This document shows, one piece after another, positions 1-53,137 of a stretch of 53,137 nt of DNA. Source of the stretch: a virus. Its lineage: Duplodnaviria > Caudoviricetes. The stretch is taken from positions 1-53,137 of the IMG/VR virus record IMGVR_UViG_3300043443_000196; one strand, written 5' to 3'. The position numbers and the translations under genes were made by a program. The notes below the pieces were generated by a model. That model ran no database searches and was not told where the DNA came from. It saw only the letters and a list, made by a program, of their open reading frames with translations. The first letter of the stretch is position 1; each line of letters starts with the position of its first letter.

Positions 1-247
1 CATCAACCGTGAGTTCCATTTCAGTCAAACAGTTCTTACCGTTGATGGAATTGATCAACTGCGGTTTGTTGACATTACGGTATGGCTTACCAAAGATAGA
101 AAAGCAAACCAGATCAAGCAGAACGGATTTACCATGACCATTCTTACCGACGATCAACGTTGACGGATGTTTATCCAAATACCAAGTAGTTGGGGAGTTG
201 CCGTAACTGAGGAAGTTCTTTGCTGTAATTGTCTTGAAAATAATCAT
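1..247 (-). CDS. 46: Recombination endonuclease subunit gp46 (Rad50/SbcC-like ATPase), N-terminal part, runs off the window
   Basis: Not in the ORF track. Manual translation from ATG at 247 (ATGA overlap with the gp47 stop) gives MIIFKTITAKNFLSYGNSPTTWYLDKHPSTLIVGKNGHGKS..., with KNFLS and Walker A GxNGxGKS; directly follows gp47. Confidence 0.93.
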   Translation of the reverse strand, partial: MIIFKTITAKNFLSYGNSPTTWYLDKHPSTLIVGKNGHGKSVLLDLVCFSIFGKPYRNVNKPQLINSINGKNCLTEMELTVD

Positions 248-1284
248 AGAGTCAGTGCTTCATTATACAGGGACTTCATGTAAGTCTTGATCTTATCTTT
301 ATCTAGATTAGTCGTAATGCTATCGATGTAGCTATCAATTATAGCCGCAGAATCTTCCAAGTCAATCGTTTCTTCTACTTCTCCGTCCTTAAAATCATCC
401 AGGTTCTCAATGATCGACAGATCATGCGTTCCGACTAACTTGATGCTGTCAATAAATCGCTCGTACAAATAAAGATCAGACTTCTCCTGCACAACTACCT
501 TAACGATACAATCCTTCAACGAATCAATATCACCGGACCAGCCATTGTTGTAGTGAACTCGGCGGAATATCGTGTAAGGATTCTCTATGAATTTCAACGA
601 GCCAGTCTTTGTGTCTAGAACATGAAAACCCTTTGGATCAGCGAAGTCACTCCAGGTAATTTCATATGGAGTTCCAGTGTAAGTTATGTTGCCTTTATTT
701 GAACGATGGTGATAATGACCGGAGAATACCATGTCGTATCGATCAAACAACGCAGGTGACAATCCTCCATGAGAACCTTCAGCACCTCTGTACATCGCAA
801 AACCAGCAATCTCAAAGTGACCAAGGCAATACTTGCTGATTTTCTTTCTATTCAGAAACTCAGTCACCTCGTCTTGATTGTCTGCACAAATCCAAGGAAT
901 AATATCGAATGACTCAACGGTAGTCGGAGCATCATACAATTTAATACAGTCAGAGTATTCACCCAGTAGAAGGTTTGGGCTATTGATCGACAGAGTGTTC
1001 TTGTGATAGATGTCATGATTTCCAAGAAGAACATGCATCGTATAACCGTTTTCTCGCAGCGGATCAAACCATGATGCCTTGCTATTATGCAGTGCCTTCA
1101 GAGAAACATGAGTTCGTTGATCAAACAAATCACCAAGTTGATAGATCTCTTTGATTCCATTATCCTTCATGTAAGGATACAGGAGTTCAGTGAAAAAGGT
1201 ATTGAATAAGCTGGAAAATCTCGTAGAACCGTTTCTCGCGCCAAGATGCGCGTCTCCTAACAATATAACTTTACTCATCTTCAA
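244..1284 (-). CDS. 47: Recombination endonuclease subunit gp47 (Mre11/SbcD-like phosphoesterase)
   Basis: GDAHLG, LGDLFD, GNHD and SGHYH metallophosphoesterase motifs; lies between gp55 and gp46. Confidence 0.95.
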   Translation of the reverse strand: MKMSKVILLGDAHLGARNGSTRFSSLFNTFFTELLYPYMKDNGIKEIYQLGDLFDQRTHVSLKALHNSKASWFDPLRENGYTMHVLLGNHDIYHKNTLSINSPNLLLGEYSDCIKLYDAPTTVESFDIIPWICADNQDEVTEFLNRKKISKYCLGHFEIAGFAMYRGAEGSHGGLSPALFDRYDMVFSGHYHHRSNKGNITYTGTPYEITWSDFADPKGFHVLDTKTGSLKFIENPYTIFRRVHYNNGWSGDIDSLKDCIVKVVVQEKSDLYLYERFIDSIKLVGTHDLSIIENLDDFKDGEVEETIDLEDSAAIIDSYIDSITTNLDKDKIKTYMKSLYNEALTL

Positions 1285-1828
1285 ACAGAGAATTCAATGA
1301 ATCCAGGTTTTTCTTGGTTTCTTTTTTCTTTGGAATATCCAACGATGAAACATCAATATCACTCAGATACTGAATCAGTGGCATAACAAACCCTTCGTCG
1401 TCATCATGAGATTGAAGCTCATAAAGTTCAATCGCTGAATTCATCAGAATACGCTTCTTCGTGATAGTCTGTTTCTTTTCCTTTTGAATCTGATGGATAA
1501 AGGAGAAGAAACAGGCTTGTGTGAAGTATGAGAACGGATTCCTCGACTTGGTTGGATCAAAGGAATGCATATGCTTGATGCAGTCTTCAATCGCAGCTGA
1601 CATCATATCGTCGATGTAAGAGTAGTTTCTGAAGTTACTCTTTGTAGCCAAACCTTTTGCGATCTTCTTGACGCATTCACCGAGGTAGTTGCTTATCTGA
1701 GGCTTTTCTTCGCCTCGTTCTTTAGCAGCCTTGTATGCATAATGATACTTGGTGATCTCATCGTAGAACTTGTCGTTATCGATGTAGTGGTTGGGCTTGT
1801 TTGGATTGACAGGTTTCTGGACGTTCAT
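1271..1828 (-). CDS. 55: Late transcription sigma factor gp55
   Basis: HYIDN..FY, NFRNYSYIDDM and NPFSYFTQ...IQKEKKQ motifs typical of gp55. Confidence 0.95.
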   Translation of the reverse strand: MNVQKPVNPNKPNHYIDNDKFYDEITKYHYAYKAAKERGEEKPQISNYLGECVKKIAKGLATKSNFRNYSYIDDMMSAAIEDCIKHMHSFDPTKSRNPFSYFTQACFFSFIHQIQKEKKQTITKKRILMNSAIELYELQSHDDDEGFVMPLIQYLSDIDVSSLDIPKKKETKKNLDSLNSLFEDE

Positions 1829-1854
1829 ATGAGAAAGGTAGTTACGTTTCCGTA

Positions 1855-1883
1855 ATTATGCCTGCATAAGCATAGGAAGTAAA
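1855..1883 (-). promoter_or_regulatory. Candidate sigma70-type early promoter for gp55-47-46
   Basis: Minus strand TTTACT-N17-CATAAT, preceded by an A-rich tract, ending 27 nt upstream of the gp55 ATG. Confidence 0.55.
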
Positions 1884-1909
1884 ATAAACTTTATTCCGAA
1901 GTTTATTTT
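1881..1909. other. AT-rich inverted repeat (11 bp stem, 7 nt loop)
   Basis: AAAATAAACTT-TATTCCG-AAGTTTATTTT in the uvsW-gp55 intergenic region; possible terminator or operator. Confidence 0.45.
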
Positions 1910-1945
1910 TTCAGACCAAGAAATGTAGTAAAATCATTAATGTAG
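1902..1945. repeat. Dispersed intergenic repeat, copy 1
   Basis: TTTATTTTTT-N9-AAATGTAGTAAAATCATTAATGTAG; matches 16110-16153 with the same spacing, 24/25 identical in the core. Confidence 0.8.
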
Positions 1946-1955
1946 GTTGAAGATG

Positions 1956-3464
1956 TTAGAGGTCAATCTTTAACAACTCCCACTTGAACTGTTCTGAGTC
2001 ATATATCGATACTCGTTCTTGGAAGTGCTTTAGAGTCGTATTATTCCAAGTCTTATACGACAGATTATCAACGATATCGAACAGAGTGCACTTAGATTTA
2101 CCTGACTTCAGTCTCAATCCTCTGCCGATTGATTGACGGATCCGAATAGTCGACTTCGAGGGAACAGCAAAAATAATGTTCTCGATAGAAGGTATATTGA
2201 CTCCAGTACTGAACAATGAAGCAGTTGCTATGATGATCGAGGATTCCTCTTCGTCAACTGCATTTCTAATCATCTCCCGATCAGCAACATCAGTTCCACC
2301 GTGGATGAAGTGAACGCTTCTGTTTGATTTAGCCACTCTTTGCTTGATCAATTCATACAGAACAGCTCCGTGGCGTTCCACATAGTTGAACAAGATCAGA
2401 GTGTTTCCTTGGCAAGCATTGGCTAGGTTCGCAATGAACTTATTTCTTGCATCACTTGCAATGATAAACTCGACTTCATCCTGATATTTCATACCCTTCA
2501 TTTCTTTACGTACGTGTTCAGGGTAAGTCAACATCAGAGCTTTGATCTTTAGGTCAGTGACTTGACCCGCATCCATCAGCTGCTTCGTGGTGATCACTTT
2601 ATATATAGGACCCATCAATCCAATCAGGCACAGCTCATTGATCTTGTTGTTGTCGATAGTTCCGGTTGTTCCAGTTCTCCACTCGGTTTGATTGAACTTC
2701 TCCATTGTCTGGAGAACTGCAGTTGCCTTGTATGTATGCGCTTCGTCGAACAACGCAACGTCAACTTTGCTGACAAGATCCGCGAATTCTCTTGGCTGAT
2801 TTTTCATCATAGCAGTCAAACTTTGCCAAGTTGATATCATGACATTAGCCGTGAAGAGTTTTTCTTTTCCGGAGTAAAGAGTCTGCACGTTCTCGTCTAC
2901 TGCCCACCCATTATTAGATGAGTAGTCCTCGAAATCAGAATACAACTGTTCAACAAGCATTGTCGTAGGAACCACAACGAGAATCCTATGCCCAAACGTA
3001 TCTAGGTGGAATCGTATTTTGCTGTAGAGGATTAGACTCTTTCCAGAACTCGTTGGTGATAACAAAAGACTGCGTTTATTTTCAACCGATTTATGAACAG
3101 CCTGATACTGATAATCTCGAACTTCCAACTTGTTTCCACGAGCCGAAAGATTGAGAGAATCAATGAATTGCCTAATCTGTTCTTCAGTTACGTCAGTTGA
3201 TGTATCAATATTCTTATCTACAGAGAACTCGTAATTACGGTCTTTGCAGAATTTAACAAGGATGTTTAATAAACCCTTGTATATTGTTTTCTTACGAGAA
3301 TCGAATAGCGATATCTTTCCGTCCCAGATTTTAGCTTTCACCTTTGGGTGATACTTATATCCAGGGGCAAAGAATGTGAAGAAATCCTTTATTTCCTGTT
3401 CAATACCAAAATCATCAATGAAGACTCGCATATGAGTCTCATTAAATTGTTCAACCCTAATCAT
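1956..3464 (-). CDS. uvsW: UvsW RNA-DNA/DNA helicase (SF2)
   Basis: SPTSSGKS Walker A, DEAH and QSIGRGLR motifs; N-terminal F..PGYKY.P....WDGKI. Confidence 0.96.
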   Translation of the reverse strand: MIRVEQFNETHMRVFIDDFGIEQEIKDFFTFFAPGYKYHPKVKAKIWDGKISLFDSRKKTIYKGLLNILVKFCKDRNYEFSVDKNIDTSTDVTEEQIRQFIDSLNLSARGNKLEVRDYQYQAVHKSVENKRSLLLSPTSSGKSLILYSKIRFHLDTFGHRILVVVPTTMLVEQLYSDFEDYSSNNGWAVDENVQTLYSGKEKLFTANVMISTWQSLTAMMKNQPREFADLVSKVDVALFDEAHTYKATAVLQTMEKFNQTEWRTGTTGTIDNNKINELCLIGLMGPIYKVITTKQLMDAGQVTDLKIKALMLTYPEHVRKEMKGMKYQDEVEFIIASDARNKFIANLANACQGNTLILFNYVERHGAVLYELIKQRVAKSNRSVHFIHGGTDVADREMIRNAVDEEESSIIIATASLFSTGVNIPSIENIIFAVPSKSTIRIRQSIGRGLRLKSGKSKCTLFDIVDNLSYKTWNNTTLKHFQERVSIYDSEQFKWELLKIDL

Positions 3465-3895
3465 ACGCCTGCTCTAAACTTTTGGAACTCCACGATGTTT
3501 CTGATGTGAAAGCTCCTATTTCGTATTTCATTAATGACTGATTCTAGGAAGAAGATAACGCACTTCAGGTATTCAACTCGAGCCTGAATTTTTTGGACTT
3601 CAGAATCAGCATCAATCAATTGCTCGATATCGGACTTTAATGTCTTATATTGCCATTGTTCCCATTGGCGTTCCTCGAGTTCTTCTCGAGTCATCTCGCC
3701 TCGGAAATACTTGGCTTTTACCGATTTTAGTTGCGAATACTCGAACTGCGTCTTTGTCAGACGCAATTTATAATCCAGAAGGATGTTGAGGTATTTCGAG
3801 TGAAGGTGGGGCGACTGCGCAGCTGAGCGATCAGGGTTAATATCATCGATATTGCAGTCTTGTTCCCATTGGGACTTCAGTTCATCAAGGGTCAT
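3461..3895 (-). CDS. uvsY: UvsY recombination mediator
   Basis: W..D..ID, LHSKYL and C-terminal I.NR.F.I.N..EF.KF.AG pattern; adjacent to uvsW. Confidence 0.92.
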   Translation of the reverse strand: MTLDELKSQWEQDCNIDDINPDRSAAQSPHLHSKYLNILLDYKLRLTKTQFEYSQLKSVKAKYFRGEMTREELEERQWEQWQYKTLKSDIEQLIDADSEVQKIQARVEYLKCVIFFLESVINEIRNRSFHIRNIVEFQKFRAGV

Positions 3896-3912
3896 AATAT
3901 AGTTAGATTAGG

Positions 3913-4446
3913 TTAAAGTAAAGTGTAGTACGTATAATCAAACGTTACGCTTGCCCTCATATAGTTAACATCAGTGTTAGTGGATGTGAACGGAAGTGAT
4001 GACAAACTTGTTGGAAACGCATCAACGAACGTTATATTTTGAATCGGATTATTCGAGCTGTCAAGTATAGTTAGCGATGCATCAGAGTAGCCTTTTGCAA
4101 GTTCGCTATAAGAATTTGCGTTCTTGGCTGAATTCAGAAACCTAGTGTAAACTTCATGATTCTGTGGATAGCTAAGACCAATCATCCAGGCGTATATAGC
4201 TTTCCAGTTTTTGAATTCTTCATCAACCAGGAATGATAGAGTTAGCGAACCGTATTCTGCAGTTTCGCCTGGTATCTTAATATCGTGTACAGAAGATGCT
4301 TGCGTTATCGTTCCGATGGATATCGATGGCAATTCAACTTCTTGCGCGAAGAAGGTTACTTCCGGAAGTTTCTGAACAGAGAATAAGAAACCGTTTGGAT
4401 TAAGCGGATTGACGTTCTCTGGAAACGGGCATGTTAATACTGTCAT
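3913..4446 (-). CDS. 3: Tail completion / tube terminator gp3
   Basis: N.L.P.GF.F, F..Q.V.LP, FLVDE...NW and F.DAFPTSLS.L.F motifs. Confidence 0.9.
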   Translation of the reverse strand: MTVLTCPFPENVNPLNPNGFLFSVQKLPEVTFFAQEVELPSISIGTITQASSVHDIKIPGETAEYGSLTLSFLVDEEFKNWKAIYAWMIGLSYPQNHEVYTRFLNSAKNANSYSELAKGYSDASLTILDSSNNPIQNITFVDAFPTSLSSLPFTSTNTDVNYMRASVTFDYTYYTLL

Positions 4447-4865
4447 TTATCTTCCTCAACATACCTTTGGTTCGGTACTGGTTCCTCTGAGTATTTTGGT
4501 TTTGGCGTATACTCTATAGATGTTTTACTGACTTCATTATTCTTTGTATTATTTTTTTCTATAATAGCTTTGGCTAGATTTGTACCAGACCAGATTGCCA
4601 TATAGCTCAAAAATAACCATTCGCTAAGCCTGTTGCTCTTTGTTTCATGAACAATTATCCAAGTGGATATTATAAGAGCAACTATTTGACCAATTTTATA
4701 TAAAGAAACCTTGCCAGTGGCGGTGTCAATAATGATATCTTTTATATCAAATCGAACATCCGTTTTATAATGCCACCAAGACATTAGAAGGACTGATACT
4801 GTAACAGCTATTGATAAGGCAACAATATCTGGATTTTGGAATATTTTTTCTAATAGTTGTTGCAT
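4443..4865 (-). CDS. Small membrane protein, possible holin
   Basis: 140 aa with about three hydrophobic segments and a polar, charged C-terminal tail; own GGAGGA RBS and a late promoter motif upstream. Confidence 0.5.
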   Translation of the reverse strand: MQQLLEKIFQNPDIVALSIAVTVSVLLMSWWHYKTDVRFDIKDIIIDTATGKVSLYKIGQIVALIISTWIIVHETKSNRLSEWLFLSYMAIWSGTNLAKAIIEKNNTKNNEVSKTSIEYTPKPKYSEEPVPNQRYVEEDK

Positions 4866-4882
4866 AATTCCTCCGATTGTAT

Positions 4883-4889
4883 TATTTAG
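4883..4889 (-). promoter_or_regulatory. Candidate late promoter CTAAATA
   Basis: Variant of T4 TATAAATA, just downstream of the gp23 terminator. Confidence 0.6.
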
Positions 4890-4897
4890 CTGAAATG

Positions 4898-4921
4898 AAA
4901 AAGGGAGCCGAAGCTCCCTTT
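4898..4921 (-). terminator. Rho-independent terminator after gp23
   Basis: GGGAGC-TTCG-GCTCCC-TTTTT; C(UUCG)G tetraloop characteristic of T4-like terminators. Confidence 0.93.
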
Positions 4922-4939
4922 CGATACAATCAGTTCCGA

Positions 4940-6229
4940 TTACATCAGGTTTGTGACCTTGACCTTGCGGAAATAGATGTTCTGACCAGAAGTCATGCTG
5001 GTGAATGGGTTAGCAACGAAACCGTAGCGAGTGCGGAAAGCAATCTTAGGTTGGAAAGTTGCTGGATCAACAGCCTTGTACTGCTGCAGAGGAACGTATG
5101 GGCAATAGAATGCGCCAGCGTCGAAAGCAGAAGTGCCCTTATAGCCAACCATCAGGAACTGCTCAGGAGTCTGGTTAGCAGCATAAGGATCAACATAGAC
5201 CTTGTACTTGCCATTCAGAACACCAGCGAAAGTGTTGCTTGCTTCGTCAACGTTCAGGTTTGTGGACAGAGCAGGAGCATAGTCCAGAACACCAGCCATT
5301 GCCAGAGCGGAAGCTACGTCAGCAGAGCAGACGATGAAGTTACCGCGACCACGACGTGTTTGTTGATAGATTGCATTGGCTTCGCGTTCGATTTGGAACA
5401 GCAGACCCTTGAACTTCTCAACAGACCAACGACCATTGGAGTCAACGTCCAGGTCAAAAACGCCAGCACTAGCTGTACCAGTTTGAGCACCAACCTTAGC
5501 AGCGATGTAAACCTTACGGATAACTTCGCGGTTGATTTCAGCCAGAATTTCGTCCGACAGAATCTTGCTCAGTTCAGCTTCAGCAGACAGACCATGAACA
5601 GCCTTCAGATCTTGAGCCAGTTCAACAGAGTACTCAGCCTTCAGTGCACGGCTTTCAGCAGTGACGGAAGTCTTTTCGATGCTGAATGCCATTTGCTTGA
5701 ATGCCAGATTTGGGTTACCAGAACCTTGAGCTTCTGCTTCAGCAGTAGTGATAGGAGTACCGTTTGTATAAGTACCGCCGCCGATCAGATCGGCTGGGTT
5801 AGTACCTTGTTGGTCACCCTTACCGGACCAGTCGCTATCTGCTTCGTTGAACAGAGCTTCTGCGCCAGCTTGGTTGTCATACTTGCTCTTCATTGCGAAG
5901 ATCAGACCTGTAGGTTGAGTCATTGGCTGAACACCGCACATGTCATAAGCGATCATTGCAGGAGCAGCACGACGAACCAGGCTGATCAGGACTGGATCAT
6001 AGCCAGCCATGTTAGCATTGGTGCCAGCGCCACCCAGAGCAACACCTGTACCACCGGAGTTGGTAGGTGCATCTTCGAACAGAGCTTTGCGCTCTTCGAT
6101 AGCGGCTTTCTCTTGGTTCTCTAACAGCTGAGCGGTAACTTCCTTACGGTAGTTATCCTTGATCTGTGGCAGATCAGCATGCTCCAGAATAGGAGCCCAC
6201 TTTTTAACTAAATCTTGACGAGTTGTCAT
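4940..6229 (-). CDS. 23: Major capsid protein gp23
   Basis: KW.PIL, LLENQE, DPVLISLVRR, GVQPMTQPTGLIFAM, SRALKAEYS.ELAQDLKAVHG and FYCPYVPL motifs. Confidence 0.99.
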   Translation of the reverse strand: MTTRQDLVKKWAPILEHADLPQIKDNYRKEVTAQLLENQEKAAIEERKALFEDAPTNSGGTGVALGGAGTNANMAGYDPVLISLVRRAAPAMIAYDMCGVQPMTQPTGLIFAMKSKYDNQAGAEALFNEADSDWSGKGDQQGTNPADLIGGGTYTNGTPITTAEAEAQGSGNPNLAFKQMAFSIEKTSVTAESRALKAEYSVELAQDLKAVHGLSAEAELSKILSDEILAEINREVIRKVYIAAKVGAQTGTASAGVFDLDVDSNGRWSVEKFKGLLFQIEREANAIYQQTRRGRGNFIVCSADVASALAMAGVLDYAPALSTNLNVDEASNTFAGVLNGKYKVYVDPYAANQTPEQFLMVGYKGTSAFDAGAFYCPYVPLQQYKAVDPATFQPKIAFRTRYGFVANPFTSMTSGQNIYFRKVKVTNLM

Positions 6230-6256
6230 TTTTTAACTTCTTTCTTGTTAAGTTGA

Positions 6257-7120
6257 TTATTTGACACCAAGAGCACTTACATAACGTGCCATGATTGGGT
6301 CAATGGTTGCTTCTTCTTTCAATTCAACTGGAGCATCTGTTACAACAGACTCAACCACAGTTGATTTTGCTTTTGGAGCTTTCACGAAATTCTCTATAAC
6401 TAATTCGAGTTTCTTAGCGAAAGTCTCTTCATCATCATATGCTAATTCTTCTGCCAGTTGCTTGAAACGCTCAGATTCCAGATCAGAAAGATCTTTCGAT
6501 GCTTCTTGGATCTGCTTCTCTTTTGCGATTTCTTTGAACTTTGCTTCATATTCAGCATTCTTCGCGGTTGACTCAGCTAACTGTTGTTCAAGTTCGGTAG
6601 CCTTTGCATCCAACGACTCAAGTACATCAAGCTCTTGTTCTGGAACATTAACATAATGCTCTTCGAACAGATCCTTCATACCAGACACGAAACTCTCAAA
6701 CAATTCGGCTTTAATGCCGCGATCAAGGGCAAGCTCATTCTTTTGCATCCACTGCTCGACTACGTAGTCGAGATAACCATCAACTTTATCAACAAGACCC
6801 TCTTTTAGCTCTTCAGACTCTGTTAGAGCCTGTTCTTCTAAACTCTTTTGCACGTTAGCCATTTCTTGCTTCACACGTGCAGCAACGGCAGCTTCAAACA
6901 GTTCAGCTGCCTTGCCCTTAAATTCTTCTGTGAACTCTTCACCCTCGAACAAAGATCCTAGGTCGATCTTTGATACTTCTTGAGGGATAACTTCTTCTGC
7001 TACTGCGGTTGTTTCTTCAACAACTTCTTCAGCAGCTGTTTCTTCAGCAACTTCACTGACGGTTTCTTCCAGTTTCTTGGCTTCTTCCATCAGTTGTGCG
7101 ATTTTTTGTTCGATTGACAT
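6257..7120 (-). CDS. 22: Prohead core scaffold protein gp22
   Basis: Acidic coiled coil; EEFK.KA..LFEAAV, VDGYLDYVVEQW and C-terminal M..YVSAL. Confidence 0.95.
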   Translation of the reverse strand: MSIEQKIAQLMEEAKKLEETVSEVAEETAAEEVVEETTAVAEEVIPQEVSKIDLGSLFEGEEFTEEFKGKAAELFEAAVAARVKQEMANVQKSLEEQALTESEELKEGLVDKVDGYLDYVVEQWMQKNELALDRGIKAELFESFVSGMKDLFEEHYVNVPEQELDVLESLDAKATELEQQLAESTAKNAEYEAKFKEIAKEKQIQEASKDLSDLESERFKQLAEELAYDDEETFAKKLELVIENFVKAPKAKSTVVESVVTDAPVELKEEATIDPIMARYVSALGVK

Positions 7121-7145
7121 ATATGGTTCCTTTACCTGTATATTA

Positions 7146-7152
7146 TATTTAG
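7146..7152 (-). promoter_or_regulatory. Candidate late promoter CTAAATA upstream of gp22
   Basis: Intergenic, about 26 nt upstream of the ATG. Confidence 0.65.
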
Positions 7153-7243
7153 TGTTTATTTATTTTTGCCGAGAGTACTCGTTTTGACAATTTGTCAATT
7201 TATGCCGAATACACGGCATAAACACCATCAACGATTTGATATC

Positions 7244-7876
7244 TCACTTAATATCCCTCAAGAATTTTTGAAACATCTCAAGTGTTTTATCTTCTGTCAA
7301 CTTTGTGCGTTGCATCTGTTTCTTTAGTGATTCGACTATACGCCCATCATCAGTAATCAACCATTCCGCGCTCTCATTGACTGCATTCACCCAGCAATCA
7401 ATACCGGAAGGATCGCTAACCACATCAATTGCAGTTAACATATAATCTTTTCCAACATACATTGTTCCTGCTTTTTCAGAAACACTACCAAGACCTCTTG
7501 TAGAAACACCAAGCTGAACACCACCTTCTAACAAACCTTTAACGATTTGACCTTGTGGCGTATTCAGAATCTTGGCTTTACCCATCACATCATTACCTTC
7601 CATTTGGAACTTGGTGATAAGATGGCTAGCGAATTCTGGTTTTACAGTTGGTCTATTCTCTGGGTGAGATAATTCACCCAGAGCTCTTTTTGATTGTACG
7701 AATTCAGAAACGTATTTGTTGACAGCAGATTCCATGATCTGCTTCTCGTAGATACGTCCGTTTCTGTTTTTCTTTTCAGCTTGAGCGAAAATGCCTTCGA
7801 TGAATAGCTGCTTGTCTATTCCCTCAGTCAGCAAACGAACTTCACTGAAATCCGTTGATTCTCTTAGAAATTTCAT
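7244..7876 (-). CDS. 21: Prohead protease gp21
   Basis: IEGIF.QAE.KNRNGRIY, ALGEL.HP, GVSTRGLGS and D.V.DPS motifs. Confidence 0.97.
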   Translation of the reverse strand: MKFLRESTDFSEVRLLTEGIDKQLFIEGIFAQAEKKNRNGRIYEKQIMESAVNKYVSEFVQSKRALGELSHPENRPTVKPEFASHLITKFQMEGNDVMGKAKILNTPQGQIVKGLLEGGVQLGVSTRGLGSVSEKAGTMYVGKDYMLTAIDVVSDPSGIDCWVNAVNESAEWLITDDGRIVESLKKQMQRTKLTEDKTLEMFQKFLRDIK

Positions 7877-8283
7877 TATTGTCCTACCTGAGTTGGATCA
7901 TCGTTTGGACCATATGCGTATGGCTCAATCTTAGATCTGTAGCCGCTGAGTTTTCTTAATGTCAGGAAAACCGTGCCGCCAGTTGTGATGTTAACAACGA
8001 TATCACTGGTTCCTTGTGTGGCGTCTAACATACCACCGTTACCGTTAAGATCAAACCATCCAGAGTCATTCTGTAGCTCGAAAACGTTAACTGAATTTCT
8101 AGTTATATCAGCCGTTCCTCTCAGAGACCACTGGATTTGCCCAATACCAACGGTTGGGGTTCCTTGAATAATCTGAGTTGGTGATAACAGATCTGAGTTT
8201 AGAGTGATTGTGGAAGAACCGGATCCGGATATCTTTACGATAGCCACGCCTTCGGTTAACTTCATAATGGTTTTAGTTGCCAT
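7876..8283 (-). CDS. Hypothetical beta-rich protein, probably head-associated
   Basis: 135 aa ORF translationally coupled to gp21 within the head cluster. Confidence 0.7.
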   Translation of the reverse strand: MATKTIMKLTEGVAIVKISGSGSSTITLNSDLLSPTQIIQGTPTVGIGQIQWSLRGTADITRNSVNVFELQNDSGWFDLNGNGGMLDATQGTSDIVVNITTGGTVFLTLRKLSGYRSKIEPYAYGPNDDPTQVGQ

Positions 8284-8774
8284 TAATAGATTCCTTCAAG
8301 AATTTCTTTTAGATTTTCCGCTGATTTTTTGCCGTGTTCAAGAAGTTCATTATCGAATAGTTTCAATAAATCCATTTCTCTTTCACTCAGAGCTACAATG
8401 TCATTATTCTCAAGCACAAATATGTATTTATTTAGAATAGAATCGCCAGTCATACGCAATTCTAACACAGCAGGATCGTTTGTTAGTTTCTTAGATGAAG
8501 CGCACGAAATGCAGTTATGTAAAATACTTTCCGTTACTTTTTCTTTATGCTGCTTAATAATTACTATTGCTCGCTTAGTATCGTATATTTCTTCTCTTAA
8601 AGAACTTAATGCTTCTTTTTTCGCTTCTATTTTTTGCTTCAACAAATCGTGCGCTTCATCTAAGGAACTAATATAAACTCGTTCCTCATTCAAATACCAG
8701 TCGGAATCAATGCGAATGCAAACTTCCCCATCAATTAAATGAAGTTCAGTTTGCTCTTCTATGATATCATTCAT
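8283..8774 (-). CDS. Hypothetical protein at the gp68 position
   Basis: 163 aa ORF overlapping both neighbours, between gp67-like and gp21. Confidence 0.65.
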   Translation of the reverse strand: MNDIIEEQTELHLIDGEVCIRIDSDWYLNEERVYISSLDEAHDLLKQKIEAKKEALSSLREEIYDTKRAIVIIKQHKEKVTESILHNCISCASSKKLTNDPAVLELRMTGDSILNKYIFVLENNDIVALSEREMDLLKLFDNELLEHGKKSAENLKEILEGIY

Positions 8775-8991
8775 TTTCTGTTGATTCTTCCGATTCGATT
8801 TCTTCTTCAGGGACTTCTTCTAGTCTCTCGCCACCAAACAATGACGAAGATATTTCCTGTTTTCTAAATTCAATAGCAGATGCAATCTTCTGATTCATCA
8901 AAGAATCAAAATTTGTCATAATAGATTCGCTATCGCCAGAACTGATAGCATCAATTAAACCACGGATTTCTTCGTTCATATTAAGCTCCAT
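8767..8991 (-). CDS. 67: Prohead core protein gp67-like
   Basis: LIDAI.SGD....F...M..KI...IE.RK.EI..S followed by an acidic tail; directly after the portal gene. Confidence 0.75.
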   Translation of the reverse strand: MELNMNEEIRGLIDAISSGDSESIMTNFDSLMNQKIASAIEFRKQEISSSLFGGERLEEVPEEEIESEESTENE

Positions 8992-10486
8992 TCATATCAG
9001 GGGTTACTGTTGGACCGTATGTCCCGTCAGTTGCTTCCCCACCGATTTCATCGTTTAGATCTTCAATTTCTTCTTCAGTCAATCGAAGAACATTCTTTTG
9101 TACCCAAGATTTTGAGTAATACTTGCCAACAAATGGATCCATTTGTTGCAGAACAGCCAGACGACCATTCATGACATCAATGTCTTTAAGTTCGGAGAAA
9201 TGATTATCTCTGTGATAATCAATGACCAACTTTTGTTTAAGGTCTTCCCATTCCTCGATCTTGATAACACCCTTGGCGACCAATTGAACCTTCAGCAAAT
9301 CAAGGAACAACGAGTTGAATCTAGCGCGAAGTCTATCAATGAATTTTTGGAATTTGATTTCTTCTCTGGAAACTTCATTGCTTCTTCCGAGGCTGAATGA
9401 TTGATCTGGATTCAAACGTCCAAGTGGAACGTTGAGAGATCTAAACAGCTTCTGCTTGAAGTATTCAACGTCATCTAGCTGAGACAGATTCTGTCCGCCG
9501 TTCAATGTTGTGATTTCTGTACCCTTACCACCTTCACGACGTGGCATCCAGAAATCTTCCATCATTGACATATGTCGCTTACTGTCAGCTATTTCGCCAG
9601 TGGAAGCATCATAAACAAGTTTGTTCTTGAACTTGTTCATTATTTCATTGACGTATTGCTCAGCCTTGCCTTTTGGCAGGTTACCAACGTCAATGTAGAA
9701 TATTCTTCTCTCGGGAGCGCGAGTCATTCTGTAGATTACCAATGCGTCTTCAACCATCTTTAATTGGTTGGCTGGTTTGATTGCCTTCTGTAGATGCGAA
9801 AGGATCAATCCATTGTTTGGATCAACAATACCGCTCGTGCAACAAACAACTGAGTCAAGTGTTAACTTAACGCCCTGAGACGTTTTATCATCAATACCCG
9901 CATCGTTGAAGAGATAGTATTCTTCAACTGTCTTGATCATTTCAACGCCATTAGGTAACTTTTCCTTCTTGACGTTTCTTATCTTCTTAATCTTTCGTGG
10001 ATCAATCCAACGAACTTCAGCTATGCCGTCCTTAAAGTTTTCCTTATCGAACAGCATGTGGAAATAAATCTTTCCGTCGATATACCAGTGACGGAACCAG
10101 TCGAAACCGCGAGAGTCGAATTCCAGTAAAGAAAGAACTTCTTCAAACTCGGCAGTTATTTTTTTCTTTATGGTATCTGGTAGTTTAGAATCTTCCAGAT
10201 CCAACTGTAGGGGATACTTCTCATCATCGAAAACGAGAGCCTCGTCGATGATGTCATTAATCGCTTGATCTACTTCTGGGAATACAGCAACTTCTCTGTA
10301 TCTTCGAAGTAGATCATTTTCAGTTTTCGCTTCTCCAAGTGGATTATACGCATACCCATAATAATTAGCGCCATCGGCACCAACCACATATGCACCATCA
10401 TCATTATTCGGTGCCACGACAGAAGGAATTGGGGTGTCCGCATCCTTCTTTCGTTTAATAGTGAATCCAAAAACGTTAACTTCCAC
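8981..10486 (-). CDS. 20: Portal vertex protein gp20
   Basis: WYIDG, KAIKPANQLKMVEDALVIYR.TRAPERRIFYIDVGNLPK and EDFWMPRREGGKGTEITTL. Confidence 0.99.
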   Translation of the reverse strand: MEVNVFGFTIKRKKDADTPIPSVVAPNNDDGAYVVGADGANYYGYAYNPLGEAKTENDLLRRYREVAVFPEVDQAINDIIDEALVFDDEKYPLQLDLEDSKLPDTIKKKITAEFEEVLSLLEFDSRGFDWFRHWYIDGKIYFHMLFDKENFKDGIAEVRWIDPRKIKKIRNVKKEKLPNGVEMIKTVEEYYLFNDAGIDDKTSQGVKLTLDSVVCCTSGIVDPNNGLILSHLQKAIKPANQLKMVEDALVIYRMTRAPERRIFYIDVGNLPKGKAEQYVNEIMNKFKNKLVYDASTGEIADSKRHMSMMEDFWMPRREGGKGTEITTLNGGQNLSQLDDVEYFKQKLFRSLNVPLGRLNPDQSFSLGRSNEVSREEIKFQKFIDRLRARFNSLFLDLLKVQLVAKGVIKIEEWEDLKQKLVIDYHRDNHFSELKDIDVMNGRLAVLQQMDPFVGKYYSKSWVQKNVLRLTEEEIEDLNDEIGGEATDGTYGPTVTPDMNGA

Positions 10487-10499
10487 TTGGTATTCCTAA

Positions 10500-11042
10500 T
10501 TAACCCAGAGCGCCCTGAGATGTAGGCGAAGTCCAGAAATTGTACTGGAATGTCACTGGGAAAGTTTCAATTTGGTTATTTGATTCCCAATCAAGAGAGA
10601 TTGCTCCAACTTCAGTTGGCCAAGCATCCTTGAATGTATAACGCTTAACTTCCAGATCATTACGGTCTGTTTGGATCACTGCCATATCAACTTGATATAA
10701 TGCAGGTGACTGAAGACCGTTTGTGTTCTCAGAATTCTGGATTGTATCGATCCAAGCTTCGAAAGCATTGCGAACCACGAAATCGTTGTCGTTGTACACT
10801 TCGATTGACCAAGGAGCAAACTCACGCTCTCCGGCAAAGTGTACTGGACGACCGCGATACATCACGGAAACGTCAGAAACTGCCGAAGCTGGTAACTGTG
10901 AAGACTTTGCTAGGAACTGCAATTTCTGACCAGCCAATGCACCATTTGGTATTATTGCTGGGAAGGTGATCTCAACGCGGAATTGATTAGCACGTGCACC
11001 GCCTTGAATCATTTGCGCTTTGAACGCTGATATGTCTGCCAT
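10500..11042 (-). CDS. 19: Tail tube protein gp19
   Basis: GGARANQF.V, GR....AG.R.F..W, AWPT.VG.I.L.W and F.VTF.Y motifs. Confidence 0.97.
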   Translation of the reverse strand: MADISAFKAQMIQGGARANQFRVEITFPAIIPNGALAGQKLQFLAKSSQLPASAVSDVSVMYRGRPVHFAGEREFAPWSIEVYNDNDFVVRNAFEAWIDTIQNSENTNGLQSPALYQVDMAVIQTDRNDLEVKRYTFKDAWPTEVGAISLDWESNNQIETFPVTFQYNFWTSPTSQGALG

Positions 11043-11065
11043 TTTATGATTCCTTTAGTTTTTAG

Positions 11066-11072
11066 TATTTAG
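11066..11072 (-). promoter_or_regulatory. Candidate late promoter CTAAATA upstream of gp19
   Basis: Intergenic, upstream of an AAGGA RBS. Confidence 0.65.
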
Positions 11073-11077
11073 GTCGC

Positions 11078-11099
11078 ATCCCCTGGTTTCCCAGGGGAT
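11078..11099. other. Stable hairpin between gp18 and gp19
   Basis: Minus strand ATCCCCTGG-GAAA-CCAGGGGAT (9 bp stem, GNRA loop); no U-tract follows on the coding strand. Confidence 0.6.
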
Positions 11100-11106
11100 T
11101 TATAAG

Positions 11107-13023
11107 TTAACCCGCGATTTCCGAGAACTCAGCGCCAGTGCGAGTGGCGATAAAGTTCAACTGGATGAAGTTGATACTACGAGCAGGTTTGATATAAATG
11201 TCTGCGACGAAACGGTTCGTGTCAATCACTTCTGCAGTGTTATTCGACTCATCGCAAACAACGCGGAAGTCTGTAACTCCACGACGACCCTTAACATCAC
11301 GCAGGAATGGCTCAACGATATTACGGAATTGAGCGCGAGTGAATCCATCATTGAATTCGAACAGCTGATACTTAGCAGCAGTTGCAATCGCCTTTTCTAG
11401 AACGATGAACAGACGACGAACGTTGATACGATCAAACGCAGATGGCTTCTTCAGACCAGTCTTATCGCCGTACAGAACAACACCCTGACCTGGGAATGAA
11501 ACGACTGGATTCAGACCAGCAACATACAGATTGTCGCGATCAGTCTTACGTGGGTTGTAAGCTAAACGGACAACGTTCTTAATCTGACCGCGATTGAGAC
11601 CAGCTGGTGAGAACCATGGATCATTTGTCTCATCGGTACGAGCACACAGACCAGCGATATCTCCGTTCAGAGGGATCCAACGGTATGCGTCGTTGTAACG
11701 ATCGTACTGATACTTGTAACCAGAGTCAACGACCATGTAGCTGCTGCTTGGCAGAGCATCTCTGTATGCAATCAGCTTAGTTGTTATGCTTGAATCATTT
11801 CCGATAAGGATGCTTCCGCTGGAATTATCTTCCGGAGAAACAAATGCAACAGCATCTTTACGGAATTCAGCGACGTTCTGAATAACATAATTAGCTACAG
11901 TAGCATTCGCCTTACCGCACATGATCAGGCTGAGATCATATTGCTCGTCTGCATTAAACAGTTCGAACGCAGCTATTTTCTCACCATCAGTACTAGTAAA
12001 ATCGTCAGTACCGCCAGCCAATGCCTTTGTGACTGCAGCGGAGTTTGCAAAAGTTAAGCCGCTTGCTGCCTGACCCCAGTTGGTTCCTGCTGTTGGATGA
12101 CCCATCCACCACACATACTTGGACTGATCGTTGATCACAGTCTTGTAATATGCAGCAGTTCCGTCTTCTTTCTTGGCATCGGAAGCCTTGGAAACGTACT
12201 CAAACTTCTCAAGAAGGGTTCCAGGGGTTCCTGTCCAACGACCATCGTCATCGATAACGACAACATGAAGTTCATCAGCAGAACCGCCAACAGCCGAAGC
12301 GTATGAGCTAGTTCCAGGAGCTCCATTGAAATATGCTTTGTATGCCCAAGTAGCGTAGCTAGAGCTATCCGCCATGGAAACGGTGATTGCATTTCCCAAA
12401 GATCCAGGATACTTTGCAGCAAACTCACCATAGACAGCAACATTTCCTGCTGAGAACAAGTTTGTGTAGTGAGTTTCGTTGTCGATTGCAACACCAGCGT
12501 TTGCGATTGTCACGCTGAAGTTAGCAGTACCACCGGAAGACACCGAGATGCTTGGAGCCGATGTATAACCGAAACCAGGATTAGTGATGACGATATCGGT
12601 AATCACGCCGCCAGAAATAACTGGAGTTCCAGTTGCAGTTATTCCACCCGTAGGAGCATCGCTGAACGCTATCGTCACGGTATCAGCATAACCAGTACCA
12701 CCAGAGTTAACGGTGACTCCAGTAACGGAACCACCAACGGTTCCTACGGCATTCTTTTGCCCAGCTGTTTTTGTACGAACAACCAACAGATTGTTCGAAT
12801 ATGCCAAGAAGTTGGCTGCGGTGAACCAGCTAGTTGCGTTAGAAGAATTTGGTTTTCCGAAACGAGAAACAAGAGCGTTTTCCGAATCGACAGTCGTTAC
12901 TTCCATGACCGGACCCCATGCAGCGTCAACGATCGTAGCGCCGATACTTGCGGAAACTGCTGGTATTACGTTTGTTAGGTCTCGTTCCTGAACAACAACT
13001 GATGGTGATAGTTGTATAGGCAT
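11107..13023 (-). CDS. 18: Contractile tail sheath protein gp18
   Basis: SP.V.V.E.DLT, WGP, PWFSPAG.NRG and LYGDKT...PSAFDRINVRRLF motifs. Confidence 0.99.
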   Translation of the reverse strand: MPIQLSPSVVVQERDLTNVIPAVSASIGATIVDAAWGPVMEVTTVDSENALVSRFGKPNSSNATSWFTAANFLAYSNNLLVVRTKTAGQKNAVGTVGGSVTGVTVNSGGTGYADTVTIAFSDAPTGGITATGTPVISGGVITDIVITNPGFGYTSAPSISVSSGGTANFSVTIANAGVAIDNETHYTNLFSAGNVAVYGEFAAKYPGSLGNAITVSMADSSSYATWAYKAYFNGAPGTSSYASAVGGSADELHVVVIDDDGRWTGTPGTLLEKFEYVSKASDAKKEDGTAAYYKTVINDQSKYVWWMGHPTAGTNWGQAASGLTFANSAAVTKALAGGTDDFTSTDGEKIAAFELFNADEQYDLSLIMCGKANATVANYVIQNVAEFRKDAVAFVSPEDNSSGSILIGNDSSITTKLIAYRDALPSSSYMVVDSGYKYQYDRYNDAYRWIPLNGDIAGLCARTDETNDPWFSPAGLNRGQIKNVVRLAYNPRKTDRDNLYVAGLNPVVSFPGQGVVLYGDKTGLKKPSAFDRINVRRLFIVLEKAIATAAKYQLFEFNDGFTRAQFRNIVEPFLRDVKGRRGVTDFRVVCDESNNTAEVIDTNRFVADIYIKPARSINFIQLNFIATRTGAEFSEIAG

Positions 13024-13071
13024 TATATTTTTCCTTTAATCTGTTGAAACTGATGAGTGGGTCTCATGTTT

Positions 13072-13078
13072 TATTTAG
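13072..13078 (-). promoter_or_regulatory. Candidate late promoter CTAAATA upstream of gp18
   Basis: Located in the gp17-gp18 intergenic region. Confidence 0.65.
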
Positions 13079-13094
13079 TGATTTTACATTTTTG

Positions 13095-14687
13095 CTAGAA
13101 ATTGAAAATTTCTTGCTCAACTTCTGTCCCATCCGTGAAAAAACCAACTGGAATTATTTCAGCATCGATATTTTCGGCTCTCTGCTTAAACATAACTTCT
13201 CGAAGATTTACGTCACACAATTCTTTGAAATATGGGCTGGTAGTTAGCCAACCGAATAAAACTAAAGGCATCACAAGGTCATCATGATACCCGTCATCAG
13301 CTGCATAAGAATCTCTTACCTGAATAAACGTCGATATCTCGGATATTACATCGGAATCGCATATCAATAGTTTAGACTCTTCAACTAATGTTTTGAACAT
13401 TGAACAGCCAATACGTTTCACCTTCTTATCGGTCATAACACCGTATTGAGTTGTTCCTCCACCGAATCCAGCAGATACAGCCTGTCCTTTGGAATTCTTA
13501 GTCACAAACAAGACATTCTCATATTCCATCTCGTTATAGAATATATGAGCAACTTGTTCGCTACTGTTTATCTCAATCAAAACATATGCCTGATTATATT
13601 CCATAGCAGTTTTGTATATAACGCTTGGATATAACATCGGAGGCATTTTGTTATTTCTATATTTAGCGACCATCTTATATGGAGCACTTGTTATATCAAT
13701 AACTACGAATGTACTGTAATCAGCACCAACTCCCTTGGCTGTATCAACCACCATTACATATGTATGTGGCTTTTCACCCTTAACTGGTTTTTCGTACACA
13801 TCAAGACAGTCTTTGGAGTATATTGGTGCAATAACTGGCATGCGCATAATTGCATCGGCATCGATTAATGTTGCTGATGAACCAAGGAAATTCATCAAAA
13901 CCTCTTGGCGATACTTCAACTCACCAAGTAATTGCTTCTGCTCCGCTGCCCAACGCTCATTATGATCTGGGTGTTCCGTATATTCAACTCGTACTGGAAC
14001 AAACCCATTTATACCAGCCTCAGCTTCTGACCAGAATTTCCAGAAGTGATTCAAACCAAGTGGTGTCGAAGTCAATACAATCTTTGTAGTTTCACCTGCG
14101 GAAATTGTTGGATATGTAGCGGTGAAGAACTCGTCCGCAACCGTATTTGGTATGATAGCAGCTTCGTCAACGTATAAGAAGTTGACTGATTTACCACGAA
14201 TACCACTTGAGCTTGTAGCAGCCGTGAATGCCTTACTGTTGTTCTCCAGCGCAATTGAACCCTTGTTCCACTCAGCCACGCCTTGTTGCAACCATTTCGG
14301 AAGGTTCTCATACATCAGCTGAAGTCGAGACATAATTTCTCGAGCAGCAGCTGCTTTGTTGGCGAGAATAGCAACGGTCTTACTATCATTGAATATCAAG
14401 TACCAGCAGAGATACGCAGCAACAGTAGTTGTCTTTCCATGCTGTCGAGGAAACATACCTATCACTCGACGGTTCTCATGCATGCAATTTATAAACCGTA
14501 TCTGATAATCATACAGTTCAAAGTTTATCAATCCCTTATCAAGAGAAATAATCTTGATGTAGTTCTTTATGAAATAAATTGGATCCTGCTTACATTTGAT
14601 ATACTCTTCAAGCTGATCTGCCGTGAACTGAAGAGGAACCCCAATCGACTTGAGGTTCGGATTGGCATTATAAAAAGTAGTTGCCAT
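13095..14687 (-). CDS. 17: Terminase large subunit gp17
   Basis: KC..DPIYF, PRQHGKTT Walker A, LYVDEAA Walker B, STP.G.NHF and HDDLVM nuclease motif. Confidence 0.99.
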   Translation of the reverse strand: MATTFYNANPNLKSIGVPLQFTADQLEEYIKCKQDPIYFIKNYIKIISLDKGLINFELYDYQIRFINCMHENRRVIGMFPRQHGKTTTVAAYLCWYLIFNDSKTVAILANKAAAAREIMSRLQLMYENLPKWLQQGVAEWNKGSIALENNSKAFTAATSSSGIRGKSVNFLYVDEAAIIPNTVADEFFTATYPTISAGETTKIVLTSTPLGLNHFWKFWSEAEAGINGFVPVRVEYTEHPDHNERWAAEQKQLLGELKYRQEVLMNFLGSSATLIDADAIMRMPVIAPIYSKDCLDVYEKPVKGEKPHTYVMVVDTAKGVGADYSTFVVIDITSAPYKMVAKYRNNKMPPMLYPSVIYKTAMEYNQAYVLIEINSSEQVAHIFYNEMEYENVLFVTKNSKGQAVSAGFGGGTTQYGVMTDKKVKRIGCSMFKTLVEESKLLICDSDVISEISTFIQVRDSYAADDGYHDDLVMPLVLFGWLTTSPYFKELCDVNLREVMFKQRAENIDAEIIPVGFFTDGTEVEQEIFNF

Positions 14688-15463
14688 TAATACAGAACTC
14701 TCATATCAACTTCAGCAAGAGCATTACCAGACAGAGGTTTGTTATTAGTATTAGCGTCACCCCAACGATCAACGATGATGTTACCATCTGCGTCCATCGT
14801 TGCGTAATAACCTGCGTTCAGATTTGGTATAACAGCATTAGTTTGTAAAATAACACCATTGGAAGTTAGTTGACCAAACAGATTCAACTTAGCGGTGAAT
14901 GTTAATGTATGAGTGACCAATCTTCGTATAGAGAAATCGCCCTCATAATCATCGCTTACGCTCACACCACCCAATATAATTGGTATATCTTGAACTATAT
15001 TCAGTTCAGGAATAGCATTGACGCTTAAAGAATACTCCGGAGTGAATATAGGAAGTATTTGCTCTATTATCGCTAGGGCATCCTCTGTTCCCTTTGTTAA
15101 TATCGACAACTGAAAGTCAATATTATAAGGAACAGGAGAATATGTCGATGTTACACCAGATTCGTTCTTACATTGAATTTTATTTGAACGATTTACCATT
15201 CGAGATGGATCATACGAATAACCAGTTATCTCGAATGCCATTCTTGGTAGTGTAATGTACACATGACCAGTTAAATTCGGGTCTTGTTCAATTCTTGTTA
15301 TGAACTTTTCCTTCGGTCCATAAGCAATCGGAACATTGACGACTTGTGGAGTTGCTGCTGGATTATTTGGATTACTGCGAATAACCTTTACTTGGCTAAA
15401 GAGTGCGCCAAATCCAATGGTGACTTTCTTTATCAGCTCGTGATAGTACGGAACTTCAAACAT
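14687..15463 (-). CDS. 15: Tail sheath stabiliser / tail terminator gp15
   Basis: YH..I.K....FG.LF, VPIAYGPKEKF, LPRMAFE, PVPYNI.F.L and EQILP.F.P motifs. Confidence 0.96.
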   Translation of the reverse strand: MFEVPYYHELIKKVTIGFGALFSQVKVIRSNPNNPAATPQVVNVPIAYGPKEKFITRIEQDPNLTGHVYITLPRMAFEITGYSYDPSRMVNRSNKIQCKNESGVTSTYSPVPYNIDFQLSILTKGTEDALAIIEQILPIFTPEYSLSVNAIPELNIVQDIPIILGGVSVSDDYEGDFSIRRLVTHTLTFTAKLNLFGQLTSNGVILQTNAVIPNLNAGYYATMDADGNIIVDRWGDANTNNKPLSGNALAEVDMRVLY

Positions 15464-16107
15464 TATACGTCACCAAATGGGTTGTTCGTGTCGAACACGA
15501 AATCATCGGCTCTCTGACGGAACTTACTGTTGCCGCCATACGATTGAGGAACATCAGCTGTATTGACGTTGACATCAGCGGACTTCTGATTCTCAAATGC
15601 ATCAACAGCAGCAACGCCAGTGTTCATTTGCTCCGAAGCATAACGGAACAACTCGACGGTCAATTTATAAACATACAACTGACCTGCTTGATAGAATGCA
15701 TCCTGGTGCTGAACGAACATGATTTCAAACAATCCGCCAGTCATTGGAAAGTATAACAGATCACCTTCTTTTGGTCGAGCAGAGAGAACAGTTGGGTTCG
15801 CAGCAACAGCATTATTCCAAGTGACTCGTGATAAAGTTAGAGTCGCTGACTGTTCCATCGTCAGACCGAATTTAGCAGCGAATGCTCCCTGTCCCTGGAA
15901 ACCACCATCGCTATTTTCCATGTACATGATAATTGGTATAGCGCTCTCGAATTTACTCAAACGATCCTCACCAAGAAGATCATCTTTACCTACTAAGGTT
16001 CTTGGTAAGTATAGGAAGTCAACACCATGAATGTGTATAGCCTCTGTTATGAGGCTCTGAATCAGTGTGTTTTCTTCGTTGTAAACTGAGTTGTATAACC
16101 TTAGCAT
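15463..16107 (-). CDS. 14: Neck protein gp14
   Basis: E.I...G....YLPR, GED..SKF, RPKEGDL.YFP and C-terminal NPFG. Confidence 0.96.
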   Translation of the reverse strand: MLRLYNSVYNEENTLIQSLITEAIHIHGVDFLYLPRTLVGKDDLLGEDRLSKFESAIPIIMYMENSDGGFQGQGAFAAKFGLTMEQSATLTLSRVTWNNAVAANPTVLSARPKEGDLLYFPMTGGLFEIMFVQHQDAFYQAGQLYVYKLTVELFRYASEQMNTGVAAVDAFENQKSADVNVNTADVPQSYGGNSKFRQRADDFVFDTNNPFGDV

Positions 16108-16109
16108 AC

Positions 16110-16153
16110 TTTATTTTTTTAGCTGAGAAAATGTAGTATAATCATTAATGTAG
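16110..16153. repeat. Dispersed intergenic repeat, copy 2
   Basis: TTTATTTTTT-N9-AAATGTAGTATAATCATTAATGTAG, filling most of the gp13-gp14 gap; see 1902-1945. Confidence 0.8.
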
Positions 16154-16161
16154 TGTTTGAA

Positions 16162-16908
16162 TTAACCCATCTGGAACTCAAGTGGTGCCAATTGGTTCAT
16201 GATATTTTCTTCCAAGGCATCAACTTCAGACTTACCTTCGTCATAGATTCTCTGACCATCGATAGTGACGCCACCTGGTAGAGCTATGTTTACATACTTA
16301 GAAAGATTTGCTCCCCACTGTTTTTTCACGAGAGCTACGGCATACTGCTTGAATAATCTTTCATTCCATAATTTAGGGCTGGTAGCTGGATCTAAAGCGG
16401 TGTAAGCATCGAATATTAACCAATTTCCTTCGATGAGAGAAACGCCCCATTTCTGATCGATGTACAACTTACCATTTAGCTTATTGAATCTAAACTGCTT
16501 CTGAGTATTTAATAGATTATCAATGAGAGCAACATGATTCATGACTTGCTGATAATATATCAGACTTGTGCTTGTTAGATCACGAAGGTCGTTCATTCTC
16601 AGCTGATATTGCAGGTCGAATATATTTACAGAGGACGATGCGCTTGAAGTTGGATACGGGAAAATTCTATTAACCGACCATACGTGATCTGGTAATTGGA
16701 TATACTCGTCCGTTATATTCTGCGCTGTTATCTGGTGTTTCAGATACGCCTTTTCCAGACCGTCGAAATAATACTCGCGGAAAAACTCAATAGCCTCATC
16801 GATACGATCTTCCAGCTGTTCATTTGTAACATCGACGTTAACCAGCGGAGAACCAAGCTCTCTGAGAATATATGCTTTTAGTGTTTCTAAGTTTGTTACG
16901 GTTGCCAT
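16162..16908 (-). CDS. 13: Neck protein gp13
   Basis: LK.YILR.LG.P.VNV.V, YA.ALVK.QWG.NLSKY and LPGGVT.DG motifs. Confidence 0.97.
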   Translation of the reverse strand: MATVTNLETLKAYILRELGSPLVNVDVTNEQLEDRIDEAIEFFREYYFDGLEKAYLKHQITAQNITDEYIQLPDHVWSVNRIFPYPTSSASSSVNIFDLQYQLRMNDLRDLTSTSLIYYQQVMNHVALIDNLLNTQKQFRFNKLNGKLYIDQKWGVSLIEGNWLIFDAYTALDPATSPKLWNERLFKQYAVALVKKQWGANLSKYVNIALPGGVTIDGQRIYDEGKSEVDALEENIMNQLAPLEFQMG

Positions 16909-16923
16909 AATTACCTCTTAGTT

Positions 16924-16930
16924 TATTTAG
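16924..16930 (-). promoter_or_regulatory. Candidate late promoter CTAAATA upstream of gp13
   Basis: Overlaps the stop codon of the upstream gene; followed by a GAGG RBS. Confidence 0.6.
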
Positions 16931-18567
16931 TTGGTTTCCGCCGCCAGTGTTTGTAGTATCTTCTGTTTACTCAAATCGTAATCAGGTAAGATTATAATTT
17001 TGTACGTAGCTTCTCGCGTTTCTAGGGTGACAGATGGATTTGAAATGTCATAGGATCTCGCTTTTATATACGCCCATAGTATTACAAGATCTGTCTGTTT
17101 CTCATAACTGGATATTTGAACTGTTTCTCCAGAAGGAAATGTCACAGTGGAACTCTGTACTAGCTGAGTACTCTTTAGATCCAGATACTCTTTGGTTGGT
17201 GCTAATGCATCCAGAGATTCAACTCTAAAGAACATTCTAGAATCTTGAACCGCAATTATGTTCAGATCTTTTATAAAAATGGCACCAGTATCATAATCGA
17301 TCGTTCCGACTGTTCTGACGTATTCAGGTGTTATCGTATCAAACCACTCGTATAAATTTATATTCCCATAGCCATCATCTTTGAGGGAACACAAGTAATT
17401 TCCAGGAATGAAGAACTTGGTTGAGTAGAAATTATTACCAATTCTTGATTGTTTAATTTTCGCACTAAATTTCGTGTTATAATCTATACGGGTATTGTAA
17501 ATAGGTACCACTTCTTTGGATAAAACGAATGTCGACGATTCTGCATATACCGCTCTTGGTGTGAGAACGTTAAATGTTGCTTGATTACCGGTATAGCTAT
17601 AAGAAATAACTCCAGCTGGGTTGTCGTCAAGATCGACTTCAACTATTTCCGTTATTATATTTGCATCCTCTGAGAAACTGACAGTTACAGTGTATGTTTC
17701 TGGATCAGAAGTTTCTGATTGACGTATTAATCTCAGAGAAGACAACGGTATAAATCCACCAACAGCTGGACCCCCAGGCGATCCAGTGACATTTCCATTA
17801 ACGTTCAGTAGAGGGTACGCTTTGACTGATACTTGCGCATTGCAAAATAGAGGTACACCAACACTAATATCCGTATCAACTAATAAAGAACCAGAAAGAT
17901 TCTTTGATACATTTAGTTCGGCATCGTTGATTGTCAACGATTCAATTGACGCTGATAAATCCTTTTGAACAGTTTCCGAAACATTTGACGTTACAATTAC
18001 CTGAATATCGCCTAATATATTATTGGCGACAAATAAGTAAGCATTAGCAACCGATCCAGTGACATTAAGGCTGCTTGAATTGGGGTAAACTACTACTATT
18101 TCGCCGGAGACATCACCGGAAATATCAATAGTCGCTTGCAGCAGCTTATCTATGTTAAGCACTGTACTGGTTACATTCGTAGCCTGTACACTGGTACTTA
18201 ATGGATTCAGTATAAACGGCGCTGCAACATCAGAAGTTACCGCTGCAGTGATGTTCGCCGAGGCAGAATTATCTAGCTTTGCGTCGCCAGTTATAGAACC
18301 GGAGACTGATAAACTGGTTACAAGATTGTTGTTTAGTTTTACATCACCAGTTATAGAACCGGATGCATCAATAGAAGATCCAGCATTATTAACGAGTTTT
18401 ACATCACCAGTTATAGAACCGGAGACTGATACTGACGCCGATAAATCTCGTAGAACCGTTATTTCATTAGATGTGACTGCTGATACTGTTATCGATGCTG
18501 ACAACAGTATCGGTAATGACCCCTGCGACGCTAAGGCAGCAGAGGCTAATGCGTAATTAGCCGCCAT
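16927..18567 (-). CDS. Chimeric putative structural protein: N-terminal ~20-aa beta repeats plus a gp6 C-terminal-like domain
   Basis: SxSxSGSITGDxKL repeats; residues FYSTKF...LKDDGYGN...VGTIDYDTG align with gp6 FLSTRF...LKDDGRGN...VGTINYKTG in this same window. Confidence 0.7.
   Translation of the reverse strand: MAANYALASAALASQGSLPILLSASITVSAVTSNEITVLRDLSASVSVSGSITGDVKLVNNAGSSIDASGSITGDVKLNNNLVTSLSVSGSITGDAKLDNSASANITAAVTSDVAAPFILNPLSTSVQATNVTSTVLNIDKLLQATIDISGDVSGEIVVVYPNSSSLNVTGSVANAYLFVANNILGDIQVIVTSNVSETVQKDLSASIESLTINDAELNVSKNLSGSLLVDTDISVGVPLFCNAQVSVKAYPLLNVNGNVTGSPGGPAVGGFIPLSSLRLIRQSETSDPETYTVTVSFSEDANIITEIVEVDLDDNPAGVISYSYTGNQATFNVLTPRAVYAESSTFVLSKEVVPIYNTRIDYNTKFSAKIKQSRIGNNFYSTKFFIPGNYLCSLKDDGYGNINLYEWFDTITPEYVRTVGTIDYDTGAIFIKDLNIIAVQDSRMFFRVESLDALAPTKEYLDLKSTQLVQSSTVTFPSGETVQISSYEKQTDLVILWAYIKARSYDISNPSVTLETREATYKIIILPDYDLSKQKILQTLAAETN
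18287..18431. repeat. 60-nt period tandem repeat (3 copies) in the chimeric protein gene
   Basis: CCAGTTATAGAACCGGA recurs at about 18287, 18347 and 18407. Confidence 0.8.
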
Positions 18568-18570
18568 CCA

Positions 18571-19836
18571 TTAGATTTCTAATAAACCTGGTAACCTTTC
18601 CCCACCATCTTTAACCGCACAAAGCCATGCGCTCGTGACGCAAGAGTTTATACTTCTCATCCATTCATTTGGAAAGTGCGTATCGACACGGTACTTTTGG
18701 AATCTTATACCTGTGTTTCCAAGGTATTTAGCCAAATTGGCATTCGTGTAGTACATGAAGCTATTTTCGTTCCAGAAACTAACGTGCGTCGGATCTTGGA
18801 ATGCACCCCTTCCATCGGTGCTAGGCACATCGATAAACGCCCAGCCGCCATTCGCAAGAACCCGATGAATCTCTTTCATTGATTTGATCGGATCTTTCAA
18901 GTGTTCAAGAATATGGCTTGCGTTTAGTACTCCAACAGAATTGTCTTCGAATGGTAGACCGTTATTCAAGTCTGCGTTAATATCAGCTTCTTCTCGGTTG
19001 TCAACAGTAATGAATCCATCCAGAGGATTGATACCAGCGCCAATATCCACCTTTAATAATCCCTTTAGTTCTGCTTCTCGCATAGCCAAACGCATTGCAT
19101 ATTCTCGGAACAGTTCGACGGTTCTTATTTGGATGGCTTCATTTCTATGATTAAGACATGTATTATCACCAGTCAATCTGTAGATATACAGAACTTTGGG
19201 AATACGCTTCATCTTAGTGTGTAGATACGTTTTGATCATCAGCTGATGATCTTCACATACATATTCATTGACGTCATATCCGCCGACCGCTTCATATGCA
19301 GTCTTTCTCCAAGAACGAACATGATCTGGCGCATACCAAATAAACGATACTGCTTGACTAGATGGTTCAAAACTATTCATTGCGTATAGTTCTCGACCAT
19401 TGTGGTTGTACATCCGATGTGACCACCCGTAAGCAACCCCATAAGGATTGAATTCGATGTCGCCCATTGGTAATACTGCATTATCGCTATACACGAATCC
19501 AACAGATTCGTCTTGATATGCGTTATACAACTCTTGCAGGCAATCTGGGGTCAGAAGGTCATCATGATCCGCCTCAACTAGAATATCACCATTACCCAAG
19601 CTGAATGCATTATTTTTAACATGACCTATATTCTCGTAGCGTTCATCATCAAAATAAACTTCCACTTGAGGGTCTTCTACGATGTACTGGGGAATTTTAT
19701 TCGGGTCGAATCCATTATTTGCGTAAATAACCCATTCCCAATTAGTGTATGTTTGTGCCTTTATACTCCGATAAAGTTCGATAAGATAAGGTAAGTTGCT
19801 CTCACTGTGCTCAGGCGTAATCAAACTAAATTTCAT
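18571..19836 (-). CDS. GT2 glycosyltransferase fused to a class I SAM methyltransferase
   Basis: FSLITP, QTY.NWEW, EADHDD (DxD) and CEDH in the N-terminal half; VDIGAG, SHILEHL and EIHRVL..GG in the C-terminal half. ATG at 19836; the ORF track extends to a TTG at 19848. Confidence 0.88.
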   Translation of the reverse strand: MKFSLITPEHSESNLPYLIELYRSIKAQTYTNWEWVIYANNGFDPNKIPQYIVEDPQVEVYFDDERYENIGHVKNNAFSLGNGDILVEADHDDLLTPDCLQELYNAYQDESVGFVYSDNAVLPMGDIEFNPYGVAYGWSHRMYNHNGRELYAMNSFEPSSQAVSFIWYAPDHVRSWRKTAYEAVGGYDVNEYVCEDHQLMIKTYLHTKMKRIPKVLYIYRLTGDNTCLNHRNEAIQIRTVELFREYAMRLAMREAELKGLLKVDIGAGINPLDGFITVDNREEADINADLNNGLPFEDNSVGVLNASHILEHLKDPIKSMKEIHRVLANGGWAFIDVPSTDGRGAFQDPTHVSFWNENSFMYYTNANLAKYLGNTGIRFQKYRVDTHFPNEWMRSINSCVTSAWLCAVKDGGERLPGLLEI

Positions 19837-19844
19837 GGTGAATC

Positions 19845-21560
19845 TCAATCAAAGAAGAATAAGTGAATCAAGCGACCAGTCTCGTCGGAGTTTCCGAAAT
19901 AGTTTCCTGCTGAATGGATACAGCTTGCGTCCATAATAACCAGTCTATTATATATATTGCCAGCAACATCTACGGTGTCAAACTTAGTGGAATCAAAGAA
20001 GTCACCGTTGAAAGACGCCTCAACGTTTGGTTCTCGTCTACTTCTAGCTCCAGTGATGTTTGATCGATGTAGTCTGGTTCCGCTCTGTACTGGGGCATTT
20101 GGCGTCAAATAAATCATAGCTGCCCACTCTTGACCGTCATAATGATATACTTGTGGATCTTTGGATGTGGTTATCTGGAAAACTCCATTCATTCCATATT
20201 CTTCGAATCTAGTGATCTTCTGACCAATAATTGATTCGAAACGTTCTTTTATGCCATCTGGGAGATATGATCTAGTTGACCGCTTACCCTTGTACCAACG
20301 AATGTCTTCTTCAAACTCAACCTGAGTCAATGCCAACTGTCGAACTGCATCTGGGTTTGCATAGAAATTATCAACGATAAACATTCTCTTTGATGGGGTT
20401 GGGTTCATCGCCAATGGGCTGATGAAACTCTTTGGTTTATACCGCGAAATAGCCATCTCGTGTAATCCTTGTATAAAACCAGTTTTGCTGTCGTTGTACT
20501 GGTGTTCTTCAATAAATAGAGTTCTTCTTGGGAAAGGATTTGTTCTTTCTGGCTGCATCAGTATAGATGTGACCTTGAACATATTCTCAAAATCCTCAGT
20601 ATCCCTATAAAGTTCAGCCAAAGAAATTAAATGATCGTTTCTATCAGGTGCGAACCATTCCGACTCTTCCAATGTCTTAATACAAGATTCAATATCGCCA
20701 AGATATCTTTGTAAATACGCACTCTGGACCAGACCGAAATAACACATTTCATGTTCGATCCATGCGTTTGGGTCTTTATCTAATACTCTAAGAGACGCAT
20801 TTACATACTCTCTGTAATAGTATATCGCACGCCTCGCGAATTCTTTTTGTTGAGATTCACCAAGAGGGAATGCCGGAGACCATGTTGCGTCAAAATAACT
20901 CTTTGCCAAATACCAGAAATGATAAAACCGAGTGAAGAAAGAATCATCCCTAATTAGCTCTTGTTCTAATTCAAGTGAATGATTAATGAACTTTTTGGGA
21001 TCACTCCAACTCTGCCCCTCGTTAAATCCGCGCTGGCGAATCTTATTTGGTAATTGATGTGTTTTATAATTAGACCCTATATTTGGGTCAAGGCTGTAAA
21101 TTGTTTCGTGACATGGGTCATGATGGAACGCCCAAGGGATATTAGCATTCCACATCCATGTTCTATAATATAGGCAACTGCCGCCTTGCGCTGTTATGTC
21201 AAATGCTTGTATTGATTTATCTGACAAAAGACTCCAATCAAAATCATCATCGACCTCAAGAACCTCGTCGCAATCCATTTTGAGGATCCAATCGCAACCA
21301 TGATCAGTTGATTGACAATAACGAATTAGATGATCTCGATTGTAACCGAATCCGACCCAACCCTCTTCAATATCATAAATCTCACCGGATAGTTTATGAT
21401 CAATCAGAAATTTCTTGGCAATCTCGTCCGAACCATCAGTGGACCCATTGTTCTGCATAACGTAATAATCTACATTACCTAAACATGAGTTTAACATACG
21501 TTCAATAACCTTTGCTTCGTTCTTGAACATGGTTATCATTACAATTTTTGGTTTATTCAT
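19845..21560 (-). CDS. GT2 glycosyltransferase, TPR-like region and C-terminal 2OG-Fe(II) oxygenase (DUF6445-like) fusion
   Basis: M.KNE..VI.R.L.S, GSTDGS, F..NR, MDCDE and HE; helical FWYLAKSY.D region; C-terminal IVDNFY.NPD.VR, HYD, WAAMIYLTP, NRLVI, IH and GRL..LFFFD. Confidence 0.85.
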   Translation of the reverse strand: MNKPKIVMITMFKNEAKVIERMLNSCLGNVDYYVMQNNGSTDGSDEIAKKFLIDHKLSGEIYDIEEGWVGFGYNRDHLIRYCQSTDHGCDWILKMDCDEVLEVDDDFDWSLLSDKSIQAFDITAQGGSCLYYRTWMWNANIPWAFHHDPCHETIYSLDPNIGSNYKTHQLPNKIRQRGFNEGQSWSDPKKFINHSLELEQELIRDDSFFTRFYHFWYLAKSYFDATWSPAFPLGESQQKEFARRAIYYYREYVNASLRVLDKDPNAWIEHEMCYFGLVQSAYLQRYLGDIESCIKTLEESEWFAPDRNDHLISLAELYRDTEDFENMFKVTSILMQPERTNPFPRRTLFIEEHQYNDSKTGFIQGLHEMAISRYKPKSFISPLAMNPTPSKRMFIVDNFYANPDAVRQLALTQVEFEEDIRWYKGKRSTRSYLPDGIKERFESIIGQKITRFEEYGMNGVFQITTSKDPQVYHYDGQEWAAMIYLTPNAPVQSGTRLHRSNITGARSRREPNVEASFNGDFFDSTKFDTVDVAGNIYNRLVIMDASCIHSAGNYFGNSDETGRLIHLFFFD

Positions 21561-22267
21561 TTTGATCTTGATTCAATAAATTTCATAACAGTTTCGTCAT
21601 TCTTTTGTTCTGGTGCTGGGCTAAACAACGCTCTTGGTCTATTCGATGCACCGTCAGGGACTTTAGTGAGGTAATAGGCAGCTATACTCTTTCTGTAATT
21701 TCCTTCTGGGCATTTTATTCTGTCATAAAAACCATGCCAAGAGTTCTTTGACGCATCAAACAGAACAGCTCTGTTGAATTTATTCTCAATAACTACTCTT
21801 TTTTCTTTTGGTTGATTTGTTATTGGATCATGACTCCAGAGCTCCAGATTCCCACCCCAAGCATTATCCCAATTCTCCGATACGTAAACAATTAAGTTAT
21901 ACTTACGCAAGAGTTTCATCTTAGGGTGAATTGAATAATCCATGTGAACATTCAGGCGCCCGTCATTACCATGAATATGCCAGCCACCGCCATGTAATCC
22001 GGGATCGGCATAAAGACTCTTTTCGCCAGTCAACTCTGATATGTGATCAACGAAGTCTTTTGATACTAACGTTGACAAAAAACCGTAAGTCTCTGGTGGA
22101 AACTTATACCAATCGTGGATGGTTTTCTTGTGTTCGATTGGATTGTTGTAAAACAACCAATCTTGAGAGTCGTATGCCGGAAATTCTGAAGATAGTTTCT
22201 TTGCTAGATCTTCAATAAGGAAATCGTCTATAATCCAATAGTCAAAGGGATCATTACCATGTTGCAT
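21557..22267 (-). CDS. 2OG-Fe(II) oxygenase (prolyl-hydroxylase-like)
   Basis: PF....IDDFL, DP.L.GGG.H, L.VHMD (HxD), WGG.LELW, FNRAV.F, SWHG and RKS.A.YY. Confidence 0.9.
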   Translation of the reverse strand: MQHGNDPFDYWIIDDFLIEDLAKKLSSEFPAYDSQDWLFYNNPIEHKKTIHDWYKFPPETYGFLSTLVSKDFVDHISELTGEKSLYADPGLHGGGWHIHGNDGRLNVHMDYSIHPKMKLLRKYNLIVYVSENWDNAWGGNLELWSHDPITNQPKEKRVVIENKFNRAVLFDASKNSWHGFYDRIKCPEGNYRKSIAAYYLTKVPDGASNRPRALFSPAPEQKNDETVMKFIESRSK

Positions 22268-22274
22268 AATAAAA

Positions 22275-22853
22275 TCATCTCCATTTTGGTCCTTCGAACC
22301 ATGCTGCTATACTGTATCTAGTTCCCGCTGTCACCGGGAGAGCCCGATGTCGAAGGAATGACGGGAAGAAAATAATCGTTCCCTGTTGATTTAGTTCATC
22401 TGCAGAAGGTGGGTACAATGCATCACTTATTTCGAATTGACCCCCTTCGTAATCATTCGGGTCTGAGAGCTGTATAATACATGACAGCTTTCTATGATAA
22501 TGCGGGTCGCCATTTAACCAAACTGTATCTTGATGTAGTTTGTACTCCCCCAAATATGACGAATCGTATTCAGCAATTTGAAAATAGTTCAATCTGGTTA
22601 TATGAAAATTAAAGAAATCTTCATTTGCTTGTATAGCAGTTTTCCATAATGTGTCGTATAACTCTTGGAACTTCCAATTACCTCTATTGACAAACCTTAC
22701 ATTACTTCTTCTGAACTGTTCGTCAACTACTAATTGATTATTAAATCCGCCTATGACCGCTTTATCAGCTGGCATTTCTTTTGCAAGTTTGATTATGTTT
22801 TCACATGCATATTTGCTCAGATATGACCTAAAATAACACCATTCTCCGTTCAT
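22275..22853 (-). CDS. 2OG-Fe(II) oxygenase (PKHD/prolyl-hydroxylase-type), paralog B
   Basis: RRS.VRF, HQD, RKLS..IQLSDP.DYEGG and FPSFL.H...PVT.GTRYS...W..GP.WR. Confidence 0.92.
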   Translation of the reverse strand: MNGEWCYFRSYLSKYACENIIKLAKEMPADKAVIGGFNNQLVVDEQFRRSNVRFVNRGNWKFQELYDTLWKTAIQANEDFFNFHITRLNYFQIAEYDSSYLGEYKLHQDTVWLNGDPHYHRKLSCIIQLSDPNDYEGGQFEISDALYPPSADELNQQGTIIFFPSFLRHRALPVTAGTRYSIAAWFEGPKWR

Positions 22854-22854
22854 A

Positions 22855-23433
22855 TTATCTCCATTTTGGTCCTTCGAACCATGCTGCTATACTGTATCGT
22901 GTTCCTCTGGTGACTGGGTTGGCTTGATGTCGAAGGAATGACGGGAAGAATATCATTGTGCCTTGCTGTCTCAGATCTTCCCTTGATGGAGCTTCCGATG
23001 CTTCATTTATCTCAAGATCTCCGCCATCATAATCATTGGGGTCAGATAATTGTATTACACAAGAAAGTTTTCTGTGATTCTTTGGATCGTCATTTAACCA
23101 AAACACATCATGATGTGTTTTATATTCGCCTTTATATGAAGAATCATACTTGGCTATCTGTATGAATTCTAGCTTGCTTATATGAAAACCAAAGAACTGT
23201 TCGTTGGCTTCAATTGCATTTTTCCATAAAGAATCAAATACGTGTTGGAAATCAGGGTCGCCTTTATTGGCAAACCTGATTTCGCTTCTTCTTATGGAAC
23301 TATCTTGCAGAGTATTGGCGCCATTGCCGAGTTGTCCAGCCTGACTCGGTATCTTTTGGGCGCCTCTTATTATCTGCTCGCAGGTTGTTTTATCAAAAAA
23401 TGACTTATAATAACACCACTCACCATTCATCAC
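22855..23433 (-). CDS. 2OG-Fe(II) oxygenase (PKHD/prolyl-hydroxylase-type), paralog A
   Basis: Same motifs (HHD, RKLS, H, TRYS); tandem paralog of the downstream gene. Confidence 0.92.
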   Translation of the reverse strand: MMNGEWCYYKSFFDKTTCEQIIRGAQKIPSQAGQLGNGANTLQDSSIRRSEIRFANKGDPDFQHVFDSLWKNAIEANEQFFGFHISKLEFIQIAKYDSSYKGEYKTHHDVFWLNDDPKNHRKLSCVIQLSDPNDYDGGDLEINEASEAPSREDLRQQGTMIFFPSFLRHQANPVTRGTRYSIAAWFEGPKWR

Positions 23434-23444
23434 GAATCCTTATT

Positions 23445-25112
23445 TTACAGAGACTTCTTCAATTCCTCTATCTGTTTCTTTTGTTCCTTCAGAGCTTCAA
23501 TCAATAAAGGAACCACTCTTGCATAATCTACAGTGATGTATTTATTTCCGCTTATTGTGTGTCCGAATTTATTAGAATCGAATGGCGCTGGCTTAACGAT
23601 TTCTGGTAATACTTCTTGTATTTCTTGCGCCAAGAAACCGATTCTCTGTCTTGAATCAGTGAACCCCAATTCTTTAGCTAGATCGTTGTATGTGTAATAC
23701 ACGCCATTTATTTTAGAAATTTTCAAAAGTGGGTCTGATATCGGACCTGACACTTCTTTTAGTCGACCGTCTGAGTAATACGCAGTTATATCACCACTTG
23801 CATATAAGTAACCAGTTGGAGCTGCTGGGGTGTTTACCGCCAGGGAAGCTACTACATACGCTGTAGTTGTTGCTCCTTGTGGACCTTGAAATCCAGGGGC
23901 TCCTTGGAAACCTTGCGCTCCCTGGAAACCCTGTGCTCCTTGCGCACCAACTGCTCCTTGGAAACCTTGCGCGCCAGTTGGACCTGGGAATCCAGTAGCG
24001 CCCGTTGCTCCTTGTGGACCTTGTGCACCTACCGGACCCTGTGGACCCTGTGCGCCAAGCAATCCTTGTGGACCTTGGAAACCCTGTGCGCCTTGGAACC
24101 CCTGTGCGCCTTGTGCACCCTGTGGACCTTGGAAACCTTGTCTTCCCTGGGTTCCAGCTACACCCTGGAAACCCTGTGCTCCTTGAAAGCCCTGTGAACC
24201 TTGTGCTCCTTGTGGACCCTGAACTCCGGGTGCTCCTTGTGGACCTTGAGTTCCAGCTGCCCCTTGGAATCCTTGTGGACCTTGGAACCCCTGTGCGCCT
24301 TGGAAACCCTGTGCTCCTTGTGCGCCAACCGTGCCTGTGGCTCCGGCGAATCCAGTAGCTCCAATAAATCCTTGTGGACCCTGCGCGCCAGAAACTGCAC
24401 TTTGAGCGCCCTGTGGACCTCTGTTTCCCGCGAAACCAGGGAATCCTGTTGCTCCTTGGAAACCTTGTGCTCCTTGGAAACCTTGTGCGCCAGTTAGGGA
24501 TGACGCTGCGCCTTGGAACCCCTGTGCTCCTTGAACACCCTGTGGACCTATTGCTCCCTGTGCTCCCTGGAAACCTTGCGCCCCTTGAACCCCGGTGACG
24601 CCAACGAATCCTTGAACTCCACTCGCAGTTCCTTGTGGACCTTGGAATCCAGTTGCTCCTTGGAAACCTTGTGGACCTTGGTTTCCTGGAAACCCAGTGA
24701 AGCCAGCCGGACCCTGAAACCCTTGAACTCCACTCGCAGTTCCTTGTGGACCTTGGAATCCAGTTGCTCCTTGGAAACCTTGTGGACCTTGGTTTCCTGG
24801 AAACCCAGTGAAGCCCTGTGCTCCCTGGAAGCCCTGTGCTCCCTGGAATCCAACAGGACCAGTTGGACCATTTTGTCCAGCAAATCCATTAAAACCAATG
24901 GCTCCCTGAAAACCTTGTGCTCCCTGAAAACCTTGTGCTCCTTGGAAACCTTGTGGACCAGTAGTTGCGCCCTGTGGACCCTGAAATCCGGTGGCGCCCG
25001 TTGCGCCCGTTAAGCCTTGTAGAGCAGTTTGTGGACCAATCCAAGTGCCTGTAGAATCGATTACGTCACTAAGAACGGAGACGCCATTTTTTACGGTAAA
25101 CTTGTTAATCAT
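23445..25112 (-). CDS. Collagen-like fibre protein 3 with C-terminal peptidase S74-type intramolecular chaperone
   Basis: Long Gly-X-Y tract (GFQ/GAQ/GPQ); [21 protein letters not shown] and [15 protein letters not shown] coiled coil. Confidence 0.92.
24610..24815. repeat. Exact 95-nt direct repeat (111-nt period) in collagen gene 3
   Basis: 24610-24704 is identical to 24721-24815. Confidence 0.8.
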
Positions 25113-26799
25113 CTATCTGCTCCATTAGAATGTCTATTTCTCTTTGTTGTTCTTTAATAGTTTCTATAATCAATGGAACAATACGTTCATACTTCACCGT
25201 CAGGAATTCTTCAGTAGTGTCATTTATTCCTTCGCAGTCATTAAATGGGGCTACTGCGACGACTTCCGGTAGAACTTGTTGAACTTCCTGTGCTAACAGA
25301 CCAACTTGTCTGGAATAGTTGTTGTAACCATATTTCTCGGCATCTTTGTTTTGTGTGTAATAAACGCCATTTAATTGATATAACTTGGTCGCAGCATCTT
25401 TAATATATTCGATGTTATCCTTTAATCTCACATCTGAGTAGTACGCCACTATATCTAACTGCGCTCTTATGGTTCCTGCTAGTCCAACTGGGGTATTAAC
25501 GCCAAGGTATGTCCCATTACTGTAAGTTACTGTAGATTGACCTGTAAATCCCTGCGGACCAGTTACTGACGATGCTGCTCCCTGGAATCCTTGTCGACCC
25601 TGGAATCCAGCAGGACCAGTTACTGACGACGCCGCGCCTTGGAACCCCTGTGCTCCTTGTGCACCAACTGCTCCTTGTGGACCTTGGAAACCCTGTGCTC
25701 CTTGTGGACCTTGGAAACCGCTCGTTCCATTTGACGGACCCTGGAAACCCTGTGCTCCTTGGAATCCCTGTCTGCCTTGGAATCCAGTAAAACCAGTGAA
25801 TCCTTGCGCTCCTTGGAATCCAGCTATAGCTACTGCGACGCCCTGAGCTCCTTGGAAACCCTGTGCTCCTTGGAATCCCTGTCTGCCTTGGAATCCTGTT
25901 GCTCCCTGTGGACCTTGGAATCCAGCTATAGCTACTGCGACGCCCTGAGCTCCTTGGAATCCCTGTGCACCTTGGAACCCCTGTGCTCCCTGGAAACCCT
26001 GGACTCCTGGGGAACCTGTTGGACCTTGGAAACCAACTGATCCTTGCGGACCTTGGAACCCTTGTGCTCCAACTGGACCGGACGGACCTTGGAATCCCTG
26101 CGCGCCTTGCGCGCCTTGCGGACCTTGGAAACCTTGTGCTCCCTGGAATCCTGTTGCCCCCTGTGCGCCTTGCGGACCTCGTGTACCCTGTGCGCCTTGG
26201 AAACCTTGTGCGCCTTGGAAACCCTGTGCTCCCTGGAAGCCCTGCGCGCCTTGAAATCCTTGTGCTCCTTGTGCTCCTTGTGGACCTTGAGCACCCCACG
26301 CTCCTTGGAATCCCTGTGCACCTTGGAATCCCTGTGCTCCCTGGAAACCCTGGACTCCACTCGCGGCTCCTTGTGGACCTTGGGTACCAGTGAATCCCGT
26401 CGGACCTCTGGCTCCTTGGAATCCCTGTGCACCTTGGAACCCCTGTGCTCCCTGGAAACCCTGGACTCCACTCGCGGCTCCTTGTGGACCTTGGGTACCA
26501 GCTGCTCCTTGGAAACCCTGCGCTCCTTGCGCTCCCTGTGGACCTTGAACTCCAGGCGCACCAACTGGACCGTTTAATCCCGTTGCACCCTGGAAACCCT
26601 GCGCTCCTTGGAAACCCTGTGCTCCTTGTGTTCCTTGTGGACCTTGGAAACCAGAAGCTCCAGTCAATCCCTGTGGACCCTGCGCTCCTTGTGGACCAGT
26701 TATATTTGCTGTTGGACCAACCCATTCACCAGAAGCATTGACGACAGCCTGGTTACCGACAGCAATACCGTTTAATACAACGAATTCTTTAATAGCCAC
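25105..26799 (-). CDS. Collagen-like fibre protein 2 with S74-type chaperone
   Basis: Gly-X-Gln tract; [21 protein letters not shown] and [17 protein letters not shown]. Confidence 0.92.
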
Positions 26800-28465
26800 G
26801 GTTTCCTCTTATTTCTATTTTTTCTTTTATAGACTTTATCAATTCTTGCTGTTCTTTTATAGCTTGCAGCAAAGTAGGGACTAATTTGTCGTACTTTATA
26901 GTGAGGTACTTATTGTTGACTGGAGCCTTCTCAACAGCCTCGGGGAACACTTCGTCAACTTGTTGCGCTATTAAACCAACAGATCTGGGGTGTTCTTCAT
27001 ATATTCCAAGCTCTTTTGCCAGTTTATTAGAAGTATAATACACTCCTGTTATTCGCATTATCTTGTCGATACAATCCGGGATCTCATTGATGTTTGTTTT
27101 AAGTCTTGCGTCGGAAACTCCAGCAACGATATCCGACGTTGCTCTCACAGTTCCGGTTGGACCTGCAGGAGTTCCTATTCCAACTGCTGACACGGATGCA
27201 GCGGGTACGCTCGTTGCTCCAGCTGCTCCTTGCGCGCCTTGTGGACCTATTACACCCTGTGCACCCTGGAAACCCTGCGACCCTTGCGCGCCTTGTGGAC
27301 CTATTACACCCTGTGCACCCTGAAATCCAGTCGCTCCTTGTGGACCTTGGAATCCTTGCCTTCCGGGGAATCCAGTTGCGCCTGGTGTTCCAACGGGACC
27401 AGCGATTCCTTGATTACCGATAAAACCCTGTGCTCCTTGAAACCCCTGTGCTCCTTGAGCTCCAGCGAATCCGGGAAATCCAGTTGCGCCTTGTGCGCCC
27501 CAAGCTCCCTGGAAACCTTGTGCTCCTTGGAAACCTTGCGCACCTTGTACCCCTTGTGCGCCAGTGAATCCGCCAAATCCAGCCGGACCCTGCGCGCCCC
27601 ATGCTCCTTGGAATCCCTGTCTGCCTTGGAATCCTGTTGCTCCCTGGAAACCCTGTGCTCCTTGCGCGCCAACCACGAAACCTGCTGGACCCTGGGCTCC
27701 TTGCGGACCTTGGAAACCTTGCGCTCCTTGTGCACCTGCGGAACCTTGCGCGCCAGTGAACCCCGTAAACCCTGTTGTTCCCTGAAAACCTTGTGCTCCT
27801 TGGAAACCCTGCGCGCCTTGTACACCGGATGGACCTTGGAATCCCTGCGCGCCCTGAAAACCTTGTGCTCCTTGGAAACCTTGAGCTCCCGTGACCGATG
27901 ATGCTGCGCCCTGGAACCCCTGCGCTCCTTGGAAACCCTGTCGACCTTGGAAACCTTGTGGACCTTGGTTTCCTGCGAATCCCTGGAAACCCTGAGCTCC
28001 TTGGAAACCTTGTGCTCCTTGAGCACCCCAAGCTCCCTGGAAACCTTGAACACCCTGTGCTCCTTGCGGACCTTGGTTTCCTGCGAATCCCTGAAAACCT
28101 TGCGCTCCCTGGAAACCTTGCGCCCCTTGAGCACCCCAAGCTCCCTGGAACCCCTGTGGACCTTGAGCTCCTTGTCTACCCTGGAAACCTTGCGCCCCTT
28201 GGAATCCAACTATTGCATTAGCCGGACCCTGTGCTCCTTGCGGACCTTGGAAACCTTGTCTACCCTGGAAACCTTGAGCTCCTTGACGACCTTGTGGACC
28301 CTGGAATCCAGCTGGACCAGATCCTCCCTGTGGACCCTGAAAACCTGTTGGACCAACTGCTCCAGATAGATTCGTGCCTGGACCAACCCAATTTCCACCG
28401 GAGTCGATGATTTTTATAGCACCGACATAAATGCCTTGTTTTAGCTTAAAGTTTGTTATTGTCAT
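26789..28465 (-). CDS. Collagen-like fibre protein 1 with S74-type chaperone
   Basis: Gly-X-Gln tract; VSDARLK, GLIAQQVDEVFPE and IKYDKLVPTLLQAIKEQ. Confidence 0.92.
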   Translation of the reverse strand: MTITNFKLKQGIYVGAIKIIDSGGNWVGPGTNLSGAVGPTGFQGPQGGSGPAGFQGPQGRQGAQGFQGRQGFQGPQGAQGPANAIVGFQGAQGFQGRQGAQGPQGFQGAWGAQGAQGFQGAQGFQGFAGNQGPQGAQGVQGFQGAWGAQGAQGFQGAQGFQGFAGNQGPQGFQGRQGFQGAQGFQGAASSVTGAQGFQGAQGFQGAQGFQGPSGVQGAQGFQGAQGFQGTTGFTGFTGAQGSAGAQGAQGFQGPQGAQGPAGFVVGAQGAQGFQGATGFQGRQGFQGAWGAQGPAGFGGFTGAQGVQGAQGFQGAQGFQGAWGAQGATGFPGFAGAQGAQGFQGAQGFIGNQGIAGPVGTPGATGFPGRQGFQGPQGATGFQGAQGVIGPQGAQGSQGFQGAQGVIGPQGAQGAAGATSVPAASVSAVGIGTPAGPTGTVRATSDIVAGVSDARLKTNINEIPDCIDKIMRITGVYYTSNKLAKELGIYEEHPRSVGLIAQQVDEVFPEAVEKAPVNNKYLTIKYDKLVPTLLQAIKEQQELIKSIKEKIEIRGNRGY

Positions 28466-28492
28466 TGTATCATCAAGCCGCTGTAGTTATTT

Positions 28493-28499
28493 TATTTAG
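28493..28499 (-). promoter_or_regulatory. Candidate late promoter CTAAATA heading the collagen operon
   Basis: Intergenic, about 28 nt upstream of the first collagen ATG. Confidence 0.65.
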
Positions 28500-28502
28500 T
28501 TA

Positions 28503-29177
28503 TTACACATTAATAAGTATTCTATGCATAACAACTGTGGTTGATGCATTAACCGGAGTCAATAACAAAGAAACGGTTCCAGAAGATAATGAACAATCAA
28601 AAGAACCAAGATCAGAGCTGGTATTAACCAATCCATACTGAGAAAGGTATGCTGTTGTTCCATTATGGACAACCAGAATATCAGAAGATTGATAACTAGA
28701 ACCACTGGACAACTGTACTGTGTATTTCGCAGTTCTATATGTCGCTGAAGGAAATGTATCGATTGCAACTTGAGAAGTTGTGGTTGTCGTATATGTTATA
28801 GATGACATCCTGGTCTTATTTGATAACGCTATACTACCATTAACTTGCAGTTTGTCTAATCCATTATCAGTTGCAGTGCCAAGTAATATGTTTCCGTTGT
28901 ATTGTCCGAGCTTAATAAGCCCAGTATCAAGTACTTCTATACTTGGTATACCAGAAACGTCATTTACTGAGTATATGGTTCCTGATAAAGAATTTGTTAT
29001 AGAGAATAATTGACCAGCAGTTCCTTCAAAAGAAATCGTTCCATTATCAGTTGGGTATACATTTAAAGATATTGTTTGCGCGCCAACCGTCGAACTGGCA
29101 CCCTTGAACTCAATCTTAGGTTCGGCAGTCTGACCCTTATTTGGCGTGATTAAAATATCTTTATCTGTTAATGCCAT
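28503..29177 (-). CDS. Putative virion structural/fibre-associated protein
   Basis: Ser/Thr/Gly-rich; C-terminal IDTF....YRTAKY.VQ...Q.S.ILV.H.GT domain shared with the 1061-aa fibre. Confidence 0.7.
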   Translation of the reverse strand: MALTDKDILITPNKGQTAEPKIEFKGASSTVGAQTISLNVYPTDNGTISFEGTAGQLFSITNSLSGTIYSVNDVSGIPSIEVLDTGLIKLGQYNGNILLGTATDNGLDKLQVNGSIALSNKTRMSSITYTTTTTSQVAIDTFPSATYRTAKYTVQLSSGSSYQSSDILVVHNGTTAYLSQYGLVNTSSDLGSFDCSLSSGTVSLLLTPVNASTTVVMHRILINV

Positions 29178-29204
29178 GACGTTATTTTAGTAATACTATG
29201 TATT

Positions 29205-29212
29205 TATTTATA
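29205..29212 (-). promoter_or_regulatory. Canonical T4 late promoter TATAAATA
   Basis: Exact match, about 28 nt upstream of the 224-aa gene. Confidence 0.7.
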
Positions 29213-30362
29213 AACCAAATCTGCTGCGAAGGGAATTAAAATTCTCATAGACCTCATCTGAACTTAGTGCTCTACTATAAACTCTTGCTACATATAAATC
29301 TCCAACAAAAGCTCTTTGATCTGCATCTCTCCATCTACCAATTCTGTCGATACCCCATCCATTTAATGGCAAGTTAATATCAACACCCTCAGTAACATTA
29401 TTATTAACGTATATTCGCAACTTAACTCCATCATAAGTGGAAACTATATGATAGAAATTATTATTTTGTAAAGTTTGAGAATGAGTTAAGCTCTTTTGTC
29501 CACCAGTAGTGCTAACTGAAATAAATGCTTTAGAACCAAGTATTCTTACATAATCTGCGGCTATTGTTGAATAACCGAAGTACATCTGGTCTTTTGTTAT
29601 ATTAGTCGGTTTAATAAAAACTTCCTTGGTGAAACCAGTTGAACTTCCTATTATGTTCGCTGTTATAAAATCTGTTGTTCCATTAAAAGAGAAAGTGTTG
29701 TCTGATGCATAAGTCAGACTTGAAGAAGTTATTGAGTTAATTGATGTTAGGTCTTTTAATGAAGTTGTTATAGTCCTAGAACCCTGATTATTGGTTGTGC
29801 TCATATATGGTGTCATAAATGACATTTCTTCTAATTGAGCTCCCCAGAAATATGCAGTTCCAGAACCAGCTGGCATAATAAATTGCAAACCTCTATCACC
29901 AGTTCCAGAAGCCGGAAGTGCACTGGTGAATGTAAACCTTTGCCATGTAGAAGTTAGATTTATACTTCCGCCACCTCCAGCGTCGTTCATGGCAAACCAA
30001 ACTGACATAGGAACTGGTGCGCACGCCCATATACTAATGGTGTATGTTACTCCAGCAGTTACATTAGCTAGACCCCATATTAAACCCCAAGCACCAGTAG
30101 CACCACAAACAGTTCCAGAATCTCTAACTATTTTCGTTGCAGTGTAATTACCTTCTGGATCTTTTATATCAGCTGTATTATATGTTATGTTATTGGTGTT
30201 GCCTGCACAGTATGCATACCAATTTGTTCCATTTAAAGTGTCGCTATCGTTTAAGCATAAATTTACAGAAGGGGGACCAAGCCAAGATTTCTTAGTGTTT
30301 CCCATGTCATACTGGAATACTAATCCATTAGTCACTTCATTTGGACCAGAATAAGAACTCAT
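29208..30362 (-). CDS. LamG/concanavalin-A-like lectin domain protein with an inserted carbohydrate-binding-like domain
   Basis: VTNGLVF.YD..N.KSW N-terminus; F.FNGT.D, YHIV.TYDG....IYVN and YSRALS..EV..NFN.LR.RFG. Confidence 0.82.
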   Translation of the reverse strand: MSSYSGPNEVTNGLVFQYDMGNTKKSWLGPPSVNLCLNDSDTLNGTNWYAYCAGNTNNITYNTADIKDPEGNYTATKIVRDSGTVCGATGAWGLIWGLANVTAGVTYTISIWACAPVPMSVWFAMNDAGGGGSINLTSTWQRFTFTSALPASGTGDRGLQFIMPAGSGTAYFWGAQLEEMSFMTPYMSTTNNQGSRTITTSLKDLTSINSITSSSLTYASDNTFSFNGTTDFITANIIGSSTGFTKEVFIKPTNITKDQMYFGYSTIAADYVRILGSKAFISVSTTGGQKSLTHSQTLQNNNFYHIVSTYDGVKLRIYVNNNVTEGVDINLPLNGWGIDRIGRWRDADQRAFVGDLYVARVYSRALSSDEVYENFNSLRSRFGL

Positions 30363-31564
30363 ACTCCGTATCTTCCTCTTAATGCGTTGAAATTCTGTTT
30401 AACCTCTGAATCGGATAGATCTTTATTGTAAACACTTAATCCAGAAATATTACCGTTTAACCAAAAAGTATTATTTCCTCTTTGACCAATAATCCAATTC
30501 CCGCTCCAATTAGCAATAGGAATAGTTTCAGTTTGATTGATATGCTGAACTCCATTCAAGAATAATTTGATTGTGAGATTATCAATGGATGCTGAAAAGT
30601 GCGTCCAAGATCCAGCTGGAACAGTTCCAGCTGGTGAATAGTATGTTCTATTATTCACATCAGCCGATTCAGTTATACTGAATCTAAATTGACCAGTTGA
30701 TGTTAGGGCTAAAAAGTGATCTACACCAGCAGACTGTGGAGTTAAGAAAAACGTGTCTTGATTCGCATTTGGTTTAATCCACCCAGATATCGTCCACCTG
30801 TTCGGCGAAACTTGTATAGACGGTTGTGGAATCGTTATATAATTGCTCGTTCCATTAAACGACCAACCTGTACCATCGTAATTATAAGTTAATGAATTTG
30901 CAGTAATAGTATTACCGCCAACTAGATCTTTAATAGAATCCGTATTGCTTCTAGCTCCAAATGCATAACCATATGGAGAAGATGCATACGAGTTTTTATT
31001 CCACTGCAGACCGTTTAAGTATAATACTCCCGATGAAGTACTGTATCCCCAACTTGGACCATCTACTGTAATTGCATTTGTGTATGCTTCGTTAATTTGA
31101 GTGACTGTATAATTATAATGCCACTTTCCATCCGGAATTATAGAGTTAACATTTGATAAAATTGTGCTCGAGTAAGCTCTAGACCAATCAGAAAGATAAA
31201 ACGAACCTACACCAAAAGATGTCAAGCCAGCTGGAGCTGCAGTTTTATACCAATAACTTGTTGTCCATATATCACCTGCATTTCCAGTCCATATATTTCC
31301 ATATGTTCCTTCCCAACCATTCCACTGGTTAGAAGTTCCGGATTTATTGAATTTATATGTCTTTGCTCCTTTTATTGGACCATCATCTTCATATGTTCCA
31401 GTTATGTCAGTATTAGTTCCTCCTACGGTCCAAGGAGCAAATGGAGAACCATTGTTCCAATAAAGATTTGTTAATGGACCTCCGTTCCAAGACTTGCGGT
31501 TATTCGCGTCATAATAGAACACTAAACCGTCAGTTATTATCTTTGATGAATGATTAAGAGCCAT
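30359..31564 (-). CDS. LamG/concanavalin-A-like lectin domain protein (paralog)
   Basis: ITDGLVFYYDA.N.KSW; W.FNGT, WTISGWIK, WTH and YNK.LS..EV.QNFNALRGRYG. Confidence 0.85.
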   Translation of the reverse strand: MALNHSSKIITDGLVFYYDANNRKSWNGGPLTNLYWNNGSPFAPWTVGGTNTDITGTYEDDGPIKGAKTYKFNKSGTSNQWNGWEGTYGNIWTGNAGDIWTTSYWYKTAAPAGLTSFGVGSFYLSDWSRAYSSTILSNVNSIIPDGKWHYNYTVTQINEAYTNAITVDGPSWGYSTSSGVLYLNGLQWNKNSYASSPYGYAFGARSNTDSIKDLVGGNTITANSLTYNYDGTGWSFNGTSNYITIPQPSIQVSPNRWTISGWIKPNANQDTFFLTPQSAGVDHFLALTSTGQFRFSITESADVNNRTYYSPAGTVPAGSWTHFSASIDNLTIKLFLNGVQHINQTETIPIANWSGNWIIGQRGNNTFWLNGNISGLSVYNKDLSDSEVKQNFNALRGRYGV

Positions 31565-31676
31565 ATAATGATGTGTATTCTTCTCTTGTCATTTCAATAA
31601 ACATTGGAAAACCATAAGTGTCTATTAAACTTACCAAATAATTCCCATTTTCTAAAACTTCGTAATATGGTTTCAT
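31554..31676 (-). CDS. Small hypothetical protein (40 aa)
   Basis: Not in the ORF track: MKPYYEVLENGNYLVSLIDTYGFPMFIEMTREEYTSLYGS; ATGA overlap with the upstream stop and exactly fills the gap. Confidence 0.6.
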   Translation of the reverse strand: MKPYYEVLENGNYLVSLIDTYGFPMFIEMTREEYTSLYGS

Positions 31677-32566
31677 AAAGGTATAGATGCAGTTGAAATT
31701 GGGGATTGATATAATCGTATTTCGTCCATTAGATATTTTGCTGGAGTAGTTTCTGCAGTTCTTCCATAATTTTCTAAATGCATGAATGTTATGTATTTCG
31801 TTCCATATCTAAATGGAATTGAGCTATTTCTATTTTCACCAGTGAACCACCCACTATCATATAAAGTCCAAGATTCTGGGAATTCAGGAACCCATATATA
31901 ACTATACGTTCCCCCAGCCACTCCATTGAATACAGGAGTTCCTACTGGTAAAGAGTATCCAATGTTTGGCATTGTTATAGCATTACCATTAATATCTTGT
32001 AACGCTAATTGATAATCTGTTCCTGTGAATGTTATTGTCGGGGAGTAACATATATTATAATCACCGTATCCTATTCTTGAGTACCCCCATGGAGTTGAAT
32101 AATATGGATGGGTGGCAGGGTTAATCATAAAATGACGATAATAATATAAAGCTAATGTTGACCATCCTGCACTGCTTGTTATATAAGCATATGAATCTCC
32201 TGGGTTTAAAGCCCTACTTAAAGTAGTATTACCAACCCCGCCACAATGTCTAAGATCAATGAAATTATAAAACTGATCGTATGTGGCGAATCCAAGATAA
32301 CCATAACCAAGATAATTATTTGGCGTGCTTCTCGCTATAGTTTTAGCTCTAACGGTCATTCTATAGTATTTTGATGTATCAACTTTTATGTATTCAGAAC
32401 CAATTCTAGTTGGGCTGCCATTGTTTTGAAACAATAATGAATAACAACCGGAATACGCGTCATTGCTGTATATTGAGGCAAAAGAAAAATTTGTGTTCGA
32501 ACCGCTCTCAAAATCTCCATTAGTGAATAAACCAAGATTTCTTTTACCATATGCCACCGCCATCAC
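31673..32566 (-). CDS. Hypothetical Tyr/Gly-rich beta protein, possible carbohydrate-binding virion protein
   Basis: N-terminal NGDFESG and DAYSG motifs reminiscent of CBM4/9-like folds; coupled to its neighbours. Confidence 0.6.
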   Translation of the reverse strand: MMAVAYGKRNLGLFTNGDFESGSNTNFSFASIYSNDAYSGCYSLLFQNNGSPTRIGSEYIKVDTSKYYRMTVRAKTIARSTPNNYLGYGYLGFATYDQFYNFIDLRHCGGVGNTTLSRALNPGDSYAYITSSAGWSTLALYYYRHFMINPATHPYYSTPWGYSRIGYGDYNICYSPTITFTGTDYQLALQDINGNAITMPNIGYSLPVGTPVFNGVAGGTYSYIWVPEFPESWTLYDSGWFTGENRNSSIPFRYGTKYITFMHLENYGRTAETTPAKYLMDEIRLYQSPISTASIPL

Positions 32567-33687
32567 CCAATCTCCACTTGCAATTTCTCGACATCAATAC
32601 GCTCAGCTAATATGTAATAGAAGCAATAAGGCTCTCCTGCAAATAGCCCATCGTTGTTAATATAAATCTTATTGTCTCTTATATCCTCAACATATAACTT
32701 CTGTCCTTTACCAATAGCAGTTAGTTGCACTGTGATTGAATCTGGATCGACAAGTTTTGTCCAGTATTCAGGTAACTCAATAACTCTGCCCTTAAGTTTA
32801 CCGCGAACATAAACACCGTTCTCTGGACCTTCCAAAGAACCATAGCGCAGTTTCATCCCCTCTTTGGTTGGATGATCGATCAAGAATGATTTTGTTGTTG
32901 CGTATAGACCGCCAGTAGTTGTAATATCACCGCTATCAAGAGCAATTTTTGATGTTACAGTTCCATTAGCTTTGAATTCAATATAATCTGGAGTACCTTC
33001 GTTATAAAATATACCCCATGTTGGGTTTGATGGTGAAACCATCCATATAGCAACATCTGGTGCTCCAGAAGCTGCGCCGTATATACCAGCCGATGCGACA
33101 ATACCGCCACTGAACGTGCTGAGAGTAGAAGTCGATGCACCCCTTCCAGTCACAGTAGCAAGAGTGTCCGCTTCAGCAGTTAGATACGAACCAGCTGCTT
33201 GTGCTCCAATTTCAGCCAATGACCAACTAACGTTTGCAGATCCATTGACTGATTTACCTGTTGACCCTATCGTTAAGGTTCTTGCAGTTTGCCAAGTGGT
33301 TGCTGTGCTGGCATTTCCCGTTAACGCAGCAGTTATAGTTGCTGCGGTGAAACTTCCATAGGAATCTGAAGAATCGGCTTGTAAAAACTTAGAACCAGGG
33401 GATGTGATGAATACGTCTTTATCGCCAGCACTAAAGTTCACCGTGCTGTTAGCATTACTTGAAGAAATAATAGTAGTTCTTTGGAATGTATTTGCTGCGG
33501 TATATGTACCTAAACCAACTTCCCATTCGTTTAATCCAAGAGCTGCGATAGTATAGAAAAACGTATCATTGACAGACGCAACGGAGGCGAACGTCCTAAA
33601 TGACGTAACTGCACCTGATAATACAAAATTACCAGTTCCTGTTGACTGCGAAAGCTCTCTTACTCTGTCCGGTTTTATATGTGCCAT
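32563..33687 (-). CDS. Mosaic tail fibre-like protein
   Basis: N-terminal DRV.E....TGTG...L.GA and EWEVG.GTY module; GNASTAT..QTARTL fibre motif; C-terminal KSFLIDHPTK...LRYGSLEGPE..VY.RG domain. Confidence 0.75.
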   Translation of the reverse strand: MAHIKPDRVRELSQSTGTGNFVLSGAVTSFRTFASVASVNDTFFYTIAALGLNEWEVGLGTYTAANTFQRTTIISSSNANSTVNFSAGDKDVFITSPGSKFLQADSSDSYGSFTAATITAALTGNASTATTWQTARTLTIGSTGKSVNGSANVSWSLAEIGAQAAGSYLTAEADTLATVTGRGASTSTLSTFSGGIVASAGIYGAASGAPDVAIWMVSPSNPTWGIFYNEGTPDYIEFKANGTVTSKIALDSGDITTTGGLYATTKSFLIDHPTKEGMKLRYGSLEGPENGVYVRGKLKGRVIELPEYWTKLVDPDSITVQLTAIGKGQKLYVEDIRDNKIYINNDGLFAGEPYCFYYILAERIDVEKLQVEIG

Positions 33688-33715
33688 GATTCGTTATATT
33701 AAGATGCACCTTTAT

Positions 33716-33723
33716 TATTTATC
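33716..33723 (-). promoter_or_regulatory. Candidate late promoter GATAAATA
   Basis: Immediately downstream of a terminator and upstream of the 374-aa fibre gene. Confidence 0.55.
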
Positions 33724-33725
33724 AC

Positions 33726-33752
33726 AAAAAAAGGCTGTCAAAAGACAGCCTT
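33726..33752 (-). terminator. Rho-independent terminator
   Basis: Minus strand AAGGCTGTC-TTTT-GACAGCC followed by T7. Confidence 0.88.
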
Positions 33753-33772
33753 AAAGTTCGCTGTTATAGTTA

Positions 33773-34213
33773 TTATGCGAACGTGATCTGCAGCTGACCT
33801 GCAGCAAATGATACCGTGTTTCCGGTATTAATTGTTTGTTGAACAGTCAGGGCTCCCCAGAGTAACAAGTTACCTGCAGTAGCTGTGTCGAACAATCCAA
33901 AGTGAGTCACAGTTCCCCAAGATCCAGTTGGAGTGGCGAAGGTGATTGCTGCATTGTTGCTTGTCACACCACCAGTTCCTGACGAAACTGCTTGTGTTCC
34001 TGCTCCCTGCGTACCTGCCCATGCTGCAAGAGAACATGAAACAGATGCTCTTGCGTATGCGTTAGAACCGATGGTGATTTCCGTGCCGCCACCTGAATCG
34101 GATGGAGCTGCAGTGAACAAAGCAACGTAAACCGTCGTAGGAGCAGTGAATGCTTGTGCTCTGAAGATGTGGTCTACGAGTTTATTCTCTAGATAATTTG
34201 ATAATGCTGACAT
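33773..34213 (-). CDS. Small virion structural protein (SNYLE..L.DH / WGTVTHFG family)
   Basis: Recognisable widespread phage family with YVALFTA.P, YAR and WG.VTH.G..D..T.GNLL; strong GGAG RBS; followed by a terminator. Confidence 0.8.
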   Translation of the reverse strand: MSALSNYLENKLVDHIFRAQAFTAPTTVYVALFTAAPSDSGGGTEITIGSNAYARASVSCSLAAWAGTQGAGTQAVSSGTGGVTSNNAAITFATPTGSWGTVTHFGLFDTATAGNLLLWGALTVQQTINTGNTVSFAAGQLQITFA

Positions 34214-34226
34214 TTATGTCGTCTCC

Positions 34227-34388
34227 TTATTCAGCAGCCACTTCTTCTGGCTGCTGTTCTTGTTGTACTTGCGGCATTGCTTGCGCTCTTACTTTGAAAA
34301 TTAGGTCAGAGCTAACCTCGAATGGTTGCTTTGCAAGAGATGCCAGTAGTAAATTTACTTCGTTAATAGTCAATTCAAGTTTAATCAT
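34227..34388 (-). CDS. Small hypothetical protein (53 aa)
   Basis: Not in the ORF track: MIKLELTINEVNLLLASLAKQPFEVSSDLIFKVRAQAMPQVQQEQQPEEVAAE; GAGGA RBS upstream. Confidence 0.8.
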   Translation of the reverse strand: MIKLELTINEVNLLLASLAKQPFEVSSDLIFKVRAQAMPQVQQEQQPEEVAAE

Positions 34389-34400
34389 AGTTTTCCTCAA

Positions 34401-37400
34401 TTAGATTGCAGTTGCGATGGCGGTGACAGTATATTCCGTCGAAGTTGTTGAACCAGACTGCGCAACTATATTTAGAACATACTTACCAGAAGTTCCAACT
34501 TGAGATATCGTTGGGGTCAGGATAGGATCTGCTGTTGTGAATGTTCCTATCTTCACTATAGAGTATTCATTCCATTGAACGTTAGTTCCATCATGGATGG
34601 CAAGGATCTTCGATGATTGATAATTAGTTCCTTGTTTGATCTGAACGGTAAACTCAACGGTTCTGTAATCAGCGATATCGAACGAAGGTCCGATATTTGT
34701 TCCGTTTGTTGTGGTAGTTGTGACCTTCGTAGCGTTGGCGATTACTGACAATCCATTTATACTCAGACCAGCACCAAGATTAGCGTTGTAGCTCTTGAGA
34801 ACAGTATCGCCATCGAAAGTCGATCCTGCGGTGTAATCTGACTGTAGGGTTACAGACTTATTATTACCAACCGTGACATTGTCAGATAAAGTTGTGGTTC
34901 CTGTAACTGACAATGAACCGCCGAGGGAAGTTGCTCCAGTTCCAACGGTGAATGTTTTTGAACCCGTGACGGAAGTGTTTCCATTCAGGCTAACTGCGCC
35001 AGATCCAGTGCTAAACGTTCCTGTTCCAGACTGACTGAACGTTTTGTCAGTAGCAATTGCGAAGTTGCCATTGCTTGTTATGGTTTTGGCAGCACCACCA
35101 ATTAAAACATCCGCTGCGCCGCCGAAGTTGATCGTTGTAGCAGTGGCATTTAGAAGGTTAAAAGAGGTAGCAGAAGTGGTAATGTCACCACCATCAACAT
35201 TCAGGTCCAAATCAACGTCAAGGTTATGTTTGACGTTTGTTGTTCCTGAAGAAGAACCAATGCTGATCGAAGTTCCAGCCCCAGCGAAATTAACCGTAGT
35301 TGCTGTTCCATTGATGAGGTTGAACGAAGTAGCAGAAGTGGTAATGTCACCACCATCAACATTCAGGTCCAAATCAACGTCAAGGTTATGTTTGACGTTT
35401 GTTGTTCCTGAAGAAGAACCAATGCTGATCGAAGTTCCAGCTCCACCAAAGTTCAACGTCGTGCTTATTGTATTAAAGACATTAGCAGTTGTGGAACCAG
35501 AGTTGCCAACAATGGCGATTGCGTTGCCTGAGTGTTGTAGAGTGATAGATGCGCCAGCAGTTACTACGCCAGTTCCATCCGCTACTGTGAACTTGTCTGT
35601 GTCCATAGTCAATCCGCCGTTTAGAGCAGTCGCGCCAGTGACAGATAGAGTTCCAGCTATGCTGGTGTTACCGTTAGCGGAATCGACGAGGAACTTGGTT
35701 ATTGGGGTTCCTGCGCCATCAGTTATTCTAAAGTATTCTGTTGCTGCCGTTTCGCTACCAGAAAGTGTAACACCACCGCTAAACGTAGCAAGAGAAGTGA
35801 CTCCTAGAGTAGAACTTAGGGTTGTTGCATCTGTTACACCAAGAGTTCCAGCTATGCTGGTGTTACCAGATGCTGCTGTAATTATGAACTTGTTCGTGTT
35901 TACGGTAACGTTACCAGTAACACCAAGAGTAGAGCTTAGAGTTGTGGCTCCTGTAACACCTAAAGTCGAACTAAGAGTTGTGGCTCCAGTAACGTCCAGA
36001 GTTCCAGCTATGCTGGTGTTACCGGATGCTGCTGTAATTATGAACTTGTTCGTGTTTACGGTAACGTTACCAGTAACACCAAGAGTAGAGCTTAGATTAG
36101 TTGCGTCAGTGACGCCTAATGTTCCAGCTATGCTAGTGTTACCTGAAGCAGCTGTGATTGTGAACTTATTGGTATTGACCGATACGTTACCTGTAACACC
36201 TAGAGTCGAACTAAGAGTTGTGGCTCCAGTAACGTCCAGAGTTCCAGCTATGCTAGTGTTACCTGAAGCAGCTGTGATTGTGAACTTATTGGTATTGACC
36301 GATACGTTACCTGTAACACCTAGAGTCGAACTAAGAGTTGTGGCTCCAGTAACATCCAGAGTAGAGCTTAGAGTTGTGGCTCCAGTAACACCTAAAGTCG
36401 AACTAAGAGTTGTGGCTCCTGTGACACCAAGCGTACCAGCAATAGCCGTATTGCCGCTGGAAGCTATAACGTTAAACTTATTGGTATTAACCGATAAGTT
36501 ACCAGCGACACCAAGAGTGGAGCTTAGAGTCGTGGCTCCATTGACACTTAGTGTTCCCTCAACCGTAGTATTTCCGTTAGCAGAATCGACTAGGAACTTG
36601 GTTACTGGGGTTCCTGCTCCATCGGTTATTCTAAAGTATTCTGTCGCTGCAGTCGTGTTTCCTGATATGGTGACTCCACCACTAAACGTAGCAAGAGAAG
36701 CGACGCCTAAAGTGGAGCTGAGAGTTGTAGCTCCTGTAACACCTAAAGTCGAACTAAGAGTAGTTGCGTCAGTGACGCCTAATGTTCCAGCTATGCTAGT
36801 GTTACCTGAAGCAGCTGTGATTGTGAACTTATTGGTATTAACGGAAACATCGCCTATTACACCTAGAGTTCCAGCTATGCTAGTGTTACCTGAAGCAGCT
36901 GTGATTGTGAACTTATTGGTATTGACAGTTACGTCACCAACGACGCCTAAAGTCGAACTAAGAGTTGTTGCTCCAGTTACGCCTAAAGTCGAACTAAGAG
37001 TTGTTGCTCCAGTTACGCCTAATGTTCCAGCTATGCTAGTGTTACCTGAAGTTGCTACAATTGTGAACTTATTCGTGTTTACAGAAATATCGCTTCCGAC
37101 AGCAAGAGTTCCCGTGACCGATGTATTACCAGTTAGAGTAACTAGGGTTGTGGTTGCGCGAATCTTTTCAGAACCTCCAGCTGAAACAGCAATTGTGTTT
37201 GCTGCTGGTCTCCAAAGACCAGTATCCACATCGCCAACGAATGTTATTCCTGGACTAGCTACTGCACCAGATTGAATGAAAAGAACGTCTGAAGTATCAC
37301 TTCCAATGGTCGCGCTGCTAGTCGTTGACAAACTTGTGAACACTCCGGACGACGGAGTGATTGCTCCTATTGCTGTTCCATCTATCGCACCGCCGTTAAT

Positions 37401-37586
37401 ATCAGCAGTTGGTATTGTGGTGGTTCCAGTGAAAACTGCATTGTTTATCGGAGCTTTGATGTCTAATTCAGCCTGTATACCTCTAAAATTACCGTCTAAC
37501 TCATCATTGGAAAGTGGGGATCCTTTATATGCAGTTGACGCATTTTGGTTTGGTATAGAGCCTTTTCGATAAACTAAGTTTGCCAT
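34401..37586 (-). CDS. Long repetitive fibre protein (1061 aa)
   Basis: N-terminal KGSPLS.DELD.NF motif; many GVTGATTLSSTL and VNTNKFTITAASGNTSIAGTL repeats; C-terminal globular domain. Confidence 0.85.
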   Translation of the reverse strand: MANLVYRKGSIPNQNASTAYKGSPLSNDELDGNFRGIQAELDIKAPINNAVFTGTTTIPTADINGGAIDGTAIGAITPSSGVFTSLSTTSSATIGSDTSDVLFIQSGAVASPGITFVGDVDTGLWRPAANTIAVSAGGSEKIRATTTLVTLTGNTSVTGTLAVGSDISVNTNKFTIVATSGNTSIAGTLGVTGATTLSSTLGVTGATTLSSTLGVVGDVTVNTNKFTITAASGNTSIAGTLGVIGDVSVNTNKFTITAASGNTSIAGTLGVTDATTLSSTLGVTGATTLSSTLGVASLATFSGGVTISGNTTAATEYFRITDGAGTPVTKFLVDSANGNTTVEGTLSVNGATTLSSTLGVAGNLSVNTNKFNVIASSGNTAIAGTLGVTGATTLSSTLGVTGATTLSSTLDVTGATTLSSTLGVTGNVSVNTNKFTITAASGNTSIAGTLDVTGATTLSSTLGVTGNVSVNTNKFTITAASGNTSIAGTLGVTDATNLSSTLGVTGNVTVNTNKFIITAASGNTSIAGTLDVTGATTLSSTLGVTGATTLSSTLGVTGNVTVNTNKFIITAASGNTSIAGTLGVTDATTLSSTLGVTSLATFSGGVTLSGSETAATEYFRITDGAGTPITKFLVDSANGNTSIAGTLSVTGATALNGGLTMDTDKFTVADGTGVVTAGASITLQHSGNAIAIVGNSGSTTANVFNTISTTLNFGGAGTSISIGSSSGTTNVKHNLDVDLDLNVDGGDITTSATSFNLINGTATTVNFAGAGTSISIGSSSGTTNVKHNLDVDLDLNVDGGDITTSATSFNLLNATATTINFGGAADVLIGGAAKTITSNGNFAIATDKTFSQSGTGTFSTGSGAVSLNGNTSVTGSKTFTVGTGATSLGGSLSVTGTTTLSDNVTVGNNKSVTLQSDYTAGSTFDGDTVLKSYNANLGAGLSINGLSVIANATKVTTTTTNGTNIGPSFDIADYRTVEFTVQIKQGTNYQSSKILAIHDGTNVQWNEYSIVKIGTFTTADPILTPTISQVGTSGKYVLNIVAQSGSTTSTEYTVTAIATAI
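35167..35441. repeat. 113-nt exact direct repeat (162-nt period)
   Basis: 35167-35279 matches 35329-35441. Confidence 0.8.
35640..37080. repeat. Composite tandem repeat array (36-, 84- and 120-nt units) in the fibre gene
   Basis: GTTCCAGCTATGCT(A/G)GTGTTACC recurs about nine times; 36121-36240 and 36241-36360 differ at a single base. Confidence 0.85.
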
Positions 37587-37587
37587 A

Positions 37588-37821
37588 TTACTCTTCTAAT
37601 TTTTGTATTATTCGTTCCAGAAGGTTTTCCATTTTGGATAAACGATCATCTAACTGTCTGACTTCGTTTTCTAAAGTCTTATTTTTATTTAGCAATGAAG
37701 CCATCATAGCCTTTTTCTTCCTATGCTCCATTAGAGCGGAGGAATCATTTGCTATGATGGCTTTCGAATGCGGGTCTCTTACAAGACCCGGTGAATCTAT
37801 GACTTTAGCGTAGTCTGTCAT
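37588..37821 (-). CDS. Conserved small coiled-coil protein of T4-like baseplate regions
   Basis: KV...P.L.RD..S.AII..D motif plus a C-terminal coiled coil; coupled to the VrlC-like gene. Confidence 0.75.
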   Translation of the reverse strand: MTDYAKVIDSPGLVRDPHSKAIIANDSSALMEHRKKKAMMASLLNKNKTLENEVRQLDDRLSKMENLLERIIQKLEE

Positions 37822-40800
37822 TAATTAGTTAAAGCAAGAACTCGAAGATCCTTAACGAGAGGAACCTTCGTTGTATCGTTTGATAATAACACCAGTTTAA
37901 CAGCGAATGTTCCAAATCTTTCTCCAGTAGAAAGAGCAACGGAATCAGAATCGCCGTTTGTGTATGGGGTCTTGTACTTATACTCAACGTATCCAGCTGG
38001 TGTTATGGTACCAGATGATTCTAAAGTCATTGGAACCCATGGATTATCCTCAAGTATAGCATCGGTCAACGAAGTGACTCTGTAATAAGGAACGACGTTA
38101 CAACCAGAAGGTATTTTCGCATAGAAATACACTTTCATGTCATCAGAATAAAAATCTGAGTTTAGAGTTACCTTTCGAGTGATATATCTAGAAAGAGCTT
38201 GAGCTCTTCTTAGAACAGTTCCCCCTTGTGCTAAACTCGAGGCAGTTCCAACCTTATTATACTTTAGCGTGGTGCCGGAAGCATAAGTTAAAACTGCTAT
38301 TCCATTAACAGCGATCGTTTCTTCAGCGGAGACATACACCGTATCACCAACCGAGAAGCCATGACTTCCAGAAGTTGTTATAGTGACTTCAGTGGTGGTT
38401 GCAACAACATTTGTTATTGTTGCGGACGAGTTTTCAGTTTCGCTGTTATTATTGTTGTTGATGATATTTTGAACTAACGCAGCGGAGAGTCTAGACAAGT
38501 CAATAACAGGAGAAACATCACGATTAGTGGTTGAAATATTACAAAGGAATCTCAATGATGTTCCATTATCCGGATCCAACGATCTTCTGCTCTTCATTGT
38601 AACATTACTTCCTAACTGATACGGCGTCCAATTACTATCCTTGGAGAACACGGAGCCAGTTAACTGAGCAGTCTTATAATAATAATCAACATTCGTTGAT
38701 GAGAAGTCAAGTATTTCACCGTCAACGAATAACAAATCATAGTCAATCTTTTCAGAATTCATCTGAGCTTTAGATGCAACTGAATTGAGAGTTATTGATT
38801 TAACAGTATTAACTGGGAACACACACTTTCTCAATCTCATACATAGATCGTCCGTCTGTTCAGCAGTCCAAGTTCTTCCGTTACCGCTATAAAATATAGA
38901 TCCGGTTAACGGTTGTTTTGTTGCTCTAACATTAGGAGAACCAAGTAAAAATTCCCCGATTCTTGATATGTACAGCTGGAAATCATTCACAGGAGATCCA
39001 ACAACTAAAGCATATTCCGTATCAGGAGATAAGAATATCGGGGCTTCGAACTTAAAGTTAGTAGCTACTTTTGTAGTTGCGGATGGTTCTGAGACAGTTA
39101 TTTCTCTAGAATGTTTAGTACATGTTGCAAGAGGCAATACTTCAGATGATGAGGGGTATCCATTAACTGTTGTTCTTATAGAAACAGTTATCGGTGCGTC
39201 CTCGTCGGTGCTCTTTTTCTTTAAGAAAAGATCAACTGAATCTACGAAAATACCATCAGGGTTTTCTCTTGAAGACACGAAGAAAGTTTGTGCCAGTGGA
39301 TCATCTGCAGTTCCAGCATCGAATGTTGCTGTGGAAACGTAAGTTAAAATCCAAGTAGAAGATACAGTAGTGGTGTCTGAACCACTATCTGCTGCGTTGG
39401 TACCCTCAACTGCAGTGACAAGAGACACATTCGCAGAAATAGTGCAAATCGGTGCCTTTGTTGTTCCGAATATAGTCGTTGTATTATTTCTGGCATTCGA
39501 AGTAGTTTCAAACGTAGCTTCAAACGTATAACTCTTTCCGGTGACTAAAGCCATTGGCAGAGAAACTACGTTACCATTATATCTAAAAGTCGTCCCAGAA
39601 ACAAAGGAAGACCAACGACCGTTTGTTTGTTCCGTTCTTGTCAAAGAATTCAGAGTTATCGGAGTCCCATCTGGTATTGTTTGATTTCCGCTAACGCTTA
39701 TTGTGAACTTATAAGTTACTGCTGTTGGCGGATTTGAGAGGGAAACTACGCCATCTGTATTTGTTCCTGTGTATGACAAAGTTACAGATGCTGGTGTATC
39801 AACAACAACATCTAGAGTTGGAGTTGTTTCAGGCAACAGATTGTCGGTTTTCCCTGGGCAAACAATTTTCCATTTCCACGCGGTTCCCGCCAGCGGGGCA
39901 TCAACTATTAGCTGAGCTTTGGTCGGGAATATTGACGTTTTTTTGAATCTAAGTTTTCCGGAAACTGGGTTGTTGTCATTTATAACACTCGTAACTGATG
40001 GGTATCCACGAGAGTTCAACTGACTGTTATATGCTGAGTCTCCTCTGAAACCAGTTGTATATTCCGTTCCATTCCAAATAATAGTATAACGATCTGGGAT
40101 TCCTGACGGATCATAGTTAACTCCACAAGAACCAATATCAGTTCCAAAATCGATATCGTATGTGAATTTTCCAGAACGACCAGATCCAGTTGCGGTGTCA
40201 CCGCAACGAACAGTCACATCCTTTTTCACTGTTGAAACAGTGGAGGATTCAGAAACGTTAACTGTCGTCTTTACCTTTGTTTTAGATACTGGATTTATTG
40301 AAACAGTCTGCACTCTTGTTGATATGATGTCTTTTTGTAAGGACATCGCCAGACCCATCGCAACGTATTTTGCCTCAGCTGCAGTGTTTGCATAATCACC
40401 AAGATCATCGGCAATTCTGAAAACTCTCTCACCAGTTCTGAAGGTTGATGCTGGTATGCTGAAATAACCCGCTATATCACCAGCTTCATCGGTTGCCAGA
40501 GAAGCGGTCGACGAATACACAACATCGCTTATAGTTTCCCCGCTTACCCAAGAACCTTTCTTATACCATTCAACTGAGTCACCAGCTTCGAAAAGGTATT
40601 CGCCAGACACCATCTTAACGAATGCCTTATTTGATTTAAGAAGAATAACGTCCGCTTCTTTAGACGTTCCTGATTTTCTGACTTTCGTGGCGCCAGGAAC
40701 CGTTTTGAGATATATCGCTGGAGCTTGCACACAGCGAGAGGTTACCTCCACATCATCGAATGATGTGTACACCACAGTGTTTGGTTGCAATTTAGAAGCT

Positions 40801-43800
40801 GCGAAATTAACGATTCTTGGTCGTATGAATGTGGCGAGCGAAGTGTCCACTACCTTGGAACCGAGATCTCGAGTGACAGTTGAAATTGACGATCTATCAA
40901 CCTCAATACCAGATGCGTAATAAAGATCGTTTACAGTTGTTGTGGTTGTTGTGGTTGTTGTGGTTGCGGTAGTCTGGATTGCTTTACCAGAAGTTCCGTT
41001 TGTTAATTCTGTTTTGACATTGTCTGAGGACTTGACTGCAGTCGATACATCAACACCCTTGTCAACAAACTGCCAGTCTGCCCACTTCACGCCAGTTGAT
41101 GCAGGGTTTTCAACATTGTCAGCCAAGACGGTAAATGCGTCGTTATTGCCATTGACATTAACAACAACGTCTGGCAACTGAGTTTGATCGGACCAGGTGT
41201 CAGAAGAAGGTGATAATTTTATTTCCCCATTCCACTCAAATGATGCATATCTCTGGATGTCAGCCCAATTCGTTGGTTGAGAATTATTAAGAATGACTTC
41301 TGTTGAATAAGGAAGAGTTATCAATTCTTCTTCTAAAGAATATGCGCTGGATGATGTTTCACTTCTATTGATATCAAACTCAACAGTCTGTTTGGCGAAT
41401 CTTGGTCTCAAAATTCTCGATACGCTGTCAATAGAAGCGGAATATTGCGCGGATCCTACGTCACTTACACCAAATCCAGCAAAAGAATCAACTAAAATTC
41501 CATTCTTGAATTTATCCATCCCGGAAGCATTAAGAATCGTTTCATCAGATGCTTGTTTTTCAAGCAATGACATAGCTGTGTAATATTCTACTCGGGAAAC
41601 TCTGTTATCGATTTTCCCGATATCCTTCATAGTGTATCGCTTATTTTCGATGAATTCAAGTTTGACTTCTCTTGCGCTGAATGTGTATGCAGGAACCTGA
41701 ATGTTATAAATCGTCATCGCATCAGGTAAATCAGCGGGTATCGATGGGTTCTTGGAAGGAACGCCTCGAATCAAATCAAATCTCTTTTCCTTAGTTATTA
41801 TTAGTTTATCAGTTCTTGCGAGATAATATTCATAGTCTGTTGTGACGTAATTCCCGGGTTCGCAAATTTCGCTTCCAACTATGTTAGAACTAACGGTGGT
41901 TCCAATAGGAGAGCCCTCTGTTCCTGGGAAATTGGCAATATTTGCTCTTCTTGGTCTGAAATCAATAACATCTCTTAAAGAAACAAGTTCACCACTTGCT
42001 GAATTAAATGATGGTATATTCTCATATGGAACCACCAAGTTATCGTTAGAGTTGGTGATATCATAAGAGTTAATTGAGAAATACCCTTCCGAAGATCCAT
42101 GCACGAAGTATTCTAAGGTAACAACCAATCTGTTATAAATTGATGGACTAGCTGGTAAATTTCCAGGTTTTAATACCAGTGACGCGTTATCGTACACGTA
42201 ATCTCTTTGACCATTGTCAAGAGAATACTTGTTTGTGACATCTATTGGTACAGTTCCTGTATTGGTAGAATGTTTTGCAACAATACTAACTATTCTATAA
42301 ACATCAGAAACGCCGAGAGTTATTTTTGAGGCTGCTGAATTAGTTAGATAAACAGTAGTTGATGTTCTAGTCTTACCTTTTGCTTGGGTCGATACTGATA
42401 TCTTTGCATATATATCATACACCGCCCCATTCGTGAATGATCCAGTTAGAGTGAATGAAGATCCACTTACGGAAACGGACGATATTGACGTTGCACGAGT
42501 GCCGTCTTGTTTTATGACAACATAATCCAGCGGGTCAGAAGAAATATATGCTTTCCCCTCAGTTGTTATACTAATGCTAGGGGAAAGAGTTGTAGCGGTT
42601 GCAGTTCCAGAAGTTTTTATCTGGGAAATGTAACTGGTGTCAACGACTGATTTTGTTGGTGAATCTTTTAGTTTGATTAAAAGTGGACTCTTCTTGGCAC
42701 GGTATAACTTCTCTGTGTTAGCGGTGTCAATTACAGCGGTCCAGGGATTGCTGTAAAGATTGTTTGCTTGAGATATAGAATACGGTGAATCGATAACGAC
42801 ATTAGTTACGTATACTCTTAATTGTGTCGTTGATATCGCCTTAACGAACGATACGTACGCAGTACCGATTTGAGTATTTGACGAATTTCTAATACTTATC
42901 TGCGGAACTGCTGAATAATCGATCGATGTTCCTGTCGGATTATTAACGATGAAATAATCGCCGTATGCAGCTTCATTGAGTGAATTTTCTTCCGACTCGT
43001 AATCTCGTGCTTTATCCAGATCGATAGTTATAGTAGACGTCGTCTCAAACTCGTACCCTTTAACGTATGCTTTACCTGGTTCAATTGAGATTGATAATTT
43101 ATCTACGTCTTTCTTGACATTGTTGGTGATTTTGGCTTTAAATGGCTTTACCGTATAATTGCCGGATTCATCATAGGTTCTACGTGCAAGAACATCCTCT
43201 AGAGCACCAAGATTTGGATTCTTCAATGATTTTATTAAAACACCAGCTCTATATCTAGCTAATTCTATGAAATTATCTTCAGTGCTCTCAATCATTAATT
43301 CCGCATCAGATTCCGCGACTGGATTGTAACTTGCAGTGACAAGATCAAGTGAAATTTGCACTCTGTCAGCTCCTGGAGCTGCATAATTCAAGGTTCCGGA
43401 TGATGGATCCAATAAAGTCTCATCTTCCTGATAAGAAATAATCTGTTCAGTGACTCTTAATCCAACCTTTACAGTCGGTAACGCATTATCTGAAAGAATT
43501 ATTGTTTGGGATGGAGCGACTACAAAATAATCCTTAACGTAGAATACGGATTCTTGTAATTTAAATGCCGATGCGGTTCCAATATGCTCAGCATTGTTTG
43601 TTAAGATGAGTTCACCAACTGTAGTTACGGTGGCATTCTCATTTAAAATTTCGCCAGCGCTTAATTTGTTTCCGTTTAGATATGAGAAATACAGACGGGA
43701 AACACCAGCAGATACGTTATTCTTATATGCAACAACCTTTATCTTGCTCTTGTTAGTCTGAGAAATTAAAATCTTTCCAACATAATCACTGATGTCACCC

Positions 43801-44030
43801 TTAACGACATCCACGAATACAACGTTAAATCTGGAGCTTTCGCCGCCGAGGACAAGCGACTCATTCTTGAACAAGAAACCGCCGATTGATTTTATCTGCT
43901 GCTGTATAGCAGATTGCATCTGCGTCAACTCACGAGCTTGAACCGGAACTCCTGGTTTAAATAAAACCTTGACGTAGTTCTTCGTTGGTTCGAAATCGTC
44001 AAAATAAGGATCGATATTGTAATTGCTCAT
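37821..44030 (-). CDS. Giant baseplate/tail structural protein, VrlC-like (DUF4815-type)
   Basis: PYFDDF...KNY.KVLFKPG..VQARELTQ.QS, APGADR, LARRTYDESG.Y.V.PF, NKRYTM.DIG, FKNG..VD.F, DPLAQTF and C-terminal P.VKDLRVLAL. Confidence 0.88.
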   Translation of the reverse strand: MSNYNIDPYFDDFEPTKNYVKVLFKPGVPVQARELTQMQSAIQQQIKSIGGFLFKNESLVLGGESSRFNVVFVDVVKGDISDYVGKILISQTNKSKIKVVAYKNNVSAGVSRLYFSYLNGNKLSAGEILNENATVTTVGELILTNNAEHIGTASAFKLQESVFYVKDYFVVAPSQTIILSDNALPTVKVGLRVTEQIISYQEDETLLDPSSGTLNYAAPGADRVQISLDLVTASYNPVAESDAELMIESTEDNFIELARYRAGVLIKSLKNPNLGALEDVLARRTYDESGNYTVKPFKAKITNNVKKDVDKLSISIEPGKAYVKGYEFETTSTITIDLDKARDYESEENSLNEAAYGDYFIVNNPTGTSIDYSAVPQISIRNSSNTQIGTAYVSFVKAISTTQLRVYVTNVVIDSPYSISQANNLYSNPWTAVIDTANTEKLYRAKKSPLLIKLKDSPTKSVVDTSYISQIKTSGTATATTLSPSISITTEGKAYISSDPLDYVVIKQDGTRATSISSVSVSGSSFTLTGSFTNGAVYDIYAKISVSTQAKGKTRTSTTVYLTNSAASKITLGVSDVYRIVSIVAKHSTNTGTVPIDVTNKYSLDNGQRDYVYDNASLVLKPGNLPASPSIYNRLVVTLEYFVHGSSEGYFSINSYDITNSNDNLVVPYENIPSFNSASGELVSLRDVIDFRPRRANIANFPGTEGSPIGTTVSSNIVGSEICEPGNYVTTDYEYYLARTDKLIITKEKRFDLIRGVPSKNPSIPADLPDAMTIYNIQVPAYTFSAREVKLEFIENKRYTMKDIGKIDNRVSRVEYYTAMSLLEKQASDETILNASGMDKFKNGILVDSFAGFGVSDVGSAQYSASIDSVSRILRPRFAKQTVEFDINRSETSSSAYSLEEELITLPYSTEVILNNSQPTNWADIQRYASFEWNGEIKLSPSSDTWSDQTQLPDVVVNVNGNNDAFTVLADNVENPASTGVKWADWQFVDKGVDVSTAVKSSDNVKTELTNGTSGKAIQTTATTTTTTTTTTVNDLYYASGIEVDRSSISTVTRDLGSKVVDTSLATFIRPRIVNFAASKLQPNTVVYTSFDDVEVTSRCVQAPAIYLKTVPGATKVRKSGTSKEADVILLKSNKAFVKMVSGEYLFEAGDSVEWYKKGSWVSGETISDVVYSSTASLATDEAGDIAGYFSIPASTFRTGERVFRIADDLGDYANTAAEAKYVAMGLAMSLQKDIISTRVQTVSINPVSKTKVKTTVNVSESSTVSTVKKDVTVRCGDTATGSGRSGKFTYDIDFGTDIGSCGVNYDPSGIPDRYTIIWNGTEYTTGFRGDSAYNSQLNSRGYPSVTSVINDNNPVSGKLRFKKTSIFPTKAQLIVDAPLAGTAWKWKIVCPGKTDNLLPETTPTLDVVVDTPASVTLSYTGTNTDGVVSLSNPPTAVTYKFTISVSGNQTIPDGTPITLNSLTRTEQTNGRWSSFVSGTTFRYNGNVVSLPMALVTGKSYTFEATFETTSNARNNTTTIFGTTKAPICTISANVSLVTAVEGTNAADSGSDTTTVSSTWILTYVSTATFDAGTADDPLAQTFFVSSRENPDGIFVDSVDLFLKKKSTDEDAPITVSIRTTVNGYPSSSEVLPLATCTKHSREITVSEPSATTKVATNFKFEAPIFLSPDTEYALVVGSPVNDFQLYISRIGEFLLGSPNVRATKQPLTGSIFYSGNGRTWTAEQTDDLCMRLRKCVFPVNTVKSITLNSVASKAQMNSEKIDYDLLFVDGEILDFSSTNVDYYYKTAQLTGSVFSKDSNWTPYQLGSNVTMKSRRSLDPDNGTSLRFLCNISTTNRDVSPVIDLSRLSAALVQNIINNNNNSETENSSATITNVVATTTEVTITTSGSHGFSVGDTVYVSAEETIAVNGIAVLTYASGTTLKYNKVGTASSLAQGGTVLRRAQALSRYITRKVTLNSDFYSDDMKVYFYAKIPSGCNVVPYYRVTSLTDAILEDNPWVPMTLESSGTITPAGYVEYKYKTPYTNGDSDSVALSTGERFGTFAVKLVLLSNDTTKVPLVKDLRVLALTN

Positions 44031-44031
44031 A

Positions 44032-47000
44032 TTAGAAATTTATTACCGTTCTGAATGAAAGAGTTTGGTCTTGATTTTGTGTGAATTCAGTTGAACTGTT
44101 CGCTATCATCAAGACGTCGCCTGTTCTTGAGTCAATCTCTGGCTCAGTAACTGCAGTAACCGTGAATGTCACTGGACCAGATATACTCATATTTGTATTT
44201 ATTCGCCCGCCATTTAGTGGTTGCAGCAACAATCTGTTGAAACCGCTGTCTTGTTGTTCAAGGGTTGATATAACTCTGTAGTATTTATCACCGTTCGTTT
44301 GATCCGTGATTGTCATTATAGAACCATCCGGAACAGAATTAACATCAAAGAAACCAGAAACTGTATAACAAGCACTTGGGAATCTTGACTCGACGAATCT
44401 TTGGCTTAAAGTCGTTTTCGTTATAAAGTAATCAGAAGTTAGTTTCTTTCTTAACTTAACAACTGCTCCTGGAAGAACGAAGCCGGAATTAGATCTTATT
44501 ATCAAACTGCTCGTTTTGTTGTTGGTGTTGGCGCTCATTATAGTGAATTCTCTATTAGCCTCGTCGACCAAAACACTTCCAACGATAAAATTAGCGAATT
44601 TAGTTAGTATATAATTACTACCACCTTTTGATACAGAACAACTGGTTATACCGCCGCCGGAAATTATAGCATTTATAACCGCACCTACTCCCTCACCGCC
44701 GCTTATGACAGCAGTTGGAGTTGACACGTATCCATAACCATAATCTAACATAGTTATGGAAGATACTTGCCCTACAACCTTAGCGTAAGCTAGCGCGCCA
44801 GTTCCAGAACCACCGCTGAATGAAACAGTTGGCGTTGAAGTGTAGTTATTTCCCTGACTTGTCATTGTTATAGAAGAAACCGACCCAATTATTCCAACTT
44901 GTGCAGATGCAGTTCCAAGAACAGGCTCGAATACAAATCCTTTTCTATTTGTCCCTCCACCAACTACATTTATTGTTGGGGTTGATGTGTAACCAGATCC
45001 AGGATTCGTTATATTCACAGCAACTATACCAGCACCAATTGACGCTACAGCTTGAGCTCCACTTCCGCTACCACCAGTGAAAGAAATGGTTGGTATTGAA
45101 GTGAATGAATATCCTCTACTTGTTATTATAATATCCGTGACTTTACCATTGGAAACAACTGCAGTAGCTGATGCTCCACCAGCTCCTGCGCCACCACCGG
45201 AAATATCAACAGTCGGAGCCGATGTATACCCGCTTCCTTGATTCGTCAATGTTATTTTTCTAATACAGTTTTCAACAAATGCTTCTGCTGTAGCGCCATT
45301 TCCACCACCGCCAGTCACGGATATTGTTGGATTTGATGTGAACCCTTCACCAGAGTCAATAATTTTAATATCAGACACCCCACAAGAACCCCGGAAAGAA
45401 ACACTTGGTGATGACTGGTATTTGCTCCCGGAACTGTTTAATGTCAACGCTGATGTTGTGCCTGTTAATACCGCAGTTGCCGCAGCATTAATACCAGTCC
45501 CGGTGAAAACTACAGTCGGCGCGGCTGTATATCCAGTTCCAGGATTCGTGACAACAACCTTTATAATTTTACCGTTGTTAACGTAAGCAGTTGCTGCTGC
45601 GTCAGTTCCACCGCCACCTCCAGTGAATGATACTGTTGGAGCACTCGTATAAGAACTTCCCTGGTTGGTTATATCAATTGCACCAACCCCAGTGCTAATA
45701 GAAGAAGTTATTCTGGCTCCAGATCCAGTAGTTGATGTCAGAATAACTTGTGGTGGAGAATAATATCCAACGCCGCCGTAACTTATAGCTGACGCCATCG
45801 ATGTTGAATCAACTCTTGCGGAAATCGTTGCTACGGCGGAAGCACCGGAACCACCGCCACCAGTTATATTGACCGTCGGAACAGAAGTATAATCTTTCCC
45901 GCCATCTTCAAGAAAGATGTTTTGAATATTCTTTCCCGTCACATTAACTCGACCAACGGCACCTTGACCTCCACCACCGTAGAAGTTGATTATTGGTCCA
46001 AAGTCTGCATCAACTTGATATCTTTTGGGGGAAACTTGATCGTGTATGTTAACACTATAATCATAATTTCTGATGTTCTTGATAATTCCGTGCTGTTTAT
46101 AAGTGGCAACAACATCGAAGTCCGATAATCTGTCAGTGTAGACGCTGCTGTGGAACATCAAAGAGTTAGAATGGAATTCGTCAACTGCATCTCGACCATG
46201 ACCAAGATTTTGAGAAACGTTCACTCTACATACAACATCAACAACTGCTGGATATGTTCCAAGCAATGATGTTCTACTTGGATTAGTTTGAGGGGTGACA
46301 ACAGCTTGAGCCCATGAATAGCCAGTACCTGGATTTGTTACCTTAATTCTTGAAATTGTGTTATCCGCGTTAACTATCAATTGAGCGGTCGCACCAGAAC
46401 CATCACCAATTATCTTAACAGTTGAACCAGTTCCATCATTACTTGTTGGCGCGTAACCAGTTCCTATAGTTGTCACATCAATGGAGTCGACTGTTCCTGG
46501 CGTTGAGAGCAATTCAACAAGAGCTTGATCACTATCTAAGTCGCCAACATTAAGATCCGCGACGACTTCTGCGCCTTGACCAGAAGCCGAACTACGAACG
46601 ATAAGAGTCGCTTTTGTGTAATCCCTTCCTGGATTTCTCACGATTACATCGCCAAGCTGACCGTTATAAATCACTGGTTCTAAAACTGCTCCGGTGCCAT
46701 CCCCAACAACCTCAATCCAAGTTGTAGCTTGAGCGTACCCTGACCCAGATTTGACGATCACGAGTTCGTTGAGACCACCGTCCGAGTAATATCTACTCTG
46801 TAGAGAATTGAAGACTGGAAGATAGTCAGCAGTTAGAAACTTATTTCGCATTCCTGCTGGTATCGTATACATGTAACGCCAGACGTAACCATCTGCAGTA
46901 GTCACATTATAAGCGGAAGTCGATGTTGGTCTTACTGTGGAGGCTGCACCGTAATTATTATCAATGCACTTATAGACTCTGTAATTCTGATCATCGTAGA

Positions 47001-47316
47001 CATAAAACTTCGGTCCATTTACGGGGTGTATTACGCCAGTTTCCAATGAAGAAACTTTATCATAAACCTGACCAGACGACCAGTTGAATCTAGGAACAAC
47101 GAATGCCACATCGTTAGCGTATAAACGATTGGCGGCAACCATATTTCGTCTGACTTTACCTTCATACTCCCTCGTCGATAACGGAGTAGTTTCTAGATTG
47201 ACCCCATTTGCCGGGTTACCGAAGAAGTAGTAGTAATTATTGCGACGAGATAGTATATCTTCGTAGATACTCTGCGCGATGGATTTTCTTAGCTTATTTG
47301 TTATTATTGATGCCAT
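44032..47316 (-). CDS. 8: Baseplate wedge protein gp8-like, greatly expanded by internal repeats
   Basis: VVPR.NWSSG..YD, FYV......VYKCIDN and DGYVWRYMYTI; C-terminal ...RTVINF; about 16 I.I.N.G.GYT..PTV modules. Confidence 0.82.
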   Translation of the reverse strand: MASIITNKLRKSIAQSIYEDILSRRNNYYYFFGNPANGVNLETTPLSTREYEGKVRRNMVAANRLYANDVAFVVPRFNWSSGQVYDKVSSLETGVIHPVNGPKFYVYDDQNYRVYKCIDNNYGAASTVRPTSTSAYNVTTADGYVWRYMYTIPAGMRNKFLTADYLPVFNSLQSRYYSDGGLNELVIVKSGSGYAQATTWIEVVGDGTGAVLEPVIYNGQLGDVIVRNPGRDYTKATLIVRSSASGQGAEVVADLNVGDLDSDQALVELLSTPGTVDSIDVTTIGTGYAPTSNDGTGSTVKIIGDGSGATAQLIVNADNTISRIKVTNPGTGYSWAQAVVTPQTNPSRTSLLGTYPAVVDVVCRVNVSQNLGHGRDAVDEFHSNSLMFHSSVYTDRLSDFDVVATYKQHGIIKNIRNYDYSVNIHDQVSPKRYQVDADFGPIINFYGGGGQGAVGRVNVTGKNIQNIFLEDGGKDYTSVPTVNITGGGGSGASAVATISARVDSTSMASAISYGGVGYYSPPQVILTSTTGSGARITSSISTGVGAIDITNQGSSYTSAPTVSFTGGGGGTDAAATAYVNNGKIIKVVVTNPGTGYTAAPTVVFTGTGINAAATAVLTGTTSALTLNSSGSKYQSSPSVSFRGSCGVSDIKIIDSGEGFTSNPTISVTGGGGNGATAEAFVENCIRKITLTNQGSGYTSAPTVDISGGGAGAGGASATAVVSNGKVTDIIITSRGYSFTSIPTISFTGGSGSGAQAVASIGAGIVAVNITNPGSGYTSTPTINVVGGGTNRKGFVFEPVLGTASAQVGIIGSVSSITMTSQGNNYTSTPTVSFSGGSGTGALAYAKVVGQVSSITMLDYGYGYVSTPTAVISGGEGVGAVINAIISGGGITSCSVSKGGSNYILTKFANFIVGSVLVDEANREFTIMSANTNNKTSSLIIRSNSGFVLPGAVVKLRKKLTSDYFITKTTLSQRFVESRFPSACYTVSGFFDVNSVPDGSIMTITDQTNGDKYYRVISTLEQQDSGFNRLLLQPLNGGRINTNMSISGPVTFTVTAVTEPEIDSRTGDVLMIANSSTEFTQNQDQTLSFRTVINF

Positions 47317-47320
47317 ATAA

Positions 47321-48013
47321 TTACGCTATAGTTACTGTCCAGAAAATCTCAAGCGATTGAGTCGAAAGTTTATCGACTGGAGTGAATGTTGTTCTACACA
47401 TCATTATACCATCACTCGTGAATAACCCAGCTTCAGTTAGTGGCGTTCCAGGGGTATTCGTTCCAACTCCAGCCTCAAACAAAGCGATATAAACCACAGA
47501 AGAATCTCCATCTTCAAGAGAAGTTTCGACTGAATATAAGTTCGCTTCGCCCTTTTGGACGTATAATCCAGTGTCAGCCAGGGATGGGGTGGTTGGACCT
47601 TCCCCAATCGCCATTTTAGTTATAATTCCGTTATTTAATGACGATATTGTTCCATTGACGCCAGCGTCTCCGGTTGCATTGTGAGACACGGTTACTGCAG
47701 AAGTTGTGCATGACAAAACCCTAAACAACCCATTATACGTGTTCGTTCCCATTCCAACAACTTTTATTTTTTGACCAACATAATATGGAGTAGTTGACCT
47801 GATGGAGAAATTATAGGTTACCTGGGTTCCGTTTCCGGAAGCCGATGTTATATTGATTGCTGGCGTTGCGTCAGCAAACAATCTAGAAGCGATTAGTTTT
47901 TTACCATTGTAAACAACAAGGTTCTTAAAATCGTGTTCTTCTATTAGGTTTTTGTTCTCGTCATATTTTTTAATTTTAAGACGACCTTTTACATTTATTG
48001 TATCGGAAAACAC
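47321..48013 (-). CDS. Putative baseplate/tail-collar protein
   Basis: G.L.I, NLVV..GK..IA.RL, MAIG.G, TEAGLF and M..RT.F....K.......I.WT pattern, with a central beta insertion. Confidence 0.65.
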   Translation of the reverse strand: MFSDTINVKGRLKIKKYDENKNLIEEHDFKNLVVYNGKKLIASRLFADATPAINITSASGNGTQVTYNFSIRSTTPYYVGQKIKVVGMGTNTYNGLFRVLSCTTSAVTVSHNATGDAGVNGTISSLNNGIITKMAIGEGPTTPSLADTGLYVQKGEANLYSVETSLEDGDSSVVYIALFEAGVGTNTPGTPLTEAGLFTSDGIMMCRTTFTPVDKLSTQSLEIFWTVTIA

Positions 48014-48017
48014 TTAA

Positions 48018-49676
48018 TTAACCTTTCTTCTTTAAACTACCTACTGCATACACCTTTACAGATTCTTCGGTAATTTGTGAAGTATACGCAAGATTATTTA
48101 ACACAGTCAAATAAACTGCAGTCGTTGAATTAGAATAATTATTAGTCGGCGAAGATTCCAAAGAATTTCCTTCAGGGAAAACACCTTCCGCTTTAACAAT
48201 AACTGAAGCTGTTCCATATAGATACCCCCAGTCGTCTTTCTGTAACACTGGATTATCCACTTCAACTAATTTTATCGTTGCCTCAGTATCAAATTTATCT
48301 TCGATGCTGTACTCGGAGAACATCTTCAATCCAGCTGGGTGAGCAAATGTTGTCAGCGCGTCTTTATACAGATTGATATCGTACTTGGATTTTAACTTAT
48401 ACGAGAAACTCTGATAGAATTCACCATCTTGAAGAACACTGTAATCTGAAGGTGCCCCAATTTTGTTTCTAAATTTTCCTGGATATTTTGAAATTGGTCC
48501 AACGGAACAATATAACAAACCATATATTTGTTCATCAGCATAAAAAGTCTGAACAAACTTATTCTGAGATTTATATTCCCCTATGTAGGCTGGAGCTACA
48601 TAAAATCTAATTGCATCAGGTGAATCGTTTAATACATAGTCTGAAACTAACAAATTCATTCGTTCTTCATAATTCGTTTGAGAATCATTTATACCAATAT
48701 TATAATCTGCATTAGTACTGGAACTCTCAAATGTAGAGCCAGCGTCTGCGAAAACACCCTCTGGCTCTACATTAACGTAGAAATTGTTTGAATAGTTTTT
48801 ACCAAACTGAATTAGTTTTATTGACTTTATCCCGCCATTGTTTGTTATAGAACTTATAACTGCGACTGCCCCAGACCCAACCGCTCCATCTAGTTTAATA
48901 ACTTGACCAATTCTAAAATTATTACCTCTGTTTAATATTCTTACAGATACCAAAGACGGTTGTATTGTGGCATCAAAATCATTCCCAAAAACGACGTCGC
49001 CAACTTTAACATCAATATAAATGTCTGTTTGGGTAAATATCTCAAAATAAACCGACAGCTCATCTTCATCAACTTTAGTTGTTATATCAACAACATCATC
49101 TACTTCTATTATTTGACTGATGTTTTTACTGTTTCTTATTGTTAGATAACTGCCAATAAAATTATCAGGAGTAATCGAATTGGGTTTTAGCATTACCTTT
49201 ATCGATCTCAGTTGTTCCCAATGGGCACTTGATGGGGTGAAAATTCTATCGGATGGATATTCTACCTCAACATCATCATTAAACAACACTCTGAATAAGA
49301 ATTTTATTGATTCTTCCGAACCCTTTGACGCATAGAATTCTTTTGCGTGTCTGATAAATTCTGGTTCAGATAGAAAATCAAATTTTGACGCATTATACGA
49401 AAATTCTTTTCTTATTCGTAATAAGAAATCGCCGCTGGTGAAATCAATATCTCTAATATCATCTATCTCACCATTTTCAGTTTTAGTGCTTATATAAGAA
49501 TAATACGTCTGGATGAATTCAATCATCCTAGGATAATCAGACTGTATGAACTCCGGGAACTGTTCTTGTACCCAATCTCTAACCGTTACGTCGTCATGAC
49601 GACGGCGAAGTATTTCTAATTTGCCTCGGCTGCCTATCGATGCTTTAGCAGTTGATCTTAGTTGTAAGAGTGACAT
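48018..49676 (-). CDS. 7: Baseplate wedge protein gp7-like
   Basis: Q.PEFI..DYP...EF...YY, FY.SKGSEES.KFLFR.LF, LQD..FYQ.FSY and HPAG.KMF; directly follows gp6. Confidence 0.75.
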   Translation of the reverse strand: MSLLQLRSTAKASIGSRGKLEILRRRHDDVTVRDWVQEQFPEFIQSDYPRMIEFIQTYYSYISTKTENGEIDDIRDIDFTSGDFLLRIRKEFSYNASKFDFLSEPEFIRHAKEFYASKGSEESIKFLFRVLFNDDVEVEYPSDRIFTPSSAHWEQLRSIKVMLKPNSITPDNFIGSYLTIRNSKNISQIIEVDDVVDITTKVDEDELSVYFEIFTQTDIYIDVKVGDVVFGNDFDATIQPSLVSVRILNRGNNFRIGQVIKLDGAVGSGAVAVISSITNNGGIKSIKLIQFGKNYSNNFYVNVEPEGVFADAGSTFESSSTNADYNIGINDSQTNYEERMNLLVSDYVLNDSPDAIRFYVAPAYIGEYKSQNKFVQTFYADEQIYGLLYCSVGPISKYPGKFRNKIGAPSDYSVLQDGEFYQSFSYKLKSKYDINLYKDALTTFAHPAGLKMFSEYSIEDKFDTEATIKLVEVDNPVLQKDDWGYLYGTASVIVKAEGVFPEGNSLESSPTNNYSNSTTAVYLTVLNNLAYTSQITEESVKVYAVGSLKKKG

Positions 49677-51508
49677 TATCTGCTAGACGAGAAATTATAG
49701 CTTGTATTTGTTGAACCAACAGTTTCAACGTTATCAATCAACATATTTATTTTAATTAAGTCTGCTGGTAATGATATGATGTACTGTCTAACTGGTATTA
49801 TGTCAAAAGAAAGAGGAGCTACGACGAATTCCAACATTTCATCGTATAGTCCCTTTATATTTATTTCTGTGATTGATACAGATCCAGTCTTATAATTTAT
49901 AGTTCCAACCTTCATTATATATTTGGCAACACCCTTTGTATCCTCGGAAAACAACAGAACGTTGCCACGACCATCGTCTTTCAAATAGCACCTGTCGGTT
50001 ACAGTTGAACTATTTATATAAAAACGAGTTGATAGGAAAGAACCACCAGCCGGATTTTGATAAATTGGATTTCCTATTTTGACATCATATTTGTAATTCT
50101 TATTGTATTGAGGAATTACGTCCACCCGTAGTCTTATTGTCGTGATGTTACTTGTTATAGCGTCATCTGCAGCAGTTATCAGAGAATTGACTTTGGAATG
50201 TCTAAATGCGAATCCGAACTTACCAAGAGTTTCTGCGTATCTTTCTATGGATGACTTAACTATTGATTGTATTTCACCTGGAGTTCTTCTAGTTGTGTTT
50301 TTATTATAATACACATTAGACGTCAATTCAACTTTTATATATTTTGGATCAATTATCTCAGGAGTTATTGATACAACACCCTTCGAATTCTTAAGGAAAT
50401 TGACGATATCTATTTTTTGAGCTTCTGTTAGTGTGAATCCAGCTGAAGGTGCAATACTAATAAACACCTTACCATATATTGGTGGGTCATTTTCCTGACC
50501 ACCCCAAGCTGTTATAGCATCAATGTATGGATAATTGGAGTAGAGTATGTTTTTATAATCTTCAATAGTCACTGCTCTATTCTGTGTTGAGAATGCTCGT
50601 GGTGCGTTAAATCTGATCGAATCTATTTCTTCTAGATCAGAACCACCAGTTGCAGTTTCAACTGTCTCAACGACTATTGAACTGTAATCAAAACCAATGC
50701 CGGATGAGTAAGCGAATGAACCAGCGTAATTAGAATTAATACCAGAACTGAGAACATAGTTAAGGTGAACTACGTTACCAGCGCTAATATTTTTACCTAT
50801 AGTTCCATTACCGAAGTAAACTTCATAGTACAAATCTTCTCTTTGTCTAACGAAGAAAACATTACTGGAAGAATCAACCGTCAATACACTGTCAGCTTTA
50901 CCAAAACCAACGTAGTTGGAAGACGAAGCATTGTCCTGAACTTTAACAGTCAACGTTGACATGTCAGCTTGTTTGCTTGGTACGACGAACTCGACGCCTT
51001 CTTTATTAGTATAACGTTTGTTCATTAGAGTTCCCTCTATAAGAACAACATCGTTGAATCTGTATTTCCCGGAAGTTATCGTTCCTGATATATTCTGAGC
51101 TTGATAATCGCTATCAACAATAAAGTCAAATTCTTCAGTACCAACAGAACCCGTGAATATAGTACCTCTTGGGAGTATCAAAGAACTGTAAGATGCGTCC
51201 GTCTCGACAATAACATTTACCTTTGCTCTTGCACTGGTCACTGATCTTGCAGTGTATCCAAGGGTCTTAGCCAGAGAAACAACGCTCGAGTATTTCGTTG
51301 CGCTATCCAAGAACATCTCATTAACCGCCATGTTTGTGTACAGCGAGTTATAATGAGTGTTGTAAGCTAGAATATCCAATAGAATACTCATGGCTGATCC
51401 ATCAAAGTCATAGTCACTGAATTGACTTTGACCTCTCAGATATTCTTTTAAGTTTTCTTTGATCTCTTCGAAATCGAGAGCATCTGTTCTTATATTATTG
51501 TTGCTCAT
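49676..51508 (-). CDS. 6: Baseplate wedge protein gp6
   Basis: LDFE.IK.NLK.YL..Q..F.DYDF.GS...LLDILAYNT, FLDSA, QNRAVT..DY and YGKVFISI.P. Confidence 0.97.
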   Translation of the reverse strand: MSNNNIRTDALDFEEIKENLKEYLRGQSQFSDYDFDGSAMSILLDILAYNTHYNSLYTNMAVNEMFLDSATKYSSVVSLAKTLGYTARSVTSARAKVNVIVETDASYSSLILPRGTIFTGSVGTEEFDFIVDSDYQAQNISGTITSGKYRFNDVVLIEGTLMNKRYTNKEGVEFVVPSKQADMSTLTVKVQDNASSSNYVGFGKADSVLTVDSSSNVFFVRQREDLYYEVYFGNGTIGKNISAGNVVHLNYVLSSGINSNYAGSFAYSSGIGFDYSSIVVETVETATGGSDLEEIDSIRFNAPRAFSTQNRAVTIEDYKNILYSNYPYIDAITAWGGQENDPPIYGKVFISIAPSAGFTLTEAQKIDIVNFLKNSKGVVSITPEIIDPKYIKVELTSNVYYNKNTTRRTPGEIQSIVKSSIERYAETLGKFGFAFRHSKVNSLITAADDAITSNITTIRLRVDVIPQYNKNYKYDVKIGNPIYQNPAGGSFLSTRFYINSSTVTDRCYLKDDGRGNVLLFSEDTKGVAKYIMKVGTINYKTGSVSITEINIKGLYDEMLEFVVAPLSFDIIPVRQYIISLPADLIKINMLIDNVETVGSTNTSYNFSSSR

Positions 51509-51897
51509 CTAGTTCTCTTTAGAGTTACAGCGAGTTCTATCGGCTTTTCTGTATTTTTTATTTTGAATGTTATTGTTATCTCAACACTATTTCTGTCGTT
51601 CAACTCATTAACTGAAACATCAATAACATCAACTCTTGGCTCATAGTTATTTATTGTGTCAATAATACTTTGTTTTAGAATAATGTTAAAGTTGGGACCC
51701 ATATTTTCAAATAAGAGCCTTCCGACAGGAGATCCCAATCCAGATTGGAATGGTCGCTCAAAGTAATTCGTCAGTATCAATGAACGAACAGCAAACTTAA
51801 TAGCTTGCTCATCAGTTCTAATTGAAAGATCTCCTGTGACTGGATTCGGCATAAAGCTCGCATCAAAGTCAACAAATGTTCTTGGTTTTAGTGCCAT
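51505..51897 (-). CDS. 25: Baseplate wedge protein gp25
   Basis: D.D.SF..NPVT.D, AIK..VR.L.LT...ERPF...G and I.NYEPRV. Confidence 0.95.
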   Translation of the reverse strand: MALKPRTFVDFDASFMPNPVTGDLSIRTDEQAIKFAVRSLILTNYFERPFQSGLGSPVGRLLFENMGPNFNIILKQSIIDTINNYEPRVDVIDVSVNELNDRNSVEITITFKIKNTEKPIELAVTLKRTR

Positions 51898-51902
51898 TTA
51901 TT

Positions 51903-52190
51903 TTATCCGCTAAAAACGTCCGAAGATCCTTGAGCTATAACCGAACCACAAGCAACTGGGTCTCCTATTCTTGAACATTGTAAATTATTAACGTATACAG
52001 TCGATGAACCAGCACTCAATGCGCTGGCATGACATTGAGGATCGGAGTTACAATGAACTGCCCACCCATCGCTCTGTCTATGGACAGCGATACCATTAAC
52101 GAATACATTCGAAGAAGCAGATGTATTTGGTCGCGGTGGCCAATCACCATGACCAGTACAGTTTGCTCCGAGGTAAGAAACGCCTGGCAT
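51903..52190 (-). CDS. 5.4: PAAR-repeat spike tip protein gp5.4
   Basis: C.GH..WPP, S.NVF.NG, W..H, GS.TV.VN and R.GDPV.CGS.IA.GS metal-binding pattern. Confidence 0.95.
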   Translation of the reverse strand: MPGVSYLGANCTGHGDWPPRPNTSASSNVFVNGIAVHRQSDGWAVHCNSDPQCHASALSAGSSTVYVNNLQCSRIGDPVACGSVIAQGSSDVFSG

Positions 52191-52191
52191 A

Positions 52192-53137
52192 TTAAACTAG
52201 GACGAACCCACCCGATTTGATCACTTTATTCTTCGACGCATCCATTGTTAACACCTGCATTGAGTTATTGGTTTTCTTAAACGATATATGAATCCAAGTC
52301 GTCTCACCTTTGTATTCCAGTATTAACTGTTTATACGCAGGAACTAATTGTTGTATGTCTTGCGCTACCTCATAGTATTTATTGCGATCAAAACCAGTGA
52401 ACTGAATATCAGCTGCGCATCCTGTTAAGTGATCTGAAGTCTTGGAACCCTTAACTGCAATATTGTCAGCTTCAGATCTCCACGTGTTCGTTATGATCAT
52501 ATTTGGATACTTCTTGATAATCGGCTCAAGGCAGTTGACTGCCAATAAGCGCAGATTACAAACAATCTCTTTGTCACTCAAGCCATAGTTGACGCCAGAA
52601 GGAATCCCGCTTCTTCCGGTGCAAACTTTACCAAGAGTGAAGTTATCGGACAATCTAAACGATCTGTTGAATGGACTTCCATTTGCGATATCAGATCCGC
52701 ATTCAGTGCTAATAGGTTCAGCGATTTTCTCAGGCACTTCCGTCTCCTCAACTGGTTCTGTTGGAGTCTCTTGCTGTTCAATCGTTCCAGCTTTCACACC
52801 TTCATTGACGAAATCTTCAGGATCTCCTTCTTCCGGCGTCTCATAGTTTGCGTCGATCTCGCTAGAGCGCGATGGAGTGGTCAATCTACCAAAGCTAGGG
52901 ACACCAGTTGCTCCTTCTGTTGGAAGTGCTACGCCAGTTGCCTTTTGACTGTTCCAATATATCATCGACGCATCAACATGGAACTCACCACCAACGTGAA
53001 TCTGATAGTTGCCGCCAACTGCTTGCTTTAGATTTCCAGTGACATTCAGGTTGGCATTACCAAGAACCTGTATGTTTGAATCGTTCTGTATTCTTACGTT
53101 GGAGTTACCCTCAATGGTTACATTACATGTTCCTTTG
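52192..53137 (-). CDS. 5: Baseplate hub/spike gp5, C-terminal part: beta-helix repeats, linker and peptidase M15-type Zn cell-wall hydrolase (5' end outside the window)
   Basis: The frame is open upstream of the tracked Met to the window edge (KGTCNVTIEGNSNVRIQNDSNIQVLGNANLNVTGNLKQAVGGNYQIHVGG, 8-residue VxG repeats). C-terminal LS.NFTL, WRS...N, SDHLTGCAADI and WIHIS. Confidence 0.82.
   Translation of the reverse strand, partial: KGTCNVTIEGNSNVRIQNDSNIQVLGNANLNVTGNLKQAVGGNYQIHVGGEFHVDASMIYWNSQKATGVALPTEGATGVPSFGRLTTPSRSSEIDANYETPEEGDPEDFVNEGVKAGTIEQQETPTEPVEETEVPEKIAEPISTECGSDIANGSPFNRSFRLSDNFTLGKVCTGRSGIPSGVNYGLSDKEIVCNLRLLAVNCLEPIIKKYPNMIITNTWRSEADNIAVKGSKTSDHLTGCAADIQFTGFDRNKYYEVAQDIQQLVPAYKQLILEYKGETTWIHISFKKTNNSMQVLTMDASKNKVIKSGGFVLV

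Follow-up and report, generated by a model that had tools for sequence, protein, structure and literature searches.

Collagen-like fibre genes beside oxygenase and glycosyltransferase genes in a T4-like freshwater phage suggest chemical decoration of phage collagen

Maturation of animal collagen relies on 2OG-Fe(II) oxygenases and glycosyltransferases (collagen prolyl 4-hydroxylase, LH1-3/PLOD and COLGALT1), which act on Gly-X-Y chains in the ER, and LH3 joins an oxygenase and a glycosyltransferase in one polypeptide, arranged as GT-A, accessory domain and LH domain. Mimivirus L230, a collagen lysyl hydroxylase/glucosyltransferase, is reported both to hydroxylate and to glycosylate collagen-like proteins of that virus. 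Among prokaryotic collagen-like fibres, the Bacillus exosporium collagen BclA is O-glycosylated on Thr in Gly-X-Thr repeats and is not known to need a hydroxylase for this, while SunS and ThuS (glycocin S-/O-glycosyltransferases) use a GT-A domain and a helical repeat domain to glycosylate small bacteriocin peptides. Mycobacteriophage glycosyltransferases encoded beside structural genes are said to decorate virion proteins; their targets are capsid and tail-tube proteins, with no collagen, oxygenase or methyltransferase fusion known to be involved. We know of no glycosyltransferase linked to the prolyl 4-hydroxylase of the Chlorella virus PBCV-1, a small viral P4H-type 2OG oxygenase with own-virus substrates. 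That enzyme of a eukaryotic virus acts on viral proline-rich repeats, as cited in PMC9301287 (Eriksson et al. 1999), and its substrates are not Gly-X-Y collagens encoded next to its gene.

A like layout is seen in the cultured cyanophages S-CAM9 and S-PRM1, in which a collagen-S74 tail fibre gene is followed by two P4H-type 2OG oxygenase genes and then by a gene for a predicted glycosyltransferase-oxygenase fusion of 613-614 aa. Of the two oxygenases, one is OxyA's nearest homologue among cultured phages (46% identical), and the fibre collagen is of the Gly-X-Lys type, with Lys in 37-39% of Y positions. The S-CAM9 613-aa protein matches the LH3 GT domain (5.5e-33), Mimivirus R699 (4e-32), COLGALT1 (1.2e-19) and the Mimivirus L230 hydroxylase domain (1.3e-8), supporting a predicted parallel system of LH3/COLGALT1/L230 type beside a Lys-rich collagen fibre; a literature search found no paper on this LH3-like fusion system. 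Their fusion combines GT25, a PLOD GT domain and an LH-like domain, whereas the locus described here has GT2-TPR-DUF6445 and GT2-MT proteins beside Gln-rich, Lys-free collagens.

The window, 53,137 nt long, is part of the genome of a T4-like freshwater myovirus with a capsid similarly near to OM43 phages and cyanophages. A unit of nine genes, all on the minus strand, runs from 28465 to 16927 downstream of a late-promoter-like motif, as shown in Table 1. The gene order and domain content observed agree with the sequence-only reading of three collagen/S74 proteins, three lone 2OG oxygenases, a GT2-TPR-oxygenase and a GT2-methyltransferase, borne out by Pfam, AlphaFold and Foldseek. The junctions from Col1 to p546 measure, in order, -11, -8, +11, +1, +7, -4, -4 and +3 nt, confirming gaps and overlaps of 11 nt or less, and the cassette is indeed embedded among virion genes, with genes for lectin-domain and baseplate proteins upstream and those for gp13-, gp14- and gp15-like proteins, terminase, sheath, tube, portal and capsid downstream. 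The motif NNTAAATA was also found before the scaffold, tube, sheath, gp13-like and p224 genes, and the minus strand of the window has 28 copies of TAAATA, the plus strand 6; no TAAATA was found within the cassette, the next copy lying at -23 of the gp13-like gene. The ACTAAATA copy upstream of Col1 probably acts as a late promoter. Close gene spacing is ordinary in phage late operons, and the feature above chance is the gene combination that recurs in other phages, not the tight spacing.

Table 1. Features of the cassette and its upstream flank in the window.
Feature	Position	Strand	Description
p224	28503-29177	-	Immediately upstream of Col1; not part of the cassette
Late-promoter-like motif ACTAAATA	28493-28500	-	At -35 from Col1 start; promoter role inferred
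Col1	26789-28465	-	558 aa; Pfam Collagen E 5.6e-58, Peptidase_S74 E 6.9e-14
Col2	25105-26799	-	564 aa; Col1 paralogue; Pfam Collagen E 5.7e-53, Peptidase_S74 E 2.1e-12
Col3	23445-25112	-	555 aa; paralogue; Pfam Collagen E 1.7e-56, Peptidase_S74 E 5.9e-12
OxyA	22855-23433	-	192 aa; P4H-type 2OG-Fe(II) oxygenase; PF13640 2OG-FeII_Oxy_3 8.9e-18
OxyB	22275-22853	-	192 aa; PF13640 2.8e-14
OxyC	21557-22267	-	236 aa; second PF13640 type; PF13640 2.3e-14, PF13661 3.2e-8
GT2-TPR-DUF6445 fusion	19845-21560	-	571 aa; Pfam Glycos_transf_2 + DUF6445
GT2 (GT-A) domain of 571-aa fusion	21006-21560	-	Residues 1 to ~185; Pfam 7.3e-9
TPR-like helical repeat of 571-aa fusion	20442-20993	-	Residues 190-373; AlphaFold model, Foldseek
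DUF6445 domain of 571-aa fusion	19848-20390	-	Residues 391-571; Pfam 26.1 bits, cut-off 24
GT2-MT fusion	18571-19848	-	425 aa; Glycos_transf_2 + Methyltransf_11
GT2 domain of 425-aa fusion	19153-19848	-	Pfam Glycos_transf_2 5e-11
Class I SAM methyltransferase domain of 425-aa fusion	18574-19065	-	Pfam Methyltransf_11 9.1e-10
p546	16927-18567	-	546 aa; final gene of unit; probably structural

The three collagens contain 125 (Col1), 120 (Col2) and 124 (Col3) Gly-X-Y triplets, 369 in total, and in Col1 these are preceded by a conserved N-terminal domain of ~34 aa and followed by a C-terminal Peptidase_S74 intramolecular chaperone. The S74 chaperone of known proteins aids trimerisation and then cleaves itself. 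Col1, Col2 and Col3 most likely each assemble into a homotrimer of their own, all three being the same length, in which the short N-terminal domain would serve attachment and S74 would serve as chaperone. None of the 369 triplets has Lys at X or Y, while Pro occupies Y in only 11 and Thr in 36, so animal-type chemistry cannot simply apply, and the analogy with animal and Mimivirus chemistry drawn earlier fails at the substrate, a Lys target such as that of L230 being impossible here. Mimivirus also differs in that the window virus is a tailed phage, and PDB sequence searches with the window enzymes gave no match to L230 or R699. The likely modification targets in Col1-3 are X-position Pro and Y-position Thr or Gln, and the Y-position Thr resembles the residue that carries sugars in BclA.

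The catalytic residues were observed intact in all four oxygenase domains of the cassette. Across 32 OxyA homologues, H107, D109 and H169 never vary and R179 is retained in ≥90%, and the best PDB sequence match of OxyA is the PKHD-type hydroxylase PiuC (8e-8). OxyB is a tandem paralogue with 118 of 192 residues identical, and both proteins are without a peptide-substrate-binding domain, unlike the animal enzymes. OxyC keeps H108, D110, H178, R192 and S194 invariant among 55 homologues and has weak PDB matches to prolyl 4-hydroxylase 6t8m (0.006) and OGFOD1. The DUF6445 domain may be read as a fourth 2OG-Fe(II) oxygenase from its invariant H473, D475, H549 and R563 (23 homologues), the AlphaFold model of the fusion (mean pLDDT 81.5) and the Foldseek matches of the domain to AspH, LH3 and HygX.

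Structural comparison of the whole 571-aa fusion gave SunS/ThuS as the best Foldseek matches (E 2.4e-14, TM 0.56-0.64 by target length, 15-19% identity, and no oxygenase domain in SunS/ThuS), followed by AspH, with TPR and oxygenase, and LH3, with glycosyltransferase and oxygenase. The LH3 match (E ~5e-8) has TM-scores of only 0.15-0.19, and the order of GT2, TPR and DUF6445 is not homologous to the LH3 arrangement. In the GT2 domain the D96-C-D98 motif is invariant, with a weak sequence match to GmaR, while the TPR call is based on the helical repeat in the model and on Foldseek matches to designed CTPR proteins, the TPR of AspH and SunS/ThuS. The model thus supports a peptide-type GT2-TPR module joined to a 2OG oxygenase, an arrangement that would suit protein hydroxylation followed by glycosylation. 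The fusion is nearly virus-restricted: when one genome per species was scanned, two matches came up, each on a contig no longer than 4 kb, and one of these again has the order collagen-S74, fusion, GT2-MT; DUF6445 clusters in Atlas are 88-100% viral, and in some lineages DUF6445 is encoded as a separate gene.

The GT2-MT protein (model pLDDT 88.3) has a glycine-rich VDIGAG stretch in its methyltransferase domain, and its GT2 domain matches, by Foldseek, the glycan-extending GT-A enzymes WrtF, K4CP, SpsA, TarP and RmlT. This likeness to enzymes that make polysaccharides or decorate teichoic acid would suit a role in host-envelope glycan synthesis equally well. An S-CRM01 homologue, 53% identical, is located near psbA. 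The last gene, p546, had been described as a structural chimera; it is present and probably structural, and it is poorly defined, with a bactofilin-like match below threshold (22 bits vs a cut-off of 27.9), similarity to the C-terminal region of phrog_219 (E 3.7e-10) and no match in PDB or NCBIfam. Only two of 80 loci (L002 and L003) have a p546 homologue, and the gene is not conserved as part of the cassette.

In addition, we analyzed how often these genes recur together. In all association statistics the loci were picked by the same anchors, shared ancestry was ignored and simple ORF and HMM calls of our own were used. With OxyA as anchor, the best 80 of 231 relatives gave 47 clusters at 90% identity, 36 of them with ≥2 kb upstream. 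In 19 of these 36 the end of a collagen ORF is at most 100 nt upstream of the OxyA relative and in 29 at most 1000 nt, seven having no collagen within 1 kb upstream. On the downstream side, only one of the 36 has a collagen ORF beginning within 1000 nt. The loci vary in downstream genes and in collagen type, and the neighbourhoods support a tie between OxyA/OxyB relatives and collagen genes across many lineages and several gene orders. With S74 as anchor, 49 dereplicated ORFs with ≥3 kb downstream were compared. Ten of the 20 collagen-bearing ORFs have an enzyme gene in the 3 kb that follow, as against 2 of the 29 without collagen (Fisher p = 0.0014, uncorrected for relatedness); the other 10 of the 20 collagen-S74 fibre ORFs have no enzyme gene within that distance. 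With the fusion as anchor, 12 of the 24 informative clusters have the enzyme block directly next to collagen. The co-occurrence expected by the sequence-only reading is seen for OxyA/OxyB relatives (29/36 among the best 80 of 231) and for only 12/24 in the case of the trio of OxyC, GT2-TPR-DUF6445 and GT2-MT.

Collagen composition, compared over 112 dereplicated collagen ORFs, tracks enzyme content. The median share of Gln at Y reaches 49% (minimum 15%, n=92) where DUF6445 lies within 8 kb downstream, and 5% (n=20) where it does not. Collagens with OxyA have a higher Pro frequency at both X and Y, while the L030 and L034 collagens, without OxyA, have Pro in 0-4% of X or Y.

That the gene arrangement recurs in many related phages suggests chemical decoration of collagen fibres by phages, in a manner not unlike collagen maturation in animals. 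For the window, there is in our judgement about an even chance that the cassette enzymes hydroxylate, glycosylate and methylate the neighbouring Col1-3 chains; the substrate, the modified residues, the sequence of reactions and the advantage gained by the phage are what we infer. Fibres and enzymes would be made from one late transcription unit, for which a search found no RNA run. The enzymes would act ahead of virion assembly or while it proceeds, in the cytoplasm of the bacterium and not in the ER as in animals. OxyA and OxyB, perhaps with OxyC, would hydroxylate Pro, mainly at the X position of Gly-Pro-Gln and Gly-Pro-Thr, a feature shared by the collagens beside the OxyA/OxyB clade. The TPR module of the GT2-TPR-DUF6445 protein would then grip the polypeptide while its oxygenase domain hydroxylates a residue, and its GT2 domain would add a first sugar to the new hydroxyl or to Thr, after which GT2-MT would lengthen and methylate the glycan. 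The neighbourhoods and folds favour the earlier proposal that the phage hydroxylates and glycosylates its collagens, while the trio adjoins collagen in only 12/24 and the canonical substrates are missing. The methyl capping and the gains in stability, adhesion or shielding that this proposal also put forward are speculative.

The trio is mobile. In the other 12 of the 24 informative lineages it does not adjoin collagen: it is next to psbA/psbD in L080, whose 180.8-kb genome is complete, and next to thyX/RNR in L043, and in L034 and L038 it is part of larger sugar-metabolism clusters that also contain genes for FkbM methyltransferase, epimerase, sulfotransferase and additional GT2 proteins. These placements, the resemblance of the GT2 of GT2-MT to WrtF, K4CP, SpsA, TarP and RmlT, and the interpretation, in PMC7029224 and PMC12801897, of glycosyltransferases in this region of aquatic myophages as modifying the host surface, all favour a doubtful but possible alternative, by which OxyA/OxyB serve collagen and the trio builds or alters a host-envelope glycan, be it on LPS, the S-layer or some other polymer of the cell surface, perhaps to prevent superinfection, lying beside fibre genes only because the region is a hypervariable host-recognition stretch. 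However, the GT2-TPR module matches peptide glycosyltransferases best, an oxygenase fusion is hard to reconcile with LPS synthesis, and the fusion is almost missing from cellular genomes. The late-operon cassette also has no internal promoter-like motif, DUF6445 and GT2-MT directly follow collagen genes in several arrangements, and DUF6445 presence tracks Gln-rich collagens. One lineage has the order collagen-S74, GT2-MT, OxyC, GT2-TPR, DUF6445, and new arrangement variants were found in L086, L087, L104 and L228.

It is unlikely that the enzymes modify other virion proteins (p546, lectin-domain, capsid or tail proteins), even though the cassette sits within a late structural operon, the trio is present in phages without an adjacent collagen gene and virion glycosylation is known in mycobacteriophages. 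The recurrent neighbour is the collagen gene and no other structural gene, collagen composition correlates with enzyme content, and p546 is not conserved with the cassette. A point in favour of such targets is the Ofd1-like 2OG oxygenase detected in the S-SCSM2R virion proteome (PMC12801897).

A role in auxiliary metabolism, with oxygenases shifting the 2-oxoglutarate/nitrogen status of the host and fibre adjacency arising by accretion in a variable island, is very unlikely. It follows a view of cyanophage 2OG oxygenases published in PMC9602691, and such genes are many and mobile in these phages (326 phage records match OxyA); however, the OxyA clade lies downstream of collagen in 29/36 clusters vs 1/36 on the other side (best 80 of 231 relatives), one oxygenase is fused to a glycosyltransferase, and the operon is late. 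TET/JBP oxygenases with glycosyltransferases hypermodify DNA in other phages. Such DNA hypermodification is barely credible here, despite the general 2OG oxygenase-glycosyltransferase pairing and the DNA glucosylation proposed for cyanophage glycosyltransferases in PMC12801897, as the oxygenases are PF13640 and DUF6445 rather than TET/JBP, the GT2-TPR is SunS-type, and the genes lie among late virion genes rather than DNA-metabolism genes.

A further point against collagen decoration is L032, a locus with no upstream collagen, whose fusion clusters at ≥90% identity with those of the collagen-bearing L030 and L031. Upstream of Col1, the N-terminal 119 aa of p224 are 59% identical to the N-terminus of another phage's collagen-S74 fibre (BLASTP E 8e-42), and p224 may be a fibre attachment module.

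The window of 53,137 bases is the entire virus record and occurs in two DNA sequencing runs of one freshwater metagenome sample, one of which may be its source, with no RNA runs listed. Every large gene lies on the minus strand, and the genes form a T4-like structural module. In gene order, a gp6-like baseplate wedge, very large structural proteins and two proteins with ConA/laminin-G lectin domains precede the cassette, while gp13-, gp14- and gp15-like genes, the large terminase, sheath, tube, portal, scaffold, major capsid protein and a UvsW-like helicase follow it. The capsid protein shares 63% identity with that of OM43 phage Melnitz and 60-61% with those of cyanomyoviruses, and the host was left unassigned because of this nearness to both; judged from its genes, the virus is a T4-like aquatic myovirus, and the name cyanophage is avoided. 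The lectin-domain pair just upstream of the cassette probably encodes carbohydrate-binding receptor-recognition proteins, one of which has a weak match to a sialidase N-terminal domain. Over the Gly-rich collagen genes, at 24-28 kb, the G+C content rises to 52-55%, vs about 40% on either side.

A total of nine cassette genes run from 28465 down to 16927, with junctions of -11, -8, +11, +1, +7, -4, -4 and +3 nt. Pfam assigned collagen plus Peptidase_S74 to three proteins (the fibre chains Col1, Col2 and Col3), PF13640 to three (the stand-alone 2OG-Fe(II) oxygenases OxyA, OxyB and OxyC), GT2 plus DUF6445 to one (the 571-aa GT2-TPR-DUF6445 protein, here the fusion) and GT2 plus Methyltransf_11 to one (the 425-aa GT2-MT), while all NCBIfam matches of the proteins were far below curated cut-offs and gave no named equivalog. 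The ninth protein, p546, shows a bactofilin-like repeat below the threshold and matches a baseplate-wedge PHROG in the C-terminal part of that family; it has no PDB or NCBIfam matches and, among 80 related loci, homologues only in L002 and L003, and it was left out as a poorly defined member. The sequence ACTAAATA was observed at 28493-28500, 35 nt ahead of the first start codon (Col1). T4-like late promoters are of the TATAAATA type and are served by a gp55-like sigma. The NNTAAATA motif also stands ahead of the scaffold, tube, sheath, gp13-like and p224 genes (p224 being the gene upstream of Col1), and TAAATA occurs 28 times on the coding strand vs six on the other, with none inside the cassette; this set likely represents T4-type late promoters. 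Sigma-70-type sites showed no excess in the window (27 vs a mean of 25.1 in shuffled sequence). The NNTAAATA copies lie 23-56 nt before the starts of the minus-strand genes ending at 4865, 7120, 11042, 13023, 16908, 28465, 29177 and 33687. Gene calls, junctions, Pfam and the motif bear out the nine-gene layout behind a late motif that the sequence-only reading had described, as the structural module on both sides of the cassette does for its virion-gene surroundings; of the content it had listed, the collagens, oxygenases and GT2 fusions stand, and p546 is not counted.

Over its first 119 residues, p224 resembles the N-terminal part of a collagen-S74 fibre from the related locus L030 (59% identity, E 8e-42), and this looks like a shared fibre-attachment module that is found alone or fused to collagen. 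The p224 C-terminus has a weak gp9/gp10-like match (E 0.0044), which is below the cut-off. The cassette lies directly upstream of the gp13-like gene, a position occupied in T4 by gp12 and fibritin, and p224 and the collagens might be alternative or cooperating fibres of one attachment site.

Coordinates of features in the window and in related loci
Feature	Record	Position (strand)	Remark
p224	window	28503-29177 (-)	shares N-terminal 119 residues with L030 fibre
Collagen-S74 fibre	L030	8006-9241	shares N-terminal 119 residues with p224
Lectin-domain paralogue 1	window	29208-30362 (-)	C-terminal ConA/laminin-G, Pfam E 5e-14
Lectin-domain paralogue 2	window	30359-31564 (-)	C-terminal ConA/laminin-G, Pfam E 6e-21
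2069-aa ORF	window	37821-44030 (-)	between baseplate genes
1094-aa neighbour of 2069-aa ORF	window	44032-47316	matches baseplate-wedge and large virion-protein PHROGs
Equal-length collagen paralogues	window	23445-28465
S-CAM9 fibre-enzyme locus	L082	2540-11396	gene-order reading
S-PRM1 fibre-enzyme locus	L083	2558-11399	gene-order reading
Split fusion	L059	6541-8240
Split fusion	L080	10001-11717
Larger island	L034	6586-7539	holds trio or OxyA
Larger island	L038	473-5714	holds trio or OxyA
Larger island	L087	2888-10941	holds trio or OxyA

Col1, Col2 and Col3 contain 125, 120 and 124 Gly-X-Y triplets in runs of at least five, respectively, and score 177-193 bits against PF01391 (cut-off 27.2); they are collagen-repeat proteins of this family, and a triple helix is predicted. 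The three chains also match Peptidase_S74 (PF13884; 52.3, 47.6 and 46.1 bits, cut-off 22), and S-D-x-R-L-K, a putative self-cleavage motif at the conserved Ser, opens the S74 domain in each. Across the 369 triplets, the Y position holds Gln in 257, Thr in 36 and Pro in 11, the X position holds Ala in 134, Phe in 118 and Pro in 59, and Lys was observed in neither position (0/369). Since Lys is missing, Lys hydroxylation of the animal or Mimivirus type with Gal-Glc is impossible here, and canonical Y-position Pro hydroxylation could reach just 3% of the triplets. The residues available for modification would be X-position Pro, Y-position Thr and the abundant Gln, Phe and Ala; Thr glycosylation requires no hydroxylase.

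The three collagen paralogues are near-equal in length within a phage, and range from about 250 to about 890 aa between phages. Equal-length paralogues were seen in L006, L010, L013, L016, L019, L020, L025, L026, L046 and L086, as well as in the window. Their C-terminal domains sort into three groups, each common to different phages; these domains remain distinct from one another, and the collagen parts seem to undergo concerted evolution. The Gly-X-Y breaks sit at different positions in Col1, Col2 and Col3. A single staggered Col1-Col2-Col3 heterotrimer is unlikely with repeat breaks out of register, and these mismatched breaks favor three predicted homotrimers of matched length.

The oxygenases OxyA and OxyB share 61% identity (118/192 residues), and each of the three stand-alone oxygenases is above the PF13640 cut-off. 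In OxyA, H107, D109 and H169 are invariant and R179 is found in at least 90% of 32 homologues, while H108, D110, H178, R192 and S194 of OxyC are kept across 55 homologues. Both thus retain the H-x-D...H iron triad and the 2OG-binding basic residue of P4H-type enzymes, and the cassette enzymes look active from their conserved residues. OxyA and OxyB, with 192 aa, consist of the catalytic domain alone, without a peptide-substrate-binding domain, and their best PDB matches are bacterial PKHD-type hydroxylases. An animal-type collagen prolyl 4-hydroxylase was rejected for both, as the substrate domain is missing and the chains offer Pro in Y in only 11 triplets, vs 59 with Pro in X.

The DUF6445 domain (PF20043) of the fusion scores 26.1 bits (cut-off 24), and D96-C-D98 in GT2 and H473, D475, H549 and R563 in DUF6445 are invariant among 23 homologues. 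In an AlphaFold model (mean pLDDT 81.5), residues 1 to about 185 form a GT-A region, residues 190-373 a helical repeat and residues 377-390 a disordered linker, after which comes a C-terminal domain rich in beta structure. Foldseek against PDB gave the glycocin peptide glycosyltransferases SunS and ThuS as best matches (E 2.4e-14 to 1e-12, TM 0.53-0.64 by target length), which share the GT-A domain and the helical repeat with the fusion at only 15-19% identity, followed by AspH, LH3, teichoic-acid glycosyltransferases, SpsA, designed TPR proteins and HygX. AspH joins TPR to an oxygenase, and LH3 joins a glycosyltransferase to a lysyl hydroxylase. The DUF6445 part matches AspH, LH3 and HygX, and is read as a predicted 2OG oxygenase. 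By sequence, the N-terminus has a weak match (E 0.0035) to GmaR, the Listeria flagellin glycosyltransferase. In the L048-L081 lineage, the fusion is split into a GT2-TPR gene of about 373-384 aa and a DUF6445 gene of about 193-198 aa, and some of these loci carry a second DUF6445 gene ahead of OxyC. As DUF6445 occurs as a separate gene, the oxygenase is an independent module. In a complex prediction, the fusion was paired with the N-terminal 90 residues of the collagens, with an alignment as input for each; the score of 0.02 (mark 0.32) weighs neither way. Among predicted viral structures (BFVD), the best match was a 585-aa Satyrvirus protein over the full length (E 2.2e-40, 24% identity), followed by many GT2-TPR proteins from giant viruses and phages. 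The three-part GT2-TPR-oxygenase enzyme may also exist in giant viruses; these also encode collagen-like proteins.

The GT2 domains of the fusion and GT2-MT score 36.2 and 43.3 bits, respectively (cut-off 23.3); D94, D96 and D97 of GT2-MT are invariant, and both domains are predicted to have a GT-A fold with a DxD motif. The GT2-MT model (pLDDT 88.3) resembles the glycan-extending GT-A enzymes WrtF, K4CP, SpsA, TarP and RmlT. Its C-terminal domain is a predicted class I SAM-dependent methyltransferase, with 39.5 bits against Methyltransf_11 (cut-off 21.2) and a VDIGAG stretch in the translation.

The gene neighbourhoods were compared from three anchors. For OxyA, the best 80 of 231 relatives (52-78% identity; the narrower of two OxyA alignments) formed 47 clusters, and 36 of these have 2 kb or more of upstream sequence. 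Among these best 80 of 231, a collagen ORF ends upstream of the OxyA relative within 100 nt in 19/36 clusters and within 1000 nt in 29/36, while one starts within 1000 nt downstream in only 1/36. The seven clusters without collagen within 1000 nt upstream are L199, L200, L202, L218, L220, L222 and L231. As the genes downstream of OxyA relatives differ widely, the collagen link survives rearrangement, and the OxyA/OxyB-type oxygenases appear strongly tied to collagen fibres at the genomic level. For the fusion, the best 80 of 94 relatives in viral contigs formed 42 clusters at 90% identity, of which 24 were informative, their sequence extending 2 kb or more upstream of the enzyme block. In 12 of these 24 clusters (best 80 of 94), the end of a collagen ORF is no more than 100 nt from the block; collagen adjoins 10/13 blocks led by an OxyA-type gene vs 2/11 others (Fisher p = 0.012, kinship uncorrected). 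In a 17-member cluster represented by L059 and L062, about 52-61 nt separate the end of a collagen-S74 ORF (1365-1515 aa) from GT2-MT, which is followed by OxyC, GT2-TPR and DUF6445 as a gene of its own. As to the co-occurrence of collagens and enzymes in other genomes that the sequence-only reading had expected, the genes are neighbours for most OxyA relatives, and for only half of the informative clusters carrying the trio of OxyC, fusion and GT2-MT.

That the trio glycosyltransferases modify a host glycan instead of the fibres is a serious rival explanation. In 12 of the 24 informative fusion clusters, no collagen adjoins the enzyme block. The trio lies beside psbA and psbD in L080 (a complete 180.8-kb genome), beside thyX and ribonucleotide reductase in L043, and amid FkbM methyltransferase, DUF4422, NAD-epimerase, sulfotransferase, APS-kinase-like and further GT2 genes in L038 and L034; an S-CRM01 homologue of GT2-MT (53% identity) is near psbA and hli genes, and L032 is without the collagen found in L030 and L031, which belong to its cluster. 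One source reads glycosyltransferases in the fibre region of a genome as host-LPS modifiers (PMC7029224), and another proposes host LPS or phage DNA alteration for glycosyltransferases in the same region (PMC12801897). On the side of the fibres, the Col3 S74 domain as anchor gave 58 loci with 49 dereplicated S74 ORFs having at least 3 kb downstream, and an enzyme gene follows within 3 kb in 10/20 collagen-bearing vs 2/29 collagen-free S74 ORFs (p = 0.0014, kinship ignored). These loci include the orders of three small collagen-S74 genes, DUF6445 and GT2-MT (L086), of collagens, OxyA, DUF6445 and a gene run with another oxygenase and two DXD glycosyltransferases (L087), and of two collagen-S74 genes, a 315-aa DUF6445 protein and a 605-aa GT2 protein (L104). 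Phages with the trio away from collagens have collagen ORFs elsewhere (four in the complete genome G001, three in S-CRM01 and one in G002) and two further fragments (31-37% complete) have none, a count that covers trio-carrying phages only and decides nothing on co-occurrence. The tie of the glycosyltransferase fusions to the fibres is judged to be moderate. DNA hypermodification by the cassette was set aside, as neither the oxygenase families nor the genomic context suit it.

In the cultured phage records, the whole cassette was not found, a DNA search gave only one 147-nt match, the fusion had no match over its full length, and six records matched OxyC. The closest cultured OxyA homologues (46-47% identity) are from Synechococcus phages S-8S53, S-8S55, S-8S56, S-CAM9 and S-PRM1. 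In S-CAM9 and S-PRM1, a 177-aa collagen domain and an S74-type C-terminus are part of a tail fibre of 1824-1830 aa, after which come a 124-aa protein, two PF13640 oxygenases and a 613-614 aa protein labelled 'hypothetical protein' in RefSeq. Their fibre collagen has Pro in 51-53% of X positions and Thr or Lys in Y (Lys 37-39%). The 613-614 aa protein carries Glyco_transf_25 and PLOD-GT domains, and the 613-aa form matches the LH3 GT domain (5.5e-33), Mimivirus R699 (4.1e-32), COLGALT1 (1.2e-19) and the Mimivirus L230 hydroxylase domain (1.3e-8). Here a Gly-X-Lys collagen of a tailed phage is accompanied by a predicted textbook set for Lys hydroxylation and glycosylation, which lends phage collagen maturation in general much more credibility, and shows the variant in the window to be a chemically different one. 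However, such LH3/PLOD/L230-type features are not carried by the window proteins: none has a GT_PLOD or GT25 Pfam match, the fusion compares with LH3 at a TM of only 0.15-0.19, and the collagens are without Lys, and the LH3/PLOD/L230 type was rejected for them.

The sequence-only reading had proposed, by likeness to animal, Mimivirus and BclA systems, that the phage hydroxylates, glycosylates and methyl-caps its collagens. This proposal is borne out in part. Maturation of the fibres draws support from the linkage of the OxyA clade with collagens, while animal-type chemistry fails on the absent Lys and the rare Y-position Pro; the sequence of the chains demands a chemistry other than that of animal collagen. 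Modification of the fibres by the cassette is given an even chance.

Composition was compared with enzyme content for 112 dereplicated collagen ORFs that have 5 kb or more of downstream sequence; the loci were chosen by the same anchors, paralogues were counted separately and shared ancestry was ignored, and the differences are leads, not proof. With DUF6445 within 8 kb downstream, Y-Gln has a median of 49% and a minimum of 15% (n = 92), vs a median of 5% and a maximum of 68% with no DUF6445 within 8 kb (n = 20; Mann-Whitney p = 3e-7). With OxyA present vs absent, the median Y-Pro is 6% vs 0% (p = 2e-4) and X-Pro is 31% vs 20% (p = 0.04). All collagens beside OxyA-clade genes have X-position Pro (12-83%), with Y either Gln-rich or Thr-rich, and the Thr-rich, Gln-poor ones are without DUF6445. 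In L030 and L034, where the trio occurs without OxyA, Pro makes up 0-4% of the X or Y positions of the collagens.

On an improbable reading, DUF6445 hydroxylates a residue for which Y-position Gln, present in most triplets of Col1-3, would be the best candidate; the tracking of Y-Gln by DUF6445 provides a comparative lead, of which shared ancestry is a possible cause. The SunS-like GT2 would then O-glycosylate the resulting hydroxyl, and GT2-MT would extend and methylate the glycan. If true, a residue never seen hydroxylated in proteins would become the site of a new modification defining a Gly-X-Gln class of phage collagens. If the fibres are decorated at all, this would bear on host recognition, virion stability and protease resistance in natural waters, and the enzymes could serve for hydroxylating and glycosylating recombinant collagens in bacteria.

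Two statements could change with these results. Bacteria and viruses are said to be without prolyl hydroxylases for collagen and hence to have unmodified collagens (PMC3368898), and the many 2OG oxygenases of cyanophages and related aquatic myophages are mostly taken for metabolic genes, whose products in cyanophages would influence the 2OG and nitrogen status of the host (PMC9602691). From the neighbourhood data, a concrete candidate for the substrate emerges for one oxygenase clade. Viral use of prolyl 4-hydroxylase 'remains cryptic' according to a further text (PMC9301287). A literature search, with most subscription journals and supplements outside it, found no work linking phage collagens to phage oxygenases or glycosyltransferases, none joining cyanophage, 2OG-Fe and collagen, and none naming DUF6445. 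An Ofd1-like oxygenase was detected in the S-SCSM2R virion proteome (PMC12801897, section 7), and is no OxyC homologue as far as the phage-record search shows.

The distribution of the enzymes is largely viral. The DUF6445 clusters of a protein atlas are 88-100% viral, and the fusion gave two matches in cellular genomes (one per species scanned), both on MAG contigs of 2.3-4 kb. These are L152 (4.0 kb) and L153 (2.3 kb), binned in an Acidimicrobiaceae MAG and a Weeksellaceae MAG, respectively; L152 has the order collagen-S74, fusion, GT2-MT, and both are probably mis-binned phage contigs. Larger islands holding the trio or OxyA (L034, L038 and L087) were also observed, with genes for sulfotransferase, APS-kinase-like protein, FkbM methyltransferase, DUF4422, epimerase, DXD glycosyltransferases and a PF13759 oxygenase, and their content hints at more elaborate sulfated and methylated glycans.
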